A stretch of DNA of 64,000 nucleotides from a virus. Shown here piece by piece: positions 1 through 64,000 of this stretch. The notes under the pieces are model-generated. The model had not been told where the DNA came from. It made no database searches and worked only from the letters and a program-made list of their open reading frames with translations. The number at the start of each line of letters is the position of its first letter. The stretch's first letter is position 1. The DNA is taken from IMG/VR virus record IMGVR_UViG_3300042868_013845, positions 1 to 64,000 of that record. One strand, given 5' to 3'. Position numbers and translations under genes: made by a program.

Positions 1-39
1 TATTTTAGGGCCCCCCTGGGGGGGGGGGGTGGCCTCAGA

Positions 40-2394
40 TTAGGCAATCAAGTCCATGAACTTGCTCAGAAAGACTCTGCTTTGCTTTTTGTTAGCAGTA
101 TGCTTCGTGAACTCCTTGGCGAGCTTATTACGACCTGCGCGGCTTTCAGTATCAAGATCATTGATGCTAAAGTCATCATCAGAGAGTTTAACTCCAGCAC
201 GAGCATCTCTCATTACGAAATAGCCGTCAAAGCCAAAGCCGCCGGGGATGTAGATCACTCGATCGTTTGAGCTTCGCGAAGCCTTCATAGTCTTTTCATA
301 GGCAGCATAGCCTTCGCCCCAAGTTTTGATATTTGGAAAAGCTGCGCTGCTGATATATGCATTAGAGCATTTGGCAACAAGATCTTTTTTGCCGCTAGTT
401 GGCAAGAAGAAGCAAAGAGTGTTACTACCAGTGATTGCTTTAAAGTCGAGCATCAATTGACTTGCCATTGCTGCTTTATCTGTAGCTTCGCGGACAAAAA
501 GCTTAATCTCTTTCTTATGCCAAACAAAGTTGCGGTGAGTGCTATAATTACGTGGGTCTTTGTTATGCATTGCATCATTGCCGTTTCTAATAACACTGAG
601 ACAGCCACCATCGCCATCGCTGATGAAAATTGTGTTCATTTTTTGCACTCCAGTTTTTGCTCTAAAGGCATTGACAAGATGTGCAGCAATGATTGTTGTT
701 TCATAGAGAGGTGTGCCGCTCATAGTTTCGATTTGGCTGCCAAAGATATTGCTACGACCACATGCATAGTTAAGAAAAAGCTCTTTGCTTGCAGTTTCAA
801 ATTCGACTTTATTGAGTTCACTATTAAGCAGCTCATTGACCGTCGCCCAGCGAAAATCAATATTTTCACCAATGCGAGATTCACGATAGTCAAAATTTTC
901 ATTGATCGAAGTAAAGCCATAGACAACAAATGGAACACCAACTGCTTTGCAAAACCATACAAGCTCAAATGTTTGTTTGACAACATCAGATATTACTCCA
1001 TCCATGCTTTGGCTGCAATCGAGAAAGAATGCCATGCCGTGGCTTTTGCTTTGGGCGAGGCGAGATACGCTCTTGAAGATTTGATCGTCATAGCGATAAG
1101 CATGCAATTTGTTAACATTGATCTGACCAGTTGTGGCAAGAGTAGCTCTGCTATATTCAAAGGCACTCTTTTTGCGTTCGAACTCTTTGACAAAGCTTGC
1201 TACACTTGACTTGCTGCTCTTTTTGAATTCGTTCCAACGCTCATTCAGTATGGAATCAGTCATAGCATCGTTATAGCGACTCAAGCGTTTTTGACGCTCA
1301 GCGCGAACTTTCTTGAGATCATTGACACATTTTGCAAAGTCAGATGGGATTGGAGTATTGATTGCGCTATAGTCATTGCCTTCATGAAGCTTATTCAATT
1401 CATTGTCAAAGCTTTGTTGTGTAGAACAGCTATAGTCAGCTTCTTTAGATTCTTTGGCTTGAGTTTGAGATTTGACACTTTTGCCAGCGCCTGAGATTTC
1501 GGACTTATCATCTTGAGGCTGAGTAACTTGATTTTGATCTTTTGAATCATCTTGAGAATCTTCAGTAGTAGAGTCAGCTTCAGTGCCATCATCGGCCTCG
1601 TCAGAATTCTCAGAGCTTTCAGATTTTTCGCTCTTGGATTCTTCAGAAGCTTTATCACTCTCAGAGCTTTGGCTATCTTCATCAGCAGGACTGCTATGGC
1701 TTAGATTTTGAGTGTCGTCGTCACCTTCTTCGTTGCTTTGTTCATCGCAGCTTGGAGATGGCATATCGTCTTGAGAGTCTTGCTGCTGAGCAATTTGAGG
1801 ATTGACGTTTTTGTCACTCTCGATAAATTCAATGATGCGACCGCAAACTTCAAGCACATCGCTCCATGTTTGTGTAGCGTCACACGCTTCAAAGAGAGCT
1901 TGCTCTTCAGCAGAGAATGCAACGCTTACTTGATCGCGCAGCTTGCCTTTAAGATTAAGGCGATCGAGAAAGCTCATTTGAGAAAGATCTTTGCCTGCGA
2001 TCTTGAAAAAGTCTTGTTTCAAGAAGTAGCTATAACCATTGCGAAATGGACTAATAAGTCCTGGGAAATTTTCTTGCACAAGACGCTCGATGCGAATATC
2101 TTCGACAATATTTGCAATGTCAAAGGGTGCATCAGGATAGCTCTTCATAAACTCAGTGTGTGCATCTACTGGAGTATGCAGCGCATGGCCAACTTCGTGG
2201 CCTACTAGCAAGTCAGCTACATTCTTATCAGAGATGTTCCAACTTGGCAGGCCGAGGATTCGGTTTTTGACATCAAAGAAAGCGGTGCTATAATTGCCTA
2301 CGCGAATCATGATGTTTTCTTTAGCCAAGAGACGAGCGAGTTGCTTTTGGCTCTCGAAGTTGAAGGCTGGTTGTTTTGAGGTGGTGTTGCTCAC
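40..2394 (-). CDS. CobT-like protein: N-terminal HExxH metallopeptidase-like domain, acidic linker, C-terminal vWA domain
   Basis: GHEVGHAL and NIVEDIRIE motifs; MIDAS DCSQS, later SGTPL and ISDGDG; typical partner of CobS/MoxR AAA ATPases in T4-like phages; GTG start. Confidence 0.75.
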   Translation of the reverse strand: MSNTTSKQPAFNFESQKQLARLLAKENIMIRVGNYSTAFFDVKNRILGLPSWNISDKNVADLLVGHEVGHALHTPVDAHTEFMKSYPDAPFDIANIVEDIRIERLVQENFPGLISPFRNGYSYFLKQDFFKIAGKDLSQMSFLDRLNLKGKLRDQVSVAFSAEEQALFEACDATQTWSDVLEVCGRIIEFIESDKNVNPQIAQQQDSQDDMPSPSCDEQSNEEGDDDTQNLSHSSPADEDSQSSESDKASEESKSEKSESSENSDEADDGTEADSTTEDSQDDSKDQNQVTQPQDDKSEISGAGKSVKSQTQAKESKEADYSCSTQQSFDNELNKLHEGNDYSAINTPIPSDFAKCVNDLKKVRAERQKRLSRYNDAMTDSILNERWNEFKKSSKSSVASFVKEFERKKSAFEYSRATLATTGQINVNKLHAYRYDDQIFKSVSRLAQSKSHGMAFFLDCSQSMDGVISDVVKQTFELVWFCKAVGVPFVVYGFTSINENFDYRESRIGENIDFRWATVNELLNSELNKVEFETASKELFLNYACGRSNIFGSQIETMSGTPLYETTIIAAHLVNAFRAKTGVQKMNTIFISDGDGGCLSVIRNGNDAMHNKDPRNYSTHRNFVWHKKEIKLFVREATDKAAMASQLMLDFKAITGSNTLCFFLPTSGKKDLVAKCSNAYISSAAFPNIKTWGEGYAAYEKTMKASRSSNDRVIYIPGGFGFDGYFVMRDARAGVKLSDDDFSINDLDTESRAGRNKLAKEFTKHTANKKQSRVFLSKFMDLIA

Positions 2395-2400
2395 AAGGAA

Positions 2401-2430
2401 ATAGTACCATATTTTGAGTGGAAAGTAAAC
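2401..2430 (-). promoter_or_regulatory. T4-type early (sigma70) promoter for the CobT-like gene
   Basis: GTTTACT-17bp-TACTAT with TGG extended -10 and phased A-tracts upstream (2431-2470); GTG start 6 nt after the -10 box. Confidence 0.75.
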
Positions 2431-2502
2431 AAAAAAGTGATATTTTTTTCACTTTTTTTCACTTTTTTCTCCAAGCTATGATGGGCATGAGAGAAAATAT
2501 TT

Positions 2503-2527
2503 AGGGGCCCCCTGCCGGGAGGCCCCT
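2503..2527. terminator. GC-rich stem-loop between the gp46 3' end and the early promoter
   Basis: AGGGGCC-CCC-tgcc-GGG-a-GGCCCCT; related sequence at 1-35. Confidence 0.5.
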
Positions 2528-2567
2528 TGGTTTTTATAAAAGCGCGCACCCAGGCGGGGGGAGACAC

Positions 2568-4292
2568 CTACTCAGTCTCAGACTTGAGCCTCGTGAAGTT
2601 TTTCACCTTTTCAAACTCAAGCTTACGCTCAAATTTGCCATCTTGCATCTCAGCATTGTGTGAGATAACAAAGACTCGTGTGCTCGGATCAAGTGTCTCC
2701 ATAATCTTAAAGAGATTCTCGATGCCCTCACCATCCAAACTGCCATCAAATACCTCATCAAGCATGAGTAGATTGGTGTTTGCACTATTCTTCATCTTTG
2801 AGATTTGTCTCCAGGCAAAAAGCAAGCTTAGATCAATACGTGCTCTCTCGCCTTCACTAAAGCTTGCATAGCTAAAGTCATCGCGATAGCGACTACGCAG
2901 AGTCTCGGTAAAATTCTCATCAAGCTCAAAGCTTACGAAAAAGTCAAGAACTTGCAAATAGTTATTGATCAGCTGATTCATGACTGGCAGATATTGACGA
3001 ATAATCTTGGTTTTAATGCCAGTGTCCTTTAGCATCTCTGCAACTACATCATTATAGTGGCGATTGTCTTGTAGATTACTTTTAAGATCAGAGAGATTAT
3101 CACGTTGACTCTTTAGAGTCTCAAGTTCAGATTGCGAGCTTTCAAGCGCAACAGCATCAGCAATACTATCTCTGGACTTTTTACACTCGGCCAATCTCTT
3201 TTCAAGATTTTGTAAATGCAAACTATTTGCATGAATAGCATTTTGTAATTTAGCCAATTCATTTAATCGATCAGTGAGAGCTCGAGCTCTCTCTGCAGCC
3301 TGTGAAATTGTTTCAGTAATGCTTGTATCACCAGCTTGTAGTTCACTTGCTTTGTGTGTGCATATCTGCAGTGCTTTTTCACGAGTCTCAGTAGAGATGT
3401 CCTGAGTGCAAGTAGGGCAATGTGTATGTTCAGAATAAAATGTGCTTTGCTCTTGCAGATCATTGTATTTTATTTTGATTTGAGTTTTTAAACCCTGCAA
3501 CTCTGCAAGCTTTTCACGCTGCTTATCAAGTTTGATCTTTACACTGGGAGCATGAAGATTATATGTTTGTAGCTTGCTTGAGTTTTCCTCCAGCACACGA
3601 GCTATTTCGGAGTCGATATCTGCAATCTCAATATCAAGTTTATCAGAGTTATCACCACTAATCTTTTGTAGCTTTTCAATATGACCATGCTGCAATCGCA
3701 CTCGCTCACGCAAACTCTCTAATTGACTCTCAGTATAGCGCAGCTGCTCTTTAAGCTTGCCTTGATTTTCTTTGAGTAGCGTATTCATTTTACTAAAGAT
3801 GCTAATGTCAAGCAAATCTTCAATAACTGTCCGACGCTGGCCTTGAGGCAGCTGCATAAATGGTATAAAGTTACCACTGCCAAGAACAATGACCTGGTGA
3901 AAGCTCTTATGATTAAGTTTCAAGATGTTTGTCTCAAGAATCTTTTGATAATCACGATTATGTGATTCCTGATTAAGCATCTCTCCGTCAAGCCAGATCT
4001 CAAAGATATTTGGTTTTTGCCCTCTTAGAATTCGATATTGTTTGGTGCCGCAACGAAACCATATTTCAACGAGCAGACCTTTGCCATTGATGCTATTCAC
4101 AAGCTGAGTTTTGTTAATGCCTCGGTGAGGCTTGCCAAAAAGTACAAAGCTAATTGCATCCAACAGCAAACTCTTGCCACTGCCATTTTTTCCAACAATA
4201 AGCGTTGATCTATATCCCTCAAGATCAACCTCGATAGGAGAAGTACCAACGCTTAGGAAATTTACATATTTAATTTTTTCGAAAATGATCAT
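2568..4292 (-). CDS. gp46: Recombination endonuclease ATPase subunit (Rad50/SbcC-like)
   Basis: Walker A GKNGSGKS, CPTC zinc hook, signature FSEGE, Walker B LLMLDEVFD, ISH. Confidence 0.97.
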   Translation of the reverse strand: MIIFEKIKYVNFLSVGTSPIEVDLEGYRSTLIVGKNGSGKSLLLDAISFVLFGKPHRGINKTQLVNSINGKGLLVEIWFRCGTKQYRILRGQKPNIFEIWLDGEMLNQESHNRDYQKILETNILKLNHKSFHQVIVLGSGNFIPFMQLPQGQRRTVIEDLLDISIFSKMNTLLKENQGKLKEQLRYTESQLESLRERVRLQHGHIEKLQKISGDNSDKLDIEIADIDSEIARVLEENSSKLQTYNLHAPSVKIKLDKQREKLAELQGLKTQIKIKYNDLQEQSTFYSEHTHCPTCTQDISTETREKALQICTHKASELQAGDTSITETISQAAERARALTDRLNELAKLQNAIHANSLHLQNLEKRLAECKKSRDSIADAVALESSQSELETLKSQRDNLSDLKSNLQDNRHYNDVVAEMLKDTGIKTKIIRQYLPVMNQLINNYLQVLDFFVSFELDENFTETLRSRYRDDFSYASFSEGERARIDLSLLFAWRQISKMKNSANTNLLMLDEVFDGSLDGEGIENLFKIMETLDPSTRVFVISHNAEMQDGKFERKLEFEKVKNFTRLKSETE

Positions 4293-5374
4293 AGACTATC
4301 AAGGGCTTGGGCTTCAACGTAAAGTTCTTGCAATAATGTTTTAATTCGATCTCTATCAAGATCTGTTTCAACAGCATCTACATAGTTATTAAGTAGACTA
4401 ACTGTGTCTGTTGCAACAGTAGATTCATCGATCGTTACATTGCTTGCATTATATTCATCAAAATTTTCAACTGTCTTTACTTCAAATGGATTTGCAGCTT
4501 GTATTGCATCAACGAATTTATCAAAGAGATATGGATTCTTTTTAACTCGCACAACAAGCTTAACATAAGTTGATGTTAGTGCACTAAAATCATATTCAGC
4601 AAGATCAGCATAGATGTTATCATCTGCATCGCTATCATCATAAACAAGCTTATTGAAAAGAGTAATTGGATTGCGAATTGCATGCAACTCTCGAGTCTCA
4701 CTGTCAAGAATGTGAAAATATTTTGGATCATCACAATCTGCCCATGTTAATTCATAGGGTGTGCCAAGATAATGTATATTGCCTTTGTCACTCTTTGTGT
4801 GATAGTGTCCACTTAACACACTCTCATAGCGAGAGAAAAGTTCTGCATTCATGCCATGACTCGCAGCTGGCATGCCTTTCATCATTTCAAATCCAGCTAG
4901 CTCAAGATGTGCACCAATTATTGGAGCTTGGGCAGTTTGTATAAACTCAATGCTGCTAGCATAATTCTCTGGGTTAATCCATGGCAGCAAGGCAATCTTT
5001 AAGCCATCATAATCCAAAATTGTTGGATTCATGTGTAGCTTAATAACATCGGCATGAAGCATGACAATCTCTTGCAAACTACAAACATCGTTCGTACTCT
5101 TGTAATAGACATCATGATTACCTGGAATGATATTCATAGTCATGCCATATTCACGAAGTTTTTCAACGAAATTGGCTTTGTTTGCAGCCAATGCTTTGAT
5201 ATTCGTAAATTTACGATGATCATAATAATCACCTAGATGCAGGATTTCAGTGATGCCTTGTTTTTTACATTCAGGAAAAAAGACTTCATTATAGAATCTC
5301 TTTTCATTATTGATAAAGACATCACTGCCGTTTTTAATACCACTATGGGTATCTGTGATAATTGCGATTTTCAT
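4289..5374 (-). CDS. gp47: Recombination endonuclease nuclease subunit (Mre11/SbcD-like)
   Basis: Metallophosphoesterase motifs DTH, GDYYD, GNHD, SGHYH; overlaps the gp46 start. Confidence 0.97.
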   Translation of the reverse strand: MKIAIITDTHSGIKNGSDVFINNEKRFYNEVFFPECKKQGITEILHLGDYYDHRKFTNIKALAANKANFVEKLREYGMTMNIIPGNHDVYYKSTNDVCSLQEIVMLHADVIKLHMNPTILDYDGLKIALLPWINPENYASSIEFIQTAQAPIIGAHLELAGFEMMKGMPAASHGMNAELFSRYESVLSGHYHTKSDKGNIHYLGTPYELTWADCDDPKYFHILDSETRELHAIRNPITLFNKLVYDDSDADDNIYADLAEYDFSALTSTYVKLVVRVKKNPYLFDKFVDAIQAANPFEVKTVENFDEYNASNVTIDESTVATDTVSLLNNYVDAVETDLDRDRIKTLLQELYVEAQALDSL

Positions 5375-6015
5375 AGGGCTGCAAAAAAGTCACTCAATGG
5401 ACCAAGTTCTGGAGTTTTTTTAGCTGGTCGACCTCTTTTCTTTTTAGTAGGCAATGGCTCATGATCCTTAACACTGCAAAGATCATCTTTATAAAATGCT
5501 CCATCAAGTTTATGACGAGCGCGTTCAATCATGCTTTCTCCGATCTGACCGCTGTCATCACCAAAGTCCGCAAATGATTCGAGACTTGAACCTTCAATGA
5601 GTTTTTGTTTAATCTCCGTTTGTTTTTTCTCTTTTTCAATGCGTCTTAAAAAGGCATAATAGCTGATTTGTGTAAAATAGCTAAATGCATTTGGTGTGCC
5701 TGTTCGAGTAGGAGCATCAATATTAAAGTTATTGACAACCTTAATACAATTTTCTACTGCATCCATAACCATATCATCGCGATAGCTATAGTTCATGAAG
5801 TTTGGACTTCGTGATAACCCGCTAGCAATCTGATAAATCCCCAATGCAATATAGTCTGTAACTACAGGATCCTCCAAGCCAGTTGCTCGGGCAGTTTTAA
5901 CACTTTGAACATATGAGGCCAAAGCCAAACTAAGTTCTTTATTGTTAATGTAATCAGATCCTTCTTTTCTTTTACGTGTACTTTTTACTTTTTTTGGTTG
6001 ATCTTCTTCAATCAT
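5371..6015 (-). CDS. gp55: Late-transcription sigma factor
   Basis: YINNKEL, PNFMNYSYRDDMVMDAVENC, NAFSYFTQISYYAFLRRI; C-terminal LSDFF clamp-binding-like motif; start placed at ATG 6015 because the TTG at 6039 lies inside the promoter. Confidence 0.95.
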   Translation of the reverse strand: MIEEDQPKKVKSTRKRKEGSDYINNKELSLALASYVQSVKTARATGLEDPVVTDYIALGIYQIASGLSRSPNFMNYSYRDDMVMDAVENCIKVVNNFNIDAPTRTGTPNAFSYFTQISYYAFLRRIEKEKKQTEIKQKLIEGSSLESFADFGDDSGQIGESMIERARHKLDGAFYKDDLCSVKDHEPLPTKKKRGRPAKKTPELGPLSDFFAAL

Positions 6016-6022
6016 GCTATCT

Positions 6023-6051
6023 AGTATACCACAAAACAAAAGTTTGTAAAC
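6023..6051 (-). promoter_or_regulatory. Early promoter for gp55-gp47-gp46
   Basis: GTTTACA-16bp-TATACT with TGG extension; ATG 7 nt downstream. Confidence 0.75.
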
Positions 6052-6073
6052 AATTATTTTTATGAATTTTTTG

Positions 6074-6143
6074 GTTTACAAACAATCAGATTCATGTATA
6101 ATAGGTGCCATGCACCTTCGGCTGAATGAAATGAAGCCGATAG
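6074..6143 (+). repeat. Copy 1 of a duplicated promoter + short transcript cassette
   Basis: GTTTACAAAC...TGTATAATAGGTGCCATGCACCTTCGGCTGAATGAAATGAAGCCGATAG; 6095-6143 matches 18492-18540 with one mismatch. Confidence 0.9.
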
Positions 6144-6178
6144 ATGATGCTGATTGTTTGCTCTTAAAATATCTATAA
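6110..6178 (+). CDS. Putative leaderless micro-ORF, 22 aa (MHLRLNEMKPIDDADCLLLKYL)
   Basis: ATG 7 nt after TATAAT and 35 nt after the start of TTTACA, the same geometry as three real genes in this window. Confidence 0.4.
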   Translation: MHLRLNEMKPIDDADCLLLKYL

Positions 6179-6229
6179 GAATAATTCTTATAACCAATAA
6201 AGCTTTTCTTTAAGAAAGCCGAATTAGGT

Positions 6230-7738
6230 TTAGATCTTAACTGTATATATTTTGTAATTAAAGCCTTCTTTGTCATAGATGCCAACACGCTCTGCTCCAT
6301 GCTTTAAACTAAAGTTTTTCTTTTTCTTCCATGAGAAGTTATCGCTAATATCATAGACTGTAGTAGCTTGACCATTATCGCTCAACCGCAAGCCTCGGCC
6401 AATACTTTGTAGGATTTTAATTTGACTTTTAGTGGGAGCAGCAAAAATAATATTATGCAGATTGCGTATATTAATGCCTGTACTAAATGTAGCACTACTT
6501 GCGACAATAATTGCATTTGATTCGCTCTCTACTTCTCCACGTATGCTTTCGCGAACATCAGTATCTGTTTCGCCACTGACATAATAGATCTTGCGATCTG
6601 GCTCTGCTGCAACCAATGCGGCATGCAATGGCTTGCCATGTTTTACAACATAGTTGAAAATTACAAGTGTATTGCCTTTTAAGCCTCTAGCTAGATTAAC
6701 AATAAACCTATTGCGAGCAGAGTGGGAAATAATGACATCAATCTCACTAGCATAATCCAGTTTGCTTACCGCCTTTTTAACTTCATCATCATAATCAAGC
6801 ACAATGCAATGTATAGTCAACTCTGCAAGTGTTTTGCTCTCCATAAGAGCCTTTGTTGTTGTGACTTTAAATATTGGTCCAAAATGTCCAACAAGAACTC
6901 GCTCATTGCATTTGCTGCCATCAAGTGTGCCCGTTGTGCCAATGCGATAGCTTGCATTGGTTAGCGTATTCATAATGCTATTGAGACTCTTTGCTTTAAA
7001 CTGATGTGCTTCATCTCCAACAATCATGCCATATTTTTTGAACCAACTCTCAGGACATGTAATTGCGCTCTGCCATGTTGTGATGGTTACGCGAGTTCCA
7101 GCAACTTCTTTTTCTTTGCCGCTATAGATGCGATGCACTAATTTTTCAGAATCAAATTCAGAGTCATGAGTGCTATAGTCAGAGAAATCACTGGCGAGCT
7201 GTTCAACAAGACTAGTAGTTGGCACAACAACAAGTGCTTTTTCACTTTCATGATCAATATACCAACGAAGCAGCATATAGATGATCAAGCTCTTACCGCT
7301 GCCAGTCGGACTTAAGACAAGTGTTCTTCCGCTAGTCAAGCTTTGTACAACTGCTTCAATTTGATAATCATGAGGAGTTATGCTATTTCCTCGAGCAGAC
7401 AGATTTAATTTTGAAATATAGTCAATCACCTCTTGTCGAGAAGGCAATGGTGCTCGCAAACTATCATCATATTCGATTTTATAATTACGCTCTTTTGCAA
7501 ATTTTGCAACCTCTCCAATTAAACCATAAGGCAGTGTATGCGATCTCAAATTAAATAGTCTAATTTTTCCATCCCATAGTTTGTTACGATACGCAGGTAT
7601 GAACTTATAGCCCTCAGCATAAAATGTAAAATGCTCAGCGAGCTCCATAAGTGCGCCAGTATCAGCGCATCTGACAAAGATCTCTGCTTCATTCTTTTTA
7701 GTTAGCTTAAACACCTGCTTGGAATTTCTTAAAGTCAA
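6230..7738 (-). CDS. uvsW: SF2 DNA/RNA-DNA helicase
   Basis: WDGKIRLF, SPTGSGKS, GDEAH, GTTGT, QSIGRGLR; the true start may be the GTG overlapping the uvsY stop. Confidence 0.97.
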   Translation of the reverse strand: MTLRNSKQVFKLTKKNEAEIFVRCADTGALMELAEHFTFYAEGYKFIPAYRNKLWDGKIRLFNLRSHTLPYGLIGEVAKFAKERNYKIEYDDSLRAPLPSRQEVIDYISKLNLSARGNSITPHDYQIEAVVQSLTSGRTLVLSPTGSGKSLIIYMLLRWYIDHESEKALVVVPTTSLVEQLASDFSDYSTHDSEFDSEKLVHRIYSGKEKEVAGTRVTITTWQSAITCPESWFKKYGMIVGDEAHQFKAKSLNSIMNTLTNASYRIGTTGTLDGSKCNERVLVGHFGPIFKVTTTKALMESKTLAELTIHCIVLDYDDEVKKAVSKLDYASEIDVIISHSARNRFIVNLARGLKGNTLVIFNYVVKHGKPLHAALVAAEPDRKIYYVSGETDTDVRESIRGEVESESNAIIVASSATFSTGINIRNLHNIIFAAPTKSQIKILQSIGRGLRLSDNGQATTVYDISDNFSWKKKKNFSLKHGAERVGIYDKEGFNYKIYTVKI

Positions 7739-8153
7739 TTATGTTCTTGATCGTCTGGTGTCTCCAGCGTAGCGTATCAAGTATTTCTTTGCATGTATCA
7801 ACATACACACCTATATATTCACATGCCATTTTACACTCGCTGATATCAGTGTCTGTATTATAATACATATCCATATCACCCTTAAGTGGCTTTGACATGC
7901 CATGAAACGGATCATATATCCATCCTCTAGCATCCATTTCATCTTTTGTCATTTTGCCGTTATAATATAACCACTTGTCTTTTTTAAGTATAGCGAGATC
8001 GAGCTCTTTCTTTTTTAATCGTAGTTTAGCAATTGTATAGAATTCAAGATATTTGCTATGCAGCATTGCACATCGTAAGGTTGTTTCATCAAGTGCATGC
8101 TCACTAATCTTTGAATCATTTGCCCATTGTTTTAATAGCTCTTCAACATCCAT
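7707..8153 (-). CDS. uvsY: Recombination mediator protein
   Basis: LHSKYL, KWLYYNGK, TIKNIIDFKKFQAG; adjacent to uvsW. Confidence 0.9.
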   Translation of the reverse strand: MDVEELLKQWANDSKISEHALDETTLRCAMLHSKYLEFYTIAKLRLKKKELDLAILKKDKWLYYNGKMTKDEMDARGWIYDPFHGMSKPLKGDMDMYYNTDTDISECKMACEYIGVYVDTCKEILDTLRWRHQTIKNIIDFKKFQAGV

Positions 8154-8161
8154 GAAGTTAT

Positions 8162-8620
8162 CTATATAAGATCAAATTCGTCATAACTAAAGTTTATGTC
8201 GAAACTAGCATATCCAGGTTCACCGCTGCTATTAAATTCGATTGAACTCAAACTGGTTGGAAATGCATTAATAAAACGAAAGCCACGACTAATATTAAAA
8301 TGACTTGTTAGTGTTTCAATAGTAATGTCGGTTGTTTTAATATCAGATCCATCTTTTGCATTATGTTTAAGCCATGAGAAGCATTCAAGATATGCTGTCA
8401 TCTTTTCATCACAAAGTAGTGTGCAATTAAGAGCATCATATGTTAGACTATTGCCTGAAGTAAATCCTGGCAAATTTCTATATTTAGTTGATAACGCTTC
8501 GCTAGACACACCCGGTAAATTAACAGTGGTTGCAAAAAACGACAACTTTGGAAATTCATTTGTTCCACCAATTACTATTCGAAATTGTGAATTGGCTAAT
8601 AAACTATTATCAATGCTCAT
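8162..8620 (-). CDS. gp3: Tail tube terminator / tail completion protein
   Basis: Tube-fold motifs VNLPG, LTYDAL, FINAFPTSLSSIEF, FSY; position after gp23. Confidence 0.85.
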   Translation of the reverse strand: MSIDNSLLANSQFRIVIGGTNEFPKLSFFATTVNLPGVSSEALSTKYRNLPGFTSGNSLTYDALNCTLLCDEKMTAYLECFSWLKHNAKDGSDIKTTDITIETLTSHFNISRGFRFINAFPTSLSSIEFNSSGEPGYASFDINFSYDEFDLI

Positions 8621-8625
8621 GATAG

Positions 8626-8633
8626 TATTTATG
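8626..8633 (-). promoter_or_regulatory. Late promoter (CATAAATA) 5 nt before the gp3 ATG
   Basis: Match to the T4 late consensus TATAAATA. Confidence 0.65.
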
Positions 8634-8668
8634 CAAAATAAAGCAGGGGAGCTTTAAGCTCCCCTGCT
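8633..8668 (-). terminator. Rho-independent terminator after gp23
   Basis: 12-bp stem AGCAGGGGAGCT/AGCTCCCCTGCT followed by TTATTTT on the minus strand. Confidence 0.85.
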
Positions 8669-8700
8669 GGGTTCGTCCTAAGGTAAAGGGACGTTAAGGA

Positions 8701-10020
8701 TTATGGGGTAGGATTACCGTTGTAGAATCCGTATTGATTATTAAAGACAGCTTCACCAGCGTTAATGTTGGTTACAGTGAAGTTACGGAAGTAAACGTTT
8801 GTATTTTCAGTAATTGCACCTGTAGTGTTTGTAGCACCTGCACCTGCGCTGAATGGGTTAGCAACTAGACCGTAACGAGTCTTGAAGCCAATTTTTGGCT
8901 GGAAGCTCATTTGATCAACTGCACGAACCATAGTAAGTGGTACATATGGGCAGTAGTAGATACCTGCGTCATAAGCATTCGAACCTTTGAAACCAACAGT
9001 GATATAATCAGCTGTGCTGTAAGGGTCGATAAACACTTTCAAGCGACCATTGATGATACCAGCAAATGTGTTGCCAGTGTCGTCAACGTTAAGGCTTGTT
9101 GACAATGCTGGAGCATAGTCAAGTACACCTGCTGCTGCAAGAGCGCTAGCTACGTTGCTGGAGCAGATAACAAAGTTACCTTTACCGCGACGTGTTGCTT
9201 TAGCAATCGCGTTAGCTTCTTTTTCAATTTGGAAAAGAAGAGACTTGAATTTTTCAACAGCCCAACGACCATCTGCATCAACTGCAAGGTCAAAGTCACC
9301 GCCGATACCACCTGTGCTTGCAGACCAGTTGATTTTGCCAATAACCTCACGGTTAATTTCAGCAAGAATTTCTGTGCTCAAGATGTTAGCAAGTTCAGTT
9401 TCAGCGTCAAGGCCGTGAACACTCTTAAGGTCTTGTGCAAGCTCCATTGAGTATTCAGCTTTAAGCTGACGAGTTTTAGCTTCAACAATGCATTTTTCGA
9501 TTGTGAAACCCATTTCGCCGGAAATGTTACCTTCACCAGCAGAACGGGAAAGACCTTCACCTGTTGGTGTGCCAGCTGTACCAGCGAATGCAGTATTTGC
9601 TTCGTTGAAGAGAGCTTCTGGGTTAGCTGTGCCTTGAGTTGCGTCAAGACCATCACCTTTTACTGCTGAGTCATGGCTATTGTAACGAGACTTCATCGCA
9701 AAGATAAGACCAGTTGGTCCTGTCATTGGCTGAACACCTGCTACGTCATAAGCGATGAGGTTAGGCATCGCACGGCGTACAAGGCTGATGAGAACTGGAT
9801 CCCAGCGATCAACACCTGCACCTTGATAGTTACCGCCTTGGGCGCTAACATCGGTCTCAGTTAGGTATTGTGCTTGTTCACGAGCTTCACGAGCCGCTTT
9901 TTGTTGGTTTTCCAAAAGAACTGCAGTTACACTCTTACGATATGTGTCTGCGAATTTTGGTGCGTCGGCAGCCTCAAGAATAGGTGCCCATTTTTTTTCT
10001 AGTGCTTCTGATTTAAACAT
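8701..10020 (-). CDS. gp23: Major capsid protein
   Basis: LVRRAMPNLIAYDVAGVQPMTGPTGLIFAM, RQLKAEYSMELAQDLKSVHGLDAE, FQPKIGFKTRYG; LTE maturation site near residue 55. Confidence 0.99.
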   Translation of the reverse strand: MFKSEALEKKWAPILEAADAPKFADTYRKSVTAVLLENQQKAAREAREQAQYLTETDVSAQGGNYQGAGVDRWDPVLISLVRRAMPNLIAYDVAGVQPMTGPTGLIFAMKSRYNSHDSAVKGDGLDATQGTANPEALFNEANTAFAGTAGTPTGEGLSRSAGEGNISGEMGFTIEKCIVEAKTRQLKAEYSMELAQDLKSVHGLDAETELANILSTEILAEINREVIGKINWSASTGGIGGDFDLAVDADGRWAVEKFKSLLFQIEKEANAIAKATRRGKGNFVICSSNVASALAAAGVLDYAPALSTSLNVDDTGNTFAGIINGRLKVFIDPYSTADYITVGFKGSNAYDAGIYYCPYVPLTMVRAVDQMSFQPKIGFKTRYGLVANPFSAGAGATNTTGAITENTNVYFRNFTVTNINAGEAVFNNQYGFYNGNPTP

Positions 10021-10050
10021 AGTAGTTATTTTGTTTTTTTAGTTTGGGAA

Positions 10051-11814
10051 TTAGTAAGTAACGCTTTTATTCATTGCGTTAAGTGCTTTTAGGTATTGTG
10101 ACATCTCAGGGTCAAGTTTAGTTTTTTCTAAAATTTGTCCTTCGACGATTGTTTCAATTTCAGAATCTTCATAAGAATATGAAGCTTCTTCGGTTAGAGT
10201 TTTCGTTGTTTTATTCTTTGAACTCTTGTTCGTAAAATAAAACTCTTTGAGGGTTTTAACCTTATCTGCAAATGTGTTTTCATTTGTAAATTCAACGCTC
10301 TCTGCAAGCTTCTTCAAACGAAGTGCTTCAGTTTGTGTCAAATCTGCACATGCTTCTTCAATTGCTTTTTCGCGAGATAGATCTTCTACTTTTTCAACAA
10401 GACCGCCGAGTAGTTCAAGTGATCGACCGAGTTTGGTTTCAACCTCTTGTTTTTCCTCTTCAAGTTTTGTGAATAGGTCGAGTTTGCTAGCTGGAACTTC
10501 AACATAGCTTTCAGTGAAGAGAGTCTTCAATGAGCCCATGAAATTTTCAGCAATCTCTGTACGAAGGCTGCTTTCAATCGCAACTTGATTTTCTTTCATC
10601 CATTGCTGTACAGCATAGGTGAGATAGCCATCAATTTGCTCTGTAAGAGATTCTTCAACAGTTGCAACTGCTTCTTCAAGACGACGAGTATAATTCTTTT
10701 TAAGACCTTCTCTGATAGTATGAAGTTGTGATTTAACCTCAGCTTCGAAAATAAGTGCAGCTTTGCTCTTAAATTCTTCAGTAAGACCTTCTTCACTTTC
10801 AATTAGATTGCTGACGTTGGTAAGATCAACTTTGAAGTTTTCACTACGACCTTCGTTCAAGCTTTCAGAATAGATATCATTCAATACTTCATATTGCTCT
10901 TTAGAAAGAATTGCTTTAAGATGAGCTTTATAAGGTTTGATGAGTTTATTTCTTTCGGTATTACTTCCAGTTTTGCTATATGGATTTGCGTTAATTTGTG
11001 CAATCATATCTTGAGCTTTTGAATCTTTTTTAATTTTTTCAATAGCGTCTTTGATAAGTTTAGCTGATTGTTTAGCATCTGCTGCATCTTTTTTATCGGC
11101 AAACCAATCTTTAATTTTTTGTTTTGTTTTAGCAATACCTAAAACACCAAATGCTGCACCAGCAGCGGCAAAGGAAGCACCTGCAAAGGGAACAACAACA
11201 TAATTAATTAAATCTTTTATAGTTATTGCTTGATCCCAATCTATGGCTTCGTTTACAGACTCATCTTCGTCTTCATCTTCGTCTTCTTCAGAGTCAGCAG
11301 CTTCTTCCATATCATCTTCATCAGAATAATTGGATTCTTCCATATCATCTTCATAAGCGGATTCTTCTACTTCATCTTCATCTTCATCAGCCTCTTTTAT
11401 GATTTCAATGCTGTCGACTTGACTTTTGCTAGGATTAAAACGATAAGTGTTTCCTTTTTCATCAGTAATGTCAAGCGTTTCACGATTAACTTTATCGATT
11501 GTATAGGTCTTAACAAGTTGATCATTACCGCCACGACCGTCATGACGACTGGTAGTAATCTCGATTTTTTGACCAGCTTTGAACTTATTATTCAAATTAG
11601 CTTTAACGAGTTCAGCACTTTTGATTAATTTCATTTCATCCATCTCTTCAGATTCTTCGTCAGCAGATTCCTCTACTTCTTCTTCATCTTCATCCTCATC
11701 CTCATCTTCATCGCGCGATTCTTCATGAGACTGATACTCTGACTCATCAAGAGCGAGCAAATCAGAATCAACAATATCTTCGATAAGATCTTTTAGTTTT
11801 GATTTTTGTTTCAT
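10051..11814 (-). CDS. gp22: Prohead core scaffold protein with a long N-terminal extension
   Basis: C-terminal ~260 aa has LTEEFKSKAALIFEA, IDGYLTYAVQQWMKENQVAIESSLRTEIAENF; position between gp21 and gp23. Confidence 0.92.
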   Translation of the reverse strand: MKQKSKLKDLIEDIVDSDLLALDESEYQSHEESRDEDEDEDEDEEEVEESADEESEEMDEMKLIKSAELVKANLNNKFKAGQKIEITTSRHDGRGGNDQLVKTYTIDKVNRETLDITDEKGNTYRFNPSKSQVDSIEIIKEADEDEDEVEESAYEDDMEESNYSDEDDMEEAADSEEDEDEDEDESVNEAIDWDQAITIKDLINYVVVPFAGASFAAAGAAFGVLGIAKTKQKIKDWFADKKDAADAKQSAKLIKDAIEKIKKDSKAQDMIAQINANPYSKTGSNTERNKLIKPYKAHLKAILSKEQYEVLNDIYSESLNEGRSENFKVDLTNVSNLIESEEGLTEEFKSKAALIFEAEVKSQLHTIREGLKKNYTRRLEEAVATVEESLTEQIDGYLTYAVQQWMKENQVAIESSLRTEIAENFMGSLKTLFTESYVEVPASKLDLFTKLEEEKQEVETKLGRSLELLGGLVEKVEDLSREKAIEEACADLTQTEALRLKKLAESVEFTNENTFADKVKTLKEFYFTNKSSKNKTTKTLTEEASYSYEDSEIETIVEGQILEKTKLDPEMSQYLKALNAMNKSVTY

Positions 11815-11904
11815 CCTTTTTGTTTTTGCTTTATTGAGAGGAGGGTTATCCTCAGTCTCATAGTTTCACCTTTCCCATACTAAATTCAAATATTCCATAA
11901 TATA

Positions 11905-12558
11905 TTAAAACTTAACTGAAATTTCAGTTAAGAAATCTTTGAAAATTTTAGCTTGTTGTTCAACAAGTTTTTTCTTAGAAAGCTTTTTAATTTTTTCAAC
12001 TGCTTGTTCTGCAGCAACTGCAACAATTTCGTTGCCTTTGTAAAAATATTCAACACCTTCCATAATGCCATTAACAAATGCACTAGGTGCGCTTGGATCC
12101 TGCACAATATCAACTGTAGCAAGAATAAAGTCGTCATTTACTTTTGATGTGCCTTCAGTTTGACTAACACTGCCCATACCGCGGCTTGATACACCTAGCT
12201 GACAACCACCTTCAAGCAAACCTTTTGCAATGTTACCCATAGGTGTGTTTAGGATAAGAGCTTTGCCATAGACATCGTTTTTATCCCAACGCAATTCAGT
12301 GATACGGTGACTGACTTTATCGAGGTTAATTGCTGGACCTTCTGGGTGATTAAGTTCACCAACAGCGCGGCCTTTTGAAACATACTCTTTTACATAGCGA
12401 TCAACCGCACTTTCAAGAACGTTCTTAGGATAGATACGTCCATTGCGATTTTTTTGCTCTGCTTGCATGAAAATACCTTCGATGATATATTTCTTATCAC
12501 CCTTCTCACCTTCAGTAAGAAATTTAATATTTTCGTTATGTTCAGTAATTAACTTCAT
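11905..12558 (-). CDS. gp21: Prohead core protease
   Basis: IEGIFMQAEQKNRNGRIYP, GELNHP, GVSSRGMGS, DIVQDPSAPSA. Confidence 0.98.
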   Translation of the reverse strand: MKLITEHNENIKFLTEGEKGDKKYIIEGIFMQAEQKNRNGRIYPKNVLESAVDRYVKEYVSKGRAVGELNHPEGPAINLDKVSHRITELRWDKNDVYGKALILNTPMGNIAKGLLEGGCQLGVSSRGMGSVSQTEGTSKVNDDFILATVDIVQDPSAPSAFVNGIMEGVEYFYKGNEIVAVAAEQAVEKIKKLSKKKLVEQQAKIFKDFLTEISVKF

Positions 12559-12568
12559 CTCTGATCTT

Positions 12569-12576
12569 TATTTATA
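12569..12576 (-). promoter_or_regulatory. Late promoter TATAAATA for gp21-22-23
   Basis: Exact consensus 10 nt before the gp21 ATG. Confidence 0.8.
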
Positions 12577-12588
12577 TAAAATCACTTT

Positions 12589-12744
12589 TCAACTTTCACT
12601 GTTGAAAACTTTATTTGCAACTTCAACCCTTTGTTGATCAATCGCAACTGCAATTTTATCCTTTAGGATTTGATCAAGACGCAAATTTGCAATCTCCATT
12701 TTATTATCCCTTACATCATGTATTAGACTCTTTACTTCGCTCAT
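12589..12744 (-). CDS. Small prohead core protein (gp67-like), 51 aa, absent from the ORF track
   Basis: Hand translation MSEVKSLIHDVRDNKMEIANLRLDQILKDKIAVAIDQQRVEVANKVFNSES; lies between gp20 and gp21. Confidence 0.7.
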   Translation of the reverse strand: MSEVKSLIHDVRDNKMEIANLRLDQILKDKIAVAIDQQRVEVANKVFNSES

Positions 12745-12767
12745 AACTTTTTATTTATTTGTTTAAT

Positions 12768-14375
12768 TTATGCTTCTTCTGGAGGAGCTTCATCCGCCGG
12801 TTCTTCTTCAGCACCAGCATCAATTTCGGGCTCAGGAGATTCATCAGGTGCTCCGAAATCCATGTTACTATCTCCTCCGAAATCATCAGCAGGTGGTTCT
12901 TCTTTTTTACCTCCAACTTTTGCTTCAGCATTTTCGCTATCCATGCGCTCAATATCTTCATCGCTTTGATTGAGAATATTACTGCGTACCCATTTTTCAC
13001 TATAATATTTTCCAATATATTGTTCAATGCTGCTCAATACTTCAAGACGATCTTTGATGATCTCAAACTCTTTGATCTCACTAAAATAGTTGTCTTCAAT
13101 AAAGTCAACACTAATATTCTCACGAATAATTTTCCATTCTTCAGCTGTACAAACATTTTTTAGAATACATTGTACACGCAGTGCATTAATAAAGAGCAAG
13201 CTAAATTTGCGGCGCAATTTATTAATGAATTTTTGAAACTTAACCTCTTCGCGAGTAATCTCAGAGACACGACCAATATTATAGGCATTGTCACTATCAA
13301 GACGACCAGCTGGTACGTTAAGCGCTCTATAGAGTTTTTTCTGGAAAAAGATAATATCTTCAATCTGACCTAGGTTTTCTCCGCCTGGCAATGTTTGAAT
13401 CTCTGTGCCTCTGCCACCTTCACGACGTGGCAACCAGAAATCCTCCATGATGTTCATGCTCTTACGATCTTCTCGAACTTCACCGCTGCTAGCATCATAT
13501 ACAAGCTTATTTTTATATTTGCCCATGATGCCTTGCACATATTCTTCAGCTTTTCCCTTTGGCAAGTTACCTACGTCAATATAAAAGATACGACGTTCTG
13601 GTGCACGAGAGATACGATAGATAACCAAGCTATCCTCCATGATACGCAACTGATTCACCAGCTTAATGCACTTATGCAAATAGCTAATTGAAAACGCGCC
13701 GCTTTCATCAAGTATGCCGCTTGGCACATAGCATATACTATCAGGATGGATTTTTAACGCATCGCTGCTAGTATGAATATCTTCAGTGTAGAGATAATAT
13801 TCATCACTAATAAACTTAACACGAGTGCCAGTTTCTTTGTTTGTTCGAGTCGTTACCTCTTTAACCTTTTTCATTTTAAGAGGATCAATAAGACGCATCT
13901 CTTGAACACCCTTTTCAATTTTTTCATTATCAACAACAAGGTGATAATAGAGTTTGCCGTCAATATACCAACGGCGGAAAATATCATGGCCATCAAAGTT
14001 GAAGTTCAACATCTTAACGATGTTATCAAACTCATCGCGTAGCCTTCTTTTAATTTCATCTGGATAGTCAAGACTATCAAGTGTTAGTGTAACAGGTGTT
14101 TTATCATTGTCACTAATAATTGATGCATTAACAATATCGCTAACAGCAAGGTCGCACTCAGGCTGAGCTGCTGCCATACGATATTTTAGGATAAGACCTT
14201 TTTCATCGTTGACGTTAATGTCATCCATATTCAGCACATGCCCATAATAGGCACTAGTCATGCTGCCATTGATTTCAATGGTGCCGTCAGTTGAAATTGG
14301 GGTGGAAAAGCCTTCGATTGTTTTTGACTTTCCAGTGTCTACAGCTTTACCTATTTCGAATCCAAAAATCTTCAT
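12768..14375 (-). CDS. gp20: Portal protein
   Basis: FRRWYIDG, NQLRIMEDSLVIYRISRAPERRIFYIDVGNLPK, EDFWLPRREGGRGTEI. Confidence 0.99.
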   Translation of the reverse strand: MKIFGFEIGKAVDTGKSKTIEGFSTPISTDGTIEINGSMTSAYYGHVLNMDDINVNDEKGLILKYRMAAAQPECDLAVSDIVNASIISDNDKTPVTLTLDSLDYPDEIKRRLRDEFDNIVKMLNFNFDGHDIFRRWYIDGKLYYHLVVDNEKIEKGVQEMRLIDPLKMKKVKEVTTRTNKETGTRVKFISDEYYLYTEDIHTSSDALKIHPDSICYVPSGILDESGAFSISYLHKCIKLVNQLRIMEDSLVIYRISRAPERRIFYIDVGNLPKGKAEEYVQGIMGKYKNKLVYDASSGEVREDRKSMNIMEDFWLPRREGGRGTEIQTLPGGENLGQIEDIIFFQKKLYRALNVPAGRLDSDNAYNIGRVSEITREEVKFQKFINKLRRKFSLLFINALRVQCILKNVCTAEEWKIIRENISVDFIEDNYFSEIKEFEIIKDRLEVLSSIEQYIGKYYSEKWVRSNILNQSDEDIERMDSENAEAKVGGKKEEPPADDFGGDSNMDFGAPDESPEPEIDAGAEEEPADEAPPEEA

Positions 14376-14388
14376 AAACTATATATAC

Positions 14389-14409
14389 GCGGGGGTTTTT
14401 CACCCCCGC
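14389..14409. terminator. Stem-loop between gp19 and gp20
   Basis: GCGGGGGT/ACCCCCGC stem; no clear U-tract on the minus strand. Confidence 0.5.
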
Positions 14410-14425
14410 TAAAATACATTACTGA

Positions 14426-14986
14426 TTAGTCAGTAATAACTTCGTTACCAACTCTTTCCCAGTATTGATATGCAAATTCAACTTCGAAACTTTCGACTTC
14501 GTCAGTTTCATAGCTGAGCTCAATTGCATTAACATTAACAGGAAATGCGTCGACAAAACGATATTGTGCAATGCCAATATCTTCACTGCGACCGCTCTTG
14601 TCAAGTTGAACTACTTGCAAATCGCGCATATAATTTAATGGTGCACCAACTGCAGCATCAGCCGCAAAGTTACGACTGTGAGAGTTAATGCTATTCATCC
14701 ATTTTTCAAATGCGTTACGCAAATCAAAACTTGTGTCATTATAGACTGTAACAGTCCAGTTGTCTTCAAATGTACGTTCACCTGCAACCTTTAAATTACG
14801 ACCACGATATGGTACGTCAATCTTTGTGATTGTACTAGCAGGAATACTAGCAGCTTTAATCATAAAGCTAGCTTTACGTGTTGTATTTGTATTTCCAGCT
14901 ATACTTGGAAAATCAACTACACACTTGAATAGGTTTGGTCTTGCGCCTCCGGCAAAATTACTTTTAAATTGAGAAATATTACTCAT
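14426..14986 (-). CDS. gp19: Tail tube protein
   Basis: GGARPNLF, VPYRGRNLKVAGERTF, FEKWMN, FEVEFAYQYW. Confidence 0.97.
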   Translation of the reverse strand: MSNISQFKSNFAGGARPNLFKCVVDFPSIAGNTNTTRKASFMIKAASIPASTITKIDVPYRGRNLKVAGERTFEDNWTVTVYNDTSFDLRNAFEKWMNSINSHSRNFAADAAVGAPLNYMRDLQVVQLDKSGRSEDIGIAQYRFVDAFPVNVNAIELSYETDEVESFEVEFAYQYWERVGNEVITD

Positions 14987-15009
14987 AGTATTTTATTGTT
15001 ATTCTTTAT

Positions 15010-15017
15010 TATTTATA
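15010..15017 (-). promoter_or_regulatory. Late promoter TATAAATA for gp19
   Basis: Exact consensus overlapping the gp18 stop. Confidence 0.7.
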
Positions 15018-16803
15018 GTATGTTTGTGCCAATAACTTCTTCAAACGATACACCTGTACGAACAGCTACAAAGTTTAGAGTGATATAGTTGATGCTCTTA
15101 GATGGCTTGATAAAGATCGTACCAACAAATCTATTAGTATCAATAACTTCAGGAGTATTGTTACTTTCGTCACAAACTACTCTAAAGTCAATGATACCTC
15201 TACGACCTTGAACTTCACGAAGATATGGCTCAACCGCATTTCTAAATGCTGCACGAGTAAATTCGTCGTTAAGTTCAAATAGCAAGAATTTACTTGCAGT
15301 AGCAATTGCTTTTTCAATTGTAATAAAGAGACGGCGAACGTTGATGCGGTCAAACGCACCAGGTTTAGCTTGTGCAGTTTTATCACCAAAGAGAATAATG
15401 CCATTGCCTGGGCTGCTAATAAGTGGATTAATACGAGCAGTATACAAATCATCGCGATCAGCTTGTTTTGGATTATAAGCAAGTTTTGTTACACCCAATA
15501 GATTGCCGCGATTAAAGCCCGCAGGACTAAACCAAGGATCAGCTAAACGATCTGTCTTAGCGCAAAGACCAGCCATATGTCCGCAAGCAGGAATCCATGC
15601 AAATGCGTCACGATAGCGATTATAAACATAAACTGGAGTGCTATCAAACACAACATAACTACTTGATGCATTGGAAAGATTAGAGAACTTGGCTTTAACA
15701 TCAGTAAGCTTTGTAGAATCAACTGAAACAGTTGAAATTGATAATGGCGCACTAATAAAAGCTAAGCAGTCTTTTCGTGTTGTATCTGCAAGCTCAATAA
15801 GCTTATCATCAACTACTTTTTGTGTAGTATTATTTGCAAAATTATGTGCAAAAACAAAGTTAATATCAATCGACTCTGTATTTTCAAATTGTCCCAGAGC
15901 TGTAACTAAATCATCTTCGTCAAAACTTGATGCATCAGTTCCACCTTCAAATTGATATTCTCCGCCAAATAGTTCAGCTGTCCAATAATTTGCATATTCC
16001 GCATTGGTTAAGCCACTCTTATCACCGCTGAAGTTTACACCCCAAACATAGCTTGAGCTGTTGTTAAGTACATCTGCCCAATAGATTGATTGGCCTGAAG
16101 AATTTTTGGCACCAGTAAAATAAGAAAGACCTTGATAAACTTCAAGAATTTCACCAGCAGAGCCAGTAATAAGACCAAGTCTATCATAAACAATAATTGT
16201 TACTTCATCATTTTCTACTGTTTTGTTCAATAAAGCTGCCTTAGCAACGCTCCAGTCTGTAGATGTTGGATTATATGTTTTTGCAGATCTAACAGCTAAT
16301 GGTATTTCATTAGCGGCAGTATTAGAATCAATAGCAACAACACCAATAGAATTTCCAATTTCACCAGTATAGCGTGCAACAAATCTTACACGCGCTGTAC
16401 GTAATGCAGTTTGACTATTTGAAAGGTCACCAATATTATTAATATTAAGAGCTGGGCTAATACCTGTACCATTTGCATTATAACCATAACCATAATCAGC
16501 TGTAAAGTCATTTCCGCTATGAGCATTTGTGCTGCTATCATCTGCGCGAACAACACGTAATGTGTTGCTATACTTCAAATAGCTTGCAGCAGTTAAGAAG
16601 CTTCTTTCAAGATCATCAACCTTTGTGGTTGGTGCTCCGAATAAGAGAGCTAGGTCGGTTTCAGAACCAACGTTAACTGGTGTGTTAACTGGTCCCCATC
16701 TAAAAAACCCTGCAAAACCACCAACGCTTGTTGCTAGTGCGGGTATGATATTTGTCAAATCTGTTTCTTTGACTTCTACTCCAGGTGATATTAAAAATCC
16801 CAT
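15013..16803 (-). CDS. gp18: Tail sheath protein
   Basis: SPGVEVKETDLT, PWFSPAGFNRG, FDRINVRRLF, IFIKPSKSINYITLNFVA. Confidence 0.99.
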   Translation of the reverse strand: MGFLISPGVEVKETDLTNIIPALATSVGGFAGFFRWGPVNTPVNVGSETDLALLFGAPTTKVDDLERSFLTAASYLKYSNTLRVVRADDSSTNAHSGNDFTADYGYGYNANGTGISPALNINNIGDLSNSQTALRTARVRFVARYTGEIGNSIGVVAIDSNTAANEIPLAVRSAKTYNPTSTDWSVAKAALLNKTVENDEVTIIVYDRLGLITGSAGEILEVYQGLSYFTGAKNSSGQSIYWADVLNNSSSYVWGVNFSGDKSGLTNAEYANYWTAELFGGEYQFEGGTDASSFDEDDLVTALGQFENTESIDINFVFAHNFANNTTQKVVDDKLIELADTTRKDCLAFISAPLSISTVSVDSTKLTDVKAKFSNLSNASSSYVVFDSTPVYVYNRYRDAFAWIPACGHMAGLCAKTDRLADPWFSPAGFNRGNLLGVTKLAYNPKQADRDDLYTARINPLISSPGNGIILFGDKTAQAKPGAFDRINVRRLFITIEKAIATASKFLLFELNDEFTRAAFRNAVEPYLREVQGRRGIIDFRVVCDESNNTPEVIDTNRFVGTIFIKPSKSINYITLNFVAVRTGVSFEEVIGTNIL

Positions 16804-16866
16804 ATTTGTTTCCTTTCAGTTGTTGTTAATAAGTTTATTGCATACTAAGTTTATGACTCACAAGCT

Positions 16867-16874
16867 TATTTATA
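16867..16874 (-). promoter_or_regulatory. Late promoter TATAAATA for gp18
   Basis: Exact consensus in the gp17-gp18 gap, next to the ATACACTTT-C-AAAGTGTAT palindrome (16879-16897). Confidence 0.75.
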
Positions 16875-16886
16875 AATTATACACTT

Positions 16887-18464
16887 TCAAAGTGTATGCC
16901 ACTCTCTTGCATTATCTATTAGTTGGTCATATGCACTGCCCATTGATGTTGTCGTTGAAACATAACCAAATGGTGGCAAATCCTCTTCCATCTCAAGCAT
17001 CTTTTCACTATATAGTAATTCGCGCAGGTCAGTATCACTCATGCCATTAAATACATCTGTACTCACAAACCAAGAGAAGAGTACGAAATTCATAACACTA
17101 TCATCATGTGCACCTTCACTTGCGGCAAAGCTATCACCCTTTGGTACAAAATTTGCGAGCTCACTGATTGTATAGGCATCAACAATGTGTAGTTTATTGC
17201 CTTCTAACAAATCCTTTAGATTGCTGCAACCAACGCGTTTAACCTTTTTTGTCATGACAACGCCAATGCCGTTACTCTTAACAGCACTTGTTGTAAACAT
17301 ATTTTCATATTCATAGTCATAATAAACAGCGTTGCACACAACCTGACCAACATCATTGTTTTCAATAATAACAAGTGCCTGATTATATTGTGTTGCTGCG
17401 CGAACAATAAGATTAGGAAATAGCAACGGTGAAATAGTATTGTTGCGATAGGTACAAACCTGCTTAAACGGTTTTGATGATATGTCAATTACTGAGAAGG
17501 TACTATAATCCTGTCCACGACCTTTACTAACATCAGCTACAAGTATATAGGCATGATCTTCTTGCGGCGCCTCATAATAAGCAATATCATGCTGCATATT
17601 AATTGGACTTTGTGCTTGCATGCCAAGCAAGCATGTGCTATTTACTAGTGTATCTGCACTGCCGACAAATTCGCAACTAAACTCTTGTCGAAACTGTGCT
17701 TCACTTGTATTTGCAATTGTCTTAGCACGCCAATCGTCATCTCGACCAGGCACATCTCGCCAATTAATAGTAAATGGTTTAAATTCATTGCTGTTACTAA
17801 TTGCGCCTTGCCATAGTTTATAAAACATATTGCTGACACCATTTGGTGTACTTGTAATAATAACCTTTGTATCACTACCAGAGCTAATTACAGGATATGT
17901 ACTTGTATAAAATTCTTCAGCTTTATGCACAAAGGCAAACTCATCAAGAAAAATAATGTTTGCACTTATGCCTCGAATACTACTGCTGCTTGTTGCAGCG
18001 GCAATAATCTCGCTATTATGTGCAAATACAATATTACCTTTATTAAGCACTCTCACACCGGGCTGCAAAAAGAATGGCAGATTTTCAAGCATAAGAGTAA
18101 AGCGGCTTAACATCTCGCGGGCAGTTGCCCCTTTATTTGCGAGTACTGCAACCTTTTTATCTGCGTTGAAAACCATATAGTGTAATAGCCATGCAACACT
18201 AGTCACACTCTTACCACTTTGTCTTGGAGCCAAAACAATACTAAATCGATTAGCACTATAGTGTTTTACAAGATTGCTTTGATAGCCACGTAATTCAAAT
18301 GGCACGAGCCCATGATCCAGACTAATGACCTTTACATAATTCTTACAAAAATATTCGACATCATCACGACAGCGAATATATTCACTCACTTCATGTGCTG
18401 TAAAATTTTGTTGTACCCCATCTGCTTTTATTTTGGGGTTTCCATTATATGAATTATTTTGCAT
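16887..18464 (-). CDS. gp17: Terminase large subunit
   Basis: APRQSGKS, IFLDEFAF, ITSTPNG, ADVSKGRGQDYS, HDDSVM. Confidence 0.98.
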   Translation of the reverse strand: MQNNSYNGNPKIKADGVQQNFTAHEVSEYIRCRDDVEYFCKNYVKVISLDHGLVPFELRGYQSNLVKHYSANRFSIVLAPRQSGKSVTSVAWLLHYMVFNADKKVAVLANKGATAREMLSRFTLMLENLPFFLQPGVRVLNKGNIVFAHNSEIIAAATSSSSIRGISANIIFLDEFAFVHKAEEFYTSTYPVISSGSDTKVIITSTPNGVSNMFYKLWQGAISNSNEFKPFTINWRDVPGRDDDWRAKTIANTSEAQFRQEFSCEFVGSADTLVNSTCLLGMQAQSPINMQHDIAYYEAPQEDHAYILVADVSKGRGQDYSTFSVIDISSKPFKQVCTYRNNTISPLLFPNLIVRAATQYNQALVIIENNDVGQVVCNAVYYDYEYENMFTTSAVKSNGIGVVMTKKVKRVGCSNLKDLLEGNKLHIVDAYTISELANFVPKGDSFAASEGAHDDSVMNFVLFSWFVSTDVFNGMSDTDLRELLYSEKMLEMEEDLPPFGYVSTTTSMGSAYDQLIDNAREWHTL

Positions 18465-18470
18465 TTTTTT

Positions 18471-18540
18471 GTTTACAAACTTTCAACATTGTGTATAATA
18501 GGTGCCATGCACCTTCGGCTGAATGAAATGAAGACGATAG
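18471..18540 (+). repeat. Copy 2 of the duplicated promoter + short transcript cassette
   Basis: GTTTACAAAC...TGTATAATAGGTGCCATGCACCTTCGGCTGAATGAAATGAAGACGATAG, between gp16 and gp17. Confidence 0.9.
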
Positions 18541-18578
18541 CTGCAGCTTATCTATGCCTGTTGATTTTGATTACTTAA
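18507..18578 (+). CDS. Putative leaderless micro-ORF, 23 aa (MHLRLNEMKTIAAAYLCLLILIT)
   Basis: Same promoter-to-ATG geometry as copy 1; 3' end overlaps the gp16 stop antisense. Confidence 0.35.
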   Translation: MHLRLNEMKTIAAAYLCLLILIT

Positions 18579-18992
18579 GAATTTTTGAAGTTCAGTAGTT
18601 GTACCAACAAAAATTGCATTGTTTGTTGTACTATTTGCCTCATTAGGCTTATTGCCTTTGATCAAAGTTTTACGCTGCTTTTGAAGATCAAGCAGCTGCT
18701 GATTCATTTCAGCACTTTGTTTGATCATATTGCCAAGCACCTCATATGCTCTAGGATGTTCAGCATCAGTAGCAAGTGCATGTAAGTTACTTATAACCTC
18801 ATCGCTTGTCTCGAGAAGTTTTTTCATGCGTACTCGAGCATATTCAAAATCATCTTGCGCATCACTTATTAGTGCTTCATCACTTGGCTCAGGCGTTAAA
18901 ATCTTTGGAGGAGCTGGAGCTGGCATCATAATCTCAAGCTGACCAGTCAAGTTTTTCATTAACTCACTTTTATGGGATTGGTCGGTTTTCAT
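18552..18992 (-). CDS. gp16: Terminase small subunit
   Basis: DDFEYAR, EHPRAYEVLG, TNNAIFVGTTTELQK. Confidence 0.93.
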   Translation of the reverse strand: MKTDQSHKSELMKNLTGQLEIMMPAPAPPKILTPEPSDEALISDAQDDFEYARVRMKKLLETSDEVISNLHALATDAEHPRAYEVLGNMIKQSAEMNQQLLDLQKQRKTLIKGNKPNEANSTTNNAIFVGTTTELQKFLSNQNQQA

Positions 18993-19776
18993 AAATTACA
19001 GGTATAGGAGGAAATTGTTCTCCAAAATATTCAATCTCAAAGCTTTCATCAAGAGATGTTTGATCCTCATAATGTGCACGTGTTCGTGTTGACTCTAGGG
19101 GATTTGCACTAGACTCACTATCAATATCAAAATAGCTAACATCAACTGCGGTAATTAATCCACCTCCACTGAGATTAACGGGTGAGCTAATGAATTTAAC
19201 ACGCACATCAAAGTCAAGTGTATAAATGACGGTTCGTCGACTATTTTCATAATCACCTTCATATGAGTCATCTTTGTTAACAGCAGTTAGACTAACAGGT
19301 ATATCAGTCAAACTATCGGGACCTTCTAGACCCTTTGCAGTAACACTATATGTTGGATTGAAATATGGCAGAATCTGTTCAACAATTTGCATTGCTTCGT
19401 CATGACCACGACTTATAATGCTAAGACTAAAGTTTAAGATATATGGCACAGCTTGCCATATTTTAACATTATTGCCATCGCCATCCTGCTGTACAGTGCG
19501 ATTCATACGATTAAGCTTTGTCTCTGTGTCGAGATTCATGCTTGTTATTTCAAAACTCATGCGAGGCAATTTGATACTAATAGCATCGCTTGGACCTTTA
19601 GCATTAATACGTGAGAGATAGCGTTCAATTGGTGCATAGGTTAATGGCACACGAACTGTACCAGAACCACCACCATTTTCGGCAGGACGTACAATCTTTA
19701 TATCATTAAAAAGTGTGCCAAAAATAGCTACAGTCTTTTTAATGGTTTTATTATAATAATATTCGCGACTCATCAT
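18970..19776 (-). CDS. gp15: Tail sheath stabilizer / completion protein
   Basis: FGTLFNDI, VPLTYAP, LPRMSFEI, QIVEQILPYFNP. Confidence 0.95.
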   Translation of the reverse strand: MMSREYYYNKTIKKTVAIFGTLFNDIKIVRPAENGGGSGTVRVPLTYAPIERYLSRINAKGPSDAISIKLPRMSFEITSMNLDTETKLNRMNRTVQQDGDGNNVKIWQAVPYILNFSLSIISRGHDEAMQIVEQILPYFNPTYSVTAKGLEGPDSLTDIPVSLTAVNKDDSYEGDYENSRRTVIYTLDFDVRVKFISSPVNLSGGGLITAVDVSYFDIDSESSANPLESTRTRAHYEDQTSLDESFEIEYFGEQFPPIPVIYENRPIP

Positions 19777-19779
19777 GGC

Positions 19780-20700
19780 TTAACTGGGCTCCCCAAATGG
19801 ATTATCTTCAGAGAAATCAATAAAATCCTCTTCAATTGCTGTTTGTTTGAATTTGCTATTTTGGCTCATGCGATCATTAGTGAATAGCAAATCATTATTG
19901 TCACCAATGACATAGCTATCTATAACTGTTGCAGTAGCACCTGATTTTGTGCCAGTAAAGACTGTGCCAACACCAAGTTGTGTGGGTGCACCGCTCATAA
20001 AGGTTGGCACACCAACAACTATTTGATTCTTATCTTCATCAAGTTTATATTTGTAGAATTTAACAAGACCGCTTGTTGTAAGATATGTGAATGTTAGACT
20101 TTCACCAGCAAGAAACTCACCAGTTGCAGTTGTAGAGTTATATTCAAAAATATTGCTATCGCTGTTATTATATTCAATGCTGTCAATCTCGTGCACACCT
20201 GTGTTTATGTTTTGACTTTCATATTCGAAAAGTTCACATGTGAGTGTCCAGATCGGTGCATCCTTTAGTTGTAAAAAGGGTTTTTCATTTGCCACATATT
20301 TGATTTCAAATAGTTTCTTAATTGGACTAAGCGGAAAGAATATCAAATCGCCTTCAGTTGGTCGATTGTTATTAGCTGCCATGCCATAGCGCCCAACGTC
20401 TTGAGTCCAACGACGTTTGCTAACTATAAGATTCATTTGATCTCTTATCTCAAGACCAAATTTACCAAGTAACTTGCCATCACCCTCATAGCCATCAATA
20501 CTTTCAACATACATTTCAATCTTAAAACTATGGCTGAAATTGCTTAGCAGATCTTCATTTAAGATATTATCCTTTGTTACAATATGACGTGGTATGTAAT
20601 AGACGTCCGTGCCATAGATCTTAATAGCCTCAATGATTAAATTTTCATAGAGTTCCTTTTCTGATCTCTGACCATTCTGGAAATATTGATTAGTAGGCAT
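19780..20700 (-). CDS. gp14: Neck protein
   Basis: LIIEAIKIYGTDVYYIPR, KFGLEIRD, RPTEGDLIFFP, DFSEDNPFG. Confidence 0.95.
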   Translation of the reverse strand: MPTNQYFQNGQRSEKELYENLIIEAIKIYGTDVYYIPRHIVTKDNILNEDLLSNFSHSFKIEMYVESIDGYEGDGKLLGKFGLEIRDQMNLIVSKRRWTQDVGRYGMAANNNRPTEGDLIFFPLSPIKKLFEIKYVANEKPFLQLKDAPIWTLTCELFEYESQNINTGVHEIDSIEYNNSDSNIFEYNSTTATGEFLAGESLTFTYLTTSGLVKFYKYKLDEDKNQIVVGVPTFMSGAPTQLGVGTVFTGTKSGATATVIDSYVIGDNNDLLFTNDRMSQNSKFKQTAIEEDFIDFSEDNPFGEPS

Positions 20701-20703
20701 AAT

Positions 20704-21453
20704 TTATCCAACAAAAAAGTCAACAGGATTGCTATAGAAAAGATCAAATCTTTCTTTAAGTTCTTTAAGATCTGTGACAGCATCGTCATAAATCTGACGA
20801 CCACTAATTGTCACACCACCTGGTAATTGCATGCCTTCAAACTTGCTAAGATTCTGACCCCATTGTTTTTTAATTAGCAGCGTTAATAGCTCTTTAAGAG
20901 CCATGTCATTATAAACATCTGGATAGCTATTAGGATCAACGCTTGTATAGCATTCAATAATAATAAAGTCACCAACCTTTGTTTTATCTCGCAATAGACC
21001 ATGAAATTCAATAGTGTCCATATGGCGAGCATAGCTTAATTGACCAGTATGACCAGTAATAATATTCTGCACAAGACTAATATATTGACTTGTCATCTCA
21101 TAGTTAATAATGCCGCCTGGATTTCTTAGGCCATATACGTCATTAAGAAACATCTGATATTTAGCACTAAACATACTTGCGCTGCTAGTATCATTAAAAC
21201 TAAGTATTCGTGTGACACTTAGTATATTCTCTGGCAAATTGCTAATCTTATTATTATCAAGATCAGGCTGAGTTATCTCGTGTTTAAGTAATGTACGCAC
21301 AACTGCATCACTATGATATTCTTGCCAGAATTGAATCGCTTCATCAATGCGATCTTCTAATTGATCATCATCAATATTAATCTCCATAACTGGTGCACCG
21401 AGTGCTCGCAAACAATAGTCGGCCAGTTCTTGTCTTGTACTAGGTCTTGCCAT
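20704..21453 (-). CDS. gp13: Neck protein
   Basis: YCLRALGAPVMEINIDDDQLEDRIDEA, KKQWGQNLSKFEGMQLPGGVT. Confidence 0.96.
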   Translation of the reverse strand: MARPSTRQELADYCLRALGAPVMEINIDDDQLEDRIDEAIQFWQEYHSDAVVRTLLKHEITQPDLDNNKISNLPENILSVTRILSFNDTSSASMFSAKYQMFLNDVYGLRNPGGIINYEMTSQYISLVQNIITGHTGQLSYARHMDTIEFHGLLRDKTKVGDFIIIECYTSVDPNSYPDVYNDMALKELLTLLIKKQWGQNLSKFEGMQLPGGVTISGRQIYDDAVTDLKELKERFDLFYSNPVDFFVG

Positions 21454-21468
21454 AAGACTATTTATGCC

Positions 21469-21783
21469 TTATTTAATAAACTTTTCAGGATCTTTCTGAA
21501 ACATTTTGCCAAGCTTAACAATGCCTGCAATGATCTCTGGTGTTATAACACCAATGATGCCATAGATAAGTGCTTTATGAAAACTACTAAGATCAGTGTG
21601 CTCTAATATAGTCCAGGCAATACTAGTAGTAACACTCGCACTGAATACACGTTTAAGCTGTTCAAATAGACTTAGCTTAACAGTACTACTCATAAGACGA
21701 GCAGCCATGGCCGCCGCACCAATCAATGCGATAATCCAACCGCGCTCAACAAATTCTTTGGCCAAAGCTTTAATATCTTCCAT
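21469..21783 (-). CDS. Small membrane protein, holin-like
   Basis: Two to three hydrophobic helices, basic C-terminus, own late promoter. Confidence 0.5.
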   Translation of the reverse strand: MEDIKALAKEFVERGWIIALIGAAAMAARLMSSTVKLSLFEQLKRVFSASVTTSIAWTILEHTDLSSFHKALIYGIIGVITPEIIAGIVKLGKMFQKDPEKFIK

Positions 21784-21799
21784 ATAAATACTATTTATA
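21783..21799. promoter_or_regulatory. Palindromic bidirectional late promoter
   Basis: TATAAATA-C-TATTTATA, a perfect inverted repeat between divergent ORFs. Confidence 0.75.
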
Positions 21800-21819
21800 A
21801 AAATAACAATATTAAGATT

Positions 21820-21987
21820 ATGAAACGTATATCTATCAATGACAATTACAAACAGCTATTCTGGAAACTCGGTTGTGGAACAGTTGAATATATCGAAATT
21901 TATAATGAGGATGGAGATAAACTATATTTTAAAGCCGGCTCAGGTCGGTTTCATATGTTAAGGGGGGAGCTAGCAGATTATCAATAA
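21820..21987 (+). CDS. Hypothetical 55-aa protein, absent from the ORF track
   Basis: Hand translation MKRISINDNYKQLFWKLGCGTVEYIEIYNEDGDKLYFKAGSGRFHMLRGELADYQ; fills an empty gap downstream of a + strand TATAAATA. Confidence 0.6.
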   Translation: MKRISINDNYKQLFWKLGCGTVEYIEIYNEDGDKLYFKAGSGRFHMLRGELADYQ

Positions 21988-22349
21988 GCTAGCTCAATTT
22001 TTTTCCAGGCACGGCCACCATTCTCAGCAAAATCTGCTGGCACAACATAGTCAGTATCATAAAGAATATCTTCAAGAATAACTGGCACTAATTGATAAAA
22101 CTCAAGTGCCGGAGTTGATCCTAATCCAGCTATTGCATTTAAAATGCTTATAACAGCATTTGTTGGAAACTCAGTGCTAATAATAGAACTTACACCAGAT
22201 ACAGTTGTTACTGCTAAGAAAAAAACAATCGGATATGCAAGCGGACTATAATCAATAGTATATGCTCCTAATTGGTTTAAAGCATTACGCGACTCGCTGA
22301 GAGTCGATGCTGTCATAAAATTATCAATATTTTGAGTTACTTGAGGCAT
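21981..22349 (-). CDS. Hypothetical late protein
   Basis: 122-aa ORF with CATAAATA 5 nt upstream. Confidence 0.65.
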   Translation of the reverse strand: MPQVTQNIDNFMTASTLSESRNALNQLGAYTIDYSPLAYPIVFFLAVTTVSGVSSIISTEFPTNAVISILNAIAGLGSTPALEFYQLVPVILEDILYDTDYVVPADFAENGGRAWKKIELAY

Positions 22350-22384
22350 AATGTTATTTATGTTTTTAATTTATTAGTAATTAC

Positions 22385-22810
22385 TTATGGAACTGCAGGA
22401 TAATTTGTTGTCTTTACATATGCAGCGGTAATTTTTGCTGCAGAGAAACTATTATTCCAGGTTGTTGCCAACCAAGGATATTGCTCATAACTATAAGCTC
22501 GTGCAATTTCTCCAAGAGTCGTATTTAAATATAGCCAAACACCTGTTTCATATCTTACAACTTCATCACCGTAAACATATGTTTCATTGCCATATGGCGC
22601 ATATCCAATAGGAGCCATTTTTCTCCAACTTTGACCACCGATAAATCCAGAATTTGGCTCACCTGGTGTATTATACCATGGTCCGTCCATTAGTACCCAC
22701 GCTGTAGCATCCGGTTCGGCAGCATTTGCAGGATTATCACTGCCAATTCCAAATGCACCCGAGCTAACATTATAGCCAGTTGAACTAGATTTTGTTGATC
22801 GTAATCGCAT
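22385..22810 (-). CDS. Hypothetical, probably virion-associated (Trp/Tyr/Gly-rich)
   Basis: 141-aa ORF in a late operon. Confidence 0.6.
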   Translation of the reverse strand: MRLRSTKSSSTGYNVSSGAFGIGSDNPANAAEPDATAWVLMDGPWYNTPGEPNSGFIGGQSWRKMAPIGYAPYGNETYVYGDEVVRYETGVWLYLNTTLGEIARAYSYEQYPWLATTWNNSFSAAKITAAYVKTTNYPAVP

Positions 22811-22811
22811 C

Positions 22812-23123
22812 TTAGTCCAATTCGCTTACTTCAAGAACTGCATCAGAACCTCCCCCACGTATAATTGCAATTTGTGCATTAAGTGGTACACGTAGATCGA
22901 GACGTTCATCTTGTGCAATAAAATGACTTGCTGATGTTGCAGTTTGAGTTACTATACCAATAAGATAACGTACACTACCACCTGTTGCACGAATACTAAT
23001 ACGTCGGCAAGTTGGTGTTAGAAAAGTATTTGAACTGCTTGCACCAGCTGTAAGCTGACGCGAAATAACAGGTTGACCTAAAAGATCTCTAACAGCTTTT
23101 TGAAGATAGTCTAATGATTCCAT
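22812..23123 (-). CDS. Hypothetical small beta-rich late protein
   Basis: 103-aa ORF, TATAAATA at 23130-23137. Confidence 0.65.
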   Translation of the reverse strand: MESLDYLQKAVRDLLGQPVISRQLTAGASSSNTFLTPTCRRISIRATGGSVRYLIGIVTQTATSASHFIAQDERLDLRVPLNAQIAIIRGGGSDAVLEVSELD

Positions 23124-23140
23124 ATATGCTATTTATAAAA

Positions 23141-23554
23141 TTATATCGGCTCACTCATATCTGGCAACGGAGGCTCTGGGTTTACAACCTCTTCAATTAC
23201 TTGAGACTCAACAATAAGTTCAGGCTCAACTACAGGCTGTGTAATTACTACTACTCCATCATCAATACTAAATGCCTTTAATGCACCAGTTTTGCAAACA
23301 GGAGAAACACCATATCTTTGTAGAATAGAGTTAGTCATAGTCGCATAATATTCATGATCTTCAAACAGAGTTGCCAAATTGCCATCATCCAACAGCGCTT
23401 GTAAGAACTCTTGAAGTTCGTTATCAGGCTTAGACCAAAAGTCGGCATGAGCGCGATTAAGACATTCTGCAAATGAAATCAAAGAGCGTACACATGTATC
23501 TCCATGCGCCTCGACTGCTGCTAATTGTTTTTGTGTTTTAGTTGTTAGGTTCAT
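23141..23554 (-). CDS. Hypothetical, possible tail fibre chaperone
   Basis: Directly downstream of the long fibre gene; function inferred from position only. Confidence 0.5.
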   Translation of the reverse strand: MNLTTKTQKQLAAVEAHGDTCVRSLISFAECLNRAHADFWSKPDNELQEFLQALLDDGNLATLFEDHEYYATMTNSILQRYGVSPVCKTGALKAFSIDDGVVVITQPVVEPELIVESQVIEEVVNPEPPLPDMSEPI

Positions 23555-23559
23555 ATCTT

Positions 23560-26500
23560 TTAATCTATAAATGTTTGAAATGGGAAGTAATCTAATTGTC
23601 TTACATCAAATCTTGCTATTGTCGTAGTTGCTAGAGTATTAACACTATTTCCGTAAATATGAGTTCCAAAATAAATGTTAGTAAATTTATCATTTAATGT
23701 TGATACTCCAGTCATTGTAATTGTTGGAGTTGATGGTGGTTTTGGTACATCTTTAGGATTGCCAAATGTAACTATATCACCATTTCTATCGACGAATAAT
23801 CTTAATTTATCAGTTGCCGCATTATAGTCAATGACTGCTTGAAAAAAGTTATTATATGAAGATATAATATTGCCCTTTGGAAAGCTTGTCCACGCTGAAT
23901 AGGTAATCAATCCATTGTTCATATATCCAAGCCTAACTTTCAAATAGCCATCACTTGGATCAGCCCCAAAATCCATAAATATGCAATTGTTTAATGCGGT
24001 AGGGCTATTAGCTAAGTTTATCGCAATAGGCACACCAGCTACATAAGCTTTTGTTAGAGCATTACTTATGACTAAGTTAAATCCACTTATAGGTCCATTT
24101 ATAATGTTAGTGATTGTTGTTCCTCCTGTAATTCCGCGACCATATGCATAGGAGCTTAATACATTTTTTGCAATAAATCCACAGCCCTGACCTGTTGCAG
24201 TAGCTGTCGCATTTTGATCAACATAAATTCTTTGATACCCAAAATAAAGAGCAACACCAGAACCAGAACTTGTAATCATTTGATTCAATGTAATGGTTGT
24301 TCCAGATACAGACTGCACAGTTGTATTTTGTGGAATGCCTAGTCCACTTACAGTTTGACCTGCAATAATATTGTTTGCAACGCCAACGACGATTTGATTT
24401 GTTCCTGGTCCAGTCCATGTGCCAGTGGTAGTGGTAGGTGTTCCTGTTGCGTTATCACATCTTAAAACACTTAAAGCGGTAGCACTAACTGGAAAATTTG
24501 CACATGCTGCATAAAATGTAGTGCCATTTGCGTTGCTAATACTAGCATTTGTAGTAGTGAGAATAAAATACGGCTGACCGCTCCACATATTAACAACACC
24601 TGTGCTTACAATGTTAGAGTTTATTTGTAAAGATGTAGCACCAATAGATGCCCCAACTGGGGTATTAAACGACTCTCTAGCATTTGGGCATTCTAATGTA
24701 TAGTTTGCAACTAAGTTGCTTGTGCCGAGAACTACTCTTGCTATTTGATCAGGTGAAAATACAACAGTATGAGGAGTGGTTGGAGTAGATGAAGCTGCTT
24801 GTGTAGCAGTCACACTTGTGCCGCTGACTGCGCTTACATAAGTTTCTTCTGGAAAAGCGGAAGACCAAATTCTATGACCTACTGAAATTGCATGATTAGA
24901 AGTAGAAATTGTAAAAGTAGTGCTGCCACTGGTAATATTATTTGATGTAAGCGTATTGTTAACCATTAAACTGTAAAAACCAAAAGAAACAGCAAAAGAA
25001 GATGGAATACTCCAAGAAGCTCCTTGACCTGGATTCGAAGTCATGCCAGTTTCACCAAATGAACCAGCCCTGCCTATAGCAGAAGTTCCACATGCAACAC
25101 TATACAACATTCCAGAGTTACCGCCCGAAGCACTAAAAGAAGTTCCAACGGCAGAGGAAAGGTTATATGGGATTCGACGTTTTTGCCATACACTCCACAT
25201 ATCGTCTCTTGCACTTGTTTTTTGTGTAAGGATTCGAGTGTTGTCAGCAACTGAAAGAGTTTGGTTTGGTAATGAATTAGTTGTACCAGATGCAGTTAAA
25301 TCGCCTGTTATATTAAGCGAAGCTCCAGTTGCTGCTCCAATATTTGGCGTTACAAGTGTCGGCGTATTTGCAAAAACTAATGCGCCTGTTCCCGTTTCAT
25401 CTGTAACAGCAGCAGCTAAGTTCGCGCTTGTGGGAGTTGCAAGAAATGTTGCAACATTTGATGCTGGATTATAATTACTAGTAATGATGGTTCCAGATGC
25501 ACTTATGTTTCCAGATACTGTTAGTTTTTCAGCAGGTGATGTCGTACCAATCCCAACATTGCCACCATTAGCTTGCAAAGATAAGTTATAAAATACTACA
25601 CTATCATTTCTACCAGCTTGTAACCACGACCACCCAGAACCATTAACTCCACCATATAACCCGTAAAGTCTATCTACAGAAGTTATAGCAAACGCTCCAG
25701 TAGCACTACCATTTAAAGGAGTAGAATTATTTACTAATGGTGTAACCTGTAAATTAACACCTGGTGATGTTGTTCCAATGCCAACTTTACCAGCAGCAAA
25801 ATTATGAACTGTTGTTGAAGCGTTACCATAATTGATTGTTGTAAAATATGTAGCCGCTCCTAGTGTTAATGAATTAGTTCCTTGAGTGAGAACTTGCTGT
25901 GCGTTTAAATATAATATGCTACCATTACATAGTATATTACCACTAATTTTAGCAGCTCCAACTACATCCAGTGTGTAGCCAGCTGTAGGTGTTATCGTAC
26001 CAATACCGACACTGCCTGTATTTGAAATTACGGCTCTATCAATATTATTAGTTCTAAAAATAATACCATTATTTGTTGTAACATCTAATGCAACGTTTCC
26101 TAAGCCTGTATAGTTTGGTGTTATGTCAAATACAACACCGCTTCTGTCAAATCTTGATATTCCTTCACTAACGTGGAATTTTGTCGCAGGTGATGCAGTA
26201 CCAATACCAACATTACCTCCATTTAAAAATGAATTACCATTTGTATTTAAAGCTAATTCTGGGGAACCTAATGACGTTCCATTTCTATAACCGTTCCAAA
26301 CAAAATCACCTGCTCCATTTTGAGTGAATAATGAATTTGTATTTCCATTATCATTTTGTGTTTGTAAAAGCCAATTTACACTGTCATTATCATTTCTAAT
26401 AACCAATTTAGCAGTACCTGGAGTTGCGGTTCCAATCCCAACTCTATTATTAGCGCTATCTACAAACAATGTATTTGTATCAACTGTTAAATTTCCAGAG

Positions 26501-28809
26501 AGTGATAGTGAAGTTCCAGTTGCTGCTCCAATGTTAGGCGCCACAAGAGTCTTATTTGTTAATGTAGCATTCCCATCAACAGTAACCAATCCACTGCCTG
26601 TATTTGTTGTTGTAGATAATGCAGACGACACCCCTGTTCCAAGACCAGTAATGCTGCCAACAGCGGGAGTAATTGTTGAACTGCTTGCACTCGTAACAAG
26701 TCCTTTATCATTTACTGTTACTATTGCACTTTGTGTTGAGCTGCCATATGTGTTGGGTGTTACACCACTGGCTACAAGATTTATGCCGTTACTGTCAGCA
26801 ACGATTGCTCCACCAACTGGTGTCTTAACACTAAAGAGTGTGCCATCACGTTGTAAACCAACGCCTGCATCATATGCTCCACTGCCGCTAAATTGTACAA
26901 AGATAACAGGACTAACACCTACACTTGTTACAGGCTCGCTGCATATCCATCCAGTGTCGGCGTGTATTGTGCCGTGAGTAACAAATACAAAATCTCCACC
27001 ATTCATTTTGGCTGGAGTATCGGCATCGGTTGCACGTGTTAATTCACGTGTTGCGCTGATTGTATATATGCCATTCCATGCGGCATTAGTTTCACCTGCT
27101 ATAATTACACGCCCGCCAATTGTCAAGTCAGGATCATTTCCGCATGCAGTATTTAATGCATCAACAACACTCGTTCCTCCTGTCACTATAAGTTTTGCAC
27201 CAACTCCATCGTTTCCATTTGTGTAGGCGACAGTGCCACCAGTTGCAGCTGCTAGTGTGCTGTTTTTAAGTATAACATGAACTTCAGCGTGAACGTGAAT
27301 GCCTGCTGCAGTATTATCAACATATGCTTTATTTACTGCAGCTGAACTTGAAGAGTCGACTGTTAAGTTTGGAACAAGTGGTGAACTGCTAAAAGTTTTA
27401 ACACCGTCGATGTGTTGGGCTCCACTTGTTGCTACCGCATCAGTTATGTTATATCCTGCGACTGTGCTCGGCTTATTTAAGATCTGTGCATCTCCACTTG
27501 TTGCACTCCAATCTGCATTTACATTGACTTCTGCTCCTGCTGCAATTCCATCTAATTTTGACTTTTCAGTTAAAGTATAATTTTCATCAGACAGACCTTT
27601 GCCAGTGACGACATCAACTTTATTATTTAATGCAGTTTGTGCTGCGCTGCTAATTGGTTTATTAGCATCGCTTGTATTATCAACATTGTCTAATCCAACA
27701 TCGCTCTTACTTAATGTAATATCACCAACACGAGTATTAATGCTTTGTATTGGTGCAGCAGCGCTTGCAGCACTACTAAAATCGGTTATATCTGATGAGG
27801 CATGAGAGTGTCCAACATTTGATTTATTGTTTAATGTAGTTTGTACATATAAGTCATATGCTGGAGAACCAATCTCTGGTTCAAATTCTGTCCAATAGCT
27901 AGTGCCTGGTGGATAACCTGGATTTGCTCCTAGTACTCTTATATAGAGAATTCCAGCATAGAGCACAACATCACCTGGATTATAATCAGCTCCATTATTA
28001 TATGTGCCAAGATAATTTACACTCTCAGGTTGTAATGCACTATCAGCAAGATCACCTTGTGCAGCTGTTGCAAAATCACTAGTTGAGGCTGCAGCAGCAG
28101 TTCCAAGAGTTGGCTTATTTAAGATTGCAGAGTCTCCACTTGTAGCAGTCCAATCTGCATTTACATTGACTTCTGCACCTGCAGCAATGCCCGCTAATTT
28201 TGACTTTTCGACTGACGTATAATTTTCGTCAGATAGACCTTTGCCAACAACTATATCAACTTTATTATTTAGCGCAGTTTGTGTTGCGCTACTAATCGGT
28301 TTATTGGCATCACTCGTGTTATCAACATTACCTAATCCAACATCGCTCTTAGTTAAGACAATTGCACCACCACGAGTATTAACACTTTGAACAGGAGCAG
28401 CTGCGCTTGCAGCTGCATTAAAATCTGTTATATTTGATGCACTATGAGTATGACCTACATTGCTTTTATTATTTAGTGCAGTTTGAGTCGCTGTACTTAT
28501 TGGTTTTTCTGCATCACTTGTATTATTAAGTCTGTCAATATTTAAAGCAGTACGATGAGCAAGCAATGAATTTGCACTATAGCTATAGTTTTGTGCGTTT
28601 AATGTTAAACTATTACCAATAGTTAATCCTGATATCGAAATAATTGCAGTACCATCACTTTGTGTTAACGAAGTAATAGTGTTTGGACCAGGAGGACCTT
28701 GTGTGCCATTTTGAAATAATGGACCAATATAATTTCCAGCCTGTTGTAATGCTGGCGTAATCAAATTAGGATTATTATTAATTAAAACTGGTGGTAATAT
28801 TTCAGGCAT
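23560..28809 (-). CDS. Long tail fibre / receptor-binding protein
   Basis: 1749 aa, G/S/T/N-rich; VGLGNVDNTSDANKPIS fibre repeats, repeated (G)NVGIGT motifs, AVNKAYVD. Confidence 0.88.
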   Translation of the reverse strand: MPEILPPVLINNNPNLITPALQQAGNYIGPLFQNGTQGPPGPNTITSLTQSDGTAIISISGLTIGNSLTLNAQNYSYSANSLLAHRTALNIDRLNNTSDAEKPISTATQTALNNKSNVGHTHSASNITDFNAAASAAAPVQSVNTRGGAIVLTKSDVGLGNVDNTSDANKPISSATQTALNNKVDIVVGKGLSDENYTSVEKSKLAGIAAGAEVNVNADWTATSGDSAILNKPTLGTAAAASTSDFATAAQGDLADSALQPESVNYLGTYNNGADYNPGDVVLYAGILYIRVLGANPGYPPGTSYWTEFEPEIGSPAYDLYVQTTLNNKSNVGHSHASSDITDFSSAASAAAPIQSINTRVGDITLSKSDVGLDNVDNTSDANKPISSAAQTALNNKVDVVTGKGLSDENYTLTEKSKLDGIAAGAEVNVNADWSATSGDAQILNKPSTVAGYNITDAVATSGAQHIDGVKTFSSSPLVPNLTVDSSSSAAVNKAYVDNTAAGIHVHAEVHVILKNSTLAAATGGTVAYTNGNDGVGAKLIVTGGTSVVDALNTACGNDPDLTIGGRVIIAGETNAAWNGIYTISATRELTRATDADTPAKMNGGDFVFVTHGTIHADTGWICSEPVTSVGVSPVIFVQFSGSGAYDAGVGLQRDGTLFSVKTPVGGAIVADSNGINLVASGVTPNTYGSSTQSAIVTVNDKGLVTSASSSTITPAVGSITGLGTGVSSALSTTTNTGSGLVTVDGNATLTNKTLVAPNIGAATGTSLSLSGNLTVDTNTLFVDSANNRVGIGTATPGTAKLVIRNDNDSVNWLLQTQNDNGNTNSLFTQNGAGDFVWNGYRNGTSLGSPELALNTNGNSFLNGGNVGIGTASPATKFHVSEGISRFDRSGVVFDITPNYTGLGNVALDVTTNNGIIFRTNNIDRAVISNTGSVGIGTITPTAGYTLDVVGAAKISGNILCNGSILYLNAQQVLTQGTNSLTLGAATYFTTINYGNASTTVHNFAAGKVGIGTTSPGVNLQVTPLVNNSTPLNGSATGAFAITSVDRLYGLYGGVNGSGWSWLQAGRNDSVVFYNLSLQANGGNVGIGTTSPAEKLTVSGNISASGTIITSNYNPASNVATFLATPTSANLAAAVTDETGTGALVFANTPTLVTPNIGAATGASLNITGDLTASGTTNSLPNQTLSVADNTRILTQKTSARDDMWSVWQKRRIPYNLSSAVGTSFSASGGNSGMLYSVACGTSAIGRAGSFGETGMTSNPGQGASWSIPSSFAVSFGFYSLMVNNTLTSNNITSGSTTFTISTSNHAISVGHRIWSSAFPEETYVSAVSGTSVTATQAASSTPTTPHTVVFSPDQIARVVLGTSNLVANYTLECPNARESFNTPVGASIGATSLQINSNIVSTGVVNMWSGQPYFILTTTNASISNANGTTFYAACANFPVSATALSVLRCDNATGTPTTTTGTWTGPGTNQIVVGVANNIIAGQTVSGLGIPQNTTVQSVSGTTITLNQMITSSGSGVALYFGYQRIYVDQNATATATGQGCGFIAKNVLSSYAYGRGITGGTTITNIINGPISGFNLVISNALTKAYVAGVPIAINLANSPTALNNCIFMDFGADPSDGYLKVRLGYMNNGLITYSAWTSFPKGNIISSYNNFFQAVIDYNAATDKLRLFVDRNGDIVTFGNPKDVPKPPSTPTITMTGVSTLNDKFTNIYFGTHIYGNSVNTLATTTIARFDVRQLDYFPFQTFID
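27469..28473 (-). repeat. Two ~363-bp imperfect direct repeats in the fibre gene (27469-27831 and 28111-28473)
   Basis: NNKSNVGHxH...GKGLSDENYT...AGAEVNVNADW...ILNKP occurs twice. Confidence 0.85.
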
Positions 28810-28821
28810 AACTTTTTAGTT

Positions 28822-29169
28822 TCAACTAGATGGTTGTGTTGCTCGCGGTGTGATTGTAACTTGACCTTCAATAACGCGCATAACGTCATTGTTATTTGCA
28901 GTATAAACTTCAATGTCAAAAACATATCGTCCTGCTTTCATAGCTGCAGTTTGAGTCGGCGTTAGACTAATTCTCACAAGTCCATCCTCGGGATCGCCAT
29001 ATACCTCAACAAGAAAGTTAACCGCAAGAGTCGCTTTATAATTGCGACGAATCTGACCTCGACCAGAATAAGTGGTGAGATCTAGCGGCAAATTATTTAA
29101 TGTCAATACCGGCAGCGTTGCATTATATGCAGAGCCTTGATCAATAATAATATCTGTATAGAAAGCCAT
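28822..29169 (-). CDS. Virion beta-sandwich adaptor protein common in T4-like phages
   Basis: IIIDQGS, LDLTTYSGRGQIRR, ISLTPTQTAAMKAGRYVFDI, RVIEGQVTITP; TATAAATA at 29175-29182. Confidence 0.7.
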   Translation of the reverse strand: MAFYTDIIIDQGSAYNATLPVLTLNNLPLDLTTYSGRGQIRRNYKATLAVNFLVEVYGDPEDGLVRISLTPTQTAAMKAGRYVFDIEVYTANNNDVMRVIEGQVTITPRATQPSS

Positions 29170-29197
29170 GTTTCTATTTATATAGATTTTACATCAA

Positions 29198-29518
29198 TCA
29201 GTCTGTGATATTTGCTGCAAGCCAAAGTGTTCTATAGTTTAGTCCATATTGTACAAGTAACTCACGCAATTCAGTTACACTCAACGTATGAGGCACGCCA
29301 TTAATGTCAGCGATAGTTTGCTGACTAGTCCTGAATGCAATCTTTTCAGCTTCTGTTGTCAAAAGATCTTCTGCTTCACGTAAGAGTACAAGTGTTTGTG
29401 CAAACAACGAACGATCACGCTCACCGGCTGCCAGTCTTACATCTCCAACCGCTACACCACCAATTCTTTCAGTCCAAGCGAGCGTATCCTTATTCCATTT
29501 TAGTTCTTTGTCTGTCAT
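29198..29518 (-). CDS. Possible tail fibre assembly protein (DUF4376-like)
   Basis: GGVAVGD...IADINGVPHTLSVTELRELL pattern; follows a fibre gene. Confidence 0.45.
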   Translation of the reverse strand: MTDKELKWNKDTLAWTERIGGVAVGDVRLAAGERDRSLFAQTLVLLREAEDLLTTEAEKIAFRTSQQTIADINGVPHTLSVTELRELLVQYGLNYRTLWLAANITD

Positions 29519-29520
29519 GC

Positions 29521-31362
29521 TTATTCAAATGTTACTGTTATATCGACCGTATCTCCTTCATTTGGTAAATTTCCTTCTAAATAAAATTCTGTTTCTTCAG
29601 TAACTGTTACACTAATAGTACCACTTTGATTTGGCCAACTAGATGGATTGGCTAATGCAAACTGAGCACTTAAGTTTTCATTTGAAGTATCAGGCTGAAG
29701 AAGATACAGCGTGTCTGGTGTGCCTCCTGAAAATGTAGCACCGTAGTTAGGAGTCCCTTTTAAATTAATATTATGAGATCCCCATGACTGTGTGATGAAA
29801 TTGGAAGCTGAAATAGTTACAGTGTATGTTCCAGCAGGAACCGTAACGGTATTTGATCCAGTAAATGCACCGTAAGTTCCTCCAACAATACTTTCAGATA
29901 ATGTATAGGTGCCGCCACCTTGATCTCCAGATCCAGCTAAAAGAATGCTAATATCGTTATTGTCTTTAAACCATACAGAATCGCCATATTGCAATAATAA
30001 TACACGCCCTTCATCCGCAGGCTCTAATTGATTTGGAGCAGTATTTAAACGAGCTTGTAGTGCAGCCGTATCAATACCACTTCGTGAAGCTGTGGTTAAT
30101 ACTCCACCAGGTCCTGTAGTTACAACTTGATCTGCAGTACTGCCAATTGCACCCGCCGCTGTAATATTACCATGACTGTGTGATGCAGCTGCAAATGCCG
30201 TTGATGCTGAAGTTGCTGCAGTGCCTAAGCCTAATGCGGTGCGGTGAGCTGCTGCTGCTCCAGTGCCATATGTATAGCTCATAGAGTTAATTGTAAGAGT
30301 TCCTGCAACAGTTCCATTTGTAAGCTTGTCGGGAACTCCTGTCATACTTGCAGTTAATGCAACAGTACCGCTTGCATTTGGAAAACCTATACTCCTAGAA
30401 TCAGTTGCTAATTGTCCGTTAAGCAATACTACACCACCTGAATTTGTGCTTGCTAGAGTGATTGATCCGTTAGGATAGACTCCAAGTAATGCGACATTTA
30501 TTGTTGCAGTTCCGCTACTTAAACCTAATGCAGTACGATGTGCTGTTGCTACACCTGATCCATAATTAAATGTTTCATTATTAAATGTTACTGCATCAGC
30601 AATTGTTATATCATTTGTTTCTACTGAGTCAATATCCAATACGGCAGTACCATCTGAAGTCGTAGAAACTGTTAAACTATTTGGACCTTTTAAACTAACA
30701 CCGGGTGATGGCCAATCTCCAGCACTTTTTGGTCCAAATAATACATAATTAATTCTATCAAGATAATAATCACCATCAGCACCCCCAGATGGTGTTGATA
30801 TCGTACCACTAATTATTGTATTACCATCTGCACCGTTTGCACCGCTTGCGGCAACAGTTGCTCCAACCAATTCAGTCCATGTTCCGCTGCCAGAGGTACT
30901 ATAGCTATAGATTCGTGGTCCAGTTGGAGAAAATAATGATACGCTGCTTACACCCAAACGAACAATAAAGAGTGTGCCATTTTTATTTAAAATATTGGCT
31001 ATAGGCGGTGATGTTGACGATGTAGGCAATTGATTAACATAATCAACTACACCATCAATAGCAAGACCTCGTCCAGCTGGTCCCTTAACATTACCAAGCG
31101 GCTTGTCATTATTGTCAGAATAGATTGCGATCAAGTCACCATCTGGTGTTAAATTAACATCGCGAACATGTAGCAAATCATCTGATGTTGTTAAATTTAT
31201 TTCAACAATCGGATTAACAAGATCATCACGATTTTTATAATAGAGTTTATTATCAGGAATGTTAATGAAGCATTCTCCAAGCAATAAATCACTATCAACT
31301 GGTTTTGCTCCAGGAACATTGCTATGGCGTAATATAATTCGAGATGGTGTTAGACTAGGCAT
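29521..31362 (-). CDS. Tail fibre / fibre-like protein
   Basis: N-terminal LLLGECFINIPDNKLYYK, GADGDYYLD...LFGPK motif, AHRTALGL repeats, HSHGNIT. Confidence 0.75.
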   Translation of the reverse strand: MPSLTPSRIILRHSNVPGAKPVDSDLLLGECFINIPDNKLYYKNRDDLVNPIVEINLTTSDDLLHVRDVNLTPDGDLIAIYSDNNDKPLGNVKGPAGRGLAIDGVVDYVNQLPTSSTSPPIANILNKNGTLFIVRLGVSSVSLFSPTGPRIYSYSTSGSGTWTELVGATVAASGANGADGNTIISGTISTPSGGADGDYYLDRINYVLFGPKSAGDWPSPGVSLKGPNSLTVSTTSDGTAVLDIDSVETNDITIADAVTFNNETFNYGSGVATAHRTALGLSSGTATINVALLGVYPNGSITLASTNSGGVVLLNGQLATDSRSIGFPNASGTVALTASMTGVPDKLTNGTVAGTLTINSMSYTYGTGAAAAHRTALGLGTAATSASTAFAAASHSHGNITAAGAIGSTADQVVTTGPGGVLTTASRSGIDTAALQARLNTAPNQLEPADEGRVLLLQYGDSVWFKDNNDISILLAGSGDQGGGTYTLSESIVGGTYGAFTGSNTVTVPAGTYTVTISASNFITQSWGSHNINLKGTPNYGATFSGGTPDTLYLLQPDTSNENLSAQFALANPSSWPNQSGTISVTVTEETEFYLEGNLPNEGDTVDITVTFE

Positions 31363-31377
31363 ATGAGTTTATTTATC

Positions 31378-34300
31378 TTATAGAATATCACGATCAATCT
31401 TCTTAAATTGAGGAAATGTTTTGAGTACAGTTGAAACTGGGAAATATGATCGTGTTACTTCTGTGCCTGTAACATAGACTCTTCCAATATCTTCACCCTC
31501 ATCTTTACATAATATATATGTTTGATTCATCGCACCAGCTATATTAACAATATTATCTGGATTTTCTGGAAAGATAAGTTTAGCATATTTTGGTGTTGCT
31601 GCATTTAAAGATACACTTGTACCAAGCACATAACCAGTATTTACTCCTCCAGCATAAATTTCAAAAATACCACTATTTGTAGCTGTTTCAGTAATTACAA
31701 ATATGCGAGTAAGATTTGCATCATCAATAATGAAAAAGTCATGTACTCTGCCTTGCAGACCAACATTTGTCCATACTAAAGTATTACCAGCGCTTGCACT
31801 TCCACTATTTGCGCAACCACTTGCACGATTACCAGCAAAATATAATACTCCATTGCTTGATAATAGAAATGAAATTGCACTATAATTACATGTTTGTATT
31901 TTACTTATCTTATTAGATTCTAAACCTGAACCAGCAAATGCAGCTGCTCTCGGCAGAGTTGGATTATCTAAATTGTTTATAGCTAAACGACCATTTGTAT
32001 TTAATCCACCAACAAGAAGTTTGTCAGTTAGAATATCAGATTCAGGCAAACGATCAAGTAATCCTGTTGGAAGAGGAGATGTGAAAGTAAAACCTTTTCT
32101 TAATATAATGCCATCACCTGAAGCAACTGCAGCACCACCACGAGAAACACTAATATCAACAATGCCCTTTAATCGGCCTCGATATGTGTTAAGAGCTCCA
32201 ATACCATCAGTCGTATTATTTTTTAATGATACAATTTTTTCTGTACTATTGCTAATAAATGCAAGTCGCGCACCATCTTCTAGAGTACTAAATAATCTAA
32301 ATTGAGTTGATCGATTTGCACCAGATGCATCTCCTAAAATAATATAACGATTTGTTGTTTTAAATGTCAATACATCAAAGTCAGATAGACCATGCGGTGG
32401 TACTTGACCATTAACAGGTGTGCGTTCAAAAATAGTACCAGATTGTGTAGGTAATGTTGCATTTAACACTCTAAATGTGCTTGTCGCATTATTTGACGAT
32501 TGATCACTTAGCATTGGAACAAAGTCAGTAATTGATCCAGTTGTCAAATTACCAAATGCACCTTTGCGATTTATACCTGCACACCATATCTCATTATCTG
32601 CTTCATTTCCTGGTTTTCCAACAATTACATAATGAGCATCATATGTACGTACTACCTTTTTAATATACCAATTATAATCGGAAAAACTTTCAGTTGATAA
32701 TCCAGTTTGTGTTCTCCATGCAGCTATTGCATCATTTTCAGTTGTTGCGAGACCTCCTGCTGTTATTGCATTTGGTTTAAACCAGTTAAATCTCTTACGA
32801 ATCTTTTCACCAGATTCGCTTGCTAGCAGTGTGCTTAATGCACTAGTACTTGCTTTAATTGCAGTTTTTTCTGCAGAGGTTAATGCAAAATTATACCAAA
32901 GATTTCTTCCAGGTGAATCAAATCCTGGTCCCCAAACAAGTGGACCAGTTGTTGCCGAGGTTGGTGTTGTATTTCCTCGACCAAATTGACCTTCTGCATT
33001 ACGTCCAGCACTTATATAATAGCCGCGAGTATATGGTACAGTTCCATTAAAATAATTAACTAATCCAGATGATGGATTAATATTCACATAAGCATTACCA
33101 TAACCATCTTTTGTTTTGATTGTTATATTTGTATTCTCATCATCAGAACCAGCTATACCTGTTACACTATCAACCAATACTGCATTTGCTGGCCAAGAAG
33201 CTTGAAGCGGTAAAAATGCAGGCAATAATTGTCGAATTTGTGTTGTATTGCTATATGGATTAGTTGGAAAAAATGCACTATTGTAATAGCTACTAAATTC
33301 AGTAAGACCACGACTATTTGCCGCAATATCACCTCTTTTGTTTTCACCATAACCATAAATGACATCATTATGATCAGTGAAAAAGAATTGATCGGGTGTT
33401 GCAAATGTACTTTTTAGTGATGTAACTTTTCCAAAATTAGATCCAAATGGGCTAATAGCATTTAATGTAACATCGGAGTCAATTGAACCTGAAGCAAGAG
33501 TGGCTGTTGCAACTGTTCTCCATGCTCGACCTGCTCCACTTTTATCAACAATACTAAATGAATTTTTAGCATCGCTATAACCTGAACCATCAACTGATTG
33601 CATTAGATCATAGCAACTGCCTTCAACTCCGCCTGCTAATACACGTGTATCAACATAAAGTTTATTTGCAGCATCAGTATCATCTACAGGAGTTGCTGTT
33701 GTTAAACGATTATTAGTATAACGAGGAATATTTGTTTTTAGTTCAAGTTTCTTCGTATCTGTATTAAATTGAAAAACATTAGTATCAGCATTAAGTCCAA
33801 TTTGAGTAATACCATTTGTTAAACTTGAATTAGTTTTTGGAGTAGTGCCATTTGATTCAAAAAATGATATGCCATTGCCTTTAGTTAAACCAAATGTAGA
33901 AACCGGATCGGCCAAAAATTTTATAAGTTTAACTGTATTAGGAGAACCACTTGTTGAATTAGGTGATAATGTAGCGGATATCGGAAATGTAGGTGGAATA
34001 GGTGGAGTAACTACGTTATTAAGTAAATAAATAAGATTTAGAAATGGACTATTTGCATTAGTTGCAGTAATCGTTCCTCCATTTAAGATAAGCCAACCAT
34101 AGAAGTTTGTATCATCAGGTATATGTCCATATGCAATTCCTCCAGGTGTACCTTCAGCTTCCCATTCTTCAGCCTTTGTAGTATCAATATCAATGATTGT
34201 ACCAATCGGTAATATTTCTTTTGTTGGTGTCACAGTTAATAATGCATCTTGCACGTGCAAAGCAATTTCTTCTGCAAGATTCTGATCTGTCACCCATGAT

Positions 34301-34848
34301 ATAGTTCCACCACTAGAAGTTAGATATGAAGTTCCACCTGGTAAAGATGGAAAATTCCATATATTATTAGTACCAAACTTAATTTGTGAATTTGCAACTT
34401 CTAAATTAACATTATTAGCAATCCTAAAAATTCCACCTGATACTGCATAATCAAGAATTAAAGTATTAGATGTTGAAGCAGTTGGAAAACTTAAACTAAA
34501 TTCATTTGCTGTTGGATTTGATAATAGGTTAATGCCATTTTCTCCAATAAAATTGATATTACCATCAATGCCATATTTAAAATTTAACCTTTCAAGAGCA
34601 ATATCTCCATTAATAAGATTATTTTGATTTAAATCACCAGATAATGTAACGGCTGCATTAAAAACAGTAGTATTATTAAATGTTTTAGCTCCAGTAATAG
34701 ATTGAGCTAAAACAACATTAACATATTCGTCATCAATAGCAAACTCGGTAGTTTTCAATTCAGTAACAATATTATTGAATCGATCAATCCACACTTTAAA
34801 ATTATCGCTATATGCGATAGGCTCAATACTGTTTAGTATATTACTCAT
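31378..34848 (-). CDS. Baseplate-attached fibre/RBP with collar-like domain and C-terminal RCC1-like repeats
   Basis: SDNFKVWIDRFN N-terminus; LPIGTII...GWLILNG; DAANKLYVD; GENKRG, GRNAEGQFG, GINRKGAFG, GLNTNGRL, GVNTGYVLG. Confidence 0.65.
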   Translation of the reverse strand: MSNILNSIEPIAYSDNFKVWIDRFNNIVTELKTTEFAIDDEYVNVVLAQSITGAKTFNNTTVFNAAVTLSGDLNQNNLINGDIALERLNFKYGIDGNINFIGENGINLLSNPTANEFSLSFPTASTSNTLILDYAVSGGIFRIANNVNLEVANSQIKFGTNNIWNFPSLPGGTSYLTSSGGTISWVTDQNLAEEIALHVQDALLTVTPTKEILPIGTIIDIDTTKAEEWEAEGTPGGIAYGHIPDDTNFYGWLILNGGTITATNANSPFLNLIYLLNNVVTPPIPPTFPISATLSPNSTSGSPNTVKLIKFLADPVSTFGLTKGNGISFFESNGTTPKTNSSLTNGITQIGLNADTNVFQFNTDTKKLELKTNIPRYTNNRLTTATPVDDTDAANKLYVDTRVLAGGVEGSCYDLMQSVDGSGYSDAKNSFSIVDKSGAGRAWRTVATATLASGSIDSDVTLNAISPFGSNFGKVTSLKSTFATPDQFFFTDHNDVIYGYGENKRGDIAANSRGLTEFSSYYNSAFFPTNPYSNTTQIRQLLPAFLPLQASWPANAVLVDSVTGIAGSDDENTNITIKTKDGYGNAYVNINPSSGLVNYFNGTVPYTRGYYISAGRNAEGQFGRGNTTPTSATTGPLVWGPGFDSPGRNLWYNFALTSAEKTAIKASTSALSTLLASESGEKIRKRFNWFKPNAITAGGLATTENDAIAAWRTQTGLSTESFSDYNWYIKKVVRTYDAHYVIVGKPGNEADNEIWCAGINRKGAFGNLTTGSITDFVPMLSDQSSNNATSTFRVLNATLPTQSGTIFERTPVNGQVPPHGLSDFDVLTFKTTNRYIILGDASGANRSTQFRLFSTLEDGARLAFISNSTEKIVSLKNNTTDGIGALNTYRGRLKGIVDISVSRGGAAVASGDGIILRKGFTFTSPLPTGLLDRLPESDILTDKLLVGGLNTNGRLAINNLDNPTLPRAAAFAGSGLESNKISKIQTCNYSAISFLLSSNGVLYFAGNRASGCANSGSASAGNTLVWTNVGLQGRVHDFFIIDDANLTRIFVITETATNSGIFEIYAGGVNTGYVLGTSVSLNAATPKYAKLIFPENPDNIVNIAGAMNQTYILCKDEGEDIGRVYVTGTEVTRSYFPVSTVLKTFPQFKKIDRDIL

Positions 34849-34858
34849 ATATTGTTAT

Positions 34859-35065
34859 TTATGCTAGTAAAGTTTGTATTTTTTTCTCTAATTCATGCAC
34901 CCGCATCTCAAGACTATCAATTCTTTCTAATAGTTTTTTCTCATGAGTTGCACGTTTTTTTCGAGCTAATGCTGCTGCATATGCATCATTATCAACATTA
35001 ATTACTGCTCCAGATCGCGGGTCTTTTGCAAGACCCGCATTGCCCTGAACTTTAACTAAACTCAT
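34859..35065 (-). CDS. Small conserved T4-like protein
   Basis: VKVQGNAGLAKDPRSGAVIN plus coiled coil; usual position after the large structural gene. Confidence 0.7.
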   Translation of the reverse strand: MSLVKVQGNAGLAKDPRSGAVINVDNDAYAAALARKKRATHEKKLLERIDSLEMRVHELEKKIQTLLA

Positions 35066-38000
35066 AGTGTTGCAATTGCTCTAAAGTTTCTTATTGTTGG
35101 AACGTCAATATAATCTTTTCCTCTAAATTCAATCTTAACTGCAAATTGTTTGAAATCAACATCTTCTTCGGGAAAATTAATATTGAATTTTACTTCACTA
35201 TATTTAGCTCTGTCACTATTAACAGGTATAACTGTTGGGCTTGTTGGTTTTAATTCAATCCAGTCAGATTCTGTTGGAACAGATAGAGCAAGATTATTTG
35301 AACCAATAATAACCTGATGTGTTGCAGCTAATGGTGTTGTTGATAGTGGTAATGTTACAGATGGTGCAATCAAATCATATGGTGTTTCAACATCAATCGC
35401 TGTTGTTTCATTATAATAATAACGCCAAATGCCTTCAACATGTTGAACGTCAGTAATAATTGCAACCACATTTGCACCTACAGTTGTTCCATTAGCTACT
35501 AATCTCCAACCAGGAACAACATTAGCATATTTCAATCCAGAATTTGGTGATTTTCTTGTGAAATATTTGTTACTAATAGAATTATTATTCTCATCAAAGA
35601 ATTGTCCAAAGACTTTAATATTTGATGATTTTGTAGGCAAATTAATATCAACTATAACATCAAGCTGATCTGCTGGTTCAGCGAGATATACTGGTTTTGA
35701 AAAATATCGGCTAGTTGCACCAGACTCTCTTATCGCATATTCTCTTGTCTCAAGACTAAGTGATTCGAGATCAATGACTGGACTAATACGACTATCAGTT
35801 GTTGTTAAAGTTGTAGACAATCTAACATCATTTGTTGTATCAGTACCAATTGCAAAATTGCTATTAACTAGATTTTCAACTGGCTCTCCTGATTCAACAC
35901 TATATGTTCTAGCGTTAGCGCCAGTATCAAGTTCAAGAATATTTGAAATTTGTGTTTTTCCACTAAGTTCAATAAACTTCTGATTAAGATTAAATGCGCC
36001 AATTCGATATTGTGGACGTTTGCCTTGGAATGTTGCGCTTCGCGCATTATCTCCGATTTGAGTAACTGTAATCTCTGGATCACTTGCGTAGCCAGTTCCG
36101 GGCTCAGTAATATTAAATCCAACAATGGCTGTATTGATGCTATTGAATACTGGACTAACAACTGCAGTGCGACCACCAGCTGGAGCAGCTGTAACAGCCA
36201 CAGTTACATTAGCTGTTTCCCAACCAATGTTTTCAAAATCACCAGTTGTGGCAAATGATGAAATATCAACTCTATGTAAACCGCTGCCAATAACAGGATT
36301 AACAGCTAGTGTTCCGCTCGTCACATTGAAGCTAGCACGATTAATCTTGAATTTAAGATCTCGGTTTTGTGATGCTGACCATGTTGTTTTATTTGCACTA
36401 GTGAAAAATACACCAACTGCAGGCTGTTCAGAAATGATTGCTCCATTAGATGTAATATCAACTGCACCTAAATCTGCAATATATGCTTTATAACCATATG
36501 AACCGCTAAAGGCAACAACTGCATATTCAACGTTTGGCTCAAGATAAATCGGATTAGCAAATTCAAAGCGAGTCATAAGTGATGAATCGTCGCTTACATT
36601 AATTTGACTGTTTGTCAAACTTGTTTCGCTGCCCGGTACAATAGTATCTGTTGGATAGCCATTAGCGACTGTCACAAGATATACCTGTACTTGAGCACTT
36701 CCTGCTGGAGGTTTCTGTGCAAATGCAAGTTCTACACTGCTTGCGAATATACCACAATCATCTTCAATTCTAAATGTTTGTGCAATCGGATCATTTTTAC
36801 GTACGCAAATTCTGTTGCGTTGAACTTCTTGACGTTTTACACGTGGAACTTGTGTTGAAATTACAGTTTCACTGCTATCAATATCAAGACCATTTGATAT
36901 AAAGCGTGCTTCAGCAAAACTATCCTCTTCGTCTTTAATATTACGAGGACTATTTGTTAAGCGAAGTAATTTTTCTCCAGTTGAGAATTTAAAGTTTGAA
37001 TCATTTGGTATGATAAACATAGCAACAATATTGCCATCGGCATCACTTACCAATTCAGAAGCCGTTGAATATTTCGCTAAGAGTTCTGTTTGTGATTTGC
37101 CTTCATCAACTGTCAAGTTATAGGTTGCACTATTAAATGTAGTTGGCAATAATTTTACAAATTGTGTAACATCTTTACCATCGAAAAATGCATAGAATCG
37201 TGTATTTGGTTTTACACTTGCCACATCAACAAGAACAGATCGTGTTCTCATATATGTTGAGATCTTTACATCTTTGACATAATCACCTAAACTTTGTTCA
37301 ACGTCTTCAAAAGCAAGATCAGTTTGTACTCCACTTGCTACTTGGTTTTGAATAGTAATTCTCTTTTTCTTTTTACCGAAAAGACCACCGAAAAGACCAC
37401 CAAATTTATTAGAAAATTTACCAATATCAACACCTGTTGCGCCATTAGCCTGTAAGAATTTAAGAGCAGCTTTTTTGTTTTTAACTTTCTTAGAAACACT
37501 TGATGTTGTTACCCATGAATTCCATTGTGTGCCAGTAAAACCAGCTTCATTTGCGAAATCTCGCAACACACTATCAAATCCATCATAGAGCTCAACTGAT
37601 GTTTGAGCTTGTTCTGTTTTTTCAGACCAGGTATCAACTTCTGGAGTCAGATTTATAATACCAACATCAGCGCTCTGCTCATGCGGTTGTAGATCAATAA
37701 ATTGACTAGCTGAAGATTGTGTCAAATAATCAACATCTGTTTCACCATATGATAAAAATGCTTTATTATTTTTAATAGTAATTCCATTTACTTTCGCATT
37801 TGGATTAAATGGTATGCTATATCCAGTATGATACGGATAGAGTATGCCTCGTTCACTATCGATTGAGCATAAAAACTCTGGTTGAGAACTATCGCTAACA
37901 TCTAGGTTTCTAAAACCATCTGTGATAAATCCATTTTTGAATTTTTCACCATCTGTGCCAAAAATACTACGTTCATTTGCATCTCTTTCTAATAGAGATA

Positions 38001-40614
38001 AACTTGTATAATATTCAATAGCGCCAATTCGTTTTTCGATATTTCCAATATCTTGCATTGTATAACGACGATTTTCAATAAATCGAACATCTACATCAGT
38101 TGCATTTGCAGTAAATTGTGGCACATAGAGTGCATATATTGCCATGCCATCATCTGGTATATTTGGCAATTTAGGATCAAGATCTGCTTGACCACTAATA
38201 ACTCTTAGACTATTATCACTGTTAACAGAAATTAAATCAATACGTGGCAAATAAAAGTCAATTTGTGCAGTGATTGCACTATAAGGATCAAGACTCAAAC
38301 GTAATTGGTTTGGCAAAGATCTACAATCAATACTGTCACTTAAAACGATATCACCATATGTTGGAATTTCATCAAGTGGCGCCTGTGTTGAAGTTGCAAT
38401 ATTCCCGACCTTATAGCTATTAACCGTATAATATTTTCCTCCTGCATTTCTAAATTCCCAATAAGTAACTTCAAGAGTCGTAGCAGTTCCACCGCCGATT
38501 TTTCTGACCTTTGCATTAACATATACATTATCACGTTGACCATCATCAACTAAAACCCAATTTGCAGTATCAGTAATACTAATTGCATGATATACACCAT
38601 CGAGTTTATAAATGTCACCTTCATCTGCTATTAAATTAACCGATTTAGTAGTTTTTAATTTTATACCAAAATCAGCTCCATCAATATTTCCAGTTTCTGT
38701 TACAATAACCGAAACTGTAGTACCAGCTAACAATGTAGTATCAAAGACAATTCGAATGCCATTTCCATTTGGTATAATATAATAACCAGATGTTATAATT
38801 TCTCCATTCTTTGCAACGACTATATTATTTCGACTCGCATCATATGATCTTCCTGAAGGTCCTTCTTCTGAAGGAGAAAAGTCAACAAAATTAGTATTTG
38901 TCAACAATGTGTTTGTATCAGACAGACGGCGACTAACAACCAAATTCTCAACACTAGTAATTGCCTCATGCGGAAATTGAAAGATTGAATCGGTATTGTT
39001 AATATCATTAAGAGCAACACCATTTGGTTTTTCGACCGTAAAACTAAATTTTCCATAGCTGGCGATGGGAACATCTGACGCTATTACTACAACATCGTTA
39101 AAGCGAGCACCATCATCTAAAACTATATCATAGAGATATAGTTTTGCATTAATCTGATCTGCGTCTTTTATACCTTCCGGTTCAATGCCTGATATTTTTG
39201 TAGTGCCAATGTCAAGTCCCTTTGAATCATATAGTACATAACTGACATTATCATTTTCAAAAACTGGCAAACCGCTGCTGCCATTATCAATGTTTCCAGC
39301 ACCATAACCATAACCATTATATTGATTATAGCTGCTATTATAATAACCAGTATAACCCGTGACATAATTGCCATATAATGCACTCGTCGCAGCATTATAT
39401 TTTGTTCTTTGACCTCGTTCAAATGTCAAATCGGTATATGTTTTTTTGGCTTTAGGAATAACTAAATTACTAGGAGCAAGAGTCTCAACTCTTTTTCCTT
39501 TTACATAAGCAACTCCAGGAGAAAGCTTTGCAACGAAATAATCAGATGCATCAGTTGAAGATATGCCTGTAAAATCAAGCACATCTTGAGGAGAGGTATA
39601 GATCGCATTATAATCTGAACCGAATAATTCTTTGAGCTCAAGCTCGAAATTCTTTACAGTATAATTACCAGATTCTTCATAAGTTCTACGAGCAAGAGTA
39701 TCTTCAAGAGCAGCGCCGCTTTGATCAATGCCATTATATTGAATATAAATTTCGTTTGATCGTATATCAGCGAGCTTAATAGCATTTTCAGCAATACTTA
39801 ATTCTTCTGCTGTTAAAAGTTTTAATGTTAAAACGATTTGATAACGATCTGCACCAGATTCTAAAAAGTTACTTGTATTTGATGCATTATCATTTAATGT
39901 AGAATCATCAATTGAATCAATATAATTCTCTTCGACCAAGAAATAAGCAAATCCGTTGAAATTATCACTAGCTGTGTCGAGTGGTCTTGCCGCATATTGT
40001 CTTTGTGAGGCAACCATGCTGCCTCTTACAAAATAAATGCCAGCATCTGCTGTTAAACCAACTGCTTTTTTATAAGCAAGAGGAGTTAGCGTATATTCAT
40101 CAGTAATAAAATCACCATATGATAGTGTTAACTCTTCGTTTGATGAAATGACATTTTCAATTGGAGTGCCTTCAATGTTTTTATAATAGATGCGATGAGT
40201 TGCTCCTTCAGTTGAATTGCTAACAGACTCAATGGCAGTAACTGATGCTTTACTAATAGCATTAGTAGAATCAGTTGTTTGTCGCGTAATTTTAAGAAGA
40301 GTTAAATCCTCTTGAAATTGAGTAAGCAGTGATTCTGTTATTTGACTATCTGTTGAAAATTCAATACAACCAATAGCTGAATCAAATGTAATTTGTCCAC
40401 CGACAACTTGGCTATTAGGTTTAAATAGTCCAGATCCAAGACGATCAATCTGAGCTTGTAACATGCTCTGAGCCTGGTTAAGTTCACGTGTTTGAACATT
40501 AACTCCTGGCTTAAAAAGAACTCGCAAATAGTTTTTATCGATGGGAGATTTCCCATTAACATCTGGAATATTTAGATCGTCAAAATAATCTTGGTTTTTG
40601 GTAGTAATTGCCAT
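35062..40614 (-). CDS. Large virion structural protein (DUF4815/VrlC-like)
   Basis: RVLFKPGVNVQTRELNQAQ, LARRTYEESGNY, NRRYTMQDIGNIEKRI, KFKNGFITDGF, DPIAQTF. Confidence 0.88.
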   Translation of the reverse strand: MAITTKNQDYFDDLNIPDVNGKSPIDKNYLRVLFKPGVNVQTRELNQAQSMLQAQIDRLGSGLFKPNSQVVGGQITFDSAIGCIEFSTDSQITESLLTQFQEDLTLLKITRQTTDSTNAISKASVTAIESVSNSTEGATHRIYYKNIEGTPIENVISSNEELTLSYGDFITDEYTLTPLAYKKAVGLTADAGIYFVRGSMVASQRQYAARPLDTASDNFNGFAYFLVEENYIDSIDDSTLNDNASNTSNFLESGADRYQIVLTLKLLTAEELSIAENAIKLADIRSNEIYIQYNGIDQSGAALEDTLARRTYEESGNYTVKNFELELKELFGSDYNAIYTSPQDVLDFTGISSTDASDYFVAKLSPGVAYVKGKRVETLAPSNLVIPKAKKTYTDLTFERGQRTKYNAATSALYGNYVTGYTGYYNSSYNQYNGYGYGAGNIDNGSSGLPVFENDNVSYVLYDSKGLDIGTTKISGIEPEGIKDADQINAKLYLYDIVLDDGARFNDVVVIASDVPIASYGKFSFTVEKPNGVALNDINNTDSIFQFPHEAITSVENLVVSRRLSDTNTLLTNTNFVDFSPSEEGPSGRSYDASRNNIVVAKNGEIITSGYYIIPNGNGIRIVFDTTLLAGTTVSVIVTETGNIDGADFGIKLKTTKSVNLIADEGDIYKLDGVYHAISITDTANWVLVDDGQRDNVYVNAKVRKIGGGTATTLEVTYWEFRNAGGKYYTVNSYKVGNIATSTQAPLDEIPTYGDIVLSDSIDCRSLPNQLRLSLDPYSAITAQIDFYLPRIDLISVNSDNSLRVISGQADLDPKLPNIPDDGMAIYALYVPQFTANATDVDVRFIENRRYTMQDIGNIEKRIGAIEYYTSLSLLERDANERSIFGTDGEKFKNGFITDGFRNLDVSDSSQPEFLCSIDSERGILYPYHTGYSIPFNPNAKVNGITIKNNKAFLSYGETDVDYLTQSSASQFIDLQPHEQSADVGIINLTPEVDTWSEKTEQAQTSVELYDGFDSVLRDFANEAGFTGTQWNSWVTTSSVSKKVKNKKAALKFLQANGATGVDIGKFSNKFGGLFGGLFGKKKKRITIQNQVASGVQTDLAFEDVEQSLGDYVKDVKISTYMRTRSVLVDVASVKPNTRFYAFFDGKDVTQFVKLLPTTFNSATYNLTVDEGKSQTELLAKYSTASELVSDADGNIVAMFIIPNDSNFKFSTGEKLLRLTNSPRNIKDEEDSFAEARFISNGLDIDSSETVISTQVPRVKRQEVQRNRICVRKNDPIAQTFRIEDDCGIFASSVELAFAQKPPAGSAQVQVYLVTVANGYPTDTIVPGSETSLTNSQINVSDDSSLMTRFEFANPIYLEPNVEYAVVAFSGSYGYKAYIADLGAVDITSNGAIISEQPAVGVFFTSANKTTWSASQNRDLKFKINRASFNVTSGTLAVNPVIGSGLHRVDISSFATTGDFENIGWETANVTVAVTAAPAGGRTAVVSPVFNSINTAIVGFNITEPGTGYASDPEITVTQIGDNARSATFQGKRPQYRIGAFNLNQKFIELSGKTQISNILELDTGANARTYSVESGEPVENLVNSNFAIGTDTTNDVRLSTTLTTTDSRISPVIDLESLSLETREYAIRESGATSRYFSKPVYLAEPADQLDVIVDINLPTKSSNIKVFGQFFDENNNSISNKYFTRKSPNSGLKYANVVPGWRLVANGTTVGANVVAIITDVQHVEGIWRYYYNETTAIDVETPYDLIAPSVTLPLSTTPLAATHQVIIGSNNLALSVPTESDWIELKPTSPTVIPVNSDRAKYSEVKFNINFPEEDVDFKQFAVKIEFRGKDYIDVPTIRNFRAIATL

Positions 40615-42110
40615 TATAGTTGAATTATGATTTTGATTTCTTCGTTTTGACCTGCTTCGCGAGTAACCGCACCTCTATTATCTATAAAGAGAATTTCACC
40701 AGTTGATGTATTAAATAGTGTTGAGCTAGCGTTTAGCTCATATTGATTATCCAATAATGTCAATTCCCTATTGACGATCTCAATATCATCAGGTGCGACT
40801 ATAGTTAATGACTGTGTATGGTCAATGTTAAACAATCCAGCCTGAATGCTATTATAATAATAGTAATACCATACATTGTCTTTAAACTCAACTGCACTTA
40901 TTGTCGCAACTAAATAATTACCTTGTTTAATTTTCCAACCGGTATCAACATTATTACCACTAAGAACCAATCTTTCATTAGCAGGATAACCATTTTCACT
41001 CGTAGAAAATGATTTATGAACGCGATCAACTGTTGCATCATCCAGATTATTATTATTATTTCTCTTTGGATTTTTAATAATTGAAATTTGGCGATAAGAT
41101 GTTCCGCTTGGTACAAATTGACTATTAACAGTATCTGCTCCAACACCAATATACCAACTTGGCAATGTTGTTTCAAGCTTGCTTTCATAACCACCAATTG
41201 GGGCAATAATCGGAACAATTTGTGTTGTTGTATAACCACTTGTTGTTATGCGAGCGGTTGCAGATGACCATAGTTTATATGTTGTTCCAACTGTAATATC
41301 GGCATTCAGTGTTATTTTAGTGATTTTTCCATTTACTATTTTAAGTAAAGCAGGAACGGTCATTGTTGTTTTAGATCCATCTCGTAAACCAGTAATTTCT
41401 ACATTAACTGCAGTACTGGGTCCAGTTGCTAAATTAACACCAGCATTAATAATATGAAAGCCGTGTATTAAACCGGATGAAAATGGTGTAGCTGTAACAG
41501 TCTGACCAAAATCATATGAAACAAATGCTCCATTATTTACTGATGTATTTGCCGCTTCATAAGTTCCTATATAAAGCCAAATATAACCATCACCGCCATT
41601 AGAAATTGAATATTTATAAAGACCCGGAACAGTTGTTGATGGAACTTCTGAAGGTGAACCAATGCGATTATAACTATTGCTTGCAAAGGTTGCATCATGA
41701 TCTTTTGCGACGCATAAAAATACATGATTACCACTACCACCACCGAGACTGTCAAGGCGTGAAATTACAAAGCATGGAAATTGTGTTGAACTTGCATAAA
41801 AACAAGTAGGATCATATGGATTATAAACTTTATAATCACGATCAGATTGAATGATATTATTTGGCAACATTGTAGAGACACTGCTGCCTGAAATTTTAAA
41901 TAGTGCTGAAATATTTTTTCTAACTTCAGCTGCATCGCCTGGTGTGCCAGCTGGAAATGGACTAGTTGGAACTGTTTGACTTGGGTTTAATTCTGCCCAA
42001 CCATCTTGTTTACCAATACCAATATAATAATTATTGGCATTATTTGTAATGTCATCAAATAGTCTTTTTCTAGAATTGATTCTAAATTGTTCGGTTATAA
42101 TCGCGGCCAT
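40614..42110 (-). CDS. gp8: Baseplate wedge protein
   Basis: MAAIITEQFRI, YYIGIGK, DGYIWLY, YRQISIIKNP, GEILFIDNR...EEIKIII. Confidence 0.85.
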   Translation of the reverse strand: MAAIITEQFRINSRKRLFDDITNNANNYYIGIGKQDGWAELNPSQTVPTSPFPAGTPGDAAEVRKNISALFKISGSSVSTMLPNNIIQSDRDYKVYNPYDPTCFYASSTQFPCFVISRLDSLGGGSGNHVFLCVAKDHDATFASNSYNRIGSPSEVPSTTVPGLYKYSISNGGDGYIWLYIGTYEAANTSVNNGAFVSYDFGQTVTATPFSSGLIHGFHIINAGVNLATGPSTAVNVEITGLRDGSKTTMTVPALLKIVNGKITKITLNADITVGTTYKLWSSATARITTSGYTTTQIVPIIAPIGGYESKLETTLPSWYIGVGADTVNSQFVPSGTSYRQISIIKNPKRNNNNNLDDATVDRVHKSFSTSENGYPANERLVLSGNNVDTGWKIKQGNYLVATISAVEFKDNVWYYYYYNSIQAGLFNIDHTQSLTIVAPDDIEIVNRELTLLDNQYELNASSTLFNTSTGEILFIDNRGAVTREAGQNEEIKIIIQL

Positions 42111-42119
42111 AGTTATTTG

Positions 42120-42127
42120 TATTTATA
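42120..42127 (-). promoter_or_regulatory. Late promoter TATAAATA for gp8
   Basis: Exact consensus 9 nt before the ATG. Confidence 0.75.
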
Positions 42128-42137
42128 TTGATTTGTT

Positions 42138-43481
42138 TTAAAAAATAATTGCTCCTTCTTCAATCAAGGGCAGAATAATTGCTCCTTCTTCACTAAGAGC
42201 AGAAGCTTCGTCATCAGTGCTATAGTTTGCTGGTGCACCAAATTCGTCATAGCCTGAATTGTAATTTCCATCAAATATAAAATATGAATTTAGACTATTG
42301 AATTGTGGGCCAGAACCAGTTAATGGTGGATTAGCAAATGCATCTGATAATGTTAGATCTGCATATTCACCAATACTTGAATTATCAATTACCTTATCAT
42401 AACCATTCCAACCTTCTCTAAAGATTGACAATGGTGTATTAGAATTTTTAGAGCTTATGCCATAGGTAATATAAAATGCATGAAGCGCTTCATCAAAAAC
42501 ATATGAGCCATTATTGCTTTTAATCGGTCTTAGATTTCTAATAAAATGATAACCTCCATCAGGCAACAATGACAGGATTGTGATAAAGTCATAGATGTAT
42601 GCCGCACTTTGATTAGTCGGTGTATGTTTGCCTCGAGCAGTTGTTTCCCAGTCGATACTGCGCCAACAATTATCATCGGCTATAGGATCAATCTTATCTC
42701 CGCTGAAAATTGCTTCATTATAATAATAGTAATCAGCAGCATCTTCAGAGTAATAAATGCCATAACCATCAGGCTCGACATAAACATCATCTAAAAATCT
42801 ATTTGGAAATTCACTCCAATCAATATCTAAACAGCCAACATTTGTCCAGTCATTGTTATTTGCAAGCTCAAGTATAAGTGACGCAAAAAACTTTAAACCG
42901 GCCGGATGAATATACTTTGCATATTCAAGACCCCACTCGCTTTTAGCTAATTGTGTGTAAATGACATATGAATAGTTCTGCCAACGCTGATTATCATTCA
43001 AGCGATAAACATCAGATGTCTTTGATCTATTGATATCACTAGTTGTAAACAAAAAGTTTTTAGGATAAAACAAACTAACTACTTCATTGAAAAACAATCG
43101 AAAGAAACTAAAGATACTCTCTTCACTACCACGATTTGTATAATAGTTTGCAATAATCTTATAAAGACGAACGCGGTCAATAGATTGACTTGGTGGTATA
43201 TAAGAACCAATAAGTCTTTCAATAGCATCAAGATAACGATCATCTGTCGCCATATCAATATCATGATTTCGCATGATATTGTTTATCTCAAAGCTTGGTC
43301 CAGTACCACCACTTATCTCTGATGTATATTTTTTATTAAGAAATCGATAATAAGCTTCCAGCAATTTTACCAATTCACTTGCTTCATTTTCAAAATGATA
43401 TGGCAAACTGCTTAAAGCCTTTGCTGGCTCAACAATTTCAGAATATTCAACTCGGGCATTGGCTGTTACTAAGTCACTCAT
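42138..43481 (-). CDS. Baseplate wedge protein (compact gp7-like)
   Basis: LLEAYYRFL, YYTNRGSEESIFSFFRLFF, WQNYSYVI, IHPAGLKFF; between gp6 and gp8. Confidence 0.75.
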   Translation of the reverse strand: MSDLVTANARVEYSEIVEPAKALSSLPYHFENEASELVKLLEAYYRFLNKKYTSEISGGTGPSFEINNIMRNHDIDMATDDRYLDAIERLIGSYIPPSQSIDRVRLYKIIANYYTNRGSEESIFSFFRLFFNEVVSLFYPKNFLFTTSDINRSKTSDVYRLNDNQRWQNYSYVIYTQLAKSEWGLEYAKYIHPAGLKFFASLILELANNNDWTNVGCLDIDWSEFPNRFLDDVYVEPDGYGIYYSEDAADYYYYNEAIFSGDKIDPIADDNCWRSIDWETTARGKHTPTNQSAAYIYDFITILSLLPDGGYHFIRNLRPIKSNNGSYVFDEALHAFYITYGISSKNSNTPLSIFREGWNGYDKVIDNSSIGEYADLTLSDAFANPPLTGSGPQFNSLNSYFIFDGNYNSGYDEFGAPANYSTDDEASALSEEGAIILPLIEEGAIIF

Positions 43482-45394
43482 CTATCTTTGGGAAATGTTT
43501 TATAATCAACGCTACGACTATTGCCACCTCGGGCAATTTCATCAATAAAGATATTAGTTGTTGTAAGAGTTTGGTCAATTTCTAATAGCGCATTTCTTTT
43601 TGCAACAACATCATTTGAAAAACTATTAACAATAAACTTAAATTGCACATCACTATCACTATAAAGTGTATTTAGTGTCATTATGCCTGTTTCAATATTG
43701 AAAGTTCCGGCATCTGCATATTTAACATTCTTATTGTCTTTGATATAATAGCTATAGATGTTTATAATATTGCGGTCAGATGTTTGTTCTTCACCAAAAT
43801 AAAGTTGAAGATCGCCTAAAGTCCACGGTACATCGCTAATAATATTAACAAAAACTTTACCATCATCTGTTGCACATCTTGCTCCAAAATTCAATCTAAT
43901 ATTATTAACACCAGTTGAACTTAGATTAAATGCTTGGCTAAGATAAACACGAACAAGACTATTTAATATAGCGCTTGAACTATCTTCAATTGCTCTAACA
44001 AATTGACTATGTCTAAAAACACTATTAAATTCATTGATGCGATTAATATTATAATCAGTTATAATGTCACTAATTCGTGAAGAAATATCAGAACGTGATA
44101 ATGTAGTAACATTTGGATTATATTTTACCAAAATATCAAGTACAATCTTGCATCGTTGCGCATCAACCATTTCGGGAAAAATACTCAATATCTTTTTAGA
44201 TTGTAGATAAGCTAGTATCTCTGCTTTATCGTTATCACTAAGATTTACACTTGTTGATTGATCGCTAATCTTATTAGCGCTAATAAAAACTTTTCCATAA
44301 ACAGGAGGAACATTATCCTCACCTCCCCATACACTAATGCTATTAATATAACCAAAATTTGCTTTGATTAGATTAGCATAATCATCGCTTGTAACTGCAC
44401 GATTTTGTGTTGCAAAACTTGATATTGCATTATTTTTTAATGCAGATATGCTTTCTTTTTCTTGACCACCACTTGAACGACCATTTATTGTTAAACCACT
44501 TGTTGATATTAAACCTATCATTGATGGCTCTGAAACTATCAAATTCTGATTAATAATTCGCGAACAATTATTTGCAACTACACCATTTGTTACAATATAT
44601 TCGAGTTCAATAATATTTCCAGGATCAAGTTTTTTACCAAAGACACCATCACCAAAACTAATTTCATATTTTCCAAAGATATTTTCGTTGATAAAATATA
44701 CTGGTGTTTTATCAGTTATTGTTAAACTGTTATTAAATGGTTGAAATAATGAATTACTGCCTGAACTTGAATCTTTTTGTACACGCACCTTTAATGACGA
44801 TATGTCAATATTATCATCAATGATTTCATATGTGGCGCTTGTATCATAAGCGATCGCGGCATAACTTCGAGTAACCAAATTGCCCTGATAAGCAATTGCT
44901 GGCTCGGAATCGGTTGAAACATAGTTATTTCCGCTTAATGTTAGTTTCACATCATCTCGCAAAACAAAACTATAATCACCTGATTCATTTTGTGATTGCA
45001 ATGATGAAACAGATCCATTAAATAATCCGCCTCTAACTGTTATTTCAGGTGAATGATTAACTATATTAGGATTTTTCGGTATACTAATATTAAAACTAAG
45101 TTGTGATGCACTACGACTACGTGGTATATAACCCAATAGTTTGGCTGCAGATACAACGCTGCTTCGTAATTGTGCACTATCAATATAACTTTCATTGACT
45201 GCCATATGTGCAAGCATCGCGTTATAGTGAGTATTATATGCTAATACATCAATTATAGTATTTAGATTGCTGCCTTCAAAATTCCAATCTGAAAATTTAC
45301 CATTTTCTTCTTCTTTAAAATAGCTAATAAGATTAGCCTTGATTTGATCAAAATCAAGAGTTGTAACATCGATCTGTTTGCCTAGATTTGCCAT
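43478..45394 (-). CDS. gp6: Baseplate wedge protein
   Basis: LDFDQIKANL, DVLAYNTHY, ISFGDGVFG, QNRAVTSDDY, VWGGEDNVPPVYGKVFIS. Confidence 0.96.
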   Translation of the reverse strand: MANLGKQIDVTTLDFDQIKANLISYFKEEENGKFSDWNFEGSNLNTIIDVLAYNTHYNAMLAHMAVNESYIDSAQLRSSVVSAAKLLGYIPRSRSASQLSFNISIPKNPNIVNHSPEITVRGGLFNGSVSSLQSQNESGDYSFVLRDDVKLTLSGNNYVSTDSEPAIAYQGNLVTRSYAAIAYDTSATYEIIDDNIDISSLKVRVQKDSSSGSNSLFQPFNNSLTITDKTPVYFINENIFGKYEISFGDGVFGKKLDPGNIIELEYIVTNGVVANNCSRIINQNLIVSEPSMIGLISTSGLTINGRSSGGQEKESISALKNNAISSFATQNRAVTSDDYANLIKANFGYINSISVWGGEDNVPPVYGKVFISANKISDQSTSVNLSDNDKAEILAYLQSKKILSIFPEMVDAQRCKIVLDILVKYNPNVTTLSRSDISSRISDIITDYNINRINEFNSVFRHSQFVRAIEDSSSAILNSLVRVYLSQAFNLSSTGVNNIRLNFGARCATDDGKVFVNIISDVPWTLGDLQLYFGEEQTSDRNIINIYSYYIKDNKNVKYADAGTFNIETGIMTLNTLYSDSDVQFKFIVNSFSNDVVAKRNALLEIDQTLTTTNIFIDEIARGGNSRSVDYKTFPKDR

Positions 45395-45834
45395 TATCGT
45401 ATTTTGTTAAGTATAAATTTAATTTCTCCGTTTTGAGAATATATGGTTTGAAACATGATACTAATATCATAACTATTGCGATCATTATTTGCGACAACTT
45501 TTACGTTATATTCTGAAATTCGTGGCTCAAATTTTGTTATGCCATTTTCAATTTCAAGTGTTATTTGTCGTTGTGTTATAGGATCAATATTTTCAAATAA
45601 CATACTAGTTACTTGTGTGCCAAATTCTGGATTAAATGGTCTTGATCCAACTTCGGTCAAAATAATATTTTTAACACTATTTTTAATAGCGTCAATATCA
45701 CTAGCTATCATAACATCCCCTGTTATAGGATGAATAAATCGAGTATGAATATCGCGATATATCCCACCTGAAGCAATAATCGGTTGATATTGTTCAGTGT
45801 TATAGTCATTGAGATTAAGAACTCTACTCATCAA
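45394..45834 (-). CDS. gp25: Baseplate wedge subunit
   Basis: AIKNSVKNIILT..GSRPFNPEFG, FEPRI. Confidence 0.94.
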   Translation of the reverse strand: MMSRVLNLNDYNTEQYQPIIASGGIYRDIHTRFIHPITGDVMIASDIDAIKNSVKNIILTEVGSRPFNPEFGTQVTSMLFENIDPITQRQITLEIENGITKFEPRISEYNVKVVANNDRNSYDISIMFQTIYSQNGEIKFILNKIR

Positions 45835-45836
45835 AT

Positions 45837-47432
45837 CTATTTATATCCATCCCATTTTTTCATCTTGGCGAATGCATGCGCATCATTATATTTTTTACTA
45901 GTTTTTGTACCCATCTCAACCAAATAAACTTCAACTCCAGCCAGTGTTGAATTTCTGTATTTTGCAGCATCTGATGGTTCTTTAATATAAACGTCAATTT
46001 TATTCCAAGTTTCTTTTTTCTTTGCTGGACCAGTATCAACAACAGTAACAATTCCACTTGGATTTAGTCCAGCTGGATCATAAATTGAACCATCTGGATT
46101 TTTCAATTGTAATTTAGTTCCTCCGGGCCATCGCGATGTTGCACATGAATAACCACTAACTAATATTTGACCACCATACTCGCCGTTACCAGTATATGAA
46201 TCTGATATATCTGTTAACGTTCTAGGCGGATAATCTCGTGCAATCATACTAGCTTCTTGACTTGCAATATATTGAGGAGTCCAAGCGGTTGGATATCCTA
46301 TAACTTTTGCTCTTTCACTGGGCACAAGATCAATAAATGTTGTAAGATCCCATCGCGGATCACCATATTTAGAAATACCGGTTGAAACTCTTTGACCAGG
46401 CTGATAATTATTATTCTTTACAATATTCCATTCGCTTAATGTTTTATGTTCAGATTCAGCAATCAATATTGCATATTGCGCCTTTTGTTTATAAAACTCA
46501 CGAGTCTCTGGAGACCACTCATAGCTATATTCACTAATTTTTCGGTCAATTTCAGCATTAAAAAGAGCTCGTAATTTTGTAACCTCATCATCGCTTGCCA
46601 CACCATAACGATTAATAACTGCACGAGAGAAATTTTGCAAATGACTTAATGCATCATTTACTGCAGGCGGTGTTTGAGGAGCTCTATTTAAAACACCAGC
46701 GAGTTGATTAGGCACAAAATCAATTACATTTGTAATTTCAAATCCAATTCTACTAATCACATCTTCATATTTTTGTTTCTTTTCAAGTGATGCTGTATCA
46801 ACTTTAATAAAGCTACCAAAATCTGGTAAAGCTTCGGGCTTCATATTTTTAACACCACTTGGCACTGGTCCTCCGCCTAGACCCATCATAGTACATATAT
46901 TTAAGTTATCAATATTAGCCAAAATCTCATTAAGATTGTTAATTGTGCTGCCATACTTTTCTTGTATTTGTCGAAATATTTCGCTTCTTTCAAGTATGCC
47001 TGCATCCTTTGCAAGTATGAGCAGCTCTAAAAACGATTTGTCAAGCAAGCTTTGTACAAATGCAATATAACCATTCACTGTATTAATTACTGCCATAACA
47101 TTAGTCGCAGTAGCAAGAGCAGCAGAAACTGTACTATTTTGCAATAACAATGATGTTAACTTTTTAGTTAATCGATCAATAATAATATCATCAATATTTT
47201 TAATACAATCAGACAATCTGGTAATAGAACCAAAATCAAGACTTTCTCCACCAAGAACTTGACTAATATCTGATTGAGTTTTACCAATGCGTATAAGATC
47301 GGCACTATTAATAGCGCTGCTAATATTTGCTTCTTTAAGCAATTTATTTGCTGTTAATTCATCAATTGGATTATTTGATTGTAATGAACCCAGTGCTTGT
47401 TGTATTTTTGCTAGATCTTCTAAATTTGACAT
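45837..47432 (-). CDS. Baseplate-region protein with probable C-terminal 3D (MltA-like) domain
   Basis: CATSRWPGGTKL...VTVVDTGPA...KIDVY resembles the 3D domain pattern; helical N-terminus. Confidence 0.5.
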   Translation of the reverse strand: MSNLEDLAKIQQALGSLQSNNPIDELTANKLLKEANISSAINSADLIRIGKTQSDISQVLGGESLDFGSITRLSDCIKNIDDIIIDRLTKKLTSLLLQNSTVSAALATATNVMAVINTVNGYIAFVQSLLDKSFLELLILAKDAGILERSEIFRQIQEKYGSTINNLNEILANIDNLNICTMMGLGGGPVPSGVKNMKPEALPDFGSFIKVDTASLEKKQKYEDVISRIGFEITNVIDFVPNQLAGVLNRAPQTPPAVNDALSHLQNFSRAVINRYGVASDDEVTKLRALFNAEIDRKISEYSYEWSPETREFYKQKAQYAILIAESEHKTLSEWNIVKNNNYQPGQRVSTGISKYGDPRWDLTTFIDLVPSERAKVIGYPTAWTPQYIASQEASMIARDYPPRTLTDISDSYTGNGEYGGQILVSGYSCATSRWPGGTKLQLKNPDGSIYDPAGLNPSGIVTVVDTGPAKKKETWNKIDVYIKEPSDAAKYRNSTLAGVEVYLVEMGTKTSKKYNDAHAFAKMKKWDGYK

Positions 47433-47441
47433 AACTTAAGT

Positions 47442-48272
47442 TTATGGTATAGGTGTGCTAGTTGGTGAACCTGATGCCGCACTAATATGTTTATGATTAG
47501 CTAGACTAATTGCTCCAGAAATAAAATCTTGACCGCTGACAATGCCTGTTGCTGTTATAGAAGGTGAATTAATATTTGTAATTGGACTATCGCTATTAAT
47601 CGATGCAATACTTTGCAGATTTATACTTGATGTTCCTGCTAGATTTAAACTTGTACTGCTAATCACAGTAGAAACACCTGATGCTAAACTAATAACATTT
47701 GATGCACCACAAACAAAATTATTTCCAAAAAAGCTAGTTGTAATTGCATTAAAATTTGCATTCTTTGTTATGCGGCAATCATATTCGCCGCCACATCGTG
47801 TTACCATATCAGCAACACTATGATGTTGCAATTGACTGCCACTATTATGAATAATATCGCCTTTTGTTGTTTCAGTAACAAATGCGCCATCACATTTTTG
47901 AACAATATTACCTGTAACTGAAACATTCATATCCCCAGTTATATTTAGATTATAATTGCCGTCAACTTTAGTATTGCACTCACCAATTACTGTAATATCA
48001 ACTTTACCATATACTGTTACTTTTTCATGACCAAAAACCATTGTAAAATTTTCACCAAATATAGTAAGATCGCGTCCTTTTTGAGTCCAAACTTCGCGAT
48101 GACCCTTTGGATGAAACCTTAATCGGCGTTCCGCCCCAAGCGTATCATCAAGTTCATCAATATGTCCGCCTATTGTTTGTGAAGTTTTTACTAACCCATC
48201 AATAGAACTATCCGAATATATTGGAAATGCGGAATTTTGATTTGAAATATTATTAAAACCTGTAGTGTCCAT
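47442..48272 (-). CDS. Central spike, gp5 C-terminal beta-helix part
   Basis: GGHIDELDDTLGAERRLRFHPKG (gp5-like), VxG repeats, ISLANHKH tip. Confidence 0.8.
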   Translation of the reverse strand: MDTTGFNNISNQNSAFPIYSDSSIDGLVKTSQTIGGHIDELDDTLGAERRLRFHPKGHREVWTQKGRDLTIFGENFTMVFGHEKVTVYGKVDITVIGECNTKVDGNYNLNITGDMNVSVTGNIVQKCDGAFVTETTKGDIIHNSGSQLQHHSVADMVTRCGGEYDCRITKNANFNAITTSFFGNNFVCGASNVISLASGVSTVISSTSLNLAGTSSINLQSIASINSDSPITNINSPSITATGIVSGQDFISGAISLANHKHISAASGSPTSTPIP

Positions 48273-48282
48273 ATTTTATATA

Positions 48283-49236
48283 TTATTTAACTATTCGAAC
48301 TGAATATATTACTTGTGAACTTGACCGAGGGTTTATGGCAACATTTCCTCCTCCAGTATTACCTTCAATTGATTTAAACTTATTATTAACTAAAGGTTCA
48401 ATTGCAATACCAACATGACTATGAGTAAAAACAACAATATCTCCTGGTTTTATATCTTCTGGATTATAATATATATCAGCGCGAGGATGCACTTTTTCTT
48501 CTTGGGCCCATTTATCAAAATCAAATGCTCTTGTGATTTTAGGTCGAGTAGCTTCATCAAATAGTCCAGATTGTTTTATAGCCCAACAAACAAACGCTGC
48601 ACACCAATGGTTTTTTCCAGCTGCACCATTAGGCAGATTTGTTGATCTAAAATATTCAGCAATAGGTCCAGCATTTCTGGTATATGATATATTTTTATTG
48701 AGTTGACTTAAAGCTGGTTGTATAATTCGATTAGCAATAGCCGAATCATAACCATTACCTGGTACTGTTTGATCAAATGATTTTAATAGACCATTTTCAC
48801 TATGTGCTGCGGTAGATGGTATATAACCACCACTTACAATATTTGTTACAAAATTCGATGATCCATTTATAGTACTAACATATTGATTAGCACTTGGATT
48901 AGCAATAGAATAACCATTGCCATTGACTGTTGGATTAAATCCACCAAGCTGTGATTGATTCCATTCGCCTATGCCATATAGACCAATTACAACCGCATCT
49001 TGCATATCATCACCATCTCTAAAAAAACCAAATGCGCATCTGCCAATTAATTCAGAAATATTAGGAGTGCTTGCTGTTTCAATATTAACTGGTAATATTA
49101 GTGTTGACCACGGCAAATCAGTTGTAAGAAGTTCATTACGCTCAAAGCTATGCAAACCAAACATGCGAACACGTACGCGATTTGTTGTGGGATCACATTC
49201 TTCAATTATTCCAGTAAACCAATTATCTATTTTCAT
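48283..49236 (-). CDS. gp5: gp5 N-terminal OB-fold fused to a CHAP-like peptidoglycan hydrolase
   Basis: WFTGIIE, RVRVRMFGLH, DLPWS, GFFRDG; then HWCAAFVCW, PGDIVVF, HVGI, IEGNT. Confidence 0.85.
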   Translation of the reverse strand: MKIDNWFTGIIEECDPTTNRVRVRMFGLHSFERNELLTTDLPWSTLILPVNIETASTPNISELIGRCAFGFFRDGDDMQDAVVIGLYGIGEWNQSQLGGFNPTVNGNGYSIANPSANQYVSTINGSSNFVTNIVSGGYIPSTAAHSENGLLKSFDQTVPGNGYDSAIANRIIQPALSQLNKNISYTRNAGPIAEYFRSTNLPNGAAGKNHWCAAFVCWAIKQSGLFDEATRPKITRAFDFDKWAQEEKVHPRADIYYNPEDIKPGDIVVFTHSHVGIAIEPLVNNKFKSIEGNTGGGNVAINPRSSSQVIYSVRIVK

Positions 49237-50675
49237 TGTTTTGGTAATTGTACAAGTCTTAAACGATTAATATATCGGCCATCCATAAAACTATGAACGC
49301 TTGCAATGATTATATAATAACCATTTCGCGATGATTTTTCTTCATCTTTATCAACTATAATTTCTAAAATTTTTCCAGGATTCAAATTAATATCGCCATA
49401 AACAACAATCTCGCTTTGTTCGTTATCAACCTTTGCTGAGAAAAAACGAGTCGCGCGACTATGCCAATTTCTGACTTGTGATGAATCTGTTAAATCAGAT
49501 AATGTATTATCAATATTATCATATAATGGTAAAGGTTTATGTGAAATTATTGCAGGAGCAGATAGTTCTATATTCTCTCGACTCAAATTTAAAGTCTTAA
49601 GATAATTATTCTTGAGTCTTTCATTTGCATTAAATCTTTTTATATATTGATCTATATTTGTAGTAGCTTCTAATGTTTGTTTAAGCGCCGGCACTGCATT
49701 ACTACTATCGTTATAATCAAAAGCGCTAGCGGCATAATCAATTGTTTTGACTATTGTATCATATTCACCTTGTAAAAATTTACTCAATTCATTTTTTGTA
49801 GAGTTTGTTGTAAATTCTAATAATCTTTTTCTTTCAACTTCATAACGAGCCCTATCGTCGCTATATTCTTCATCATTATATTTTTTTACAAATTTACGAA
49901 TCGGAATATTAACTTTGTCATTTATAAGCCAATTCCAGCTTCTTGCCATTATTTTTCGTATTGGCTTATCATTTAAATTGTTGAATATGCTATATATGAA
50001 AAATGGAGATTTATCATTATCATATGATTTTGTTCGTAGCCATTCTATAGCTTGCAACGGTGTAGTATATGGTATAATACCTCTTATTCTTTTACTGCAT
50101 GACGTTTGTTGATAAGAAGCGTCATAATCAAAAGCATTGTCATCGAGTTTTAGATATTTACTAAAAATTAATTTAATATGATCAATTGTAGTTTTACCTC
50201 GTTTTGAATCATCATGAGGTTGACCAACACCAAATGATATTTGTTGCAATCGACTAAGTATTGCAAAATTGTCAATTGCAGTTATAACAAAAGTACCAGT
50301 ATATAGACCTTCATTATCAAGTTCAAATTCGCTATAATCACGAACACCTAATTGAAATTTTATTGTTTTGTCATCTTCAATATCAATGAAACGTAGACTT
50401 ATCTCTATTACTTCATGACCTTGAAAATATTCTGCCTTTGTTTTAAAGATTTTATTTTTATCATCTGCAGTATCACTAACTGTTAATTTAGCAACCATAA
50501 CTGGAGAAAATAATTCTTCAGTAAATGATATATCTGTAATTAACCGGGTAATGTCCAATTCACTTGTCAGATCAGCTCTCTTAAGAGTTATCTTTATTAT
50601 TTCATATGTACCAGGTACAAGTGGTTTGCCATCGGCATTAAGAACCTTTGGACTATTTTTGGTATATTCAGCCAT
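49233..50675 (-). CDS. Baseplate hub protein (gp27-like)
   Basis: EELFSPV, IIPYTTPLQAIEWL, VYGDINLNPG, GYYIIIASVHSF; lies between gp53 and gp5. Confidence 0.6.
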   Translation of the reverse strand: MAEYTKNSPKVLNADGKPLVPGTYEIIKITLKRADLTSELDITRLITDISFTEELFSPVMVAKLTVSDTADDKNKIFKTKAEYFQGHEVIEISLRFIDIEDDKTIKFQLGVRDYSEFELDNEGLYTGTFVITAIDNFAILSRLQQISFGVGQPHDDSKRGKTTIDHIKLIFSKYLKLDDNAFDYDASYQQTSCSKRIRGIIPYTTPLQAIEWLRTKSYDNDKSPFFIYSIFNNLNDKPIRKIMARSWNWLINDKVNIPIRKFVKKYNDEEYSDDRARYEVERKRLLEFTTNSTKNELSKFLQGEYDTIVKTIDYAASAFDYNDSSNAVPALKQTLEATTNIDQYIKRFNANERLKNNYLKTLNLSRENIELSAPAIISHKPLPLYDNIDNTLSDLTDSSQVRNWHSRATRFFSAKVDNEQSEIVVYGDINLNPGKILEIIVDKDEEKSSRNGYYIIIASVHSFMDGRYINRLRLVQLPKQ

Positions 50676-51495
50676 CTTCTAATATCTGAAAATATTGTTG
50701 TGAAACTCTTTCTGCATCAGAACTATTTAATACGCGAATAAATTTCTTACTTTCATTTTTATCATATTCATATTGTTCAAAGCTTGTTGCATACTGTATG
50801 CTATCACCATTTAATAGTGCATCTCTATATGATTTAAAGTCATAGCTATATGCAGCATTTTTCATAAGATAATGGCAATTGTCAGGATTAACACTTAATT
50901 CAATAGTTGATCCAACTTGAACTCTATCAGAGCCCTCACCATTAAAAAACTTAATAAAGATCGTCTCAAGATCTTTCATCCATTCAGTATCATTTGGCTT
51001 TTGGGATATTATAAGCGTTCTTCGAGTATAATCGAACTGATGAAACGTTACATCCAATGCTTCATCATCTGGATCCAAATAAATTTTTACACTATCGGCT
51101 ATACTAAAATCAATCGAGCGCGGCGTTTCATTTGGATCGTTTTTATTAGTTTTATATGCATAAACATCTTCATTAGCCAAAGATAGAAAACTATATGCTC
51201 CATATTTACTTTCGATCAATCTTTCTAACTCTACATCGCTATATGGCCAACCCTTTTTTAAATCTGGATTTAGCAAATATAATATCCAATGTTTTGTCGG
51301 ATCACCATACAATTTATATGCTAGACTATCTGGTGTTTCACCATCTGTAATATAATATTTGTCATATCTTACAAAATTTCCAATATCTTTAAATTGAATG
51401 CTGCGAGTAATGTCAGTTATAACTCTTTCTGATTTATAATCTTTAGTATCAAAATTATAAATTGCTCCTGTGAAATTTCTAAAAAATCCTTTCAT
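50668..51495 (-). CDS. gp53: Baseplate wedge protein
   Basis: ITDGETPDSLAYKLYGDPTKHWIL (LysM-like), YEYDKNESKKFIRVL. Confidence 0.9.
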   Translation of the reverse strand: MKGFFRNFTGAIYNFDTKDYKSERVITDITRSIQFKDIGNFVRYDKYYITDGETPDSLAYKLYGDPTKHWILYLLNPDLKKGWPYSDVELERLIESKYGAYSFLSLANEDVYAYKTNKNDPNETPRSIDFSIADSVKIYLDPDDEALDVTFHQFDYTRRTLIISQKPNDTEWMKDLETIFIKFFNGEGSDRVQVGSTIELSVNPDNCHYLMKNAAYSYDFKSYRDALLNGDSIQYATSFEQYEYDKNESKKFIRVLNSSDAERVSQQYFQILEDG

Positions 51496-51497
51496 AA

Positions 51498-52490
51498 TTA
51501 TTGTATTAATAGTTTAGCAACTTCATTTGCATGTAATGCCTTTGTTTCTTTAAATGTCAAACTAATGTCCGTTTCGAACGGAGAATTATCACGAAAATAT
51601 GAATTGTTTGATGCATTATATGTTACATTACAACCTTGTAAATAACATTCATAAAATGAACTAAGGGGCTTTAATGCCTTTCCTGTTCCCGCTTTATTAT
51701 CTGGCACAAGAATAGTTAATTTCCATTTTGGTGGATATTTTAAAAGAAATCCTCCGTCAATTTCTCCGTATACTGCGATTTGAAATAATTGTGTTATTTT
51801 TTTAATAGTCGCCGCTTCTTCCGCTGATGATGGTATTAGTTTATATTCAAAAGTATATTCGCGAGTATCTGTACCATCAAATGATGTTACAACATATGGA
51901 TTAAACCTAGCACCCGCAGCAACTCCAACTGCAGCTTTAATACCAGTGTCTTGAACGAATCCAGAAGCTGCAGCCAAAATTAAATTTTTTGGATTAACTC
52001 CCTTTGCTGCTTCAAAGGCAGAAGTCCCCTTTCGTATTAAATCTTCACCAATTTCATTTAACTTTTTAGTGGGGTCAATACTATTAAGACCACCTAATAT
52101 CGCACCCCCAAATACTCCAAGTTCAGAGTCATTATATGTAGAAGAGTTACTATATGACAATCCTTCGGGTGCAGGCAAATATATTGTTGTTCCTGCTTTA
52201 AGTATACTGTGATCCTGTAAACAGCGAAATTCAATAATTGGTCGATTTGTTGATATCAATTCTGATGGAAATGTATTAACCTTTCCTAATGTTCCAGTAT
52301 TTCTAGTTTTAAATTTTTCATTTGCCCTGTTTATGGCTTTACCTTCTTCAAGAGCTTTATCAACATCAAGTTTATCCCATGCCTCTTTGACAGTATCAAC
52401 TAATGTTGTTTTTGCCTCAGTTACGGGTTTCGAAAGAGGAGCAAATGTGTTTCTGTTTAACCAATAATTTGGATCGATATAACCTGGCAT
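51498..52490 (-). CDS. gp48: Baseplate tail-tube cap
   Basis: IYLPAP, NPY...FDG..REYTFEYKLIPSSAEEA, CYLQGCNVTY, LTFKE. Confidence 0.85.
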   Translation of the reverse strand: MPGYIDPNYWLNRNTFAPLSKPVTEAKTTLVDTVKEAWDKLDVDKALEEGKAINRANEKFKTRNTGTLGKVNTFPSELISTNRPIIEFRCLQDHSILKAGTTIYLPAPEGLSYSNSSTYNDSELGVFGGAILGGLNSIDPTKKLNEIGEDLIRKGTSAFEAAKGVNPKNLILAAASGFVQDTGIKAAVGVAAGARFNPYVVTSFDGTDTREYTFEYKLIPSSAEEAATIKKITQLFQIAVYGEIDGGFLLKYPPKWKLTILVPDNKAGTGKALKPLSSFYECYLQGCNVTYNASNNSYFRDNSPFETDISLTFKETKALHANEVAKLLIQ

Positions 52491-52504
52491 AAATACTATT
52501 TATA
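52489..52504. promoter_or_regulatory. Palindromic bidirectional late promoter between gp48 and gp4
   Basis: ATAAATA-C-TATTTAT spanning the 18-bp divergent gap. Confidence 0.8.
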
Positions 52505-52508
52505 CATC

Positions 52509-52958
52509 ATGTCAAAATATTATAAAGGAAAATATCGACCTCAAAACATAGCAAAATATAGAGGTGATTTTTCAAATATTGTTTATCGCAGTCTTTGGGA
52601 AAGACAAGTCTTTAAGTGGTGTGACACTAATCCAAATGTAAAGAGCTGGAGCAGTGAAGAGATAGTCATACCATATCGTTGCAGAACTGATGGCAAGATG
52701 CATCGTTATTTTGTTGATATGCTTATTGAGTTTGTTTCGGGTCAGAAATATTTGATTGAAATAAAACCAAAAAAACAAACGATACAGCCTCAGCCTAAAA
52801 AAATCAAAACAAAAAAGTATCTAACTGAGGTAATGACATATGCTAAAAACCTATCAAAATGGGAAGCAGCACAAAGTTATTGTGAAGATCGAGGCATAAC
52901 CTTTGAAGTCTGGCACGAAGATACATTGAAGGCTCTTGGCATCAAGCTACTAACATAA
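52509..52958 (+). CDS. gp4: Head completion protein (TnsA-like nuclease fold)
   Basis: YRSLWE, WSSEEIVIPY, HRYFVD, IEIKPKKQT, NLSKWEAA. Confidence 0.95.
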   Translation: MSKYYKGKYRPQNIAKYRGDFSNIVYRSLWERQVFKWCDTNPNVKSWSSEEIVIPYRCRTDGKMHRYFVDMLIEFVSGQKYLIEIKPKKQTIQPQPKKIKTKKYLTEVMTYAKNLSKWEAAQSYCEDRGITFEVWHEDTLKALGIKLLT

Positions 52959-52966
52959 ATACTATT

Positions 52967-53755
52967 ATGTCTATGCTCAATGATTTAAAGGCTGCAATTA
53001 AAAAACACGGCAGCCTCGCACGCACCAATCGTTTTAAAGTTGATTTTAGTGTCATGAGCGCTTATTCTTCCAACTGGCGTGATCTTGAATATTTTTTAGA
53101 AGATGTTAATATACCAAGTAAAGATATAGAAACGGTTGATTATAGTCCATATCGTAATCCTATAGCATATGCAACAGGTTATAAACACGGAGATTTTAAT
53201 ATGAAATTTAGGGCTCCAACAAATATGTTTGTTAAACGCATATTTGATCGTTGGATAGAAAAAATCATGCCGCGCGAAGATTATAAATTAAGCTATCGCA
53301 AAGAAAACGTTGTTAATTTTAGGATTACTCAAGAATCAGAACGAACACCGGGGCATGACAAATATCTTGGCATTAATTATTATAATGTTTTGATACTAGA
53401 TGCCTATCCAATAAGTATCAGTTCTATTGAATATAGCAACACACAAGAGGGTGAATATGTAACATTTGATGTAGGTTTTGCATTTAGCGATGTTCAATAT
53501 TTTAAACCAAAAAGAAATACTGATATTCGTCAACTTGAAGAACCTCTTGATTTAGGTGATGGTACAGTTCCAACGGCATCAATACCATATGGATTCGTTC
53601 CAGCTCAATCTCCAATTGAGAATGCAACTTCTATTAGTGATTTTATAAGAAACCAATCAACTGTTCCAGTACAAGAACCAACACCTTTAGCGCGACCTAT
53701 AAATGTAAATTCATTATTAACTCCTATACGAGATAATACATCAATTGGACAATAA
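52967..53755 (+). CDS. gp54: Baseplate tail-tube initiator
   Basis: LARTNRFKV, IFDRW, AYPISISSIEYS, FDVGFAF (tube fold); CATAAATA at 52954-52961. Confidence 0.75.
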   Translation: MSMLNDLKAAIKKHGSLARTNRFKVDFSVMSAYSSNWRDLEYFLEDVNIPSKDIETVDYSPYRNPIAYATGYKHGDFNMKFRAPTNMFVKRIFDRWIEKIMPREDYKLSYRKENVVNFRITQESERTPGHDKYLGINYYNVLILDAYPISISSIEYSNTQEGEYVTFDVGFAFSDVQYFKPKRNTDIRQLEEPLDLGDGTVPTASIPYGFVPAQSPIENATSISDFIRNQSTVPVQEPTPLARPINVNSLLTPIRDNTSIGQ

Positions 53756-53796
53756 TTTTAAACTAGTTAGTAAAATTTACATATAGATAACTTATT

Positions 53797-54504
53797 ATGA
53801 AATTACCTACATTAAACACTCCGAAATATACTCTTAAAGTACCAAGCACAGGTCAGACTATTGAATATCGTCCATTTCTTGTTAAAGAAGAAAAAGTTCT
53901 TATGCTTGCCCAAGAAAGTGGTAAGCCTGAAGATATGACTCGAGCAATGCTTGATATTATTCATGCATGTACCTTTGGTGCCGTTGATCCACAAAAACTT
54001 GCAAGTTTTGATCTTGAATATATCTTTGTTAAACTTCGTACAAAAAGTGTCGGTGAAGATGTTGAAGTTGGATTAAAGTGTGATAGCTGTGGTGCATTAA
54101 ATCATGTCAGTATTAATCTTGAACAGATTGATATGATTGGTGAAACAAAGCTGCCAAAGAAAATCATGCTTACTGATACAATTGGCATTGTGCCAAAATA
54201 TATTTCAATTAAAGATGTTGAAGTTATTAGTGCACACTCTGATGATAAAGCAAAAAGTCTAGTGTTGACAATTGCAGCAAGCATCGCTAGTATTTTTGAT
54301 GAAAATAACGTTTATGATATGTCAGAAGCTGGTTATGAAGAAGTTGATAACTTTATTAGTAGTCTTAATCGTCAACAGCTGAGCAAGATTGAAGAGCTTA
54401 TTCAAAACTCTCCTAAGTTTGAAAAAGATGTGACATTTGAATGTATTAGTTGTAATCATGAAAATAGTCACAAACTTAGTGGCATACAGAGTTTTTTCGA
54501 ATAG
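53797..54504 (+). CDS. gp26: Baseplate hub assembly protein
   Basis: YRPFLVKEEKVL, FDLEYIFVKLRTKSVGE, two CxxC motifs, ends GIQSFFE. Confidence 0.92.
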   Translation: MKLPTLNTPKYTLKVPSTGQTIEYRPFLVKEEKVLMLAQESGKPEDMTRAMLDIIHACTFGAVDPQKLASFDLEYIFVKLRTKSVGEDVEVGLKCDSCGALNHVSINLEQIDMIGETKLPKKIMLTDTIGIVPKYISIKDVEVISAHSDDKAKSLVLTIAASIASIFDENNVYDMSEAGYEEVDNFISSLNRQQLSKIEELIQNSPKFEKDVTFECISCNHENSHKLSGIQSFFE

Positions 54505-54551
54505 CTCTCTCCCATGATAGTCTTTTAAATCATTATAAGACTAATTTTTCA

Positions 54552-54689
54552 ATGATGCAGCATCATAAATACAGTTTGACGGAACTTGATAATATGATGC
54601 CTTGGGAGAGAGAAATCTATGTTTCGTTGCTTGTTAAATGGATAAAGGAAGAAGAAGCAAGACAAAAATCTAAATCAAATGGACGATAA
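54552..54689 (+). CDS. gp51: Baseplate hub assembly catalyst (gp51-like), absent from the ORF track; frame open from 54480
   Basis: Hand translation MMQHHKYSLTELDNMMPWEREIYVSLLVKWIKEEEARQKSKSNGR. Confidence 0.85.
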   Translation: MMQHHKYSLTELDNMMPWEREIYVSLLVKWIKEEEARQKSKSNGR

Positions 54690-56991
54690 AACCCTATTGC
54701 AAAGTCTAATCAACGAAATAAAAAATCTTAACGCACGAGGTGTAACAGATTCAAAAGTCTTGCGGGATAGTCTCTCGCAAGACTCTCTTATTTCTCAGGG
54801 CATAACTGATTTAAATAAGAAATTTGAAAAATCATCAAAAGATAACAAACAAATTCTTGATGATTCAAAATCAGTGCTCGAAGAAATACGTGATGAAATT
54901 AAGAATAATTCAGGTGGCAATCAGGGCGGTGGTATAGTTCAAGCGGCTAATCTTCAAAATCTATCAACATTGTTTTTTAAAATGGTTGATAGCACAAAGG
55001 ATTTAATTGCTATTAATACAAAGCTTAATAAAAATATTGAAGATCTTATAAAATCAAATAATGGTTTACGTAGTTTTAGAATAAATAGAAGACAAAGCCC
55101 AACCGACTCCACAACAGTAAATACAACACAAGAATCTGAGACGACTACTACTAGTACTAGTACTAATGAAAGTTCACAACCTTTACTTAAAAGATATAAT
55201 GATGTGGCAAAAGCTCTTGGATCGTTTATTGGTGCTATTAATGGCATTAAAATTATACCTGCATTAAAAGCAAGTTTTTTCTTGCCAATGATTGTTAGCA
55301 ATATGGCCAATGCCATGAAGAAATTTGATGAAGCAAATTTCTTCGGTAAATTGAGACGAAATAGTCAAACTATTACAACTGACAAACAAGAGGTTGAAAA
55401 TGTTTTTGACTATAGTTCAGATATATTTACTGCGATGAAATCACTTGCTGAAAGTTTGAAAACGATTCAAGACTTAAAATTAGTAAAAACGTGGGCCCAA
55501 ATAAAACTTTTATCAATTTTTATCATACCAAGTATGATAAAAGCTATTAGTAAATTTGAGAGAGTTAATGAAAAAACAGCAACAAAATTTGAAAAAATTG
55601 GCGAAAGTATTGGTAAGTTTTTAGAACCAATTAGTAATTTTATGGGTTCATTTGTAAAAATGGGATTAGGTTTAATTGCAATCGCTGCAGGAGTTTTAGC
55701 AATCGCCGGAGCAGCAATTATTGTATCTAAAATTGATACAGCAGCTTTACTTAAAGGTGGAATTGCTATTGGTGTATTTCTTACGACTGCTATATTAACA
55801 AGTTCAATTGCTGGAAAGGCAAATAAAACAAGTATTGCTCTTATTGTTTTAGGTGCAGCTATGATACCATTCGCGTATGGTATATCATTATTAAAAGACA
55901 TTGGTTGGGAACAAATCGCAGCAGCAGGAGCATCATTAGTATCATTAATAGGAACTTTGACTATAGCATCAAAATTTTCAACTAAAAGCAGTATAGCATT
56001 AATTGCATTCGGTGCAGCTATGATACCATTCGCTTATGGTTTATCACTACTTGGTGCAGTTAGTTGGCAACAAATTGCTGCAGTAGGAACATCATTAGTA
56101 GCTTTAATTGCATCGTTAACTGTAGCAGGAACTTTCTTAGCTAATCCAAAGGCTATGTTAGCTCTCGGATTAATAACAGCAGCAATTGCTGCTATAAGTT
56201 GGTCAATGAAAATGTTAGGTGAAGCTGCAAATATTTTTAATGCAGTTGATCCAGCAAAATTAGGTCTAGTGGCTCTATCGATGCTCGGTTTGAGTCTAAG
56301 TATATTACCACTTGTGCCATTTGCACCATTCGTTGGTATATTATCAATATCAATGGCAGTACTCGCCGCAACTTTAATGGCGCTATCTAAAGTTGGATTA
56401 CAGCTTGAACCTGTTACTAACTTTTTCAATGATTTTAAATCATTTATAAAAGAAATTGAAATAAGTAAAATTCTTGGTTTAAGTGCAGCGATTGGCACAT
56501 TAGGTCTCGCTATAAGTGCATTTGCTGCATCTAATTTTAGTGTAGGCATTTCTGATGCATTTAGCGGTATAATCGGATTTTTCACAGGAGAAAAAAGTAT
56601 AATTGAAAAACTTAAAGAATTGTCATCATTAACTGGTTTATCAGCAGTTGGAATGGGAGTAAAAGATCTTGCTGAAGGCATGAATATGCTAGCTCAAATA
56701 CAAAGCGGATCATTTGCTGGATTTAATGAATTTCCATGGGATAAAGTAAAGGAAATTTCAAAAGAATTACAAGATGGTGCTACACTGCAAATCATACCTG
56801 TTCTTAATGCTAATAGTCTTAATGGTCAAAAATTAGAAACAACAGGTGCAACAATGACAGGTGGCAACCAAGTTATTATAACAAATGTTACAAATACTGG
56901 TGGAAATGTAAGCACAACGAATGTATCGAACAACAATCGAAATGTTCGTGTTGCTCCAAGTATTGAAACTGGCAGTGCTAAAGGTTATTAA
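54679..56991 (+). CDS. Tape measure-like protein
   Basis: 770 aa, helical with Ala/Gly/Leu-rich hydrophobic repeats; directly after gp26/gp51. Confidence 0.7.
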   Translation: MDDKTLLQSLINEIKNLNARGVTDSKVLRDSLSQDSLISQGITDLNKKFEKSSKDNKQILDDSKSVLEEIRDEIKNNSGGNQGGGIVQAANLQNLSTLFFKMVDSTKDLIAINTKLNKNIEDLIKSNNGLRSFRINRRQSPTDSTTVNTTQESETTTTSTSTNESSQPLLKRYNDVAKALGSFIGAINGIKIIPALKASFFLPMIVSNMANAMKKFDEANFFGKLRRNSQTITTDKQEVENVFDYSSDIFTAMKSLAESLKTIQDLKLVKTWAQIKLLSIFIIPSMIKAISKFERVNEKTATKFEKIGESIGKFLEPISNFMGSFVKMGLGLIAIAAGVLAIAGAAIIVSKIDTAALLKGGIAIGVFLTTAILTSSIAGKANKTSIALIVLGAAMIPFAYGISLLKDIGWEQIAAAGASLVSLIGTLTIASKFSTKSSIALIAFGAAMIPFAYGLSLLGAVSWQQIAAVGTSLVALIASLTVAGTFLANPKAMLALGLITAAIAAISWSMKMLGEAANIFNAVDPAKLGLVALSMLGLSLSILPLVPFAPFVGILSISMAVLAATLMALSKVGLQLEPVTNFFNDFKSFIKEIEISKILGLSAAIGTLGLAISAFAASNFSVGISDAFSGIIGFFTGEKSIIEKLKELSSLTGLSAVGMGVKDLAEGMNMLAQIQSGSFAGFNEFPWDKVKEISKELQDGATLQIIPVLNANSLNGQKLETTGATMTGGNQVIITNVTNTGGNVSTTNVSNNNRNVRVAPSIETGSAKGY

Positions 56992-57025
56992 AATAAAAAA
57001 GGTCAGAGGTTGCCCTCTGACCTTT
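56991..57025 (-). terminator. Rho-independent terminator after gp32, possibly bidirectional
   Basis: AAAGGTCAGAGG/CCTCTGACCTTT stem with T6ATTT on the minus strand, between convergent genes. Confidence 0.85.
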
Positions 57026-57046
57026 GAGATAATCTTTATATGACGA

Positions 57047-57967
57047 TTAGCCTTGTGCGGCCAATTTCTTGAAATATTCAAGAGGATCATCGCCGTCTTC
57101 ATCATCTTCATCAAACTTACTTGATGCTACAGCTGGAGCAGGAGCTTCTGCAGTGCGCGACAATCCAGCATGCGCTGGCTCGTTAATCATCTCAACTTGA
57201 GAGATGCTTCGTGCACCATTAACTTCTTCTTCGCCGAGAACTTCAATAAGCTTGCGCTTAAGTTCTTCATAGCTCTTATAATTCTTAGGATCAACAAAGT
57301 CAGAAAGACTATGCAGACTATCATATGCTTCTTTAAGCATATCTTCGTCACCAGTGAAAAGTTGGCTTGAACTATCAAACTCACTCTTATCATAGTTGCG
57401 ATAGCCTTCAACCTTACGAATCTTAAGTTTGAAGTTTGCACCCTCCCAGAAGTCAAATGGATTTACTGGAGTTTCATCTTGAAACTGAGGTTGCATGATA
57501 TCCATGATCTTATCAAAGATCTTTTTACCATATTTGAAGAGCATGACTTTGCCTTCATTTGCTGGATTACCAGGATCTGCAACGACAAGAATGTTGCTGA
57601 CATAATGCAAACGACGTTTGCGATCACGTACAATTTCTTTATCGCTTTCGATTCCGCTATTCCACAAGCGAGCATTAATCTCTGCACATGGATCTTCTTT
57701 ACCGATACTAGTCAAGCTGTTTTCAATATACCAACGGCCAGTTGGTCCTTTAAAACCATGATCCCAGTAACGAACCCATGGAAGATCTTCTCCATCCTTT
57801 TGTGGCAAGAAGCGAATGACTGCATAGCCATTGCCGCTCTTATCAACTGTTGGACTCCAGAAGCGATCATCACCATATGATTTAGTTGCTCCACCTACTT
57901 TTTCAGCAGCTTTGACGAGTTTATCAATAGCGCTTTGACGATTTGCTTTTAGTTTATCGAAACTCAT
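57047..57967 (-). CDS. gp32: Single-stranded DNA-binding protein
   Basis: DDRFW, GNGYAVIRFLP, WYIENSLT, FKYGKKIFDKI, NYDKSEF, acidic tail. Confidence 0.98.
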   Translation of the reverse strand: MSFDKLKANRQSAIDKLVKAAEKVGGATKSYGDDRFWSPTVDKSGNGYAVIRFLPQKDGEDLPWVRYWDHGFKGPTGRWYIENSLTSIGKEDPCAEINARLWNSGIESDKEIVRDRKRRLHYVSNILVVADPGNPANEGKVMLFKYGKKIFDKIMDIMQPQFQDETPVNPFDFWEGANFKLKIRKVEGYRNYDKSEFDSSSQLFTGDEDMLKEAYDSLHSLSDFVDPKNYKSYEELKRKLIEVLGEEEVNGARSISQVEMINEPAHAGLSRTAEAPAPAVASSKFDEDDEDGDDPLEYFKKLAAQG

Positions 57968-58015
57968 ATTTTTATGTTGTTGTATTGTTGTTTTTGTTTG
58001 TTGTGTTATTGTATA

Positions 58016-58648
58016 CTAGTTTTGTTGTTTTGTAAATAACGAAACGATAATTTCTCTATATTTTTTCTTATTGAATCGAGAACTCAAAAAGGGACTATAG
58101 GCTCTTATCAGGTGTGATAGGTTTCTTGATATCTCAAGAGGATCACTCAATTTTTTATCTAGATCACGAGAAAAACCAAGTAGCGATTCTAAACAAGCTA
58201 GAGTCTCTAGAGATATTTCACCCGATCTATATAATCTATATATGGTTGGAATTTGTGTAGTGTCCTGAGGACATATCGCGATATCGAAGTCTGACTCAAT
58301 ATCACGAACCTTAGACATATCCGACCTAAAGTTGTAATCAAGGTTTTGGAGTTTGCCAAGCCATATTTCATAGTCTTCAGAATTCATATCACCAATCCAG
58401 CTTTTGCCATTGATAATATTAGCAACAACATAATATATTGCGCTATCTCGATTATGAAATTGTTTAGCGAGTCTTTCATAATGGTGCCTTTGACCCATTT
58501 TCATAAAGGTCTCGCGTTTGCATCGAGGACCCTTAAAATTAAACTCAAAGGCATTGTAATTTTTGCCTGGTGTAAAATGTAATTTGCATGCAACAAATAT
58601 ACTCCAAGCATCAATTGGATTTAATTTTTCGCATGATGATAGTTGCAT
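58016..58648 (-). CDS. gp59: Helicase loader
   Basis: KLHFT, WIGDM, ISLETL, YSPFL; between gp33 and gp32. Confidence 0.85.
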   Translation of the reverse strand: MQLSSCEKLNPIDAWSIFVACKLHFTPGKNYNAFEFNFKGPRCKRETFMKMGQRHHYERLAKQFHNRDSAIYYVVANIINGKSWIGDMNSEDYEIWLGKLQNLDYNFRSDMSKVRDIESDFDIAICPQDTTQIPTIYRLYRSGEISLETLACLESLLGFSRDLDKKLSDPLEISRNLSHLIRAYSPFLSSRFNKKKYREIIVSLFTKQQN

Positions 58649-58911
58649 TAGGCTGGTAATTCGACAGTGTTATTATTTCTCGGCAATAGATTTGATCGTT
58701 TTGCTTCTTGTTCTAATTTGCTGCGTAATGAACTATCAACTAATTGCCCAATATCCTCAGGATCAATCTTTAACTCTTCACAAATATGCAGCGCAGCTTC
58801 AATATATGTCATATCATCTCTAAAGACGTGTATGCCAACTCTCTTAGCAAATTCCTCTTTAGAAATAGCAAAACCCAATGCGTCAATAACTTCTTTTTCT
58901 ATTTTTTTCAT
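58648..58911 (-). CDS. gp33: Late transcription coactivator
   Basis: YIEAALHICEELKIDPE...LRSKLEQEA..NLL. Confidence 0.88.
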   Translation of the reverse strand: MKKIEKEVIDALGFAISKEEFAKRVGIHVFRDDMTYIEAALHICEELKIDPEDIGQLVDSSLRSKLEQEAKRSNLLPRNNNTVELPA

Positions 58912-59350
58912 CTATATTATTTTTTAAAATTTGTGAACCAGAAAGACTTCTCATTTGTTTAGCAAGTTCTTTGTCATCTATTGTATGGAGTTTTTTCATA
59001 TCGGCAACATTCCAACCAATCATAGGCACATTATATGATGTAGTATATTTTACATAATCTTTTCGATTTGTACATTCAAAAATGTTAATAGTATCATTAA
59101 TATCATATTCAACAAAGATTAATCGATCAACCTTCATGCACTTTTCAAAATTCGTTTGTTTGTCTGCACGAATCGTGAATAGATTTCGACTATGAAACCG
59201 ATATTGTGTTTTGATTTCAACAGTTTTGCCGTTAATATCAATGCCGTCTTTTTCACTATCAAAAACATCCTCTGACAATTCACAATATTCTAATCTTGCG
59301 AAAAGATCTTCTCCTAATTTACCTAACGTTCTGCGGTTGTCTTGATTCAT
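58883..59350 (-). CDS. Putative PD-(D/E)xK nuclease
   Basis: LGKLGE helix, KD, VEIKT pattern. Confidence 0.55.
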   Translation of the reverse strand: MNQDNRRTLGKLGEDLFARLEYCELSEDVFDSEKDGIDINGKTVEIKTQYRFHSRNLFTIRADKQTNFEKCMKVDRLIFVEYDINDTINIFECTNRKDYVKYTTSYNVPMIGWNVADMKKLHTIDDKELAKQMRSLSGSQILKNNIDEKNRKRSY

Positions 59351-60585
59351 CGAGTCTCTGAAGTTTTAATTATAATCATATTTGAATTGATTCGACCATT
59401 GACTGCTTTCTTTTTGGTAGTTAGAGCTTCAAGTGCCTTATCAAGTTTTTTATCAGTCATGCTAATCACATTTGCCAGCACATCCTGCGGCTTACGACAA
59501 CTAATCGCATAGCTTGATGATGGCTCATAGTTGAGTAGAGTGCTGCCTTTAACACTAAAGCCCGAAGCATTTTGTGCATAATAGACAAGCAGCTGTTTGT
59601 TTTTCGTATTAAACAAATAGAGTCTTTGAGCAAAAGGTATGCGCGTTGGATCAACGCTTGCAATATTATATTCTTTACTATCACGTGCATAGTTTAGTTT
59701 ATTAACTTGCGTAGCTGCTGCTTTTGGCTTTTTAACTCGAGGCTTGCGAGTGCCAGCTTTGATCTTGCCATATTGAACCAATGATTCGCTCATGCCTGAA
59801 AAGATTTCAATGATTTTTCTCAATTGAGCGCGTGATAGCCAACTATATGCCTGCACAAGTTGTGGACACTCTTTGTCATAGGCTTCTTGAAATTCTTGAG
59901 CGTGACGTGCTATCCAAGCTTTGATTGGAGATAGACCAGCTGCTGGCACATTATGAGCTCTACATACCGATGCGATGTCACAACCATTGATTTTTGATGG
60001 TGTGATATCGCTAGTGATATCGCAAAGACCATCAAGCCATGACTCAAGCTCGGGCAAGATATTGCCTTCAACAGCACGTATCATGCGTTCATGTGGATTG
60101 ACTGTTACTTTTTTTGGTTTTTCAACAGCAGATAGCATTGTTGCTAATTTTAGATCTGGCAACACGCGATCAATCTCTTCGCGTATAATGTTTGATGCTG
60201 ATCGAGGTTGTGGAGATTGTTCTTCTGTTTCAAACTTTTTCCAATGTGATGCTGCATCAGGATGAAGATCGGGCATGCCGCGTTGCAGCATACGACATAG
60301 CTTGCCAATAGTTGAAGTTAGCGTATAGTTTGGAGCACTAGAAATTGTTGTGACATCAGTTTTACTATAACCATTTTCGGCCATCCACTTTGTTACAAAT
60401 GGCAGCAAACTGCCGCTGTCACAATAATATGCATAAAAGCCAAGAGCTCGTGTGAGTCTTGCATAATAGACATCAACAGCAAGAGAGGAGGCATCAGACC
60501 ATGACGGCTCCTCTCCAGTATATTTTACATCAAAGGCAGCAACATTGCCGCGTTTATCAAGTATCTTATTTTTCATGATCTGCAC
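59347..60585 (-). CDS. Conserved hypothetical protein of T4-like phages
   Basis: GEEP N-terminus; QLVQAYS; RKPRVKK; LYLFNTKNK; GFSVKGSTL; NGRIN C-terminus. Confidence 0.7.
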   Translation of the reverse strand: MQIMKNKILDKRGNVAAFDVKYTGEEPSWSDASSLAVDVYYARLTRALGFYAYYCDSGSLLPFVTKWMAENGYSKTDVTTISSAPNYTLTSTIGKLCRMLQRGMPDLHPDAASHWKKFETEEQSPQPRSASNIIREEIDRVLPDLKLATMLSAVEKPKKVTVNPHERMIRAVEGNILPELESWLDGLCDITSDITPSKINGCDIASVCRAHNVPAAGLSPIKAWIARHAQEFQEAYDKECPQLVQAYSWLSRAQLRKIIEIFSGMSESLVQYGKIKAGTRKPRVKKPKAAATQVNKLNYARDSKEYNIASVDPTRIPFAQRLYLFNTKNKQLLVYYAQNASGFSVKGSTLLNYEPSSSYAISCRKPQDVLANVISMTDKKLDKALEALTTKKKAVNGRINSNMIIIKTSETR

Positions 60586-60865
60586 TAATTAGACTATCAA
60601 ATTTAAAACTCCGCCAGCCGTTTTTCTCGAGATCGTAAACTCGAATAGGAGAATCATCGTTCTCAGTAATTGTGTTTTTTGGAATTGCATCTTCGGGCAA
60701 GAGTGAGAGGTTTTTAGTAGCTCTCATAGCTCGATGCTCGCCATCCTTTTTAAGGAATGTGATATTGCACACACCGTTTCTTAAACTCTCTAAGAGTTGT
60801 TGTTTGTCCATCATAATAGTTTTTGCTCTTTCAGTTAAGTAGTGTAGATGTTCAACATTTAACAT
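60566..60865 (-). CDS. Small SH3/WYL-like beta-barrel protein (DUF2693-like)
   Basis: LRNGVCNITFLKKDGEHRAMRAT...VYDLEKNGWRSF. Confidence 0.75.
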   Translation of the reverse strand: MLNVEHLHYLTERAKTIMMDKQQLLESLRNGVCNITFLKKDGEHRAMRATKNLSLLPEDAIPKNTITENDDSPIRVYDLEKNGWRSFKFDSLISADHEK

Positions 60866-60871
60866 GCAGAC

Positions 60872-60900
60872 ATTATACCACAGATTATGCTATTTGTAAA
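60872..60900 (-). promoter_or_regulatory. Early promoter
   Basis: TTTACA-17bp-TATAAT with TGG extension; ATG 6 nt downstream. Confidence 0.8.
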
Positions 60901-60908
60901 TAACTTTT

Positions 60909-61856
60909 TTACTTAAAGGCTCTATTTTTTTCAAAGTCCCCAAAATCATGCCATTCGCGATAGCTATTCACTGAGTCAACATCTACTTTGGAGAGATTAC
61001 GATTAATATGAGCATCAGCTCCAACATTCATGAAGATTGCCCGCTCATTTGCTTTTTCGAAGAATGCTGGCCAAGCTTTGGCATCATATGCTGCAGTAGT
61101 TGGAAATGGCACTCTATTTGCTTGTGGATGAGGCTTTAAGAATGGCATTGTTGCGGTTTCAACAATTGCATCTCCCTTTTCGCCTTTGTGAATATTACGC
61201 GCAACCGCAACACCATATGCACCTGCTTCTGGCCAACCGATTTGACATGCGCGAGTCATTGTGCCTGTTGATACTGCACACCAAATCTCACTTGGTTCAT
61301 AGCCCAATTGAGTGCTAATCTTATCACACATTCTCACTAGACCAGCAGTAACCATACTATTGCCGCTTAATCCAAATGGCAGATATTGTGCATTATTCTC
61401 ACTTGCCCATTGCTTAGCATAGCTGTTTAATACTGGCATTGCTGCAATTCGAACAAATCTCATATCAACATGAGGATATGCAAAGAGCGCCGCTTGGTGA
61501 TCACTTACTCGTTTGCTGCTTGGACAAAAGAAAACAACCTTTTTATTATAGAGCTCAGCAAGCATACTAATAGCATCCATAGCATGACCTTGTCGAGGAG
61601 CACAATAAACAAGTGTATCATATGGACTTTCAGCAACTACTCGCTCTGCACCAAATGCCTTTAATCCACCTAGTGCAAGATCTGCACGTAGAACATGTCT
61701 GCCACCTTCAACTGTTTCAACAACAGGATCGTCGACTTTACTCTTAAAATCTCCCCATAGTTCCCGATAATAGTTGCGAGCTTCTGCTCGATTCATGCCC
61801 ATCGGTATATCTTTATTTTCAATGCTGTCTGTTATGCTAAACATGTTTGTCCCCAA
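60909..61856 (-). CDS. Fold-type II PLP-dependent enzyme, probable DNA-modification decarboxylase/lyase
   Basis: LRADLALGGLK (candidate PLP lysine), YLPFGL, WCAVSTGTMTRA, YDAKAW, FMNVG. Confidence 0.75.
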   Translation of the reverse strand: MGTNMFSITDSIENKDIPMGMNRAEARNYYRELWGDFKSKVDDPVVETVEGGRHVLRADLALGGLKAFGAERVVAESPYDTLVYCAPRQGHAMDAISMLAELYNKKVVFFCPSSKRVSDHQAALFAYPHVDMRFVRIAAMPVLNSYAKQWASENNAQYLPFGLSGNSMVTAGLVRMCDKISTQLGYEPSEIWCAVSTGTMTRACQIGWPEAGAYGVAVARNIHKGEKGDAIVETATMPFLKPHPQANRVPFPTTAAYDAKAWPAFFEKANERAIFMNVGADAHINRNLSKVDVDSVNSYREWHDFGDFEKNRAFK

Positions 61857-62827
61857 TCCCTTCTTCTGTAATATTCTGGTGATAGATGTACGCTGCTGCT
61901 ATTCTCCATATAGGTTTTTGCAAACTTTTCACCGTCCATGCTATACCATTCATTTGGAGGAGCTATAACTCTTCCGTCTGTTAACTTATTTAGTGTTTCA
62001 ATAAAACGCAGTGTGAGAGCTAGTCTCTGCTCTCGTGTGCCATAAAATGGAGAGCCTTTATAATAGCCAGTTTTTGGCAGCTTTCGCTCTTCATATTCAA
62101 CTGGCACTGGAGCAGTGTAACTTACATTGCAACCATATTCACTGCCAATTGCATCACCTTGTTTGACATATTCTTGCAGTAACTCATCTAGATTAAAGTT
62201 ATCATGACGCAACATATGATGGCGAATATCAATATTGCCAAGACAAAAAGAGATTTCGCCAAAGGGCTTACAGCCTCTAAATTCATGCTTCAAGCCTCGT
62301 TTTAAAGTGCCATATAACGTTTTACCGTTTGCTCGAAAAACAGCATCGCTTTTTCGACTAAAGCTCGGACTATGACTATCACCAATTGTTATGCCATCAA
62401 ATCGATTGGCAAAGACATTTGGCAAATCCTCCTGAGCTAGTTTTTTTACTCTCTGCAGATTTTTACTTAAAGCATCGCACCATTCCTTTGTTATGGCATG
62501 ATATGTCGTTGATGCACCAATTCTTTTTGAGAGCTGTTCTCCCCAATTAGGCATATCAATATCAAGACTAACTACGTTAGGATGTGCAGCTACTCGATTA
62601 ATGCGATCGTAAATTTCCTTTGTTGCTCCTCCGAAAAGATTAAGTGTGCCACCAAAATTGACACCATGTTCAATATAACAGACATCATAGTTAAGAATAT
62701 CTGGAGAACAGTTATGATTAATTGGAGCCTGAAGCTGATCACTCCATACACTGCTCCAGCCTAATACATGACTATTTTTTAGTCGAGGAATATTGCTAAT
62801 TGGATTTGTAATTATTGCGTTTGTCAT
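61832..62827 (-). CDS. Two-domain protein: BGT-like N-domain + SGNH hydrolase/acyltransferase domain
   Basis: NLFGG and DIDMP in the N-half; IGDSHS, LGNID and SVHL SGNH blocks in the C-half. Confidence 0.55.
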   Translation of the reverse strand: MTNAIITNPISNIPRLKNSHVLGWSSVWSDQLQAPINHNCSPDILNYDVCYIEHGVNFGGTLNLFGGATKEIYDRINRVAAHPNVVSLDIDMPNWGEQLSKRIGASTTYHAITKEWCDALSKNLQRVKKLAQEDLPNVFANRFDGITIGDSHSPSFSRKSDAVFRANGKTLYGTLKRGLKHEFRGCKPFGEISFCLGNIDIRHHMLRHDNFNLDELLQEYVKQGDAIGSEYGCNVSYTAPVPVEYEERKLPKTGYYKGSPFYGTREQRLALTLRFIETLNKLTDGRVIAPPNEWYSMDGEKFAKTYMENSSSVHLSPEYYRRRDWGQTCLA

Positions 62828-63828
62828 CTTGGATATATTTTTACATTATCACTTCGCTTTGCTAGATCAAAACTATCTGGGAAAATCCAGTTATATGGTA
62901 TGCGTTTAGTTGGTCGTTTCTCACCTCGACCAATCGCGAGATGTTTCCATGCGAAGCATGTTTTATCTTCACAATTTAACATCCTTTGACTTGTCATAGG
63001 ATTACGTGGATCCTCACAAAGTATTTTCATTTGATGCAGCCAAAGTTCTGCTTGTTTGTTAAGTGGTATAAATTCACCCTCTTCATCAACATCGTATTTG
63101 ACTTTGCCATTAAGATTATCACCACCAAAGATTTGATGCAAGCCATCAAAGTGTCCAGTGCCACCAAAAAGTAAACTTTCAGGATCAACGAGATGTGGAT
63201 AGCTCATTGCTATATAGCGTGCAGTATTTTTACAAGGATAGAGTGGACTGCGGAAATTTTGAGCTTTCTTAAAATAGGCCTCAAGCTTTTTAGCAAAGCC
63301 CATCATTGTATATGGCTTATCGCGACCTTCAAAAATATCCTTTAAGTCATGAGCAGCTCTTAATGGTCCATCAAGCAACCACTCTTTTACATTAGTGCCC
63401 TTTGGATAATAGATTTGGAAAAGATCATTACGAGCATGTCGATTATGTGCAAAATGTTCGCGTGTTGCATCAACGCCATGATCCTTTAATAGTTTGAAAG
63501 TTCCCCAGTGTTCATTGCTAAAACTAAATACAAGTGTATAGAATAATCGATCAACTGGATCAGTTACCTCTGCCATCTCATAGCAATATGGATGTTCATG
63601 CCAATGCAATCGATGACTAAAGATTTGATAGTCATCGCGTAACAATCGATCATCTCGTTCGTCAAAGACTCGACAAAAATTAAAAAAAGCTTCTAGTCGC
63701 GTATCGAGGCTATGCTCTCTCATCCAACTATCTTTAGGCTTTTTGCCCTTCATTGCCACATCGACAAGTTCTGGCCAAACAATATCAATTGTTGGCTCAT
63801 CAATAAATTCGCTTAAACTGTTTTGCAT
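62824..63828 (-). CDS. Divergent aGPT-Pplase / amino acid:DNA transferase-like protein (HhH glycosylase superfamily)
   Basis: GGTGHFDGLHQIFG and NCEDKTCFAWKH resemble the family's GPG..GL..IF and E..LCE..K motifs; adjacent to a PLP enzyme. Confidence 0.5.
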   Translation of the reverse strand: MQNSLSEFIDEPTIDIVWPELVDVAMKGKKPKDSWMREHSLDTRLEAFFNFCRVFDERDDRLLRDDYQIFSHRLHWHEHPYCYEMAEVTDPVDRLFYTLVFSFSNEHWGTFKLLKDHGVDATREHFAHNRHARNDLFQIYYPKGTNVKEWLLDGPLRAAHDLKDIFEGRDKPYTMMGFAKKLEAYFKKAQNFRSPLYPCKNTARYIAMSYPHLVDPESLLFGGTGHFDGLHQIFGGDNLNGKVKYDVDEEGEFIPLNKQAELWLHQMKILCEDPRNPMTSQRMLNCEDKTCFAWKHLAIGRGEKRPTKRIPYNWIFPDSFDLAKRSDNVKIYPR

Positions 63829-63998
63829 AGATCTTTATATTGTTGCACGCTCATGCCTGCACTCTTAATTATAGCGTCATCACTTGGATGATTTTTCATG
63901 CCGTTGAATGTTTTGATTAGACCATGTTCTAACATAGCCTTTTGTCGGCCATAAGGATGGTCCTTGATGCGACAGCTACTCCATATTGAGTCAAGATC
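63813..63998 (-). CDS. C-terminus of a gene truncated by the window edge, probably in the same operon
   Basis: Hand translation ...DLDSIWSSCRIKDHPYGRQKAMLEHGLIKTFNGMKNHPSDDAIIKSAGMSVQQYKDLCKTV*; overlaps the next start. Confidence 0.6.
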   Translation of the reverse strand, partial: DLDSIWSSCRIKDHPYGRQKAMLEHGLIKTFNGMKNHPSDDAIIKSAGMSVQQYKDLCKTV

Positions 63999-64000
63999 AA

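Follow-up and report, generated by a model that had tools for sequence, protein, structure and literature searches.

An antisense promoter and twin-hairpin cassette repeated at two core-gene junctions of a freshwater T4-like phage, a possible non-coding regulatory module

The freshwater T4-like phage analysed here, through a window that is the whole 64,000-nt stretch presented above, carries at least two copies of a cassette in which the boxes of an antisense promoter are kept over a free spacer and two hairpins are both maintained by compensatory substitutions, with no conservation of an encoded protein. Among related phages, the position of the antisense promoter is kept at the uvsW/gp55 locus. 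With moderate confidence, and judging from sequence comparison, we read the cassettes as a non-coding regulatory module of promoter and stem-loops resembling the PeSLs, the promoter-early stem-loop cassettes of T4-type phages, as these are set out in the parts of two papers that we draw on (Arbiol et al., 2010, PMC2839356; Comeau et al., 2014, PMC4122927).

A repeat search found the two copies as a 99-nt direct repeat of 84% identity (6056–6154 and 18453–18551; repeat family D6), within which the 49-bp block that a sequence-only reading had singled out at both sites (6095–6143 and 18492–18540) is identical at 48 of 49 positions, the one mismatch being C6137 versus A18534. The complete virus record, which at 82,876 nt represents about 46% of the genome, contains no further full copy, and a third match in it, at 80214–80234 on the minus strand, covers the -35 region only; metagenome contigs point to a probable third cassette site. 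Both copies lie on the plus strand in conserved core, copy 1 between gp55 and uvsW and copy 2 between gp17 and gp16, and the neighbouring genes are all on the minus strand, just as that reading had placed them: UvsW, UvsY, gp18, gp17 and gp15 were assigned by Pfam, gp16 by a Pfam match scoring just under the cut-off, and gp55 by PHROG phrog_234 (E = 3.4e-46). Copy 1 and copy 2, each with its own flanks, recur on seven other IMG/VR contigs and one metagenome contig, all from other samples, which rules out an assembly artefact. A 74-aa minus-strand ORF across copy 1 (6076–6300), which matches no family and spans the indel replacement of about 50 nt, was taken as spurious.

Table 1. Features of the two cassette copies and the adjoining gp55 side, in window coordinates.
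Feature	Position	Strand	Description
Divergent early gp55 promoter	6023–6052	-	TTTACA-16-TATACT, 7 nt, ATG at 6015; back-to-back with copy 1; same layout in relatives
AT-rich tract, copy 1	6056–6073	+	UP-element-like, 5' of the -35 box and common to the divergent gp55 promoter; repeat D6; conserved alignment columns 1–18
-35 region GTTTACAAAC, copy 1	6074–6083	+	Hexamer TTTACA at 6075–6080; 11/12 promoter match
-10 TATAAT, copy 1	6097–6102	+	Promoter scan
Hairpin 1, copy 1	6103–6117		AGGTGC-CAT-GCACCT, 6 bp with 3-nt loop; folds on both strands
Leaderless-type frame, copy 1	6110–6178	+	MHLRLNEMKPIDDADCLLLKYL, 22 aa plus stop; probably incidental; no family
Hairpin 2, copy 1	6118–6140		TCGGCT-GAATGAAATGA-AGCCGA, 6 bp with 11-nt loop; abuts hairpin 1
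Indel replacement, about 50 nt	6184–6233		Stands where relatives carry a 1.7-kb two-gene segment (UDP-galactopyranose mutase and a 225-aa ORF) that parts copy 1 from uvsW
AT-rich upstream tract, copy 2	18453–18470	+	Opposite strand encodes the first gp17 codons (ATG at 18464)
-35 region GTTTACAAAC, copy 2	18471–18480	+	Promoter scan
-10 TATAAT, copy 2	18494–18499	+	Promoter scan
Hairpin 1, copy 2	18500–18514		Alignment, pair analysis, fold
Leaderless-type frame, copy 2	18507–18578	+	MHLRLNEMKTIAAAYLCLLILIT, 23 aa plus stop; final codons antisense over the gp16 end (stop 18552–18554)
Hairpin 2, copy 2	18515–18537		One G.A mismatch (A18534) weakens the stem

The shared -35 and TATAAT boxes noted earlier match TTGACA/TATAAT at 11 of 12 positions, with a 16-nt spacer, and constitute a sigma-70-like early promoter (TTTACA-16-TATAAT) with a T-rich tract 5' of it; between 5000 and 20000, copies 1 and 2 hold the only 11/12 sites on the plus strand. 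The promoter has no MotA box (GTTTACAAAC stands in the -35 region, with no TGCTT). Across seven distinct copies the -10 region TGTATAAT is invariant, as is the -35 region in six (the copy designated L121 has GTTTACAAAT instead), and hairpin 1 and the loop show little or no change, whereas most positions in a 13-nt stretch of the spacer differ. The alignments thus agree with the view that spacers have diverged while boxes and transcribed part were kept, a pattern that suggests selection.

The palindrome AGGTGC-CAT-GCACCT and the stem TCGGCT/AGCCGA described from the letters are both present, the stem in copy 2 with its mismatch, and they are held by pairing. Standard pairs occupy 83 of 84 pair cells in the seven distinct copies, which come from five related lineages, and four of 12 pairs have changed on both sides: three of the six in hairpin 2, whose stem runs through the series TCGGCT/AGCCGA, CCCGCT/AGCGGG and CCCACT/AGTGGG, and the closing pair of hairpin 1, which goes from A-U to G-C in L121. 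The covariation score, which represents some four or five substitution pairs and few independent events in closely related genomes, was reached by none of 500 shuffles, and slid controls gave 26–50% pairing with zero both-side changes. With both hairpins, copy 1 folds at -16.1 kcal/mol (z -4.3); z ranged from -3.2 to -4.8 in four of five full 43-nt folds (plus strand or equivalent), and was -0.8 for copy 2 with its mismatch. Both copies of a 97% relative share the same loop change and both copies of an 88% relative have the CCC stem; this concerted change is the sole hint of recombination between copies, and we propose that they have been homogenised by gene conversion. Rfam covariance models gave no match at either copy at E values up to 5 (2 × 3.1 kb searched) and the protein family search was likewise empty, in keeping with the earlier statement that no named family fits.

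Which strand folds is not told by G-U pairs, because every pair is Watson-Crick. Hairpin 2 lies at +9 to +31 of the predicted antisense RNA; hairpin 1 cannot form in RNA from the plus-strand promoter, because its 5' arm (-6 to -1) precedes the predicted start. The single compensatory change in hairpin 1 points to sense RNA or single-stranded DNA, so promoter and hairpin 1 may differ in function. Perhaps the sense (minus) strand alone matters, with the twin hairpins acting between cistrons of the mRNA, past the uvsW-side operon and in the gp16–gp17 gap, as an attenuator, a processing site or a stabiliser of the 3' end, and the boxes tolerated or acting only as an A/U-rich tail: both hairpins lie entirely in sense transcripts, hairpin 1 not within the antisense one, the minus-strand fold reaches -14.9 kcal/mol (z -3.6), and attenuating upstream transcription is the known role of the PeSL stem-loop in the part of the source that we draw on (PMC2839356). 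This reading, which we hold to be unlikely, nevertheless leaves unexplained an invariant -35 box 17 nt from an invariant TATAAT over a free spacer, and an antisense promoter found clade-wide with 16 different spacers (see below); moreover, a terminator scan called no intrinsic terminator on either strand at the cassette, and gp17, which lacks its own promoter, depends on read-through.

In both copies an ATG stands 7 nt past TATAAT, as at gp55 and other early genes, and opens the frames of 22 and 23 aa (from 6110 and 18507) that had been likened to real leaderless genes. Leaderless geometry is indeed usual in this phage (ATAAATA lies 3–10 nt before the ATG in 20 of 78 ORFs), and no Shine-Dalgarno sequence follows the cassette promoter. 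Early translation of these MHLRLNEMK frames as leaderless effector micro-peptides would fit that ATG placement, which recurs in the relatives' leaderless early genes, as well as a frame with no stop within its first 20 codons in any of the seven distinct copies and the hydrophobic tails of several; but the first 11 codons hold three synonymous versus seven non-synonymous changes (counted on alignment A3), which alter the peptide (R to P, P to R or W, L to P, E to V) yet keep the base pairing, and several of which are radical and follow from compensation in the stems. The frames also vary from 20 to 53 codons with unrelated tails, no protein family match was found for them, the T-rich antisense strand already predicts hydrophobic tails, the equivalent promoters of the clade mostly lack an ORF, and the probable third copy would stop after seven codons if its ATG is kept. 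Judged by the alignment, the MHLRLNEMK frame is not conserved as protein, and we consider micro-peptides, which had been offered as a selected product, highly unlikely. In a phage whose genes as a rule start without a leader, an ATG placed like such a start just after a promoter does not suffice for calling a micro-protein.

The uvsW/gp55 locus was surveyed across a wider clade, in the 38 uvsW-relative loci whose downstream flank extended 700 nt or more. One promoter match opposite to the uvsW strand lies 100–2100 nt past the uvsW end in 33 of them, with no other such match in the remaining 138 kb of that strand, and in 27 of the 38 it is 15–60 nt from a promoter in the gp55 direction (29–52 nt in the pairs found). 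These antisense promoters comprise 16 distinct sequences with free spacers, and the -10 is mostly followed by no ATG, by ATG-TAA or by three-codon frames. Because the promoter stands back-to-back with the gp55 promoter in 33/38 loci, usually without an ORF, antisense or convergent early transcription looks like an old, selected feature; the twin-hairpin module is lineage-specific and was copied, a third site being probable. Copy 1 and uvsW are 1.7 kb apart in both the 97% relative and the 88% relative, so an effect on uvsW would there need a long transcript.

At the gp16/gp17 junction, by comparison, 37 of 45 gp17-relative loci have no promoter-bearing insert, and gp16 and gp17 abut in most (read by eye). 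That copy 2 is an insert, that a 1.7-kb indel adjoins copy 1 and that the copies are multiple and change in concert would all suit a selfish or neutral PeSL-like recombination module, spread and homogenised by phage recombination and marking sites of gene gain and loss with no regulatory role; PeSLs have been proposed to mediate such shuffling, in the parts of the papers at hand (PMC4122927, PMC2839356). We think this quite unlikely, however, since strong purifying selection on boxes, stems (through compensation) and loop against a free spacer speaks for function, the indel ends about 40 nt past hairpin 2, outside the cassette, and the gp55-side antisense promoter appears old and is fixed in position.

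In the regulatory reading that we prefer, the module combines a UP-like tract rich in A and T with a strong early promoter of the sigma-70 type, whose -10/start region is fused to two abutting stem-loops. We infer its transcription, the timing and the roles of transcript and hairpins from sequence features: host RNA polymerase would most likely fire from the cassette early in infection, starting convergent, antisense transcription that enters the uvsW-side operon at its 3' end from copy 1, and gp16 and the late genes past it from copy 2, and would thereby hold back or insulate these genes at that stage. The predicted antisense RNA has no defined end, because a plus-strand hairpin 190 nt 3' of copy 2 is not maintained by compensation in the 88% relative. 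The twin hairpins would put a nucleic-acid structure at the same boundary as the convergent transcription; in sense mRNA, which would carry both (in the gp16-gp17 gap and after the uvsW operon), they may act as an attenuator or 3' stabiliser, and in the antisense RNA the 11-nt loop of hairpin 2 would exactly complement the sense-strand loop, the geometry of an antisense 'kissing' hairpin. The gp55-side copy would derive from the old clade-wide promoter, with the twin-hairpin module copied to the gp16/gp17 junction, probably also to the third site, and the copies kept alike by gene conversion. Of the alternatives that the sequence-only reading had offered, an antisense or small RNA fits best. 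If this is true, a group of uncultured freshwater T4-like phages controls or insulates core genes (those of the uvsW operon and the terminase) by means of stand-alone antisense early promoters, and one such promoter, position-fixed across a wide clade, became in one lineage a portable cassette with compensated structure.

The T4 origins ori(uvsY) and ori(34) use middle promoters that depend on MotA and serve gene expression as well, together with an AT-rich unwinding element, and UvsW removes origin R-loops. Like these origins, the cassettes are dispersed copies of a promoter followed by a conserved part, with one copy next to uvsY/uvsW, and they could be promoter-primed R-loop replication origins, in which the early transcript remains hybridised while the displaced non-template (plus) strand folds into the twin hairpins, holding the R-loop open for primosome loading. 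Such an origin would account for the pairing kept in the arm at -6 to -1, within the open-complex bubble but outside the RNA; the old antisense promoter lies beside uvsW and uvsY across the clade, and an AT-rich region follows copy 1 in this genome. Unlike the T4 origins, however, the cassettes, known here from sequence, have an early-type promoter without a MotA box and hairpins in place of an unwinding element; the AT-rich tract after copy 1 is confined to this genome, its relatives having the mutase gene about 50–70 nt past the hairpins; ordinary gp16 coding DNA lies 3' of copy 2; and a 5' AUG would draw ribosomes, which oppose R-loops, in a phage with leaderless translation. We find R-loop priming doubtful, and it is similarly improbable that the clade-wide promoter is an ancestral origin, head-on to the helicase gene uvsW, and the cassettes this lineage's replication origins. 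At about 100 nt, the cassette would offer a small, well-defined target for studying, in T4-type phages, how antisense transcription is timed, how mRNA boundaries are controlled or how an origin works.

Early or independent transcription opposite phage genes, predicted here, is also a trait of cis-antisense RNAs in T4-type phages, such as the early 'anti-late' RNA of T4 and cyanophage CfrI; Belin and co-workers reportedly described antisense transcription of T4 gene 32 in 1987. None of these RNAs is known to come from a repeated cassette whose start site bears twin hairpins that covary, and we found no sequence or Rfam relation between them and the cassette.

Nearer to copy 1 in position, T4 and five relatives have a conserved bidirectional terminator with converging transcripts 3' of uvsW.1, according to the portion of the report that we draw on (Nolan et al., 2006, PMC1524935). 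In both cases transcription from the opposite strand (predicted here) runs against the uvsW operon at its 3' end, with a hairpin at the meeting point. There, within that portion, the converging transcript comes from a genuine gene on the opposite strand, whereas here, and in 33/38 related loci, it would come from a stand-alone antisense promoter back-to-back with the gp55 promoter, and no terminator was called at the hairpins. The closest likeness is to the PeSLs, in which, in the parts of the papers considered, a stem-loop 5' of the promoter terminates incoming transcription, the gene that the promoter drives lies downstream and has a Shine-Dalgarno sequence, and most of the elements occur in hyperplastic regions (PMC2839356, PMC4122927). 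Like them, on the same partial basis, the cassette contains a sigma-70-like early promoter with an AT-rich upstream tract (PMC2839356), and it may also resemble them in being multi-copy, in adjoining an indel and in having copies alike enough to recombine (PMC2839356, PMC4122927). Unlike them, as far as the same part of the source goes (PMC2839356), its hairpins abut at and after the start site (-6 to +31) with no terminator called, and its promoter opposes all neighbours in conserved core, with no Shine-Dalgarno sequence and no conserved gene after it. As to distribution, there are two copies in 82.9 kb, both in conserved core and one of them beside the 1.7-kb indel, plus the probable third in metagenome contigs. 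Should our reading be right, the PeSL idea would widen from a promoter and terminator in plastic regions to a convergent promoter and twin hairpins in the conserved core.

The duplicated block that the sequence-only reading had described on the strand opposite its neighbours is real: a direct repeat of 99 nt with 84% identity, lying between gp55 and uvsW (copy 1) and between gp17 and gp16 (copy 2), contains a 49-nt core in which the copies differ at one base. No further full copy occurs in the 82,876-nt virus record, which is estimated to be 46% complete and whose first 64 kb form the window. The genes surrounding both copies lie on the minus strand throughout, and each copy consists, in plus-strand order, of a T-rich tract, GTTTACAAAC, a variable stretch of 13 nt, TGTATAAT, hairpin 1 and hairpin 2. 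Together, GTTTACAAAC and TGTATAAT form a promoter (TTTACA-16-TATAAT) that scores 11 of 12; hairpin 1 (AGGTGC-CAT-GCACCT) stands directly after TGTATAAT and is abutted by hairpin 2 (TCGGCT-GAATGAAATGA-AGCCGA). The twin-hairpin fold reaches -16.1 kcal/mol on the plus strand (z -4.3) and -14.9 kcal/mol on the minus strand (z -3.6), and is weakened in copy 2 by one G.A mismatch. An ATG lies within the hairpin 1 loop, 7 nt past the -10 box, so that transcription is predicted to start at or beside its A, leaving the 5' arm of hairpin 1 (-6 to -1) outside the transcript. At copy 1, a second GTTTACAAAC on the opposite strand (6052-6043) is followed by TATACT and, 7 nt later, by the gp55 ATG, making a back-to-back promoter pair.

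Coordinates of the two cassette copies and of the genes around them
Feature	Position (nt)	Strand	Remark
gp55	5371-6015	-	PHROG late sigma factor, E 3.4e-46
Copy 1	6056-6154	+	
Hairpin 1, copy 1	6103-6117	+ or -	
Hairpin 2, copy 1	6118-6140	+ or -	6-bp stem, 11-nt loop
UvsW	6230-7738	-	
UvsY	7707-8153	-	
gp18	15013-16803	-	
gp17	16887-18464	-	
Copy 2	18453-18551	+	
Hairpin 1, copy 2	18500-18514	+ or -	
Hairpin 2, copy 2	18515-18537	+ or -	Stem with one G.A mismatch, 11-nt loop
gp16	18552-18992	-	
gp15	18970-19776	-	

The phage is T4-like, with a G+C content of 36.7%, and its DNA occurs in lake-water and freshwater metagenome runs (20 sequencing runs, all DNA); among named phages its large terminase comes closest to that of 'Phage C48C1' (56.9%), followed by that of Synechococcus phage ACG-2014d (46.7%). 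Gene starts in the whole record are mostly leaderless or lack a Shine-Dalgarno (SD) sequence, the late motif ATAAATA standing 3-10 nt before the ATG in 20 of 78 ORFs and an SD-like tetramer in 3 of 78, while in early genes, both here and in relatives, the ATG follows the -10 box at a distance of 6-9 nt. The cassette ATG is therefore placed as in true leaderless genes, as had been claimed. Among the papers listed by our literature search none describes such starts for T4-like phages, and none, a reference aside, has both 'leaderless' and the late-promoter motif in its text. Repetition of another kind occurs in a 1749-aa ORF (23560-28809, minus strand), which carries internal 300-nt repeats at 27470-28529 (83% identical, 642 nt apart) and a third partial copy.

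We read the cassette, with about even confidence, as a non-coding regulatory element. Its early promoter would send convergent or antisense transcription both into the uvsW-side operon and into gp16 and the genes past it; the twin hairpins fused to it would form part of the sense mRNAs at these boundaries, and hairpin 2 would in addition stand at the antisense RNA's 5' end. No terminator was called by the scan at either copy on either strand, and a plus-strand hairpin at 18697-18714, considered as a terminator, shows no compensatory preservation in the 88% relative. A search for trans-targets of GAATGAAATGA with at most one mismatch gave four matches in the window, where 3.8 were expected; two of the four are exact and are the copies themselves. 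No named family fits the cassette, in line with the sequence-only reading, which recognised none: an Rfam search of both loci at permissive thresholds gave only three chance-level matches, all elsewhere. The suggested BLASTN comparison (blastn, distant mode) matched the copy 1 region to no named phage record. Minus-strand coding across the cassette was rejected, since none of the frames is open from a start codon in every copy; a 74-aa ORF at 6076-6300 (minus strand) was likewise discarded as a gene, having no Pfam or PHROG family and covering about 50 nt that stand for a 1.7-kb segment in relatives.

Exact-pattern scans found the cassette on seven other IMG/VR contigs and one metagenome contig. 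An 83.6-kb relative (gp17 identity 97%) has both copies and two further contigs of this type have copy 2; in the 88-89% lineage copy 2 is found on two contigs and copy 1 on one, and the lineage of L121 (a contig to which L120 is identical) has copy 1. With a covariance model (R1) of 51 positions and 12 pairs, a search of the window, the remainder of the record and 37 related loci (297,858 bases) recovered only the eight known copies in those sources and two matches at E ~0.35, taken as chance. The alignment comprises seven distinct copies; the structure count omits L007, L008 and L068, which do not differ from L005 or L067 within the part aligned, as well as L120. Across these seven, little or nothing changes in the -35 box, TGTATAAT, hairpin 1 or the loop, and most positions of the 13-nt spacer differ, each site having its own version. 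The hairpin 2 stem is TCGGCT/AGCCGA in the window phage, the 97% relative and L121, and CCCGCT/AGCGGG or CCCACT/AGTGGG in the 88% lineage; hairpin 1 closes with G-C instead of A-U in L121. Variation thus preserves base pairing, a check proposed at the outset: standard pairs fill 83 of 84 cells, and 4 of the 12 pairs have changed on both sides. The covariation score was reached by none of 500 shuffles, and sliding the partners by 1-3 columns lowered pairing to 26-50% with zero both-side changes. We consider this good, not overwhelming, evidence of compensatory change in the stems, the events being few and the genomes close; as all pairs are Watson-Crick, they do not tell which strand folds.

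Two features of this conservation do not fit cleanly with a regulatory element: no partner accounts for the conservation of the 11-nt loop, and hairpin 1 is conserved though it would lie outside the antisense transcript. The latter keeps two alternatives alive, an element acting on the sense strand only and an R-loop origin in which the displaced strand would fold into the hairpins; we regard the first as doubtful and the second as doubtful to the same degree. The copies within a genome also change together, with GAATGTAATGA in both copies of the 97% relative and the CCC stem in both 88% copies. Such concerted copies with site-specific spacers point to short gene-conversion tracts or to common selection. 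That the cassette is a purely selfish recombination module seems to us unlikely, less probable than either a sense-strand-only element or an R-loop origin.

The frames behind the promoter, MHLRLNEMKPIDDADCLLLKYL and MHLRLNEMKTIAAAYLCLLILIT in the window phage, had been proposed to encode micro-peptides. In relatives they run to 20, 21, 22, 31 and 53 aa with unrelated tails, and a PHROG search returned no family. By our own count on the alignment of copies (A3), the first 11 codons carry three synonymous and seven non-synonymous substitutions; among the latter are R to P, P to R, R to W and L to P, changes of the kind that stem compensation brings about. The hydrophobic tails of the peptides are expected from a T-rich strand. 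Peptide sequence and length vary between copies, and the frame is not conserved as protein. Given the placement of its ATG, the cassette RNA may well be bound by ribosomes, but the peptide product is, to judge from these substitutions, not what selection keeps; we consider micro-peptides very improbable as the explanation, and again less likely than the sense-strand-only and R-loop alternatives.

Of 50 uvsW-relative loci, 9 do not reach the UvsW C-terminus and 3 of the remaining 41 have less than 700 nt of downstream flank; dropping both left 38 with at least 700 nt. We scanned these with the pattern [GAT]TT[TG]AC[AT]-N14-17-TANA[AT]T on the strand opposite uvsW, 100-2100 nt from the uvsW end. 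Exactly one such antisense promoter match was found in 33 of 38 loci, whereas the other 138,447 bases of this strand contain no match at all. In 27 of 38 the antisense match lies 15-60 nt from a gp55-direction promoter (29-52 nt in the pairs found), which leads leaderless into gp55 in the loci whose sequence was inspected; this back-to-back early promoter pair of the uvsW relatives (L070-L119) stands 460-620 nt past the uvsW end. The antisense promoters comprise 16 distinct sequences with free spacers. They are followed by ATG-TAA in L073 and L074, by AGG-TAA in L075, by 3-codon frames in L077, L081 and L118, and by no ATG in L078, L085, L092, L093, L114 and others. From this comparison, the conserved feature beside uvsW is evidently an antisense promoter, not an ORF, and the promoter appears to be old. 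By eye, a putative hairpin whose loop measures 9-12 nt can be made out close to the start in several groups of uvsW loci. A non-coding regulatory element fits the conservation of the promoter, its clade-wide antisense counterpart, the covariation and the lack of protein constraint; of the possibilities first raised, an antisense or small RNA fits best, and micro-peptides are not supported.

Beside copy 1, the 97% and 88% relatives have two minus-strand genes that separate uvsW from the cassette: a UDP-galactopyranose mutase (PF03275, E 3.7e-57) is accompanied by a 225-aa ORF of no family; L121, like the window genome, is without this pair. Window positions 6184-6233 (about 50 nt) stand for 1.7 kb of the relatives (6492-8191 in the relative contig L006), flanked by matches of 124/128 (L006 6364-6491, window 6056-6183) and 91/97 (L006 8192-8288, window 6234-6330). 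By eye these 50 nt retain a trace of the mutase gene 3' end, so the window genome looks like a deletion form.

At the other site, inspection by eye of 45 gp17-relative loci with upstream flank found the cassette in only five, all of them 88-97% relatives. In three others (L014, L024 and L047; gp17 identity 67-73%) the gp16/gp17 junction carries another insert, about 150 nt long, with an antisense promoter-like ATTTACAAGC...TACAAT adjoining the gp17 ATG and a hairpin, GGTTCCC-GAA-GGGAGC, with a G-U pair on the antisense strand; folding of this insert revealed no clear relation to the cassette hairpins. No such insert is present in 37 of 45, in most of which a gp16-like frame abuts or overlaps gp17. 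Judged from these junctions, copy 2 is an insert. In L013, a 66% relative (93.9-kb contig), an extra open frame apparently occupies the junction instead of a cassette (by eye).

Contigs of four lake-water DNA runs, compared with 18300-18700, end at the repeat, as contigs should where a repeat is genuine. In three of the four (X4, X7, X10), one contig aligns to 18457-18524 with 12 differences and continues into flanks unlike those of copy 1 or 2. This probable third copy, whose sequence comes from 30-letter loose contig ends, has an altered loop (GAAT then TTATGA) and the 3' arm AGCGGG; its frame would stop after 7 codons if the ATG is kept. It may lie in the missing half of the phage genome or in a co-occurring relative; in each run its contig has nearly the depth of the phage contigs, a weak hint only, and exact-pattern scans did not find it in IMG/VR viral contigs. 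A weak look-alike lies at 80120-80240 (minus strand), where an early promoter at 80226 shares TTTTTTGGTTTACAAAC as its -35 region; after it come a 7-bp hairpin and then GACG-GAATATGAAATATTA-CGTC, with a loop similar to the one in hairpin 2; the promoter precedes a 69-aa ORF (79937-80146, minus strand; start MHI), and the region is absent from the 83.6-kb relative.

Our literature search found nothing on an 'anti-late RNA'; in the available text of PMC2988021 and PMC3014915 'antisense' occurs only within a reference, and that of PMC5082946 and PMC9004378 has no bearing on the cassette. The closest described kind, as far as the available text of PMC4122927 and PMC2839356 goes, is the PeSL, which shares with the cassette an AT-rich tract, an early promoter, a stem-loop and, at two copies in 82.9 kb and a probable third, some degree of repetition. 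Two defining features of PeSLs in those accounts are absent here, namely a stem-loop upstream of the promoter acting as a terminator, and an SD sequence with a downstream gene; a third, location in a hyperplastic region, seems to be lacking too, both copies lying in the conserved core and one of them beside the 1.7-kb indel. The cassette is therefore better regarded as a variant than as a member. The PeSL coordinate lists and promoter tables in the supplements of PMC2839356, PMC4122927 and PMC1524935 might contain comparable antisense sites. For T4 and five relatives, the part of the account available to us (Nolan et al., PMC1524935) describes, downstream of uvsW.1, a bidirectional terminator that is conserved and transcripts that converge, so that a head-on meeting of the uvsW operon seems a general trait; in contrast to those phages, head-on transcription here would come from a stand-alone promoter.
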